Part shown: in pieces, positions 1 through 64,000 of the stretch
Layout of the letters: every line of letters begins with the position of its first letter
Position numbering within the stretch: position 1 is the first letter of the stretch
Source of the DNA: the human T2T-CHM13v2.0 reference genome, Homo sapiens
DNA length: 64,000 nucleotides
Assembly (NCBI RefSeq): GCF_009914755.1
Contig: NC_060948.1
Strand: one strand, 5' to 3'
Translations under genes and position numbers: made by a program
Notes under the pieces: model-generated
What the model was told of the DNA's origin: nothing
Databases searched by the model: none
What the model saw: only the letters and a program-made list of their open reading frames with translations

Positions 1-3000
1 CCATTCCATTCAAGAAGATTCCATTCCATTCAAGTCCATTCCAGTCGATTCCATTCCATTCCATTGCATTCCATTCGATTGTATTCCATTCCATTCCATT
101 AGAATAGATTCCATTCCATTCTATTCCATTCCATTCGATTCATTTCCTTTCGAGTCCATTCCATTCGAGTCCATTCCAATCAAGTCCATTTCATTCCAGT
201 CCATTCCATTCGATTCCCTTCCATTCGATTCTATTCCATTCGATTCTATTCCATTCGATTCTATTCCATTCAATTCTATTCCATTCGATTCCATCCCGTT
301 TGATTGCATTCCATTCGATTGCATTCCATTCGAGTCCATCCAATTGAATCCATTCCATTTGCATCCATTCAATTCGAATCCATTCCATTCGTGTCCATTC
401 CATTCCATTCCATTCCCTTTGAGTCCATTCCATTCGATTCCATTCCATTCCAGTCCATTCCATTCGGTTCCATTCCATTCCTTTCCATTCCATTCGATTC
501 CATTCCATTCGATTCCATTCCATTCAATTCCATTCCATTCGAGACTGTACTATTACACTCCATTCGATTCCATTCCATTCGATTACATTCCATTCGATTC
601 CATTCCATTGCATTCCATTCCATTCCATTAGTTTCCATTCCATTCAATTCCATTCCTTTCGTTTCAAATCCCTTCCATTCAATTCCATTCCATTCAATTC
701 CATTTCATTCGATTCCATTCCTTTCGAGTCCATTCCATTCAAGTCCATATCATTCCAATCCATTCCCTTTGAGTCCATTCCATTCCAGTCCATTCCACTA
801 CAGTCCATTCCATCCAATTCCATTCCATTGGATTACATTCCATTCGAATGCATACCATTCGATTACATTCCATTCGAGTCCATTGAATTACACTCCATTC
901 CATTCCATACCATTCCATTCCATTCGATTGCATTCCATTCAAGTTCATTTCATTGAATTCCATTCCATTCCGGTCGATTACATTCGAGTACAATCCACTC
1001 TATTCCATTCCATACCATTCCATTCCATTCGAGGCGATTCCTTTCAAGTCCATTGCATTGCAGTCCGTTCCATTTGATTCCATCCCATTTGATTCCATCC
1101 CATTCGAGTCCATTCCATTCAAGTCTGTTCCATTCGAGTCCGTTCCATTCGAGTCCGTACCATTCTATTCCATTGCTTTCCTTTCCTTTCCTTTCCTTTC
1201 CATTCCATTCCTTTCCATTCCATTCCATGCGAGTCCATTCCATGCGAGTCCTTTCCATTCCAGTCCATTCCATTCAATTTCGATTGCATTCCATTCCATT
1301 CTAATCCGTTCCATCCGATTGCATGCCATCCGATTGCATGCCATCCGATTTGATTCCATTCTGTTCTATTCCATTCCATTTGATTCCTCTTCCTTTCGAG
1401 TCCATTCCATTCTAGTCCATTCCATTCCAGTCCATTCCATTCGAGTCCATTCCATTCCATTCTAGTCCATTCCATTCCATTAGATTCCAGTGCATTTTAT
1501 GCCATTCCACTCGATTCCATTCCATTCCATTCCATTCCAGTCCATTCGATTCCATTCCATTCAAATCAATTCCATTCCAATCCATTCCATTCCATTCTAT
1601 TCCATTCCATTAAATTTGAATCCATTCCATTCCATTCCAGTCCATTCCTTTCAAGTCCATTCAATTCCATTCCGTTCGAATTCATTCCATTCCATTCCAT
1701 TTGATTCCATTCCATGCCATTCCATTCAATTCAATTCCATTCGATTCCATTCCATTCAAATCAATTCCATTCCAATCCATTCCATTCCATTCTATTCCAT
1801 TCCATTCCACTCTATTCCATTCCATTAAATTTGAATCCATTCCATTCCATTCCAGTCCATTCCTTTCAAGTCCATTCCATTCCATTCCGTTCGAATTCAT
1901 TCCATTCCATTCCATTTGATTCCATTCCATGTCATTCCATTCAATTCAATTCCATTCGATTCCATTCCATTCAAATCAATTCCATTCCATTCTATTCCAT
2001 TCCATTAAATTCGAGTCCAATGCATTCCCTTCCCTTCCATTCCTTTCCATTCCAGTCCATTCCAGTCCAGTCCATTCCATTCGGATCCATTCCATTTCAT
2101 TCCATTGCTTTGAATTCCATTCCATACCATTCCAGTCCAGTCCATTACATTCGAGTCCATTCCATTCGAGTCCATTCCAATTGATTCCCTTTCATTTGAT
2201 TCCATTCCATTCGTTTGCATTCCATTCGATTCCATTCAATTAGATTCCATTCCATTCGTTTCCATTCCATTCGAGTCCATTCCATTCAAGTCCATTCCAT
2301 TCCAGTCCATTACCTTCGAGTCTATTCCATTCCATTCTATTCCATTCCATTCAATTCCATTCCTTTCGATTCCATTCCATTTGAGTCCATTCCATTCCTG
2401 TCCATTCCATTCCATTCAATTCCATTTCATTCCAGTCCATTCCATTCCTTTCCATTCCATTCCATTCGAGTCCATTCCATTGCATTCCATTGCATTCAAT
2501 TCCATTCGATTCCATGCCATTCCAGTCCATTCCTTTTGAGTCCATTCCATTCCATTCCTTTCGAATCCATTCCATTCCATTCCATGTCATTCCATTCCAT
2601 TCCATTCCATTCCATGTCATTCCATTCCATTCCATTCCCTTCGAATCCATTCCATTCCATTCCGTTTCCTTCCATTTGATTCCATAACATTTGATTCGAT
2701 TCAATTCCTTTCCATTCCAATCCATTCCATTCCATTCCATTAAATTCTATTCCATTCCATTTTATTCCATTTCACTCGAGTCCATTCCATTCAAGTCCAT
2801 TCCATTCCAGGCCATTTCTTTCGAGTCCATTCCATTCTATTCCATTCCATTCCATTCCTTTCGGGACCATTCCATTACTGTCCATTCCATTTGAATCCAT
2901 TCCATTCCAGTCCATTACATTTGATTCCATTCCATTCGATTCCATTCCATTCGATTGCCTTCCATTCCAGTCCATTCCATTTGAGTCCATTCCGTTTCCA

Positions 3001-3220
3001 TTCCTTTTGATTCCATTCCTTTCCATTCGAGTCCATTCCATTCCACTCGATTGCATTCCATTCGATTCCATTCCATTCGAGACCGTTCCATTCTGATCCA
3101 TTCAATTCGAGTCCATTCCATTCTATTACATTTCATTAGATTCCATTTCATTTGATTCCATTCCATTCGAGTCCATTCCATTCCATTCCATTCGAATCCA
3201 TTCTATTCCATTCCATTCCA
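1..3220 (+). repeat. Human satellite 3 (HSat3), (CATTC)n, DYZ1-like; open at the left edge
   Basis: Continuous CATTC pentamers with CATTCGATTC, TTCGAGTCC and TTCGAGACC variants; lacks the recurring CGATGATT motif typical of HSat2. Confidence 0.93.
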
Positions 3221-6200
3221 TAACACTCCCGTTCCACTTTACTCCACTCCACTCCATTAAATTCCATTATATCCAATTCCGTTCCACTCCATTCCACTCC
3301 TCTCCTCTCCACTGCACTCCACTGCACTCCATTCCACTCCATCCCATTCCATTCTGCTCCATTCCACTGCAATCCACTCCACCCCACTCATCTCCACTTC
3401 ATTCCATTCCATTCCATCCCATTCCATTCCTCTCCATTCCAGTCCACTCTACTTCACCTCACTCCACTCCACTCTAGTCCACTCCATTCCATTCCATTCG
3501 ATTCCACTGCATTCCACGCTATTCCTTTCTTTCAAAAGTATCTCACTCTGTCACCCTGCCTGCAGCACAGTGGCACAATCTCAGCTCACATTTCATTTCA
3601 CCATTCCATTCCATTCCACTCCACTCTACTCCACTCCAATCCATTCCACTCCACTCCAGTCCACTCCACTCCTTTCCATTCCATCCCATTCCATTCCACT
3701 CCTTTCCACTCCACTCCACTCCATTCCATTCCACTGCATTCCATTCCACTTTACTCCAGTCCACTCCACTCCATTTCATTCCACTGCATTGCATTCCACT
3801 CTTTTCCACTCCATTCCATTTCATTCCACTCCATTCCATTCTACTCCCTTCCACTCCTCTCCACCACATTCCACTCCATTCCATTCCCTTCCATTACATT
3901 ACATTCCATTGCATTCCACTCCACTCCACTCCATTCCTCTCCATTCCATTCCATTCCACTCCACTCCATTCCATGCCATTCCATTCCACTCCACTCCATT
4001 CCATTCCATTGCATTCCACTCCATTCTGCTCCACTCCACTCCACTCCACTCCCTTTCATTCCATTCCACTTCACTCCATTGCATTCCATTCCTTTCTTTC
4101 GACAGGATATCACTGTGTCACCCAGGCTGGAGTGCAGTGGCACAATCTCTGCTCACATTACATGTCAACTTTCCATTTCATTGCATTCTATTCCATTGCA
4201 TTCTGCTGAATTCCATTGCATTCCATTGCATTCCATTGCATTCCATTGTATTCCATTCCATTCCGTTCCACTCCACTCCACTACATTCTATAACATCCAA
4301 TTACATTCCACTCCTCTCCATTCCACTGCTCTCCCCACCACTCCATTCCACTCTATCCCATTCCATTCCACTCCATTCCACTGGACTCCGCTCCACCCCA
4401 CTTCACTCCACTTCATTCCATTCCATTCTATCCCATTCCATTCCTCTCCATTCCACTCCACTCCACTTCACTCCACTCCACTCCACTCCACTCCAGTCCA
4501 CTCCATTCCATTCCACTGCATTCCATTCCTTTCCTTTCTTTTGAGAGTATCTCACTCCATCACCCAGCCTGGAGAGCAGTGGCACAATCTCAGCTGACAT
4601 TTCGTTTCACCATTCCATTCAATTCCAATCCATTCAGTTCCATTCCGCTCCACTCCACTCCACTGCAATCCATTCCACTCCACTCCATTCCATTCCACTC
4701 CACTCCTTTCCATTCCATTCCACTCCTTTCCTCTCCAATGCACTCTACTCCACTCCATTCCATTCCACTCCATTAGATTCCATTCCTTTCTTTTGACAGG
4801 ATCTCACTCTGTCACCCAGGCTGGAGTGCATTGGCACAATCTCAGCCCACTTTTCATTTCACCATTCCATTCCATTCCATTCCACTGTACTCCACTCCAA
4901 TCCACTGAATTCCAGTCCACTCCACTCCAACCTATTCCATTCCATTCAATTCCAATCCCTTCCATTGCACTCCTTTCTTTCGACAGGATCTCCCTCTCAC
5001 ACAGGGTGCAGCGCAGTGGCACAATCTCAGCACACATTTCTTTTCACCATTCCATTCCATTCCGTTCCATTCTGTTCCATTCCATTCATTTCCATTGCAT
5101 TCCATCCCACTCCATTCCATTCCACTCCACTCCTCTCCACTCCACTCCCTTCCATTCCATGCCATTCCGTTCCTTCCTTTCCAAAGGATCTCACTCTGTC
5201 ACATAGGCTGGAGTGCAGTGGCACAATCTCAGCTCACATTTCTTTCCACCATTCCATTGCATTCCATTCCATCCCATTCCATTCCTCTCTATTTCACTCC
5301 ACTCGACTCCATTCCACTCCAGTCGACTCCATTCCACTAAACTCGACTCCACTCAACTCCATTCCATTCCATTCCATACCATTTCACTCCATTGCATTCC
5401 ATAGCTTCTTTTCCACAGTATATCATGGTGTCACCCAGGCTGGAGTGCAGTGGCACTATCTCAGCTCATATTACATGTCAACTTTCCATTGCATTGCATT
5501 CTATTCCATTACATTCAATTGCATTCCATTCCTTTCCATTGCATTCCATTCCATTCCATTCCTTTCCATTCCATTCCACTCCGTTCGACTCCACTCCACT
5601 CCATTCCTCTACATTCCATTACATCCGATTCCATTCCACTCCATTCCACTCCTCTGCACTCCACTGCACTCCACTCCATTCCACTCCATCCCATTCCATT
5701 CCGTTCCATTCCACTGCACTCCACTCCACCCCACTCCACTCCACTTCATTCTATTCCATTCCTCTCCATTCCACGCCACTCCTCTTCACTCCACTCCTCT
5801 CCAGTTCACTCCATTCCGTTCTATTCCATTACATTACATTACACTGCATTCCATTCCATTCCATTCCTTTCTTTCGAGAGTATCTCACTCTGTCACCCAG
5901 CCTGGAGTGTAGTGGCACAATCTCAGCACACATTTCATTTCACCATTCCATTCCATTCTATTCCATCCCATTCCATTCCACTCCACTCCATTCCAGTCCA
6001 TTCCATTCCACTCCTTTCCACTCCACTCCATTCCATTCCACTCCATTCCATTCCTTTGTTTTGACAGGGTCTCACTCTGTCACCCAGGCTGGTGTGCAGT
6101 GGCACAATCTCAGCTCACATTTCATTTCACCATTCCACTCCATTCCATTCCATTCCACCGCACTCCACTCCACTCCACTCAATTCCATTCCACTCCAGTC

Positions 6201-9200
6201 CACTCCATTCCATTCCATTCCAATCCCTTAAATTCCACTCCTTTCCTTCAAAAGGATCTCCCTGTGTCACACAGGCTGTAGCACAGTGGCACAATCTCAG
6301 CACACATTTCTTTTCACCATTTCATTCCATTCCATTCCACTCTATTCCATTCCATTCCCTTCCACTCCACTCCAGTCCTCTCCATTCCACTCCACTCCAC
6401 TCCATTCCACTCCATGCCACTCCATGCCAATCCACTCCATTCCATTCCACTCTACTCCACTCCTCTCCATTCCACTCCAATCCACTCCACTCCATTCCAC
6501 TCCATGCCAGTCCACTCCACTCCATTCCATTCCACTCTATTCCACTCCACTCAACTCAATTCCACTCCCCTCCACTCCACTCCATTCCACTCCATTCCAC
6601 TCCCCTCCCCTCCATTGCATTCCCTTCCATTCCATTCCTTTCTTTCCACAGGATCTCACTCTGTCACAAAGGCTGGAGTGCAGTATCACAATCTCAGCTC
6701 ACATTTATTTTCACCATTCCATTGCGTTCCATTCCATCCCATTCTATTCCACTATATTTCACTCCACTCCACTCCATTCCATTCCACTCCATCCCATTCC
6801 ATTCGACTCCACTCCATTCCACTCCATTGCACTCCACTCCACTCCATTCCATTCCACTCTACTTCTCTCCACTCCACTCCCTTCCATGCCATTCCATTCC
6901 ACTCCACTCCTTTCCATTCCATTCCACTCCACTCCATTCCACTCCACTCCATTCCATTCCACTCCATTCCATGCCATTCCATTCCACTCCACTCCATTCC
7001 ACTCTACTCCATTCCACTCCACTCCACTCCATTCCTTTATTTCTACTGGATCTCACTCTATCAACCAGACTGGAGTTCAGTGGCACAATCTTAGATCACA
7101 TTTCATTTCACCATTCCATTCCATTCAATTCCATTCCATACCACTCCGTTCCACTCCACTCCACTCCACTAAATTCCTTTACATCCGATTCCATTCCACT
7201 CCATTCCACTCCTCTCCTCTCCACTGCACTTCACTCCATTCCACTCCATCCCATTCCACTCCATTCCACTGCAATCCACTCCACCCCACTCATCTCCACT
7301 TCATTCCATTCCATTCCATCCTATTCCATTCCTCTCCATTCCAGTCCACTCCACTTCACCCCACTCCACTCCATTCCATGCCATTCCATTCCACTGCATT
7401 CCATTCTATTCCTTTCTTTTGAAAGTATCTCACTCTGTCACCCAGCCTGGAGCGCAGTGGCACAATCTCAGCTCACATTTCATTTCACCATTCCATTCCA
7501 TTCCATCCCACTCCACTCCACTCCACTCCAATCCATTCCACTCCATTCCACTCCACGCCATTCCAGTCCACTCCACTCCTTTCCATTCCATCCCATTCCA
7601 TTCCACTCCTTTCCACTCCACTCCACTCCATTCCATTCCTTTCTTTTGACAGGATCTCACTCTGTCACCCAGGCTGGTGTGCAGTGGTACAGTCTCATCT
7701 CACATTTCACTTCACCATTCCATTCCATTCCATTCTATTCCACAGCACTCCACTCCACTCAATTCGACTCCACTCCACTCCAATCCATTCCATTCCAATC
7801 CCTTCCATTTCACTCCTTTCTTTCGACAGGATCTCCCTCTGTCACACAGGTTTAGTGCAGTGACACAATCTCAGCACACATTTCTTTTCACCATTTCATT
7901 CCATTCCATTCCGTTCCATTCCATTCCATTCCATTACACTCCATTCCATTCCACTGCATTCCATTCCACTCTACTCCAGTCCACTCCACTCCATTTCATT
8001 CCACCACATTCCATTCCACTCTTTTCCACTCCATTCCACTCTATTCCATTCCATTCCACTCCTCTCCACTCCACTCCATTCCATTTCATTCCATTCCACT
8101 CCATTCCATTCCCTTCCATTCCATTCCCTTCCATTACATTCCATTCGATTGCATTCCACTCCACTCCACTCCATTCCTCTCCATTCCATTCCACTCCACT
8201 CCATTCCATACCATTCCATTCCACTCCATTCCATTCCACTCCACTCCATTCCATTGCATTCCACTCCACTCCACTCCACTCCATTCCATTCCATTTCACT
8301 CCATTGCATTCCATTCCTTTCTTTTGACAGGATATCACTGTGTCACCCAGGCTGGAGTGCAGTGGCACAATCTCTGCTCACATTACATGTCAACTTTCCT
8401 TTTCACTGCATTCTATTCCATTGCATTCCATTGCTTTCCATTGCATTCCATTCCATTCCATTCCACTCCACTCTACTCCACTCCATTCCATACCATTCCG
8501 TTCCTTTCTTTCCAAAGGATCTCACTCTGTCACAGAGGCTGGAGTGCAGTGGCACAATCTCAGGTCACATTACATGTCAACTTTCCATTTCTTTGCATTC
8601 AATTGCATTCCATTCCTTTCCATTACATTCCATCACACTCCGACTCCGACTCCACTCCACTCCTCTACATTCCATTACATCCTATTCCATTCCACTCTAT
8701 TCCACTCCTCTCCACTCCACTGCACTCCACTCCACTCCATTCCACTCCATCCCATTCCATTCCTCTCCATTCGGCTGCACTCCACTCCACCCCACTCCAC
8801 TTCATTGCATTCCATTCCATCTCATTCCATTCATCTCCATTCCACTCCACTCCACTTCACTCCACTCCACTCCTCTGCAGTCCACTCCATTCCATTACAC
8901 TGCATTCCATTCCATTCCTTTCTTTCAAGAGTATCTCACTCTGTCACCCAGCCTGGAGCGTAGTGGCACAATCTCAGCTCACATTATATTTCCCCATTCA
9001 ATTCCATTCTATTCCATTCTATTCCACTCCACTCCACTCCAGTACATTCCACTCCACTCCACTCCAGTACATTCCACTCCACTCCACTCCTTTCCAGTCC
9101 ATTCCAGTCCTTCCCATTCCATCCCATTGCATTCCACTCCTTTCCACTCCACTTCCCTCCACTCCAATCCATTCCATTCCACTCCATTCCATTACATTCC

Positions 9201-10788
9201 TTTCTTTTGACAGGATCCCACTCTGTCACTCAGGCTGGTGTGCAGTGGCACAATCTCAGCTCACATATCATTTCATCATTCCACTCCATTCCATTCCATT
9301 CCACTGCACTCCACTCCACTCAATTCCACTCCACTCTACTCCAATCCATTCCATTCCATTCCAATCCCTTCCATTCCACTCCTTTCTTTTGACAGGATCT
9401 CCCTGTGTCACACATTTCTTTTCACCATTTCATTCCATTCCATTCCACTGCATTCCATTCCATTCCCTTCCACTCCACTCCACTCCTCTCCATTCCACTC
9501 CAGTCCACTCCACTCCATTCCAATCCGTGCCACTCCATTCCACTCCACTCCATTCCATTCCACTCTACTCCACTCCACTCAATTCCACTCCACTCAATTC
9601 CACTCCACTCCACTGCATTCCATTGCACTCCATTCCATTCCGTTCCATTCCTTTCTTTCCACAGGATCTCACTCGGTCACAAAGGCTGGAGTGCAGTGGC
9701 ACAATCTCAGCTGACATTTCTTTTCACCATTCCATTGCATTCCATTCCATCCCATTCCATTCCACTGTATTTCACTCCACTCCACTCCACTCCGTTCCAC
9801 TCCATGCCATTCCATTCCACTCCACTCCACTCCATTGCTTTCCATTCCTTTCCTTCGACAGGATATCTCTGTGTCACCCTGGCTGGAGTGCAGTGGCACA
9901 ATCTCAGCTCACATTACATGTCATCTTTCCATTGCGTTGCATTCTATTCCATTGCATTCCATTCCATTCCATTCCTTTCCATTCTGTTCCATTCCATTCA
10001 ATTCTCTTCCATTCCACTCTGTTCCACTCCACTCCCCTCCACTGCACTACATTCCATTACATCCGATTCCATTACACTCCATTCCAGTCCTCTCCACTCC
10101 AGTGCACTCCACTCCACTCCATTCCACTCCATCCCGTTCCATTCCGCTCCATCCCACTGCACTCCACTCCACCCCTCTCCACTCCTCTTCCTTCATTCCA
10201 TTCCATTCCACCTTTTTCCATTCCTCTTGATTGCACTCCAATCCACTTCACTCCACTCCACTCCAATCCATTCCATTCCATTCCACTGCATTCAATTCCA
10301 TTCCTTTCTTTAGAGAGTATCTCACTCTGTCACCAAGCCTGGAGTGCAGTGGCACAATCTCAGCTCACATTTCATTTCACCATTCCATTGCATTCTACTC
10401 CATTAAATTCCACTCCACTCCACTCCAATCCATTCCACTCCACTCCACTCCATTCCAGTCCACTCCAGTCCTTTCCATTCCATCCCATTCCATTCCACTC
10501 CTTTCTACTCCACTCCACTGCTCTCAACTCCATTACATTCCATTCCACTCCATTCCATTCCAGTACTTTCTTTTGACTGTATCTCACTCTGTCACCCAGG
10601 CTGGTGTGCAGTGGCACAATCTCAGCTCACATTTCATTTCACCATTCCATTCCATTCCATTCCACTGCACTGCACTCCACTCAATTCCACTCCACTCTAC
10701 TCCAATCCGTTCCATTCCATTTCAATCCCTTCCATTCCACTCCTTTCTTTCGACAGGGTCTCCCTCTGTCACACAGGCTGTAGTGCAG
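3221..10788 (+). repeat. Composite satellite: (CATTC/CACTC)n interleaved with 25 antisense Alu 3'-end fragments, 5-mer higher-order repeat
   Basis: GACAGGATCTCACTCTGTCACCCAGGCTGGAGTGCAGTGGCACAATCTCAGCTCAC-like motif recurs 25 times between ~3530 and ~10788, separated by CACTC-rich pentamer tracts; variant types recur in fixed order. Confidence 0.92.
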
Positions 10789-13700
10789 GTGATGAGACTA
10801 TTTTATAGTCTCTGTGTATGGGGGCATTTTGACCTATCTCTGCACTGATCACCCAAGTGATGTAACACTTGACTATGCTCTGCCTATTGGGGCATAGTGA
10901 CATATCACTGCATTGATCACTCAGATGTTGTAGCTCTTGCCTAGGCTCTGCCTACATGGGCATTGTGACACATCTCTGAACTGATCAACCAAGTGATGTA
11001 ACCCTTGTCTAGGCTCTGCCTACAGGAGCTTTGTGACATATCTCTGCACTGATCACCCAGGTGATGGGACTTTTGTCTAGGCTCTGCCTACAGTGGCATT
11101 GTGACATATCTCTACAGTAATCAACCAGGTGATGTAACTCTTGTCTAGGCTCTGCCTACAGGGGGCTTTGTGGTATAACTCTGCACTGATCACCCAGGTG
11201 ATGGGACTCTTCTCTAGGTTCTGCCTATTGGGGGCATTGTCACATATTTCTGCACTGATCACCCAGGTGACGGACTCTTGTCTTGGATCTGCCTATGGAG
11301 GCAATGCGACATATCTCTGAACTAATCACCCAGGTGATGTAACTCTTGTTTAGGCTCTGGCCACAGGGACATAGTGACATATATCTGCACTGATCACACA
11401 GGTAATGTAACTCTTCTCTAGTCTCTGCCTACAGAGGGCGTTGTGACATCACTCTGCAATGATCACCCAGGTGATGTAACCATTGTCTAGGCTCTACCTA
11501 CATGGACATTGTAACATGTCTCTGCACTGATCACCCAGGTGATGTAAATTTTGTCTAGGCTCTGCTCACAGGGGCATTTTGACATATCTCTGCACTGATC
11601 ACCGACATGATGTAACTCTTCTCTGGGCTTTGCCGACAGGACTAATTGAGACATATCTCTGCACTGATCACCGAGGTGATGCAACTCTTGTCTGGGCTCT
11701 CCTTACAGGGCGCATTGTGACATATCTGCCCTGATCACCCAGGTGATATAACTCATTTCTAGGTTCTGCCTACAGGGGCGTTATGACATATCTCTGAAGT
11801 GATCACCGAGGTGATGTAACTCCTGTCTAGGCATTGCTTACAGGGTGCATTGTAACATATCTCTGCACTGATCACCCAGGTGATGTAACCCTTGTCTAGG
11901 ATCTGACTAAAGGTTGCTTTGTCACATAACTTTGCACTGATCATCCATGTGATGGGGCTTTTGTCCAGGCTCTGCCTATGAGGGCATTGTGACGTATTTC
12001 TGCACTGATCATCCAGGTGACAGACTCTTGTCTTGCATCTGCCTCTGGGGGCACTGTGAAATATCTCTGCACTGATCACCCAGGTGATGTAACTGTTATA
12101 TAAGCTCTGCCTACAGGGGAATTGTGAGAGATCTCTCCACGGATCACCCAAGTGATGTAACAATTGTCTAGGCTTTGCCTACAGGGGGTTTTGTGACATA
12201 TCTTTGCACTGATCACCCAGGTGATGTAACTCATCTAAGCTCTGCCTACAGGGGCCTTGTGACATATCTCTGCACTGATCACCCCGGGGAGAGAATTCTT
12301 GTCTAGGCTCTGCCTACAAGGGGCTTTTTGACATATCTCTGCACTGATCACCTAGGTGATGTAACTCTGATCTACCCTCTTCCTACAGGGGGCATTGTGA
12401 AGTATGTCTGCACTGATCACCCAGTTGATGCAACTCTTGTCTAGGATCTGCTGACAGGAGGTATTGTAAAATATCTCTGCACTGATCACCTGGGTGATGT
12501 AACTCGTCTACCCTCTGCCTACAGGGGGTATTGTGAAATATCTCTGCACTGATCAACTAGGTGATGTAACTCTTGTCTAGGCTCTGCCTACAGGGGCGTT
12601 TTGACATATCTCTGAACTGATGACAAAAGTGATGTAACTCTTGCCTAGGCTTTGCCTACAGGGGACATTGTGACATATCTCTGCACTGATCACCCAGGTG
12701 ATGCAACTCTTCTCTATGCTCTGCCTACAAACGGCATTGTGACATATCTCTGCACTGATCACCCAGGTGAAGTAACTTTTCCAGTCTCTGCCTACAGAGG
12801 GCGTTGTGACATCATTCTACACGGATCACCAGGGTTATGTAAGTCTTGTCTAGGCTCTGCCTATGGGAGCACTGTGACGTATCTCTGCACTGATCATCTA
12901 GGAGATGTGACTCTTGTCTAAGCTCTGCCTACAGGGGCATTGGGACATATCTCTGCACTGATCACTGAGATGATGTAACACTTGTCAAGGCTTTGCCTAC
13001 AGTGAGATTTATGACATATCTCTGCACTGATCACCCAGTTGATGTAACTCTTGTCTAGGCTCAGCTTACAGGGGGTATTGTGAGATATCTCTGCACTGAT
13101 CACCCAGGTGATGTAACTCTTGTTAGGCTCTGCCTACAGGGGCATTTTAACATATCACTGCACTGATCACCGAGATGATGTAACTTGTACAGGCTTCGCT
13201 GACAGAGGTCTTTGAGACATATCACTTCACTGATCACCGAGGTGATGCAACTCTTGTCTGGGATCTGCCTACAGGGGGCATTGTGACATATCTCTGCATT
13301 GATCACCGAGGTGATGTAACTCTTGTCTAGGCTCTGCCTGCTGGAGACATTGTGACATATCTCTGCACTGATCACCCAGGTGATGTAACTCTTGTCTAGG
13401 CTCTGCCTACATGGACATTGTGACATGTCTCTGCACTGATCACCCAGGTGATGTAAATTTTTTCTAGGCTCTGCCCTCAGGGGCATTTTGACATATCTCT
13501 GCACTGATGACCTAGATGATGTAATTCTTTTCTGGGCTTTGCCGACAGGAGACATTGAGACATATCTCTGTACTGAACACGGAGGTGATGCAACTCTTGT
13601 GTGGGCTCTGCCTACAGGGGGCATTGTGACATATCTCTGCCCTGATCACCCAGGTGATGTAACTCTTGTCTAGGCTCTGCCTAAAGGGGGTATTGTGACA

Positions 13701-16700
13701 TATCTCTGCACTGATCACATAGGTGATGTAACTTTTTCTAGGCTCTGCCTACAGGGGCGTTTTGACATATCTCTGAAGTGATCACCGAGGTTATGTAACT
13801 CTTGTCTAGGCTTTGCCTACAGGGGGCATTGTAATATATCTCTGCACTGATCACCCAGGTGGTGCAACTCTTCTCTAGGCTCTTCTTACAGGGGGCATTG
13901 TGACATATCTCTGCACTGATCACGCAGGTGACTTAACTCTTCTCTAGGCTCTGCCTACAAGGTGCTTCGTGACATCACTCTGTATTGATCATCAAGGTGA
14001 TGTAACTTTTGTCTAGGCTCTGCCTAAGGGGGCATTGTGACATACCTCTGCACTGATCACTGAGGTGATGTGAACCCTGTCTAAGCTCTCCCTATGGGTG
14101 CATTGTGAGATATCTCTGCACTGATTCCCCAGATGATGCAACTCCTTTCTAGGCTTTGCCTAAAGGGGGATTTGTCACATCTCTATAGTGATCACCCAGG
14201 TGATGTAACCCATTTCTAGGCTCTGCCTACAGGGGAATTGTGACATATCACTGCACTGATCACCCAGGTGATGTAACTCTTCTTTAGGGTGTACTTTCAG
14301 GGGGCTTTGTGACGTACCTCTGCACTGATCAACTAGGCGATATAACTCTTTTCTAGGCTTTGCCCTGAGGGGGCATTGTTACATATCTCCATACTGATCA
14401 CCCAGGTAATGCAACTCTTTTCTACTCTCTGCCTACAGCGGCATTGTGACTTATCACTACACTGATAACACAGGTGATGGGACTCTTCCCTACACTCTGC
14501 CTACAGGGGTCTTCATGACATATCTCTGCACTGATAACTCAGGTGATGGGACTTTTCTCTATACTCTGCCTAAAGGGGGATTTGTGACATTTCTGCACCG
14601 ATAACCCAGGTGATGGAAGTCTTGTCTAGGCTCTGTCTACAGGGATTTTTGTGACATATCACTGCACTGATCACCTAGATGATGTAACTCTCATCTAGGC
14701 TCTGCCTACAGAGGCATTTTGATGTATCACTTCACTGATCACCCAGGTGATATAACTCTTGTCTAGCCTCCGCCTACGGGGGTATTGTGACATATCTCTG
14801 CACTGATCACCCAGGCAATGCAACTCTTCTCTAGGCTCTGCCTACAGGGGTCTTTGTGACATATCTCTGCACTGATCACCCAGGTGATGGAAGTCTTGTT
14901 TAGGCTCTGTCTATGGGGTCATTGTGTCAAATATCTGCACTGATCACCCAGGTGATGTAACTCTTGTTTAGGCTCTGTCTGAAAGGATTTTTGTGACGTA
15001 TCACTGCACTGATCACTTAGATGATTTAATTCTTGTCTAGGCTCTGCCTACAGGGGCATTTTGATGTATCATTGTATTCATTACCCAGGTGATGTAACTC
15101 TTGTCTAGGCTCTGCCTATAGGGGGCATTGCGACATATCTCTGCACTGATCACCCAGCTGATGGAACACTTGTCAAGGCTCTGCCTACATGGGCATTGTG
15201 ACACATCTCTGAACTTATCAACCAAGCGATGTAACTCTTGTCTAGCCTCTGCCTACAGGGGTTTTGTGACATATCTCTGCACTGATCACCCAGCTGATGG
15301 AACTTTTGTCTAGGCTCTGCCTACGGGGGCATTGTGACATATCTCTACACTGACCACCCAGGTGATATAACTCTTGTGTTGGATCTGCCTATGGGGACAT
15401 TGCGACATATTTCTGCACTGATCACCCAGGTGATGGGACTCTTTTCCAGGCTCTGTGTATGGGGGCTTTGTGACATATCTCTGCACTGATCACCTACGTG
15501 ATGAAACCTTTGACTAGGCTCTGCCTACTGGGGCATAGTGACATATCACAGCATTGATCACTCAGATGATGTAACTATTGTCTAGGTTCTGCTTAAAGGG
15601 GCCTTGTCACATATCTCTGCACTGCTCATCCAGCTGATGAAACATTTGTCTAGGCTCTGCCTACATAGGCATTGTGACACATCTCTGAATTGATAAACCA
15701 AATGATGTAACTCTTGTCTAGGCTCTACCTACAGGGGCTTTGTGACATATCTCTGTACTGATCAGCCATGTGATGGGACTTTTGTCTAGGCTCTGCCTAC
15801 GGGGGCATTTTGACATATCTCTACACTGATAATCGAGGTGATTTAACTCTTGTGTTGGATCTGCCTAGGGGGCATTGTGACATATTTCTGCACTGATCAC
15901 CCTGGTGATGGGACTCTTGTCTAGGCTCTGTGTATGGGGGCTTTGTGACATATCTCTGCACTGATGACCCAGGTGATGTAATGCTTGACTAGGCTCTGCC
16001 TACTGGCGCATAGTGACATATCACTGCATTGATCACCGAGGTGATGTAACTGTTGTCCAGGCTCTGCCTATAGGGGGCCTTGTGACATACCTCTGCACTG
16101 ATCATCTAGGTGATGTAACTCTTGCTTATGCTCTGCCTGCAGGGGCATTGTGAAATATCTCTTTACTGAACCACCAGGTGATGTAAATCTTGTCTAGGCT
16201 CTGCCTACAGAGGGCATTGTGGCATAACTCAGCACTGATCACCTAGGTGATGGGACTCTTCTCTAGGCTCTGCCTACAGCGGTCATTGTCACATATTTCT
16301 GCACTGATCATCTAGGTGACGGACTCCTGTCTTGGATGTGCCTATGGGGGCATTGTGACATATCTCTGCACTGCTCACCCAGGTGATGTAACTCTGGTGT
16401 AAGCTCTGCCTAAAGGGGCACCGTGACAGATCTCTGCACTGATCACTCAGGTGATGTAACCATTGTCTAGGCTCTGCTTAAAGGGGCCTTGTCACATATC
16501 TCTGCACTGATCACCCAGGTGATATAACTCTTGTCTAGGCTCTGCTTACAGGGGGTATTTTGGCATATCTCTGCACTGGTCACCTAACTGATGTAACACT
16601 TGAGTAGGCTCTGCCTGCAGTGGCATTTTGACATACCTCTGCCCTGATAAGCAAGGTGATTTAACCCTTGTCTACGCTGTTCCCACAGGGGGATTGAGAC

Positions 16701-19700
16701 GTATCTCTGCACTGATCCCGAGGTGATCCAACTCTTTTCTGGGCTCTGCCTACTGGGGACATTGTGACATATCTCTGCACTGATCTCCCTGGTGATGTAA
16801 CATTTGTCTGGGCTCTGGCTACACGGCATTGTGACATATCACTGCACTTATCACCCAGGTGATATAACTCTTGTCTAGGCTCTGCCTACAGGAGGCTTGT
16901 GACATACCTCTGCACTGCTCACCCAGGTGATGTAACTCTTGTCTAGGATCTGCCTACAGGGTGCTTTGTGACATATCCCTGCAATGATCACCCAGATGAT
17001 GTACCACTTGTCAAGGCTCTGCCTACAGGGGCATTGCGATGTATCTGCACTGATCACCTAAGTCATGTAACTCTTATCTAGGCTCTGCCAACAGTGGCAT
17101 TGTGACATATCTCTGCACTGATCACCCCGTGGAGAGAATTCTTGTCTAGGCTCTGCCTACAGGGGCCTTTGTGAGAGATCTCTGCACTGATCACCTAGGT
17201 GATATAAAACTTATAAGCTCTGCCTACAGGGAATTTTGACAAATCTCTGTACTGATCACCTAGGTGATGTAACTCTTGTCTACCCTCTGCCTACAGGGGG
17301 CATTGTGAAATATCTCTGCACTGATAACCCAAGTGATGCAACTCTTGTCTAGGATCTGCCTACAGGGGGTATTGTGAAATATCTCTGCACCGATCAACTA
17401 GGTGATGTAACTCTTTTCTAGGCTCTGCCTACAGGGGCGTTTTGACATATCTCTGAACTGATGAGAAAGGTGATGTAACTCTTGCCTAGGCTTTGCCTAC
17501 AGGGGACATTGTGACATATCTCTGCACGGATCACCCAGGTGATGTAACTCTTTTCTAGTCTATGCCTACGGACGGTGTTGTGACATCACTCTGCACATAT
17601 CACCCGGGTTATGTAACTCTTGTCTGGGCTCTGCTTATGGGAGCATTGTGACTTATCTCTGCACTGATCACCCAGGTGATGTAACTCTTGTCTAAGCTCT
17701 GCCTACAGGGGCATTGGGACATATCTCTACACTGATCACTGAGGTGATGTAACACTTGTCTAGGTTTTGCCTACAGTAGGATTTATGACATATCTCTGCA
17801 CTGATCTCCCAGTTGATGTAATTCTTGCCTAAGCTCTGCTTACAGGGGTATTGTGAGATCTCTGCACTGATCACCCAGGTGATATAATTCTTGTCTAGGC
17901 TCTGCGAACAGGGGCATTTTAACTTATCACTGCACTGATCATCGAGGTGATGCAACTCTTGTCTGGGATCTGCCTACGGGTGGCATTGTGACATATCTCT
18001 GACCTGATCACCCAGGTGATGTAACTCTTGTCTAGGCTCTGCCTGCTGGAGACATTGTGACTTATCTCTGCACTGATCACCCAGGTGATGTATCTCTTGT
18101 CTAGGCTCTGGCCACAGGGACATAGTGACATATATCTGCACTGATCACACAGGTAATGTAACTCTTCCCTAGTCTTTGCCTACAGAGGGCGTTGTGACAT
18201 ATCTCTGCACTGATCTCTCAGGTGAGGTTACTCTTGTCTAGTCTCTGCCTACAGAGGGCGTTGTGACATCACTCTGCAATGATCACCCAGGTGATGTAAC
18301 CATTGTCTGGGCTCTACCTACATGGACATTGTAACATGTCTCTGCACTGATCACCCAGGTGATGTAAATTTTGTCTAGGCTCTGCTCACAGGGGCATTTT
18401 GACATATCTCTGCACTGATCACCGAGATGATGTAACTCTTCTCTGGGCTTTGCCGACAGGACTAATTGAGACATATCTCTACACTGATCACCGAGGTGAT
18501 GCAACTCTTGTCTAGGCATTGCTTACAGGGTGCATTGTAACATATCTCTGCACTGATCACCCAGGTGATGCAACTCTTCTCTAGGTTTTGCCTACAGAGT
18601 GCATTGTGACATATCTCTGCAGTGATCTCCCCGGTGATGTAACCTTTGCCTAGGCTCTGGCCACGCGTCATTGTGACATATCACTGCACTGATCACCCAT
18701 GTGATATAACTCTTGTCTAGGCTCTGCCTATAGTGGCATTGTGACATATCTCTGCACTGATCACCCATGTGATATAACTCTTGTCTGGGCTCTGCCTACA
18801 GTGGCATTGTGACATATCTCTGCACTGATCACCCAGGTGATATAACTATTGTCTAGGATCTGCCTACAGGCTGCTTTGTGACATATCCCTGCAATGATCA
18901 TCCAGGTGATGTACCATTTGTCAAGGCTCTCCTTAAAGGGGCATTGCGATGTATCTCTGCACTGATCACCTAGGTCATGTGACTCTTGTCTAGGCTCTGC
19001 CTGCAGTGGCATTGTGACATATCTCTGCACTGATCACCCAGGTGATATAACTCTTGTCTGGGATCTGCCTAAATGGACTTTGTGACAGAACCCTGCACTG
19101 ATCATCCAGGTGATGGGGTTTTTGTCTAGGCTCTTCCTACGGGGGCATTCTGACTTATTTCTGCACTGATCACCCAGGTGACGGACTCTTGTCTTGCATC
19201 TGCCTATGGGGGCATTGTGACATATCTCAGCACTGATCACCCAGGTGGTGTAACTGTTGTATAAGCTCTACCTACAGGGGAATTGTGAGAGATGTCTTTA
19301 CTCATCCCCCAAGTAATGTAACTATTGCCTAGGCTTAGCCTACAGGGGGCTTTGTGACATAACTTTGCACTCACCACCCAGGTGATGTAACTCATTTAAG
19401 CTCTGCCTACAGGGGCTTTGTGACATATCTCTGCACTTATCACTCCTGGAGAGAGAATTCTTGGCTAGGCTCTGCCCACAGGGAGCTTTGTGACATATAT
19501 CTCTGCACTGATCACGTAGGTGATGTAACACTTTTATAAGCTCTGCCTACAGGGAATTTTGACAAATCTCTGCACTGATCACCTAGGTCATTTAACAGTT
19601 CTCTACGCGCTGCCTACAGGGGGCAATGTGAAAAATCTCTGCACTGATCACCCCGGTGATGCAAGTCTTGTCTAGGATCTGCCTACAGTGGGTATTGTGA

Positions 19701-22700
19701 AATATCTCAGCACTGATCACCTAGGTGATGTAACTTTTTTCTACCCTCTGCCTACAGGGGGCAATGTGAAAAATCTCTGCACTGATCACCCAGGTGATGC
19801 AAGTCTTGTCTAGGATCTGCCTAAAGGGGCATTTTAACATATCTCTGAACTGATGGCAAAGGTGATGTAACTCTTGCCTAGGCTCTGCCTACAGGGGACA
19901 TCGTGACATATCTCTGCACTGATCACCCAGGTGATGTAACTCCTGTCTAGGCTCTGCCTACAGGGGCATTTTAATATATCACTGCACTGATCACCGAGGT
20001 GATGCAACTCTTGTCTGGGATCTGCCCACAGGGGGCATTGTGACATATCTCTGACGTGATCACCCAGGTGATGTAACTCTTGTCTAGGCTCTGCCTACTG
20101 GAGACATTGTGATAGACATTGTGACTTATCTCTGCACTGATCACCCAGGTGATGGAACTCTTGTCTAGGCTCTGGCAACAGGGACATAGTGACATATATC
20201 TGCACTGATCACACAGGTGATGTAACTCTTTTCTAGTCTTTGACTACAGAGGGCGTTGTGACATATCTCTGCACTGATCTCTCAGGTGAGGTAACTCTTG
20301 TCTAGTATCTGCCTACAGAGGGCGTTGTGACATCACTCTGCAATGATCACCCAGGTGATGTAACCCTTGTCTAGGCTCTGCCTACATGGACATTGTGACA
20401 TGTCTCTGCACTGATCACCCAGGTGATGTAAATTTTGTCTGGGCTCTGCCCACAGGTGCATTTTGACATATCTCTGCACTGGTCACGGAGAAGATGTAAC
20501 TCTTCTCTGGGCTTTGCCGACAGGAGGCATTGAGACATATCTCTGCACTGATCACCGAGATGATGCAACTCTAGTCTGGGCTCTGCCTACAGGGTGCTTG
20601 TGACCTATCTGCCCTGATCACCCAGGTGATATAACTCTTGTCTAGGCTCTGCCTCAAGGGGGTATTGTGACATATCTCTGCACTGATCACCCAGGTAATG
20701 CAACTCTTCTCTAGGCTCTGCCTACAAGGTCCTTTGTGACATCACTATGTATTGATCATCCCGGTGATGTAACTTTTGTCTCAGCTCTGCCTACAGGGGC
20801 TTCGTGACATATCTCTGCACTGATCACCCAGGTGATGGGACTTTTGTCTAGGCTCTGCCTATGGGGGCATTGTGACATATCTCTACACTGATCACCCAGG
20901 TGATGTAACTCTTATGTTGGGTCTGCCTATGGGGGCATTGCAACATATTTCCGCACTGATCACCCTGGTGATGGGACTCTTGCTTACGCTCTGCCTGCAG
21001 TTGCATTTTGAAATATATCTTTACTGATCAACCAGGTGATGTAACCCTTGTCTGGGATCTGCCTACAGGGTGCTTTGTGACATATCCCTACAATGGTCAC
21101 CCAGGTGATATACCACTTGTCAAGGCTCTGCCTAAAGGGGCTTTGCTGTGTATCTCTTCACTGATCACCTAGGTCATGAAACTCTTGTCTAGGCTCTGCT
21201 TACAGGGGGTATTTTGACATATCTCTGCACTGATCACCTAAGTGATGTAACACTTGAGTAGGCTCTGCCTACACTGGCATTTTGACATACTCTGCCCTGA
21301 TAAGCAAGGTGATTTAACTCTTGTCTACGCTGTTCCCACATGGGGATTGAGACGTATCTCTGCACTGATCCCGAGGTGATCCAACTCTTTTCTGGGCTCT
21401 GCCTACTGGGGACATTGTGACATATCTCTGCACTGATCTCCCAGGTGATGAAACTTTTGTCTAGGCTCTGGCTACACGGCATTGTGACATATCACTGCAC
21501 TTATCACCCAGGTGATATAACTCTTGTCTAGGCTCTGCCTACAGGGACCTTGTGACATATCTCTGCACTGCTCACCCAGGTGATGTACCATCTGTCAAGG
21601 CTCTGCCTACAGAGGCATTGCGATGTATCTCTGCACTGATCACCTAGGTCATGTAACTCTTGTCTAGACTCTGCCTACACTGGCATTGTGACATATCCCT
21701 GCACTGATCACCCAGGTTATGTAACTCTTGTCTAGGATCTGCCTACAGGGTGCTTTGTGACATATGCCTGCAATTATCACCCAGGTGATGTACCACTTGT
21801 CAAGGCTCTGCCTACAGGAGCATTGTTATGTATCTCTGCACTGATCACCTGGGTCATGTAACTCTTGCCTAGGCTCTGCCTACAGTGGCATTGCGACATA
21901 TCTCTGCTCTGATCACCCAACTGATTTAACTCTTGTCTAGGATCTGCCTAAAGGGTCTTTGTGACGTAACTCTGCCCTCATCATCCAGGTGATGGGGCTT
22001 TTGTCTAGGCTCTGCCTACGGGGGCATTGTGACGTATTTCTGCTCTGATCACCCAGGTGACGGACTCTTGTCTTGCATCTGCCTATGGGGGCATTATGAC
22101 ATATCTCTGCACTGATCACCGAGGTGATGTAACTGTTGTATAAGCTCTGCCTACTTGTGAGTTGTGAGAGATCTCTCCACTGATCGCCCAAGTGATTTAA
22201 CTATTGTCTTGGCTTTTCCTACACGGGGCTTTGTGACATATCTGTTCACTGATCACCCAGGTGATGTAACTCATCTAAGCTCTGCCTACAGGGGCCTTGT
22301 GATATATCTCTGCACTGATCACTCCCGGGGTGGGAATTCTCGTCTAGGCTCTGCCTACAGGGGGCTTTGTGACATATCTCTGCACTGATCACCTAGGTGA
22401 TGTAACAGTTTTATAAGCTCTGCCTACAGGGAATTTTGACAAATCTCTGCACTGATCACCTAGGTGATGTAACTCTTGTTTAGGCTCTGCCTACAGGGGG
22501 CATTTTGATATATCTCTGCACTGATCACCCAGGTGATGCAACTCTTCTCTAGGAACTGCCTAAAGGGGGTATTGTGAAATATCTCTGCACTGATCAACTA
22601 GGTGATGTAACTCTTGTCTAGGCTCTACCTACAGAGGCATTTTGATGTATCTCTGAACTGACGAGAAAGGTGATGTAACTCTTGCCTAGGCTTTGCCACA

Positions 22701-25300
22701 GGGGACTTTGTGACATATCTCTGCACTGATCACCCAGGTGATGTAACTCTTCTCTGGGCTCTGCCTACAGGGGACTTTGTGACATATCTCTGCACTGATC
22801 AACTAGGTGATGTAACTCTTGTCCAGGCTCTGCCTATGGGGGCATTGTGACGTATCTCTGCAATGATCAATCCGGAGATGTGACATTTGTCTAAGCTCTG
22901 ACTACATGGGTCCTGGGACACTTCTCTGCACTGATCACTGAGGTTATTTAAAACTTGTCTAGGCTTTGCCTACAGTGGGATTTTTGACATATCTCTGCAC
23001 TGATCTCCCAGTTGATGTAACTCTTGTCTAGACTTTGCCTACAGGGGGTATTTTGAGGTATCTCTGCACTGATCACCGAGGTGATGTAACTCATGTCTAC
23101 GCTCTGCCTACTGGAGACATCGTGACATATCTCTGCATTGATCACCCAGATGTTGTAACTCTTTTCTATGCGTGGCCACAGGAACATAGTGACATATATC
23201 TGCGCTGATCACATATGTGATGTAACTCTTGACTATTGTTTGCCTACAGAGTGCGTTGTGACACATCTCCGCACTGATCTCTCAGGTGAGGTAACTCTTG
23301 TCTAGTATCTACCTACAGAGGGCATTGTGACATCACTCTGCAATGATCACCCAGGTGATGTAACACTTGTCTAGACTCTGCTTACATGGACATTGTGACT
23401 TGTCTGAGCACTGATCACCCAGGTGATGTAAATTTTTTCTAGGCTCTGCTCACAGGGGCATTTTGACATATCTCTGCACTGATCAACGAGATGATGTAAC
23501 TCTTGTCTGGGCTTTGCCTACAGGAGGCATTGAGACATACCTCTGCACTGATCACCGAGGTGATGCAACTCTTGTCTGGGCTCTGCCTACAGGGACATTG
23601 TGACATATCTCTGCTCTGATCACCCAGGTGATGTAACTCTTGTCTGGGCTCTGCCTACAGGGGTTATTGTGACATATCTTTGCACTGATCACTCAGGTGA
23701 TGGGACTATTTTCTATACTCTGCCTAGAGGTGGATTCGTGACATAGTCTCTGCACTGATAACCCAGGTGATGGAATTCTTGTCTAGGTTCTGTCTATGGG
23801 GGCATTGTGTGAAATATCTGCACTGATCACTCAGGTGATGTAACTCTTGTCTAGGCTCTGTCCACAGGGATTTTTGTGACATATCACTGCACTGATCACA
23901 TAGATGATGTAACTCTTGTCTAGGCTCTGCCTACAGAGGAATTTTGATGTAACACTGCACTGATCACCCAGGTGATGTAACTTTTGTCTAGGCTCTGCCT
24001 ATAGGGGGCATTGTGACATATCTCTGCACTGATCACTCAGGTGATGTAACTCTTGTCTAGGCTCTGCCTACAGGGGGTATTGTGACATATCTCTGCACTG
24101 ATCACCTAAGTGATGTAACACTTGTGTAGGCTCTGCCTACAGGAACATTTTGAGATATATCTGCACTGTTAACCGAGGTGATGTAACTCTTGTCTAGGCT
24201 GTCCCCACAGGGGGATTGAGACATATCTCTGTACTGATCCCGAGGTGATCCAACTCTTGTCTGGGCTCTGCCTACTGGGGATATTGTGACATATCTCTGC
24301 ACTGATCTCCCAGGTGATGAAATTTTGTCTAGGTTCTCGCTACATGGCACTGTGACATATCTCTGCCCTGATCACCCGAGTGATGTAACTCTTGTCTAGG
24401 ATCTGCCTACAGGGTGCTTTTTGATATATCCCTGCAATGGTCACCCAGGTGATATACCACTTGTCAAGGCTCTGCCTACAGGGGCATTGCGATGTATCTC
24501 TGCACTGATCACCTAGGTCATGTAACTCTTGTCTAGGCTCTGCCTACAGTGGCATTGTGACATATCTCTGCCCTGATCAACCAGGTGATGTAACACTTGT
24601 CTAGGATCTGCCTAAAGGGACTTTGTGACATAACTCTGCACTGATTATCCAGGTGATGTGGCTTTTTTCTAGGCTCTGCCTATGGGGACATTGTGACGTG
24701 TTTCTGCCCTGAGCACCCAGGTGATGGACTCTTGTCTTGCGTCTGCCTATGGGGGCTTTGTGACATATCTCTGCACTGATCACCCAGGTGATGTAACTGT
24801 TGTATAAGCTCTGCCTACAGGGGAATTGTGAGAGATCTGTCCACTGATCACCCAACTGATGTAACTATTGTCTAGGCTTTGCCTACAGTGGGCTTTGTGA
24901 CATATCTTTACACGGATCACCCAGGTGATGTAACTCATCTAAGCTCTGCCTACAGGTGCCTATGACATATCTCTGCACTGATCACCTGGGTGATGTAACA
25001 CTTTTATAATCTCTACCTACAGGGAATTTTGACAAATCTCTGCCCGGATCATCTAGGTGATGTAACTCTTGTCTACCCTCTGCCTACAGGGGGCATTGTG
25101 AAATATGTCTGCACTGATCACCCAGGTGAGGCAACTCTTGTCTAGGATTTGCCTACAGTGGGTATTGTGAAATATCTCTGCAATGATCACCTAGCTGATG
25201 TAACACTTGTCTACCCTCTGCCTACAGGAGGCATTGTGAAATATCTCTGCACTGATCACACAGGTGATGCAACTCTTGTCTAGGATCTGCCTACAGGGCA
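10789..25300. repeat. Beta satellite (68-bp Sau3A/BSR) array, ~210 monomers
   Basis: Tandem ~68-bp unit GATCACCCAGGTGATGTAACTCTTGTCTAGGCTCTGCCTACAGGGGGCATTGTGACATATCTCTGCACT, single orientation throughout. Confidence 0.97.
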
Positions 25301-25306
25301 GATTAA

Positions 25307-28906
<3,600 letters not shown>

Positions 28907-30328
28907 AGAAACTGTGTGAACAAGGAATTCTTTGTCACATCTGTGCTTTGGTCAGTAATAGACCAGCAAGCAATTCATCCAGTCATCGTGGGCGTGGCTC
29001 CAGGAGGACTTCCTGCGTCCATGGAAGGGATCATCCCTGGAGGCATCCCAGTGACTCACAACCTCCCGACAGTGGCACATACTTCCCAAGCGCCCTCTCC
29101 CAACCAGCCCACAATCACGGGGACAATCGAGAGCAACCCAACGAGAAATAGTAGTGAATGCCGGAAGGTAATCATTTTGATACACTTGGGAACAAGGACA
29201 GTGAAAAATAGATGAACTAAGAGAAAAAGAATCTGACGCTCTTTTTAGCTGATTCTGGACATATGCATTATTGATGTTGCAGTGTTAAAACTACAAGCGT
29301 TAGAAAGTTGAAGATGTTGTCTGTTTACGGAAGCTCTGAAAGACTAGGGTGTGATTTATTAACGACCAGCTTCCGTTATTGTGTGTTAAGTTTTTCATCT
29401 GTGCGTCAAATCACAAAGAATAAATAGAACTTTTTCCTTTATCAGTCCCTTGGGCACAGCAGGTCAGGAACACCCTGCTCAGAATGTTGCATCAGGACTT
29501 CAAACATCAAAATAAAAACCATGAGGAGGAAATCCCCATCTTGTCACTTGAGTCCCTTCAGTCTACAGGGACTGGTTACAGCTTTTTGCTAATAGGAAGA
29601 TCACATTATTAGAAAATGTGGAGTAAACTATTTGCCTGTGGTAGACACCTGCACGCATAGGATTGAAGACAGTACCGGCTCCTGTACAGAGAAGCGTCTC
29701 TCACATCTGAACTGCATGCTGAGTGGGCAAGTTGGTTGTAAGTTCAGAAAAAGCCTCCGATAATGCAAAAAAAAAAAAAACAGTATTAAGTTTCACAAGC
29801 TGTTTGTAATCAAAAATATTTTCTCAGTTTCAGATGCTCTGCTATTTTATTGAGTGGAAAGTCTTGCACTAAAAAGACTCAAGAAAAATAATGTTGCTTT
29901 TTCTGTCACAAGAAACACTTTTAGTGGTAACTTGTCAGATTGTCTATGAACAAATCCACTTTTTAAGACACTGATAAAGTCTTCTTTTCTTCACGTTGTA
30001 TTTTATACAAGAACACTTCAGATGTATTGGATGTGACTGATTTTAACAAATCCTATTTGATTTGCATCGATTAGTTACATGTTCTGTTCATAGTCTTTTG
30101 TGAATCATTGCCTTTTTGTTTAAAAAATGGCCTATTTTGATCGTTTGGTTAGGTACCTTCCTGTTTTTGTGACAAAAGAAAAACTTTAAAATTGTCACAA
30201 ACAGAAAAATAATGGCTATCAGAAGTATCCTTTGTTTTAGTGCGAGTTAACGTTACTGTAGTTGTTTATTGTAAAGATGGACATTTAGCATTCAGTGCAG
30301 TTTTCAATAAAATGTAATTAGAAAAAAA
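28907..30328 (+). pseudogene. CTBP2P1: CTBP2 processed pseudogene fragment (C-terminal CDS plus 3' UTR); probably CTBP2P1
   Basis: 28907-29151 translates (1-bp frameshift near 29115) as RNCVNKEFFVTSVLWSVIDQQAIHP..IVGVAPGGLPASMEGIIPGGIPVTHNLPTVAHTSQAPSPNQPT/HGDNREQPNEK*, matching the CtBP2 C-terminus; followed by ~1.15 kb UTR-like sequence, AATAAA at 30306-30311 and an A-remnant at ~30322-30328. Family call is strong; the P1 copy number is recalled, not verified. Confidence 0.85.
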
Positions 30329-30329
30329 C

Positions 30330-31170
30330 TACGTAATTAACAAAAACAGAGCATAGACAACAAAATAATATTAGAAGTGATACATAAAGAAAATGAGATA
30401 TCAATAAAAAGATTTTTAAAAACCAACAAAAACTGTGAATCTGAACAACACAATAACTAGTTGATGATACTGTAGTTATAAATACTGAGTCATGAAAACA
30501 AATTATTTAAACAGAATAGAGAAAAAAATATGGGACGTACTGCACACCATCAAGTAGACCATTGTATTTATAAATGGAGTCTTAGAAAAAAAATACAGCA
30601 GAAAAGTAATAAAGAGATTATTTTTAAAAAGTAGCTGAGAAATCCCCAGATGACAAGGTAATTAAACAAGAAGATATACTGCCAAACAAAAACCTTCAAC
30701 TGGAATAATTTCACTTCAGAAATAAAAAAAAAAAAATAAGCCTTTCCAGAATAAATAAAAGTTGAGTGTGTTACTAACCACTAGATCAGTCGTAAAGGAA
30801 ATGTAAAAGAAAGTCTATCAAGTACAAAAATGAAATGATGCTGCACAGCATCATAACAGCATATGAAAATAGAAAGTGCTATATTAAAGGTAAATATATA
30901 AACAGGTATAGAAATCTCTATTGTCATAATGATGGTGCACAAAATTTTCAAAATATTGCTATGGAGTTTAAAAAATGAAGCATAAATCTGCATAAATGTG
31001 TGTTCATAGTTACTCAATAAGAAAAGATAATATGTGATATTAATAACACAGTGGGGGTATGAAAAGGTACAACTTTGCATTCAGTTGAAATATGGTTGTT
31101 ATATATTATCATAACTGTAAGATGATTTATGAAGTCTTTATTTCTCAAGATGATTACCAAAAATACCTGT
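30330..31170 (+). mobile_element. Old L1 fragment (ORF1 3' part / inter-ORF, L1M-like)
   Basis: A-rich; segment at ~30740-30830 resembles the end of L1 ORF1 (..ACCACTAGA..AAGGAAATG..AAAGAAGTC). Confidence 0.5.
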
Positions 31171-31173
31171 AGA

Positions 31174-31509
31174 CCTCTGGTCGTCCTCCCACTGCTACAT
31201 TCCCACTAGCGCCACCACAGTTTACAGATGCCATGGCAATATCAGAAATTTACCCTACATGGTCTTAAAAAAAAAAAGGAGGCATAAATAATCCACCCCT
31301 TGTTTAACATATTATCTAGAAATAACCATAAGAATGGGTAACCAGCAGCCCTCGGGCTGCTCTGTCTATAGAGTAGCCATTCTTTTATTCTTCTACTTTC
31401 TTAATAAACTTGCTATCACTTTACTCTATGGACTCGCCCTGAATTCTTTCTTGCACCAGATCCAATAACCCTCTCTTGGAGTCTAGATCAGGACACCTTT
31501 CCTATAACA
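31174..31509 (+). mobile_element. MER41A-like ERV1 LTR, 3' portion
   Basis: GCCATGGCAA..TTACCCTA..GGAGGCATAAATAATCCACCCCTTG..GAGTAGCCATTCTTTTATT..AATAAACTTGCT..ending CCTTTCCTATAACA. Confidence 0.8.
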
Positions 31510-31696
31510 GAAGGATGGGAAACAACTGGAACCTTCATCAACAGCTGGCAGATTGTAAACTGATACAGCCACTGCAAAATTTTTAGCAGTATCTCCTAAA
31601 ACTGTACACATGCTCTATAAAGCACTTGCACTCCCAGACAGAGATCAAATTAAAGTACACAGGTGTGCACCAAAAGGTAAGGACAAGAAAGTTCAG

Positions 31697-31980
31697 GGCC
31701 GGGAACAGTGGCTCATGCCTGCAATTCCAGCACTTTGGGAGGCCGAGGCAGGCAGATCACCTGAGGTCAGGAGTTCGAGACCAGCCCGACCAACATGGTA
31801 AAACCCCGTCTCTACTAAAAAAAAATTAGCCAGGCGTGGTGGTGGGCACCTGTAATCCCAGCTTCTTGGGAGGCCGAGGCAGGGAGAATTGCTTGAACCC
31901 AGGAGGTGGAGGTTGCAGTGAGCTGAGATTGTGCCATTGCACTCCAGCCTGGGTGACAAGAGCAAGACTCCATCTCCAAA
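31697..31980 (+). mobile_element. AluS (Sq/Sp-like)
   Basis: Full dimer; GCCATTGCAC and GACAAGAGC diagnostics; probable TSD AAGAAAGTT(C)AG at 31685 and ~32190. Confidence 0.9.
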
Positions 31981-32035
<55 letters not shown>

Positions 32036-32137
32036 GAAAGAAAAGAAAGAAAAGAAAGAAAGAAAAGAAAGAAAGAAAGAAAGAAAAGAAAGAAAGAAGG
32101 AAAGAAGGAAAGAAGGAAAGAAGGAAAGAAGGAAGGA

Positions 32138-32196
<59 letters not shown>
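31978..32196 (+). repeat. Complex (GAAA)n/(GAAG)n microsatellite grown from the Alu tail
   Basis: [GAAA]13 at 31983-32034, interrupted middle with GAAGGAAA octamers, [GAAA]15 at 32136-32195; purine only. Confidence 0.97.
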
Positions 32197-32445
32197 TTAG
32201 TTAATAATGGCATTACTCATAATGGACCCAAGCTTGGAAGAACCTGAATGTCAGCCAACAGCAGAACAGATAAACATATTGTGCAATATTAGTAAAGCTG
32301 AATGCACACAACAATAAACAAACCACTGCCATGTGCAACACCATGGATAGAGCTCACAAGCCTAAAGCTGAGAAAAGCAGCCAAAAGAAAAGATCCCATT
32401 TATAAAGCGAATAATAGGAAAACTAATCTATAGTGTAAAAAGTCA

Positions 32446-32793
<348 letters not shown>

Positions 32794-33144
32794 TTAGGTG
32801 TTAACTATGTGAAAATTTTGAGTTGTACGTTCATGATCTCCTTACCTGTATGCCTCTCATACCACAATAAAAAAAATTAAGTACGAGACTAACATAATAG
32901 AGCTTGAAATGTGCAGAAATTGAGGGAGCTCGCCCAAGGAAATCATTACTAAACAGATACTAAAAGATTTCAGACAGGAGGAAAATGATCCCAAGTGGAA
33001 GATCTGGGATATAAGAAGAAATGAAGAGCAGGAAAAAGACAGGTGAATATATGGATAAAACTAAACAAATGTGAAATGTATAAAACAATAGAAGTAATGT
33101 CCCATGAAATATAAAAAGAAAAATGATAAAATATATCAAAACAA

Positions 33145-33590
33145 CTTTGATGGGTCACAAGATAATTATGCTGAATAAAAAAACTCAATCTCAAAATATT
33201 AGACATTGTATGGATTCATTTACATGTGTTCTTGAAATAAAGTTACAGAGATGAAAAACCCATTAGTGGTTGCCAGGGGTCAGGGAGTGAGGAACGTGTT
33301 TGTGACTATAAAATGGGTAGCACAAGGGATCCATCCTTCTGATGGAACTCTTCTATATCTTGACGATGGTGATGGTGATTAGGTATCTAATCTATGTACA
33401 CGATAAAATTTCATAGCACTAAATACACAAAAAAACCTAAAAGTGCACATAAAACTGGTGAAATCTGAACAAGGTAGTTATGCAAGACGTTACCATTGGG
33501 AGAAACTGAGTGAAGACTATATTGGATTTCTTTATATTATTTCTTAAAAGCACCTGTGAATCTGCAATTATGTCAAAACAAAAAGTTGAA
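33145..33590 (+). mobile_element. L1MC/L1MD-like 3' end
   Basis: ATTATGCTGAATAAAAAAACTCAATCTCAAAA..TTAGTGGTTGCCAGGGG..GACGTTACCATTGGGAGAAACTG..TGTGAATCTGCAATTA. Confidence 0.65.
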
Positions 33591-34057
33591 AATATACTGT
33601 TGTAGCATAACTCAAGAGGAGTTTAATGCAATGAAAGTATTCTTAAGTTATCCTATCACCCAGGAGGAGGATAAATTTTCAACTTTCATAACTTAAATAT
33701 GCACATTTAAATTAGCATGACAGTTACTAAAAGAATATAAACAAAGACTAACTTAAAATGACTAGAGAAGAAAAAAATCCCACCAATTGAAAAGAAGGCA
33801 AGAAAGGAAAAAAGAAACATAAGTAGGATAAATAGAAAGTGACAAAATGACACAAACACACATGCATGTACATACACACCACTCACCATCTATACAGAAT
33901 CCAAGTATGTCAGAATACAAATACATGCAAATGGACTAAGTAATCCAATTAAAGATGGATAAATTGTTAAAATCCCATTCCATGCTATTTATAAGTCATA
34001 TTTAAAATACAAAGATATAGAATGATTTTAAAAGGTATTAAAATATGTATCAGAGGA

Positions 34058-34335
34058 GCTGGACTTGGCGGCACATGCCTGTAATCCCAGTGACTCAGGA
34101 AGCAGAGGTGAGAGGATCACTTGAGACCAAGAGCTCAAGACCAGCCTGGGCAATATAGCCAAATTCTATCTCTAAAGAAATAAAAACAATTATTTGGCAG
34201 TGGTGGCACACATCACTCTAAAGACTGAGGTAGGAGGATCATTTGAGCCCAGGAGTTTAAGGCAGCAGAGAGCCACAGTCACGCCTGTGAACAGCCCCTG
34301 CACTATAGCCTTGGCAGCACAGTGGAAAAAAAAAT
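34058..34335 (+). mobile_element. AluJ, degenerate, with (CA)n after the tail
   Basis: GAGGATCACTTGAGACCAAGAG..CCTGGGCAATATAG and second GGAGGATCATTTGAGCCCAGGAG monomer. Confidence 0.75.
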
Positions 34336-34940
34336 ACACACACACACACACACACACGTGAAAGATACACAGTGCAAAGTTTAACCAAAGTTACCATAGC
34401 TATATCATACATAATGTTGAAAGCATACATAAATGAAGGAAAACATTTCATTTTGATAAAAGTTCAAATTAAAAAAAAGATGTATATTTTTTGAATCATA
34501 TGCACCCAAGTACAGCCTCAAAAAGCAAAAGTTGACAGATGAGGAGACAGACAAATCCATGCTTCTAGTAGGATATTTAATATATCTCTCAGTAAATAAA
34601 GTATAAAAATAATTAGGGAGGATGAAGATTTAAAATTATGAAAAAATAGACTAAATGCACACATACAGAACATGAGATTTAACTGCAGAAATAGACTTCC
34701 CTTCAAGAAACTGTGGACACGTTCAAAAATTAACCATATAGACGAGTGTTAAAACAAGTAAAAAATTTCAAAGAAAGTGGAGAGATCATAATTTCTGGTA
34801 ACAATTTTAGAAACTTTCTAAAAGTATACTTTTAAATAGCCCATAGCTTGAAGATAAAATAAGGCAAATTCATCATCAATTCTACATATTTAAAACTGTA
34901 GGATATAATTAAATCCATTCATAAGGGGAAAATGATAGTC

Positions 34941-35155
34941 TTTTTTTTTTTTTTTTTTGAGATGGGGTCTCACTCTGTCACCCCGGCTAGAGTGCAGTAG
35001 CACAATCTTGGCTTACTACCCTCCACCTCCTGGGCTCAAGTGAGCCTCCCACCTCAGCCTCCTGAGTAGCTGGGACCACAGGCTCACACCACTACACCTG
35101 GCTAATTTTTTGTGTGTTTGGTAGAGATAAAGTTTCACCATGTTGTCCAGGCTGG
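34941..35155 (-). mobile_element. 5'-truncated AluJ with TSD
   Basis: Poly-T then GAGATGGGGTCTCAC..GGGCTCAAGTGA; flanked by GGGGAAAATGATAGTCT (34925) and GGGGAAATTTATAGTCT (35154). Confidence 0.85.
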
Positions 35156-35214
35156 GGAAATTTATAGTCTTAAATGAGAACATTAGAAAAGGAACTTGGG
35201 AAAAACATCAACAG

Positions 35215-35467
35215 ACCGGGCACAGTGGCTCAAGCATGTAATCCCAGCACTTTGGGAGGCCGAGGCAGGTGGATCATGAGGTCAAGTGATCGAGACAATC
35301 CTGCCCAACATGGTAAAACCCCATCTCTACTAAAAATACAAAAATTAGCTGGGTGTGGTGGCACACACCTGTAGTCCCAGCTACTCGGGAGGCTGAGGCA
35401 GGAGAATTGCTTGAGCCGAGATTGTGCCACTGCACTCCAGCCTGGTGAAAGAGTGAGACTACGTCTC

Positions 35468-35495
<28 letters not shown>
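35215..35495 (+). mobile_element. AluSc-like with ~25-bp internal deletion
   Basis: GGATCATGAGGTCAAG and CCTGGTGA diagnostics; TTGCTTGA joined directly to GCCGAGAT; A28 tail. Confidence 0.85.
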
Positions 35496-35500
<5 letters not shown>

Positions 35501-35631
35501 GCATCAGTCAACAAATCAGACAAAGAACAAGTTAAATTCAAAGAAAGAAAAAGGAAAAACATAACAAACAAATGAAATACAAAAGAAACACACAATAGAA
35601 TCAGCCAAGCTAAAACTTGTGGTTCTTTTGG

Positions 35632-35781
35632 TTTTCAGATAGGGTCTCATTCTGTTGCCCAGGCTGGAGTGTAGTGGCTTAATCACAGCTTAGTACAGCC
35701 TCCCCCTTACAGGCTCAAGCGATCTTCCCACCTTTTCCTCTCAAAGTGCTGGGATTACAGGTATGAGCCACCATGCCCTGC
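35632..35781 (-). mobile_element. AluJ-derived monomer-length fragment
   Basis: GGGTCTCATTCTGTTGCCCAGGCTGG..CAAAGTGCTGGGATTACAGGTATGAGCCACC. Confidence 0.75.
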
Positions 35782-35914
35782 TAAAATCTGGTTCTTTAAA
35801 AATACATTATAAAATTCACAGACCTTTAGCAAGATTTGTCAAGAAAAAGCAGTCAAACAACAATCTTGCACAGGAGGACTGTACTACAGATAGAAAGACT
35901 CTGAAAGGAAGTCA

Positions 35915-36217
<303 letters not shown>

Positions 36218-36268
36218 TCATAATGTAAAATTATGAATACCTTTATGCCAACAGACTTTAAAGCATAG

Positions 36269-36568
<300 letters not shown>

Positions 36569-36932
36569 TGGTGAGATATGAATTTCTAGGGAAAAAAATC
36601 AAAATTCACTCCAAAAGTAGAAAAAAAACTTACATAGATTAAATATATTGAATCAGTCATGAAAATCTTCCCATAAAGAAATTTGTAGGCCCAAGTGCCT
36701 TCACCAAAAAGTTCCATGAAACATACAAGAGAAACAAACCAACCAAACAAACAAAAAAAAACTCTTCCACTAACACAAACAGAGAATACAGAAAGAAGAC
36801 TCCCCAGTTCATTTTACAAGGTTAAAATAAAAATAACCTTGATATCAAAACCCAATAAGGCAAGGGCAAGAAAAAATATTTGCAGGCCATCATTATTCAA
36901 CGTGGATCAGAAATTATTTTTAAGATGTACTA

Positions 36933-37221
36933 GCCAGGTGTGGTGGTCATACCTATAATCCTAGTAGTTTGGGAGGCCCGAGTGAGAGGATGGCCTGAGC
37001 TCAGGAGTTTGAGACCAGCCTGGGCAACAAGGCAAAATCCCGTCTTTATAAAAAATACAAAAATTAGCTGGGCATGGCAGCACACCTATAGACCCAGCTA
37101 TTCGGGAGGCTGAGGTGGGAGGATCACTTGAGCCTAGCAGGTTGAGAATGCAGTGATCCCTGATCATGCCACTGTGCTCCAGCCTGGGCAACAGAGTGAG
37201 ACCCTGTCTCAAAACAACAAC
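36933..37221 (+). mobile_element. AluJ
   Basis: Full dimer; GGGAGGATCACTTGAGCC, GAGACCCTGTCTC. Confidence 0.88.
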
Positions 37222-40006
37222 AGAAAGATATACTGACCACCTGTGATGCTGGCCAGGATGGCGTATGCATGCTATGGCCTGTCATTTCCACTGATCACAA
37301 TTTGAAACTCTGGACAAAATATAAATAGCAATGACCTAAGAACTCTGAAAAGTAACCAGCAGACAGGTTGGGAAACGTCAAAACCTGAAGAATTATCTGG
37401 ATGGCGGTGGTGAGAGATCATATTCTGAGTCATAAAACAAACCCTGAAGTTAAACAATTAAAATTCAGTGAATTATTTTCTCTGATGACAGAATTAAACT
37501 AGGAATCTAGAACATTTCTAGAACATTCCCAAATATGAGAAGTTAAATGGTGTACTTCTAAATGGCCCATAGGTCAAAGAGAGTATCTTAAGACAAATTG
37601 GAAAACAGTTTGAACTTAATAAATATGACATCATCTTATCAAAATATGTGCTTACAGGGCAATTTATAGCACTAAATTATGAGAAATGAAGCATCAAATC
37701 AATAATGTAAGCATTTACTTTAAGTAAAAAAAGAACCAAATAAACTCAAATCAGGCATAAGAAAAACAGACTAAATCAGTAATATTTAAACAAAAACAGT
37801 AAAGGAAAAAAATTCAACGAAATCCAAAGTTGGTTCTTTGCAGGGGTGGTGGGAGGTGGAAATCAATCAAATGAGGAAGCCTCTAGCAGACTGACAAAGG
37901 AAGAAGAGAAAACACAAATTGCCAATACCAGAAATGAAAGGAATATTATTACAAATCCTGTAGACACTAGAAGGCTATAATGGATACTACAAAAACAAAA
38001 CAAACAACTATATGCTTCTAAATTCTACAAATTAGGTGAAATAGATCAATTCCTTGAAAGACAGACTACCAAAACTCAAGAAGAAACAGACAGCTTGAAT
38101 ACCCCTGTATTTATTAAAGAAACAGAAGTGGCACAGCACTTTGGAAGACAATTTGGCAGGTTCTGATAAAGTCAAACGTACACGGACCATGTGACTCGGC
38201 AATCCTACCCTTAGGCATTTGCACAAGTGAAATGAAAACCTATGCTCAGACAAAAAGCACTTTGTGAATTCCAATCCACTTATAATTTACCAAAAAGTGA
38301 AAATAGTCCATATTCCTCCAATGACAAACCAATAAGCAAACCATGTAGTATTTATACAATGGATTACTATTTGGCAATAAAAAGGAATAACTGTTGATGC
38401 AGTACATGAAAGTAGCCAGACTCAAAAGGCTACATCCTGAACGATTCCATTTGTATAAAATTCTGAAAAAAAAGCAATGCTAGAGGAACACAGATCAGTG
38501 ATTGCCAGAAGTTTACAATGGAAGGTTTTACTATAAAGGGCAAGGTAATTTTTGGAGTGATCATATAATTTTGTAATCTACCAAAAACAAACATAATAAA
38601 TGGGCAGATAAGTAAAGTTCACGGATTGGAAAGTTCAATATTGCAAAGGTCTCCCAAAAATGACCTATCAATTTAATCCCAGTGGAAATTCCAATCAGTT
38701 TTGTGAAGGCTGCTAAGTCAACTCTAAAATGGCCAAGAATAGACAAGATCACCGGAGAGGAAACAGGGAGGTGGACACAAATATCTTCTGATTGATGAGT
38801 GAAATCATTAGAAGGCCAGCAAAAATACAAGTAAGCCAGAATTTCTAAAGCACCACAAAAGAACACTAGTTAGTAGTGCATCTAGGTATCTCTCAAATTT
38901 GTTGTAAACATAGGCCTTTAAAAAAACATTAGAAACTGATATTTAAAGAGATATAAACTCATATTAAGCTTTTAAAAAATTCTAAGCAAGGGCCTCACCT
39001 AATTTCATAAAAGGTTGCATAGAAGCAACCATTGCTGCAAACGATGTGCTGCCCTGAGATGTGAGGATCCCAGTGGTCCCTCTGGGTCAACAGCAGCTAC
39101 CGCGGCTGAGCCCAAACTCTGACACATTATCTATCTACAATCATTATTTTTAACAATTTATATCAATGCTACCCATAAGGCACAGAGAAGCAGAAATGTT
39201 TATGTGGCCTCCTGCCAAAAACAATCACTTGCACTTATTTCTAGGACTACTCCAGAAGACAGTATTAGAAGTTTTTCAATTTAGAAAAACATTTACAGCA
39301 AAGAAAAAAATCTCTGTAAATTTCCTGCTTAACCAATCTAGTGAATTGTGATGAGCCATATAAATTCATTTAGCCACCTTATGAAAGACTTAATCCAAAG
39401 TCACTTCTAACTTCTAGAAGAGCTAATGCATTATAATAACAGTTGTGAAAGACTCAAAGGCCAGAAATGTCAAGGTGTGGTCTATATCTTAAATCCAGAA
39501 AAAAAACAAAAAGCAAGATGTACAGGCCAAATGATTGCCAATTTCTTCTGCCTATGTCATCTTTCTTCACTATAACCTGAAATTACATTTCATGTTTGAC
39601 AATTCTCAGCAAGGAGACAAAACAAGCTTATGAGTAAAATAATAGAAAGCAGAGCCACAGAGAGTACGAGAGGCAGGAGTCATCTCCCAAGTCCAAGTTC
39701 AACTTCTATATTATTAGACAGGGCCTCAGTGTCTTTGAACTGTAAGGAATTAATATTGATTGTAGCATGAGTAAAACCTATCTTCTACTCATCATGAAAA
39801 GTCACAGTCGTTTTGTTTAAAGACTCCAGAATTATTATGGGCAGAAACAAGAAGGTTACACACTTATTTGGTGAAATGAGGAATCAGGAATGAGCATTCC
39901 CAAGAGAATACAATTACAAAAGTAAAATATCCTAGAGTTTTTGGGCTGCTTAAAAAACCCAGAAAGAAGTGCCAAATGAGAAAATAATCAAATTCAGTGG
40001 AAAAAC

Positions 40007-41305
<1,299 letters not shown>

Positions 41306-41481
41306 GATTTTAACCAGTCTTAAGTGTGCAGTTATTGGCATTAAGTGCATTCATGTTGTTGTACAACCATCACCACCATCCATCTCCAGAACATTTTCAT
41401 CATCCCGAGTGAAACTCTGTACCCAGTAAGCAATAAGCCCTCATGCCTCTCTACCCCAGCCTCTGGCAACCACCAAACTAC

Positions 41482-41774
41482 CTTTTTTTTTTTCTTTTTT
41501 CTGACAGGGTCTCTCTGTCGCCCAGGTTGGAGTACAGTGGCATGATCATAGTTCACTGAAAGCTTGAACTCCCAGATTCGAGTGATCCAACCCACCTCAG
41601 CCTCCCCAGTAGTTGGGACTACAGGTATGTTCCACCACACCTGACTTTTCTTTTTAAAGTAGAGATGAGGTCTCCCTATGTTGTCTAGCCTGGTCTTGAA
41701 CTCTTGGGCTGAAGTGATCCTCCTGCCTTATCCTTCCAAGATGTTGGGATTACAGGAATGAGCCACTGAGCCTG
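41482..41774 (-). mobile_element. AluJ
   Basis: GACAGGGTCTC..ATCATAGTTCACTG..GTGATCCTCCTGCC. Confidence 0.85.
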
Positions 41775-41839
41775 ACTATCCTACTTTGTTTCTATGAATT
41801 TTACTGATCTAGATATCTCATATAAGTGGAATCATATAT

Positions 41840-42815
41840 AAGGGAGGAAAAATATTTTTCCTCCACCCTTCTAATTTCTTGGCTGGGGATCTTTTAACAA
41901 AAGACAGATTAACAAGAGAAAAGCATACACATTTACTTAACATAAGTTTTATATGACACAGAAAAAATTGACTTTTCTGGAAGTAACTTGATATAACTAG
42001 GAGCCTTTGTAAGGAAATAAAGACCTGAAGAAACAGTTAAACATATGTCTTTGTATATTAGGTTTGTCAAAAGACTAAATTACAACAAATTAGGTTTTAT
42101 ATTATCAGAGGACTACAACAAATTTATAGATTTAATTGGCTTTTATTCATGATTCATGAATCTGGGCACCTTCCACTCTACAAAACAGAATGAGAGTTCC
42201 CACTGGGCAATAGCAGAACCACAGGTTTTATGAGGTAGCAACAAGGAAACAGAATAGAAAAACCTGATTGGTTAACATCAAGCTACTTCAGTTACTTTTT
42301 TTAATGGTTAAAGCAGAGGGCACTTCCTTCTTCCACTGATTTAAGTAGACTGGAATCTCATGTTTTCAGGAAAAACTGGTCTGTTTGGGGATCTGCTTCC
42401 TTAAAGTTTCAGTTTGATGACACAGCATTTAGCATAAGTAATTCCATTTTGGTTTGGTCTGATCTGTTGAAGGCTAGTGCAGGGGCTCAGCCCAAAAGAA
42501 TGACCTCCCATAATTTTTAACAGTTTGATAAAGAGTGGAGAGAAGCAGAAAATTGCGAGAGGACAAAAAGGGTTAGGAGCTAAGTGTAGTAAACTGGGAG
42601 GAACAGCAGGAACTATCATTCAGATTCCTCTCAGCGTTATCTTAAGAGACAAAGATGCTCCTTCCTCCAGGGACAGGGACGGCACCTCTCACCCAAGGGC
42701 CTTGTGACCTGCATCAGAGAAGAGGGTGAGAAGGTCAGAGTGTCCTTCCTATCATTTCTGAGTTTCCTTCAGCTTCAAACATTCAATATGCTAAGGTGGC
42801 TATTTTGGAGATTAT
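41840..42815 (-). mobile_element. ERV1-class solo LTR (MER31-like) with a second LTR (MER65-like, ~42065-42522) nested inside
   Basis: Outer: ACAAAAGACAGATTAACAAGAGAAAAGC..resumes GTTTGATAAAGAGTGG; inner begins TGTCAAAAG and ends TTTAACA with GTT on both sides. Family names tentative. Confidence 0.55.
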
Positions 42816-43247
42816 CAAGAAGCTGATCACATAAAATACTTGTTCTTTGGTGACTGGTTTATTTCATGTGGCATAATGTCTTCCATGTTCATCCATGGTG
42901 TAGCATGTGTCAGAATTGCCTTTCTCTGTAAGCCTGAATAGTATTCTACTGCATATAGTGTATATATACCATATTTTTTTATTCATTTGCAGATAGACTC
43001 TTGGCTTGCTTCCACCTTTTGGCTATTATGGATAATGCAATGGTATATTTTAACTACAGATCTTTTTACACCAAATAGACATAAACAATCAAAAGAATTT
43101 ATCCTAGGCCCACAGAGAAGGCAGATGGGGTCCTTGATCAATTACAGGGGTTCTCTTTTTAAAATGACTTCTTCATAAACCTATGTGAGGGGAATACTGA
43201 CAGTACCTACTTTTTATAGATGGAAATTCTATTTAAGAGCTCTCATG

Positions 43248-43540
<293 letters not shown>

Positions 43541-43751
43541 ATTCTCATTACTTTCTCATATTACACAGAGGAGCTAAATATGACAATTAACTGAAGAAAG
43601 ACAAACTGCTAATCTCAAGCAGTTATTACAAACTGTCAAGTTAATATAGACAGCAATCTGCAGTTTAAAAATGCCAATCACTACAAATCACAGGGAAAAC
43701 ATCTGTGCTTCAGTGGAAACACTACATTGTTTAGATCACACTCCTTCAGAC

Positions 43752-44039
43752 TTTTGAGATAGGATCTCCCTCCATCACCCAGACTGGAATGCAAGGGTAT
43801 GATCCTGGCTCACAGCAACCTCCACTTCCCTGGCTCAAGGGATTCTCCCACCTCAGCCTCCTGAGTAGCTGGGACTACAGGCTCATGCCATCATGCTCAG
43901 CTAATTTTTGGAAACTTTTTTTGTAGAGAGAGGGTCTATGTTGCTCAGGCTGGTCTTGAACTCCTGGGGTCAAGAGATCTGTCTACCTCAACCTCCCAAA
44001 GTGCTGGGATAACAGGAGTGAGCCACTGCACCCAGCGCC
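43752..44039 (-). mobile_element. AluJ
   Basis: Antisense dimer, GGCTCAAGGGATTCTCCCACCTCAG, TGTTGCTCAGGCTGG. Confidence 0.85.
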
Positions 44040-44385
44040 TTTAAGGTTTTCTAGTCTAGCCTTTCACCTGTTTTATGGTATGTGAAGTTGAAAAGAACTG
44101 ATAATGCAAATGATTCTTGTTTATAAATATGCAAATCAACCTGCCTTGGAAAGCCAATCCTTCTCCATGTGGCAAAGCCACTTATGCATCAATTTCCAGT
44201 TTATTTCAATATTCTGAGTAATAGATGTGTCCGTCCCTTTGGGTTCCCTTTTGAACTGGTTGTAACATCTCACTGCTCACTTCATTAATAAAATATTTAA
44301 CATTTATATCTATATGAGTGATAGTTTTTCCTGTTTTTGAAAAGTTACCCTTTAACAAATATAACATGCACAGGTGAGTTAATGC

Positions 44386-44535
44386 CATGCTTCTCAAAGT
44401 ATGGCCTGTGGAAGGAGCAGCCTGGCGCTCCCTCACAGTATTTTTGACAGAAATGCATTCCACTGGGCCCCACCTCAGGAGTGTGGAGTTGTAGCCGGAT
44501 CCCTTTCACTGACACATTAAAGTTAGAGCCACCCT
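44386..44535. mobile_element. MER5A-like hAT DNA transposon remnant
   Basis: TTCTCAAAGTATGG..GAAATGCA..GGGCCCCACCTCAG..ACATTAAAGTTAGAGCCAC. Confidence 0.6.
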
Positions 44536-45129
44536 AGGTTAATACACATCACTGACCGGCCTCAAGGAATAGGAGTGCTGGGTCTATCAGTCTCTCCCAA
44601 CCATTCCCTGGGCTTTGCCAAGTGCTTTCTGCCTGCCGAGCTCACTCTTGGATCAGATGGGGCCTCCCTGCCAGCAGTTCTACCTCATCCTCTCTGCACC
44701 TAAGTCAACTCCAGAGTTCACAGACCTCACTTCTGATCTCCACCACCCCTCCTCCCCTTCCACGGTGACTCAAACCTTCAGGCAGTGAAAATAAGGAGAC
44801 TCACAAACTAGGAGACTACAGCTTCAGACCACACATTTTCCACTGAGCCAGTACCTGAGCAAAAACTAGTTTTCTGGAGTTGGGGGGATGAGAAGATTTG
44901 ATATTGAAAGTGTCCTTGGTGGCATTTCAAAGCTCAACATCATCTAACAAAAATTTTATTCCTTTTTCATTTCTGTTAGGGAATGTTTAGTTTTTCCTCT
45001 TTGATAATGAAAATTTGGTTAACAAACATTGCTTTGGACCAATCTTCCTTTTCACAAATCACTGAGGTGTGTCTATCCACAAGTTCTCAGTTCAGCCTAC
45101 ATTTTCCAGTCTTCCATTTACCTATTCAA

Positions 45130-45410
45130 CTAATACCTGAGTGCCTGGCATGTGTCGGCCCTGTGAACATGCTGGTGACAGTGTGAGCAGGCAGGGCTGG
45201 TTCCTGTCCTCATGAAGCTTATACTACCTGAGGCTGGGGTGTAGAAATCGACACATTAAAAAGGCTACTGAGACTTTAAAAAAAAAAATATATATATATA
45301 TATATGAGAGGCATACAAAGATGCTGAGCTGGAGCTTTGGAAAATGAAGAAAAAGTAATACAAATTTAAAATGTGACATCGAGGAATGAAGACCATCACT
45401 TAACATATCC
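45130..45410 (+). mobile_element. L2 fragment
   Basis: TACCTGAGTGCCT..GGCCCTGTG..CCTGTCCTCATGAAGCTTATA..TGAGCTGGAGCTTTGGAAAATGA; strand follows the usual L2 3'-end reading and is uncertain. Confidence 0.45.
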
Positions 45411-45729
45411 TATGTTTAAAAAATCGAATGTCCATAGGAAGTTGTCTGGGAGGTGGGCAGGGTTTCATACTGTAATGAGTATTTAGAAAGCTTAGAAGAG
45501 TTCTAATGGTTCTTAATTTAAGAATTATAAGAGGTAGATTCAGGTAGAGAGAGATTCCCATGATATTCACTGCTGGGTGGAGAAGGAGATCCATCCCCCT
45601 CCACTCACAAACATCCTCTTTGTGTTTTTACTCGGCAGTCCTTCATTTAGCTGATCCATCTGTATTTATATTTGTTCTCTTCTGGATCTTGTTTCATAGT
45701 CAATATCAAGTGTTTTTGTGTAAACTGCC

Positions 45730-45930
45730 TGGTCTTGACAGACCAGGCACGAAGGTAGGCACCATTCACACAGCATTGCATTTAATCTTCACAAGACCCC
45801 TGCAAGGTGGGTCTCAGCCTCCCCTGATACAGGTGAAGCAGGAGGCTCAGGGCTGCTACAACTTGCCCCCAGTCCCAGAGCTGGTACACAGCAACCCAGA
45901 TTGACGGATTCCTATACCCATCCATGCTGC
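45730..45930 (-). mobile_element. MIR
   Basis: CATTTAATCTTCACAAGACCCCTGCAAGGTGG..ACAGGTGAAGCAGGAGGCTCAG..ACTTGCCCCAGTCCCAGAGCTGGTA. Confidence 0.7.
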
Positions 45931-46568
45931 CTAGCCTAAACATGTTGTTGGTGCCAAAATTGTTTAAATTAACCCGAGGTTATCTAAAATTAACTCAAAG
46001 TTAACATACGCTATTTGGAAGTAGTGGTGGCAATGACTTATCAGAGAACTTTTAAGGGAAACAGCTGTGGCAAACGAGCCTGACTCACACTGAAGTTATC
46101 TGTAATCAAGTTGCCAACTGACAACTGATTAGTGAATGAAGCTGAGCGCCAGGACTCACGACAGCTGTCTGTTTCATAAACACGCCCTCGTTCCTCCTTT
46201 TGGCCGACTACTAAAGGGTTTAGGTGTCACGCAGCATTTAGATGTTATGCAGAATGAGCAACAAGCAAAGTGTAGGTGCAATCAGATAAGAGCGGAGAAT
46301 TACCAGTATCTTTACAATCACCTGTTGGTCATTTCTGTGGATAATCACCAATTCAGAACAGCAAGGACTGAGAAGCCACAAGGTTCCCTTAAAAGGCCTC
46401 ATCCACTTGCATACTTCTGTTTTCAGGAAACAAAAATTACGTTATGTGGGCTCACAGTCAATAGATTTTTGTTCTGATTTGTATTTCCATGATACATAAT
46501 TAAGTTTTGTGGTTTGAGGTTGAAAGAATTCTGAATATGTATGCTAACACTGATTCACATTAAAGCTA

Positions 46569-46892
<324 letters not shown>

Positions 46893-47015
46893 TTAAGTAG
46901 ATGATTGAATATTTTAACCAAAGGTGTAAATTATTAACCAGGATATTTAAAAAGCAATGAATTGAAGTTGCTGACATTTTTAAGAGAGCTGTTTCTTTCC
47001 CTAAAGTTTTAATAT

Positions 47016-47018
<3 letters not shown>

Positions 47019-47064
<46 letters not shown>
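47019..47064 (+). repeat. (AC)23 microsatellite
   Basis: Perfect dinucleotide run. Confidence 0.97.
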
Positions 47065-47066
<2 letters not shown>

Positions 47067-48021
47067 GTATACTTGGGTGGTGCCAATAAAAAGGAAACAA
47101 AAATAAAATGGAGAAATGGAGATAATGATGAACCCAAGCTAAAGGAAGAGGAGGAGGGGGTAGATATATGTTATTTTCGTTCTTTCCTATTTCACTCTTC
47201 ATTGGAAAAGCACTTGAGTTACAGTTTGTGATTCTGTTAGTCCTTCAGTATGGTAAAACAAACAGGTTTATCTCATGTGCAAATAATCAATGAGGAGTGG
47301 TTGCCTCCAAGAGCCTGGGTAATGTTGACCTTAGTGGGAAGGATCTGAATCAGCTGCCAGGGCCACACATGTGCTGTGTGTTTGTTGATCCCGCCTTATG
47401 TCAACCAGTCAACATCAAAAACGATCAGGGCATTGCTAGGCAACCGCTTCTTCAGTCTTCACTAGTCAATTATTGTGATTAGGATATTTTGTTTTCCTAA
47501 ACGGAACTTGATAGATGGATAGAATGGATTCTACATCGCATTTTTTTCCCCTCTATCACGCACAGATGCCGTTGAGTATATCGTCTCCTCCTTCTGTGCA
47601 GGGAGCCCGCCCTATGTAAGGTTAACAGGAAGGACACAAAGGTATGCAGTGTAGAAAAAAATAGAAATAAGGACCCAGACATAACTCTGAAGGAGCTTCT
47701 AACCATGTTGTGCAGATGAGGAAGACTCAATAATTAGTAAGTTATCCAAAGAAATTAGGGCTTTTTACTAGCAGAACAGTAAAAATTCTAAGTTTGATAA
47801 CACACTGAGTTGAGAAGGCTGTGGGAAAGAGGTATTCACTCACATTGCTGCTAGAAGTATAAACTGGTATAACCCGTCTAGAGGAGAGTGATTTAACAAT
47901 TATCAAAACTAACCACCTAGTCCACATCTAGACATTTATTTTGCAGATATACTTGCCCAAATGCAAAATGTCAGATACACATTGTTTCTTGCAGCTTTGC
48001 TTATAATTGTAAAAATAGCTC

Positions 48022-48768
<747 letters not shown>

Positions 48769-49668
48769 ATAGCAAACGTCTGGAAACAAACTGGATGTCC
48801 ATCAGCAGTGGAATGATTCAATACATTATGATAAATTCATACAACAGAATACAGTTGTTTAAAATATGAGAAAATGTATTATGTACTAAACAGAAAACTC
48901 ACCAAAATATAATGTTAGGTGAAAAAAGCAAAGTACAGAACAGACACAGGAATGCAGTATACATAATTTGCTTGTATATATGAGGATTAAACTATCTCTG
49001 GAATGATATACCAGAAATTAATCATGGTGGTTACCTGTAGGACAGGAAGAGGGTGCTGGCATTGCAAGAATGAGACTTTTCACTAACACTCTTTCATAAT
49101 TTTTTATCTTAGAAACTTGTAACTATATTACTTATCCAAAAAGTAAAATAATAAAGTCTAGAAAGAGTAAAAAGAAAACAAAGTGTAAAAAAAGTTATAG
49201 ATGGGGGATAAGTTCCCATTGTAAGACTCTTTATGCTAGAGCTGTACAATTTTTAAAAATGAGAAGTATGTATATGTTACCAGGAATGCCAGGATATATG
49301 ATCAAGTGACTGAAAACTATGAGCAAAATAAAAAACAGAAAAAAGAAACAAACCCACAAGTGCTTCAGGTATTAGAATTATCAGACATGAACTTTAAAGT
49401 CATTGGTAATATTATCAAACCTAGGTTTAAATAACTACTAGTTTTTTTTTATCTTGGTGCTAGTTACAGAGGTTTATTTACATTGTGATAATTCACCCAC
49501 TTGTACCTTTAAGATGGCACACTTTCTCTCAGGTATATTATACTTCAATAATATTTTACAAAAGTAGAAAACTTGTGGGATGTGACTAAATCTGGGGTGG
49601 GGGGAATCTATAATCGTAAACACATGTATTTGAAAACAAAACAAAAAAAGTACTGAAAAACTGATATG

Positions 49669-49779
49669 ATAGGTGTGGTGGCTCACATGTATAATCCCAA
49701 CATTTTGGAAGGCCAAGGCAGGAGGTTTGCTTGAGGCCAGAACTTCAATACCAGCCCAGGCAACATAGTGAGACCTGTC

Positions 49780-49843
<64 letters not shown>

Positions 49844-50010
49844 TGGGCATGGTGACACACACCTGTGGTCCCAGCTACTTGGAAGGCTGAGGAGGGAGGA
49901 TTGGATCACTTGAGCTCAGTAATTTAAGGCTGCTATGAGCTATGATTCATCACTGCACTATAGCCTGAGTGACACAGTAAGACCCTGTCTCAAAAAAAAG
50001 AAAAAGAAAA
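49669..50010 (+). mobile_element. AluJ with A54 middle linker
   Basis: Diverged left and right monomers separated by pure A run 49785-49838. Confidence 0.85.
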
Positions 50011-50759
50011 AACTCCAATGATCTATGCATCCATCTCAAAAATCCCAGCAAATTAAGCTGAATGAAATTAAAATGATGGAAATAATAAGGATAAAAGCTG
50101 AAATCAATGAAAAAAAAAAAAACCAAAGACATAATAGAGAAAATATAAAAAGCCAAAGCTGTTTCTTTGAAAACAGTATTCCAGTTGCTAATCTCTGTGG
50201 CAGCCAGCCTCCAAAATGGCCCCCAGTGATTTTCACTTCCGCTATCCATGCCTTGTGCAGTTCTCTCTCATATTAAATATGGCTAACCTGTGTTATCAAA
50301 AAGCTAGTTCAAATTTCCTAGGCTAGATTATAAAACACATGGCAGCTTCCACCTTGTTCACCCTGGGTGAAAGTAGCTACCATACTGCAAGGACATTCAA
50401 GCAACCCTACAGAGCTTAATGCATTACATTACAGAGGTGTCCTGCTAACAGACAGCATTGACTTGCTAGCCATGTTAAGTGAGCCGTCTTGAAATTGGAT
50501 GCCCTAGTCTCAGTCAAGCCTTTGGATGACTGCAGGCCTAATCAACATATTGACCAAGACAGAACAACCTAGCTAAAGCATTTCTCAAATCAGGAACCAC
50601 AGAAGCTCTATATTAGTTTGCTATTGTTGTACAACAAATGAACATCTCAGGAAATATACATATATTGTCTAGTATATTTTCTCTTATACAGTTTCTGTGG
50701 GTCAGGATTTCATTTAAGAAAATACATGTTTATTCTTTTTTAAGTGTTTTTTTTACTTC

Positions 50760-51230
50760 CTTTTCTTTAAATTTATTTTTTATTTCAATAGGTTTTTGGG
50801 GAACAGATGGTGTTTGGTTACATGAATAACTTCTTTAGTGATGATTTCTGAGATTTTAGTGCACCCATCACTCGAGCAGGGTACACTGTACCCAATGTGT
50901 AGTCTTTTCTCCCTCATCCCCCTCCCACCCTTTCCCCTGGGTCCCCAGAGTCAATTGTATCATTCTTATGCCTTTGCATCTTCATAGCTTTGCTCCCACC
51001 TATGAGTGAGAACATATGATATTTGGTTTTCCATTCCTGAGTTAATTCACATAGAACAAGTCTCCAATTCCATCCAGATTGCTGCAAATGCCATTATTTT
51101 GTTTCTTTTTATGGCTGAGTAGTATTCCATGCTACATATATACCACATTGTCTTTATCCATTCGTTCACTAATGGGCATTTGAACTGATTCCATATTTTT
51201 TCAGTTGCAGATTGTGCTGCTATAAACATA
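50760..51230 (-). mobile_element. L1PB1-like 3' end
   Basis: TTTCAATAGGTTTTTGGGGAACAG..TTTCTGAGATTTT..GTACACTGTACCCAATGTGTAGTCTTT..TATGGCTGAGTAGTATTCCAT; ORF 51047-51229 resembles the ORF2 C-terminus. Confidence 0.8.
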
Positions 51231-51238
51231 TGAGAAAA

Positions 51239-51596
<358 letters not shown>

Positions 51597-52372
51597 TCAA
51601 CTGGGTTCACTGCATAGGGTTTCACAAGGTTGCAGGCAAGGTGTCAGCTGAGCTAGGTTCAAGCTCATTGAGGTTGTTGACAAAATTCATTTTCTTATGT
51701 CTGTATGATTGTGTAGCTATGTTTTTTATTGGGTATTGGCTGGAGGCCACCCTCAGGTCCTAGACACCACCTGCTGTTGGGCTTCCTCAATATGGTCACA
51801 CACTTCATCAAATCAGCAAGGAGAATCTTGTGTGCATGCCAGCAATATGTCTATCTCATATCCTAATGTATGTCTCTCTCCTCCTCCTCTCCTCTTCTCT
51901 CTCCTTTCTTCTGTGTGCACACACACACACACACATATCACAGGAGTAACAACCCATCACATTTGCAATATTATGTCAGTTAGAAACAAGTCACAGATCC
52001 TTCTCACACTCACTCGATTTCATCCAAAAGTTTGGGCAGTGATCCCATCCACACTAAAAAAGGAAGAGATCATACAGAGTATAACACCAGGACATCGAGA
52101 TCATGGGAAACATCTTAGAAGTCTGCCTATCACAGATAATAAATACTTGTTGTTGTTTGAAGACATTAAGTTTCAGGTAATTTCTTATGCAGCAATAGAT
52201 AACTAATTAGTAAGAGTTGTGCCTAACTAATTAGGCACAAGTTAGAATATAAGGAGTGAACAGTTATCACTATAGATCCTACAGATACTAAAAAGATAAG
52301 AGTTTGTTTTACTATAAGCAAGCCTATCACAATAAGACAATTTAGATTAAAAGGCTGGTAAGTTTTATGCTT

Positions 52373-53854
<1,482 letters not shown>

Positions 53855-54021
53855 AGAAATTTTAAGAGAACAAAAATAAAGGGAACAGAGCCATGCTCAG
53901 TTTTTGAGATTACAATAAACTTGATACCAAAAGTAGTCTAAAAAATTACAAAAAGTAAAACTACAGGCTAATCAGTCACATGAACACGAGCCCAAAAGTC
54001 ATTTTTAAAAACAGCACACTA

Positions 54022-54256
54022 AGCGGGACACAGTGGTTCATGCCTGTAATCCCAGCACTTTGGGAGGCCGAGGTGGGAGAAGTGCTTGAGCTCAGGAGTT
54101 CCCTTTATTTTTGTTCTCTTAAAAGTTTCTGTATCCTCTAGGCCCATCTACTCAAGAGGCTGAGGTGGGAGGATAACTGGAACGTGACTGTGAATAGCCA
54201 CTGACTCCAGCCTGGGCAACATAGTGAGACTCTGTCCCTAAGATTTAAAAAAAAAT
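54022..54256 (+). mobile_element. AluJ whose middle is replaced by an inverted L1-derived segment
   Basis: Left arm to GGAGTTC (54101), then CCTTTATTTTTGTTCTCTTAAAAGTTTCTGTA (non-Alu), then right arm. Confidence 0.8.
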
Positions 54257-54614
54257 CTGTAATGTTGGTGTTATTTTTTCCCTTTCATTGAGGAATTCAC
54301 CAGTGATGCCATCAGGAACTGGGGATTGTTTTTGTGAGGAAGTTTTAAATTATGGATTCTATTTATTTCATAAATATACGGGTATACATACTCTTATATT
54401 TGGTTTTGGTAAGTTGTGTTTTTCAAGCAGTATGTATACAACCTTTTAATTTGTTTCTGCTTATAATAATTGTGGGATCTTTTTTTAAAAAAATGATTGA
54501 CTTTTCATGAATAGAAGATAAGTTTTACTAATACTACACTCAATGTTAATTCCTTGAAGTTCAAGGACACTGAGACCCCGTCTAATAATACAGAAGAAAA
54601 ACTAGGATAGTGGC

Positions 54615-54923
<309 letters not shown>

Positions 54924-56404
54924 TTAGGGTGAATTACTTCAGTAGAGAACGGAAGTACATGCACTAGCCTGAATATGTTAATTTAAATTAAAAAAAAAAA
55001 CTTAAAAAAAAAATTAGAGATGGGGTCTCGACATGTTGCCCAGGCTGAATCCAAACTCCTAGGCTCAAGCAGTCCTCCCCCCTCAGCTTCCGAAGTAGCT
55101 GAATAAGCTAATTAACTTGTTTTGTTTCTCTCAGGGAGTGCACAACAGGTGGAGGGAGGAGGCAGGAGTGTGGGGATGAGAGCACCTTCCCAAGAAAAGG
55201 CCTGGAAGAGTTTATAACAACCAGGAAAGGCCTGGGGCACAGCAAAAGGAACTGGCCTTTGCCTCTGGGAGAAAGGAATGCCTCCTCCCTTCTTCCAGCC
55301 TCCCTTAAGAAAAATACCCAGGAATGCCCCCAGCCCTGTGAGCACAGAGCACTGGTGTGAGTTGTTTACTTGTTAATGAGTTTGCACCACTGTCTGCATG
55401 TAGTGAGTCATTCAGGTCATTCTGGGGTGATGTTGGTATGCACAAACCCCTCCTTTAATCTGGTTGGCTAGTTCAGAATAGACAAGTTTTAACACTGCTT
55501 CCTTCTCCCATCGAGAAGTAAAGCCCAGGTTCTGAGGAGCAGACTCCATCTGGAGACCATGTTTGGTGAACCTGAGCTTTGGGAAAGACACGGCTTCAAC
55601 CTCAAGTTGTTTTGCCCCTTCCTGTGGCTGACAGCATCAGAGGTCAGGATCACAATGAATTTTACCATTTTGATGGGGATTTTAAAAAGTGACTGTTTAA
55701 AAAACGCTGCTTTGAAATTTTTTTTAATCTTGATTTATATAAGCATTTATTTCTTGATAAGATTTGAATTATAACCTAATTGATAGACTTAATATTCTTT
55801 GGGGCTAAGACTACATGAGAAAAAAATGTTATACAGATTTTTTAAATGATTCCTGGGCTTAAGGAAAAAATTAATTTTAAATCCTTACCAGTCTCCCAGA
55901 TAATTAATGAGCAGGTGTTGCCTGGGAGTGTAAAGATTTTTAGGTCTTATGACCTCGTGGCCCCTTGGTCCAAAAAATAAGATTACTTGCCTCTTTCCTT
56001 ATTCTTACCGGATAGAATAAGACTCTTTTAAAACATCTAGTTTAGGTTAGAAAAGAAAATGGGACACCATATTTGTAATTGACTTAACATTTATAAGTAC
56101 CTGATTTAAATGAACTTTACTCAAAGTACACTCCACAAAAGGCACTTCAAATTTCACTGGAGCACAGCCCTTTGTGTTGAAGAATAACGTAGAATAAAAT
56201 AGCTTTCTTTTTTAACACCACCACAACACTCAAGGAAATGAAAGTAGGTAAGGCATATATCTGTGAACAGCAGTGCTATCCATTCCATGAATGTTTAGGG
56301 TTTACTCCATGTTAGGCACTAGGAACAGGATGGCAAACAGGGCAGACAGGTCCCCTGACCTCTTCCACCACCCTACAGTCGAGTGAAGAAAGTAGATTTT
56401 TTAA

Positions 56405-56566
56405 AAATTATTATTATACTTTAAGTTTTAGGGTACATGTGCACAATGTGCAGATTACTTACATATGTATACATGCGCCATGCTGGTGTGCTGCACCCAT
56501 TAACTCGTCATTTAGCATTAGGTATATCTCCTAATGCTATCCCTTCCCCCTCCCCCTACCCCACAT
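56405..56566 (-). mobile_element. L1PA3-like terminal ~160 bp of 3' UTR
   Basis: TTATTATACTTTAAGTTTTAGGGTACATGTGCACAATGTGCAG..CATTAACTCGTCATTTAGCATTAGG..CCCCACA. Confidence 0.9.
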
Positions 56567-56835
56567 TGCTCTTCTCTCCCAGGCTGGAGAACAGTGGTGC
56601 TATCTCGGCTCACTGCAACCTCTGCCTCCTGGGTTCAAGAAATTCTCCTGCCTGAGCCACGTGAGTAGCTAGGATTACAGGTGTGCAACATGACACCTGG
56701 CTAATTTTGTATTTTTAGTAGAGATGGGGTTTTGCCAGTTGGCCAGACTGGTCTCGAACCCCTGACCTCAGGTGATCCTCCCGCCTTGGCCTCCCAAAAT
56801 GCTGGGATTATAGGCGTGAGCCACCATGTCCAGCT
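56567..56835 (-). mobile_element. AluSq/Sp-like lacking its last ~10 nt and A tail
   Basis: TTGCTCTT..CCCAGGCTGGAG..CTAATTTTGTATTTTTAG..CCTGACCTCAGGTGATCC..GAGCCACC. Confidence 0.88.
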
Positions 56836-56859
56836 AGATTTTAAATATTAACAAAATAA

Positions 56860-57490
56860 TTACAAGTTCTGATTATTACTGTTAAGAGAAAAGCACAGAG
56901 ATAAAATAACATCAGAGAGGGGGCACCACCACTTTAGGAAGCCAGGTAAGGGCTGGAGGAGGTGAAATTTAGGCAAAGATTAAAGGACATTAGGAGTCAG
57001 ACCTGCCATAGCAGGAGGGAATAACATCCCTGGCAGAGAGGAAAGCTTGTTCAGAGCCATAGTCCTGAAAGAAGCTTGTTTGAGGGACTACAAGAAGACC
57101 AATGTGCTTGAAGCATAATACATCTAAGATCAGATGTGTGATGAGTTTGAAGAGGCAGCTAGATCACCGTAAGAACTTTGGAGGGCTTTTGGCAGGAGAG
57201 TGACATGATCTGATCTGATGTATATTTTGAAAGGTCACTCCAGCCTCCAGGTAGCAGTGGAAGAAGACATGCAAAAATCACAATCATAACTTACACGGCA
57301 TGGTAGCTTGGAGTACGGAGGAAGAGGAAGAACATCTGGGGTATATTTTGGAAGTGGAATAAACAGATCTGCTGGTGGATGGAGAAGGGTGGGGTGAGGG
57401 TTGGTAATGAGGAGCCAAGGATGACTCATTTTCAGGTTGGAGTAACTGGGAAGGCTTGGAAGACTAGTGGAGAAACAGGTTTGGAGAGAG
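56860..57490. mobile_element. L2 fragment
   Basis: GAGGTGAAATTTAGGCAAAGA..GCAGGAGAGTGACATGATCTGA..TTTTGAAAGGTCACTC..GGGTATATTTTGGAAGTGGAATAAACAG..AGGAGCCAAGGATGACTC. Confidence 0.7.
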
Positions 57491-57557
57491 AAGTCTCAGT
57501 CCCTTAGTCATTCACCTCAGTTTCATAGTCACTGGAATACCTTAGATCTCTTATCTA

Positions 57558-58071
<514 letters not shown>

Positions 58072-59161
58072 CTAACCCCAGATTTTTTTTATATATATAT
58101 ATATAGCAAGAGCTTACAGAACAGGCAGCACCAAGTGGGAGCTGGGGGGCTTGTCTTGATGTTGCATTTGATAAATATACACAGTTTTTGCTCAGATTAT
58201 ATTTTTGCTTAGATTTGGGCTAAAGATCCCCAAAGCTGCCCCTTGGTATTGACACTCATTAAGAAATTAAGGAAGAGATAGTACTATTGAACTATTTTCC
58301 AAAAAAAGAAAAAAAAAAGACAAAAACCCAAAACAAATGGGATGTGATGTACATTTTCCATGTTATTTTATACATGAGCTATCTTTCCAATACTGAAGTT
58401 GGTTTAGCAAGAAAATAATTAAAGACGTCAATGTGCAAACCAAGAGCCAAAACCACTCTCAACAGCCCAAGGTTGTGAACGTATTTAATTTGCCGTTTCC
58501 CTGGGAAGTCATTTCTTGGATCATTGACTTACTATTATTCTGTAAAACAGTGGTAGCCCCTGCCTTCCTCTGCTTGCTGCCAAGAGTATGATCCAGCAGT
58601 GGGGTCTGAAGAGTTTATGTTTATTGGATTTTAATGACTTAGTTAACAAAGGTCATTCCTAAAAGTAATAGAAAACTAAGGGTGTGGAAACAGAACGGAA
58701 AAGACTGACTCGAGGGTTATTTCTAGTAGTTCCTTGGTGTTGTCCTTAGATACATGTTTAATCCTTAAAAGCAATTATGAAGGAGTCTTCCTCATAACCA
58801 ATTTACTGATGCTATATTCAACTATACTTGTAAAATGTTATTTTAGACCTCTCAGTAACAAAAGGAACAGGGCTTAAAATATGTTAGATAATATTGCCAT
58901 AAACAATGTACTGTTAACATAATATTGCTGACAGTATAATTGTAATTCACTGTAATACTTGAATGCCACAACTGTAGTGCTTCCATTATCGCTGACAGTA
59001 GGAAATAACTTCAGTCTCAGGTGAAATCTCCTTGGATACAAATCTCCAAGTTAAAAGAAACCTAAAAGACCATTTAATCTTGTCCTTTTAAATATTTAGT
59101 AACTCATTTGGCAGTAAATATTTATCCAAATTATGTTTCTTAGACTGTAAAAGAATTTCCA

Positions 59162-59770
<609 letters not shown>

Positions 59771-59939
59771 CGAGCTAAATGGTGATTGAATTATTTAAAA
59801 TTAAATTGATGAGATCATTTAAGAATATGTGGAAAGAAAGAAATTTATAGTCATTCTTCAGGTATAAATTAAATATTTTCCACCTCAAAAATCCAATGAC
59901 ATGAGATATAAATGTATAGTTCACATATGTAATACATTT

Positions 59940-60385
59940 CTCACATGGTTACAGAACCTTTCTGATCTGGCTCTGGTTGACTTTTCCAGCCTTATCTAAT
60001 TTCTCCTCCCTCCTTCCAACCCTGTTTTTTCCTCCTCCTCTCCTTAGCTACAGCCTTACTAATCTTCCTACCGTGAGCCTCAAACCCACGCTGCTCTCAG
60101 GTCTCAGGGCCTATGTACAAGTAATTCCCACTGCCTGGAATCCCTTGCCCTCATTCTTTGTTGGGTCATTCTGCAGACCCAATACTACTTCCTCTTGGGA
60201 GACTTTGTCCATCTCCTCTTCCCCCAATCTCCGAACCCCACCAAGACGTCAGTAGTTCTTGAGCAAGCCTCTGCTTAGTTTTCCTGGGATGACCAAAACT
60301 AACACTGTCTGATCCGTTGTTCAATACCCAATCCCTAGAACAGAGCTGCAACATAACAGGCACTATAAATGAATGAATGGATAAA
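59940..60385. mobile_element. L2 fragment (opposite orientation to 56860-57490)
   Basis: CCTTTCTGATCTGGCTCTG..TTCCCACTGCCTGGAAT..ACATAACAGGCACTATAAATGAATGAATGG. Confidence 0.65.
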
Positions 60386-60444
60386 GACAGCACTGAAGAA
60401 CTTGAAATTATAGTTTACACATGTAAACAGTAACATAAATCTGA

Positions 60445-60773
<329 letters not shown>

Positions 60774-60775
60774 AA

Positions 60776-60776
60776 G

Positions 60777-60811
<35 letters not shown>
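60776..60811 (+). repeat. (GTT)12 microsatellite, derived from the L1 poly(A) tail
   Basis: Perfect trinucleotide run abutting the L1 3' end. Confidence 0.95.

Positions 60812-64000
<3,189 letters not shown>

What the first reader, a model, noticed from the sequence alone, without database searches (positions are those of the whole stretch)
3524..10788. Alu-fragment/pentamer composite satellite with a 5-monomer higher-order repeat
25 copies of one ~55-bp antisense Alu 3'-end fragment, almost all stopping at ..CTCAGCTCAC, fall into five types: A (GAGTATCTC..CAGCCTGG), B (GGATCTCAC..GGCTGGTGTG), C (TCTCCCT..CACACAGG..GCACACATTTCTTTT), D (TTCCACAGG/CCAAAGG..CACAAAGG) and E (GGATATC..ATTACATGTCAAC). 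They recur as A-B-C-D-E with type A at ~3535, 4543, 5876, 7421, 8928 and 10313 (later periods ~1.33-1.55 kb). This implies two rounds of amplification: one captured Alu piece became a monomer, and five diverged monomers then amplified as a HOR. Standard masking would split it into many Alu scraps and simple repeats and hide the structure. I cannot confirm whether it has already been named; it differs from DYZ2 (HSat1B-AluY).
Basis: seen in the sequence. Interest (0 to 1): 0.8.

Follow-up and report, generated by a model that had tools for sequence, protein, structure and literature searches.

The report
Old Alu-tagged pentamer satellite, five-part repeat
This is a real but old and decayed stretch of human satellite 3 in which every repeat carries the same small relic of one Alu element, arranged in a five-type cycle; the same block is copied on several other chromosomes and its satellite class is already in print, so only the five-type order looks new.

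Summary
Window 3538-10788 has 25 same-strand copies of a ~56-nt antisense Alu 3'-end piece inside an (ATTCC)n-type array. They fall into types A-E, and 18 of 24 successive steps follow A>B>C>D>E>A (0 of 5000 shuffles reach this). Same-type units also match through their pentamer spacers.

It is not a new or Y-specific satellite.
- Units are only 85-92.5% alike, so the repeat is old.
- The whole array, its junction with a 14.5-kb beta-satellite array and both non-satellite flanks form a segmental duplication. It is shared with chr13, 14, 15 and 22 short arms (98.2% at aligned sites, fragment for fragment).
- The distal flank also matches chr21. Older, more diverged copies lie on chr1, 3, 4, 13 and 22.
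- The Alu-end/pentamer junction occurs at least 2779 times in this genome on 12 chromosomes.
- The T2T-Y paper already reports HSat3 intermingled with Alu fragments on Y and the acrocentrics. It says it saw no clustering by subgroup.

The five-type cyclic order also appears in unrelated arrays near the Y centromere and on chr4, 9 and 14. I found it in no paper.

Verdict: a known satellite class with a new structural detail. Interest is low to moderate.

The parts
1..3205 (.). Alu-free part of the same pentamer (ATTCC/ACTCC) array. The array begins about 570 bp before the window start.
   Evidence: TRF period 5. No core hit in 1-3500. Pentamer word content rises from 0.06 to 0.44 about 500 bp before the window. 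A local 215-bp duplication lies at 1499-2006, 93.5% identical.
3538..10788 (-). Alu-tagged pentamer array: 25 pieces of an Alu 3' end. The Alu sense strand is the minus strand; the pieces read antisense on +.
3538..4546 (.). Unit 1: A, E. B and C are absent here but present in the older copies on chr13 at 5.00 Mb and chr1.
4547..5877 (.). Unit 2: A B C D E (canonical).
5878..7422 (.). Unit 3: A B C D X. X at 7048-7110 is a sixth type.
   Evidence: The same X is present in every paralog.
7423..8928 (.). Unit 4: A B C E then a D-head/E-tail hybrid.
   Evidence: The chr13, 14, 15 and 22 copies have A B C E D E here.
8516..8600 (-). Hybrid fragment made by a Y-lineage 257-bp deletion that fused a D fragment with the next E fragment.
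   Evidence: A 257-bp gap in Y relative to at least 3 of the 4 aligned copies (chr13, 14, 15, 22) at about 8557. D and E are separate in those copies.
8929..10315 (.). Unit 5: A B C D E. The C fragment at about 9390-9420 is internally deleted.
   Evidence: The deletion is shared with the chr13, 14, 15 and 22 copies.
10316..10788 (.). Unit 6: A B and a C fragment cut at its middle by the next satellite.
   Evidence: The same junction is exact in 6 of the 7 copies searched (Y, chr14, chr15, chr13 twice, chr3) and one base off in chr22.
10786..25298 (.). 68-bp satellite array (beta-satellite type by its 68-bp period). It is part of the same duplicated block.
   Evidence: TRF 212.6 copies, 78% matches. 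The 68-bp unit of beta satellite is as stated in the passage.
25300..30100 (+). Non-satellite flank including CTBP2P1. It is the distal part of the segmental duplication.
   Evidence: 98% identical over all 4801 bases to chr21, 22, 13, 15 and 14 short arms. It is colinear with the array copies on chr13, 14, 15 and 22.

Best explanation
Window about -570 to 10785 is a small, old, decayed array of the human satellite 3 (HSat3, GGAAT/CATTC-derived) kind. Its distal 7.25 kb belongs to a genome-wide HSat3 class in which each monomer carries the relic of a single Alu 3' end with its A-tail.

Steps that are shown:
1. All pieces share both boundaries, here and in every other array sampled, so they descend from one captured piece.
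2. Here the monomers fall into five main types in a cyclic order, and same-type monomers match through their spacers. A multi-monomer unit of about 1.0-1.55 kb was therefore amplified about 5.5 times.
3. The units have since diverged to 85-92.5% identity. They have been eroded by 5-bp-multiple slippage indels and by unequal exchange between Alu pieces. Examples are the D/E fusion, the missing B and C in unit 1, and the internally deleted C.
4. The array was cut by a beta-satellite array. The whole block, with non-satellite sequence on both sides, was then copied between distal Yq and the acrocentric short arms. Identity is 98.2% at aligned sites, so this step is several-fold younger than the amplification.

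Steps that are inferred:
- The founding event was a 5'-truncated Alu retroposition, or an insertion followed by a deletion, into a GGAAT array. The A-tail runs straight into the pentamers.
- Amplification was by unequal crossing-over in a larger ancestral array. The same cyclic order is seen in unrelated arrays near the Y centromere and on chr4, 9 and 14.
- The array has no function of its own beyond that of HSat3 heterochromatin. It holds 242 CATTCC words, which is the TEAD core GGAATG on the other strand.
For: - Array and pieces.
- Tree: each of A, B, C, D, E is one side of a branch. Support is A 94/92, C 94/86, E 90/81, D 75/85, B only 65/0. The 7 labels need 6 changes, the minimum possible (shuffled mean 16.6; 0 of 200 shuffles as low).
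- Lag-5 and lag-10 identity peaks. Permutation 5 of 20000, and 25 of 26 strong strict-scoring self-matches pair same types with spacers at 85-92.5% over 160-630 nt.
- Cyclic steps 18 of 24, 0 of 5000 shuffles as high.
- Paralogs: the unit 5878-7422 matches chr14, 15, 13 and 22 at 92-95% and chr13 at 5.00 Mb and chr3 at 78%. The fragment-for-fragment listing shows the same junction.
- MAFFT identity: 98.2% Y against the acrocentric copies. chr15 equals chr13 over 7874 nt. Indels are multiples of 5. There is one 257-bp Y deletion.
- Flank 98% identical. Homology runs from about 8 kb before the window.
- Family size: 548, 1542 and 2779 motif hits at up to 2 mismatches, 0 in the reversed controls.
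- Shared boundaries in 405 fragments.
- Cyclic order elsewhere: chrY 11.25 Mb 17 of 23 (0 of 5000), chrY 11.19 Mb 12 of 24 (10 of 5000), chr14 4.67 Mb 10 of 24 (3 of 5000), chr9 11 of 25 (17 of 5000), chr4 49.53 Mb 10 of 27 (32 of 5000).
- Type-defining head and tail motifs co-occur in 271 fragments of 11 other stretches: E p=1e-23, A 4e-9, D 2.5e-6, C head against C end 2e-6.
- Print: HSat3 with Alu fragments on Y and the acrocentrics. TEAD core in HSat3.
Against: - The cycle is irregular. Only 2 of 6 units are A B C D E, and there is a sixth type X.
- The B clade is weakly supported (65/0). B may simply be the least-changed form.
- Type labels were set by eye. In other arrays they were set by nearest neighbour to the window's fragments, and many calls there fall below 85% identity.
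- Five of the 14 other sampled stretches show no cyclic order. Three are mostly B-like with a period of about 350 bp. The other two are chr21 6.48 Mb and chr16.
- One type test fails: C head against C mid, p=0.13.
- The published most-common 24-mers of the HSat3 subfamilies give no exact hit here or in any sampled stretch, so the subfamily is unassigned.
- Rhie et al. report no phylogenetic clustering of HSat3-Alu fragments by subgroup. That disagrees with the type clades seen here. Their tree used subsampled, longer Alu sequences.
- The retroposition origin and the lack of function are inferences.
Confidence: 0.85

Rival explanations
1. The Alu scraps are many independent Alu insertions into an HSat3 array, that is, a transposon insertion hotspot. 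This is how counts of 'Alu insertions in HSat3' are usually read.
For: A 2026 centromere preprint lists SINE/Alu as enriched in HSat3 (about 81 per Mb) under TE insertion patterns (passages). RepeatMasker-style masking would report them as Alu pieces.
Against: 0 of 405 sampled fragments continue into Alu sequence past the common end. 368 are followed by the same three bases, and 398 have the same tail relic at the same distance. All 25 in the window are on one strand. They recur with their spacers.
Confidence: 0.02
2. A young, Y-specific higher-order repeat satellite that is still being homogenised at this site.
For: Periodic A positions and five types.
Against: Units are only 85-92.5% alike. 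The same fragments in the same order, with the same junction, lie on chr13, 14, 15 and 22 at 98.2%, and in older form on chr1, 3, 4 and 13. No sampled array of the class is homogeneous.
Confidence: 0.03
3. There was no monomer stage. A ~1.4-kb stretch of pentamers that already held several Alu-piece copies from small local duplications was simply duplicated a few times as a block. That would make it a nested tandem repeat in Altemose's sense rather than a higher-order repeat built from once-uniform monomers.
For: Monomer lengths are very unequal, 177-567 nt. The cycle is irregular. HSat2/3 long units are described as nested tandem repeats rather than HORs (passage).
Against: Arrays made almost only of B-like monomers with a period of about 350 bp exist on chr13 and chr14, so a monomeric stage is plausible. 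B monomers here are very uniform, 177-187 nt. The two pictures differ mainly in wording.
Confidence: 0.1

Closest known systems
HSat3 arrays intermingled with Alu fragments on chrY and the acrocentric short arms (Rhie et al., T2T-Y preprint 10.1101/2022.12.01.518724; passages read)
   Same: The same thing at class level: pentamer satellite with Alu fragments, on Y and acrocentrics, fragments related across chromosomes, and no local homogenisation. That agrees with the 85-92% unit identity here.
   Different: The paper reports no clustering by subgroup and describes no repeat unit. Here the pieces form five positional types in a cyclic order, in this array and in several unrelated ones. The paper's supplements and Fig. 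5d could not be seen.
DYZ2 / HSat1B (2.4-2.5-kb unit: Alu part, AT-rich part over 85% AT, further satellite part)
   Same: A satellite whose unit contains a piece of one Alu that was amplified with it. Present on Y and the acrocentrics.
   Different: No AT-rich part here (GC 47.4%, minimum 36% per 100 nt). Only about 56 nt of Alu. The background is pentamers. The unit is 1.0-1.55 kb. The units are not homogenised.
DYZ1 / HSat3A6 (about 3.6-kb nested tandem repeat of CATTC-derived sequence)
   Same: A longer unit nested in a pentamer satellite on the Y.
   Different: DYZ1 is Y-specific, huge and much more uniform. The published HSat3A6 24-mer has 0 exact hits here. DYZ1 units are not described as carrying this Alu piece.
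Alpha-satellite higher-order repeats
   Same: Diverged monomer types in a fixed cyclic order. Same-position monomers are more alike than neighbours (0.916 against 0.841).
   Different: Monomers here have unequal length, units are far less alike than in active HORs, the order is irregular, and the sequence is unrelated. The properties of alpha HORs are taken from the passage and from general knowledge.
Composite repeats of Hoyt et al. (definition quoted)
   Same: A tandem unit that mixes a transposon piece with simple or satellite repeats.
   Different: The definition asks for three or more repeated sequences per unit. Here there are two kinds of sequence. The main text of that preprint has no mention of HSat3, CATTC or pentamer. 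Its supplements are closed.

Membership tests
Human satellite 3 (HSat3) | Tandem array derived from the pentamer CATTC/GGAAT | tested here: met
   TRF: period 5, consensus ATTCC, window 18-10562, 2072 copies, 67% matches. 380 ATTCC and 303 ACTCC words in 3524-10788.
Human satellite 3 (HSat3) | Pericentromeric, acrocentric short-arm or Yq location shared between chromosomes | tested here: met
   Copies and relatives on chr1, 3, 4, 7, 9, 13, 14, 15, 16, 21, 22 and Y.
HSat3 subfamilies A1-A6, B1-B2 (Altemose 2014) | Presence of the subfamily's most common specific 24-mer (Table 1 of PMC4022460, read) | tested here: inconclusive
   0 exact hits for all 11 tested 24-mers in window 1-10800. In the 21 stretches, 8 of them were tested and only one stretch (chr16) has an exact hit, to 3A4. 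One 24-mer per subfamily is too thin a test. The proper tool (chm13_hsat) and the cenSat track were not available.
HSat3 B-type | The 10-nt insert seen inside the published 3B1 24-mer. Its role as a marker is recalled, not from a call. | tested here: not met
   0 occurrences on either strand in all 21 stretches.
DYZ2 / HSat1B | Extremely AT-rich part (over 85% AT) in each unit | tested here: not met
   Lowest GC in any 100-nt window is 36%.
DYZ2 / HSat1B | Unit of about 2.4-2.5 kb | tested here: not met
   A-to-A periods are 1009, 1333, 1545, 1506 and 1386.
Higher-order repeat in the alpha-satellite sense | Discrete number of monomers of similar length (wording) | tested here: not met
   Monomers are 177-567 nt. 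Units hold 2, 5, 5, 5, 5 and 3 fragments, or 6 in unit 4 of the acrocentric copies.
Higher-order repeat in the alpha-satellite sense | Same-position monomers more alike than neighbouring monomers | tested here: met
   0.916 against 0.841, with lag-5 and lag-10 peaks. 25 of 26 strong matches pair same types.
Nested tandem repeat (NTR) of HSat2/3 | A longer repeat unit, hundreds of bases to kilobases, nested in the simple pentamer repeat | tested here: met
Alu-derived sequence | Colinear match to the 3' end of an Alu including the tail | tested here: met
   By eye against the window's own antisense Alus at about 36.27 kb and 53.56 kb. The Alu subfamily (S or Y) was not tested, because no consensus library was at hand. 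The T2T-Y paper calls them AluY.

The most novel reading that the evidence does not exclude
A whole class of human satellite 3 descends from one Alu 3'-end capture and once had a five-monomer higher-order repeat (A-B-C-D-E). The class has at least 2779 Alu-tagged monomers, roughly 1 Mb, on 12 chromosomes. It includes arrays beside the Y centromere and on every acrocentric short arm. Relics of the five-monomer repeat survive in scattered arrays.

If so, three things follow:
1. The Alu relic puts an upper age limit on this class of HSat3.
2. It gives a register mark for tracing how acrocentric, pericentromeric and Yq blocks were exchanged.
3. 'Alu insertions in HSat3' counted in recent centromere surveys are mostly not insertions.

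The published analysis saw no subgroups.
Probability: 0.45. Interest if true: 0.45.

Novelty: new member of a known kind. Interest (0 to 1): 0.3.

Why it matters
As a locus it matters little. It is a passive, decayed copy inside a known Yq/acrocentric duplication. The wider point is modest but useful.
- The Alu scraps that masking reports inside this class of HSat3 are one amplified relic, not insertions.
- They define discrete monomers in a satellite family that is otherwise said to lack them.
- The relic bounds the age of this HSat3 class by the age of the Alu.

Tried and rejected
- Default-scoring self-BLAST of the array was useless. The pentamer background aligns at every offset at about 70%. 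Strict scoring (+1/-4) was needed.
- A best-match regex flag lost most fragments and was replaced.
- Assigning an HSat3 subfamily from the published 24-mers gave nothing.
- I considered whether the RepeatMasker family HSAT5 might be this unit. The papers read give no sequence description. One calls HSat5 G4-motif-rich, which does not fit a GGAAT/GGAGT sequence without G-runs. This remains untested because no Dfam library was at hand.
- The Hillier 2005 chromosome 2/4 paper is not held.
- I looked for a large homogeneous 'source' array with the same unit. None of six sampled stretches is homogeneous. The best long self-matches are 85-92%, apart from a 5.8-kb duplication on chr16 at 98.8%.
- I considered a target-site duplication around the Alu piece. 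The flanks are alike, but both are pentamer-derived, so this says nothing.
- ORFs, RNA families and protein tools were not used, because the sequence is satellite DNA.
Full report
WHAT IS THERE

Window 18-10562 is a period-5 array with consensus ATTCC. A 68-bp array follows directly from 10786 and runs to 25298. The pentamer array in fact starts about 570 bp before the window.

A 23-nt core of the Alu-like piece (up to 5 mismatches) hits the + strand 31 times in the whole window. Of these, 23 lie in 3567-10630 and none in 1-3500. None of the 8 minus-strand hits falls in the array. Two truncated copies bring the number to 25: one near 9390-9420 with an internal deletion, and the last at 10756-10788.

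The window's own full antisense Alus show what the piece is. It is the Alu 3' end read backwards, from the poly-T tail to ...GCTCAC, and it stops where an Alu would go on. The tail relic runs straight into the pentamers.

FIVE TYPES AND THEIR ORDER

By eye the fragments read A E | A B C D E | A B C D X | A B C E D/E | A B C D E | A B C. A-to-A periods are 1009, 1333, 1545, 1506 and 1386.

An 84-column maximum-likelihood tree puts each of A, B, C, D and E on one side of a branch. Support is A 94/92, C 94/86, E 90/81, D 75/85 and B only 65/0. The labels need the minimum of 6 changes, against a shuffled mean of 16.6 (0 of 200 as low). The labels came from the same sequences, so the tests that count are positional:
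- Mean identity is 0.881 at lag 5 and 0.886 at lag 10, against 0.837-0.855 at other lags. Only 5 of 20000 permutations reach the lag-5 value.
- 18 of 24 steps follow A>B>C>D>E>A. The shuffle mean is 4.2 and 0 of 5000 shuffles are as high.

The best unsupervised evidence is a strict-scoring self-comparison. Of 27 matches of 190 bits or more, one is a local 215-bp duplication in the Alu-free part. Twenty-five pair same-type fragments (A-A, B-B, BC-BC, D-D, E-E, EA-EA) together with their pentamer spacers. One pairs the spacers after two C fragments. These matches are 85-92.5% identical over 160-630 nt.

So a multi-monomer unit was amplified, spacers included. It is old and irregular. Monomers are 177-567 nt, with B very constant at 177-187.

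THE ARRAY IS A COPY INSIDE A SEGMENTAL DUPLICATION

One unit (5878-7422) finds 92-95% matches on chr14 (3.44 Mb), chr15 (5.32 Mb), chr13 (9.96 Mb) and chr22 (6.54 Mb). It finds 78% matches on chr13 (5.00 Mb) and chr3 (95.39 Mb). Other units of the Y array itself score only 73-75%.

The four close copies hold the same fragments position for position. They share the odd X fragment, the internally deleted C and the last C fragment cut at the same base by the 68-bp satellite. They hold 26 fragments. Where Y has one D-head/E-tail hybrid (8525), they have a D and then an E. The alignment shows a 257-bp gap in Y there, so the hybrid comes from unequal exchange between two Alu pieces in the Y lineage.

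At aligned sites Y is 98.2% identical to each of the four. chr15 and chr13 are identical over 7874 nt, chr14 is at 99.9% to these and chr22 at 98.8% to the other three. The many small indels are multiples of five.

The non-satellite flank 25300-30100, which includes CTBP2P1, is 98% identical to chr21, 22, 13, 15 and 14. It is colinear with the array copies on chr13, 14, 15 and 22. On the other side, homology to chr14 and chr22 starts about 8 kb before the window.

The amplification (units 7.5-15% apart) is therefore several-fold older than the duplication (1.8% apart). Nothing was amplified at this site on the Y.

THE CLASS IS GENOME-WIDE

The junction of Alu end and non-Alu tail occurs 2779 times at up to 2 mismatches. 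Two type-restricted versions occur 548 and 1542 times. All reversed controls give 0. The listed places are on chr1, 3, 4, 7, 9, 13, 14, 15, 16, 21, 22 and Y (11.15-11.51 Mb).

Fourteen further 10-kb stretches each hold 15-32 fragments on one strand. In 19 stretches, 0 of 405 fragments continue as an Alu, 368 are followed by ATT, and 398 carry the tail relic at the same distance. The near-identical chr15 and chr13 copies were left out of this count. One capture explains all of them.

Stretches on chr1, chr4 (49.64 Mb) and chr22 (5.96 Mb) repeat the window's order and are older copies of the block.

Stretches that share only 2-5 strong matches with the window array still show the cycle:
- chrY 11.25 Mb: 17 of 23 steps (0 of 5000 shuffles)
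- chrY 11.19 Mb: 12 of 24 (10 of 5000)
- chr14 4.67 Mb: 10 of 24 (3 of 5000)
- chr9: 11 of 25 (17 of 5000)
- chr4 49.53 Mb: 10 of 27 (32 of 5000)

Five stretches do not show it. Three are mostly B-like with a period of about 350 bp. A chr7 stretch repeats A-E-A.

In 271 fragments of the 11 stretches that are not copies of the block, the head and tail marks of a type go together: E p=1e-23, A 4e-9, D 2.5e-6, C head against C end 2e-6. C head against C mid gives only p=0.13 and B is weak. Labels in these stretches are nearest-neighbour calls to the window's fragments, and many are below 85%.

No sampled array is homogeneous.

WHAT IS KNOWN

I read passages of the T2T-Y preprint. [quoted passage not shown] It states that those on the Y cluster with those on the acrocentrics. 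It finds no local homogenisation and no clustering by subgroup or chromosome. The first three points match what I see. The last does not match the five types.

Other passages read:
- Altemose 2021 calls long HSat2/3 units nested tandem repeats, to set them apart from HORs with discrete monomers.
- Altemose 2014 has no mention of Alu in its main text.
- Hallast et al. describe an HSat3 array and DYZ17 beside the Y centromere but no Alu piece in them.
- Franklin et al. do not mention Alu.
- A 2026 centromere preprint counts Alus in HSat3 as TE insertions.
- The Hoyt et al. main text has no HSat3-Alu composite.

Nine searches turned up no description of a five-type unit. I could not see Dfam, the cenSat track or bioRxiv supplements, and the library lacks most subscription journals of the 1980s-90s. 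Those journals are where satellite III clones from acrocentrics were described. 'Not in print' is therefore only as strong as these searches.

MECHANISM AND VERDICT

Shown:
- one captured Alu 3' end
- amplification of a multi-monomer unit together with its spacers
- later decay by 5-bp slippage and by exchange between Alu pieces
- truncation by beta satellite
- copying of the whole block between Yq and the acrocentric short arms

Inferred:
- capture by a 5'-truncated retroposition into GGAAT repeats
- unequal crossing-over in a larger ancestral array as the amplifier
- no function beyond that of HSat3 heterochromatin

The array holds 242 CATTCC words, which is the TEAD core described for HSat3.

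It is not DYZ2. There is no AT-rich part and the unit size is different.

The finding is a correct and careful reading of the sequence. The object is a member of a known satellite class at a known duplicated site. What looks new is the five-type cyclic organisation and its presence in unrelated arrays.

Noticed in passing
L010 (chr15:5.31-5.32 Mb) and L011 (chr13:9.96 Mb): The two acrocentric copies of the array are identical over all 7874 aligned bases, and chr14 is at 99.9% to them. Y and chr22 are 1-2% away. This fits ongoing exchange between some acrocentric short arms.
   Followed up: partly
L019 (chr7:57.73-57.74 Mb): An array of the same class built as a three-fragment cycle A-E-A with a period of about 1.3-1.8 kb (22 fragments: 15 A-like, 7 E-like). 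This is a different multi-monomer unit from the same monomer types.
   Followed up: partly
chr22:5.967-6.005 Mb (places listed): One E-type junction recurs four times at steps of 12,635, 12,620 and 12,650 bases. A piece of this satellite therefore sits inside a larger ~12.6-kb tandem unit on 22p.
   Followed up: no
L024, L025, L028 (chr14:9.76 Mb, chr13:13.17 Mb, chr14:7.98 Mb): Arrays made mostly of B-like fragments with a period of about 350 bp and no cyclic order. These may be the monomeric form of the class.
   Followed up: partly
window 1499-2006: A local 215-bp tandem duplication (293 nt at 93.5%) in the Alu-free pentamer part. It is the strongest self-match there.
   Followed up: no
window 10786-25298: The 68-bp satellite also scores nearly as well with a 137-bp period, which points to a dimeric organisation.
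   Followed up: no
window 2696-7161 and beyond: RefSeq lists back-to-back ~744-bp 'enhancer' tiles across the satellite. This sequence has near-identical copies on five or more chromosomes, so such calls may reflect multi-mapping reads. Not tested.
   Followed up: no
L020 (chr16:35.64-35.65 Mb): A 5.8-kb direct duplication at 98.8% over 1628 nt within an array of the same class. It is the only recent-looking event in the stretches sampled.
   Followed up: no
window 31980-32196: An (AAAG)n tract of 53 copies just after CTBP2P1.
   Followed up: no
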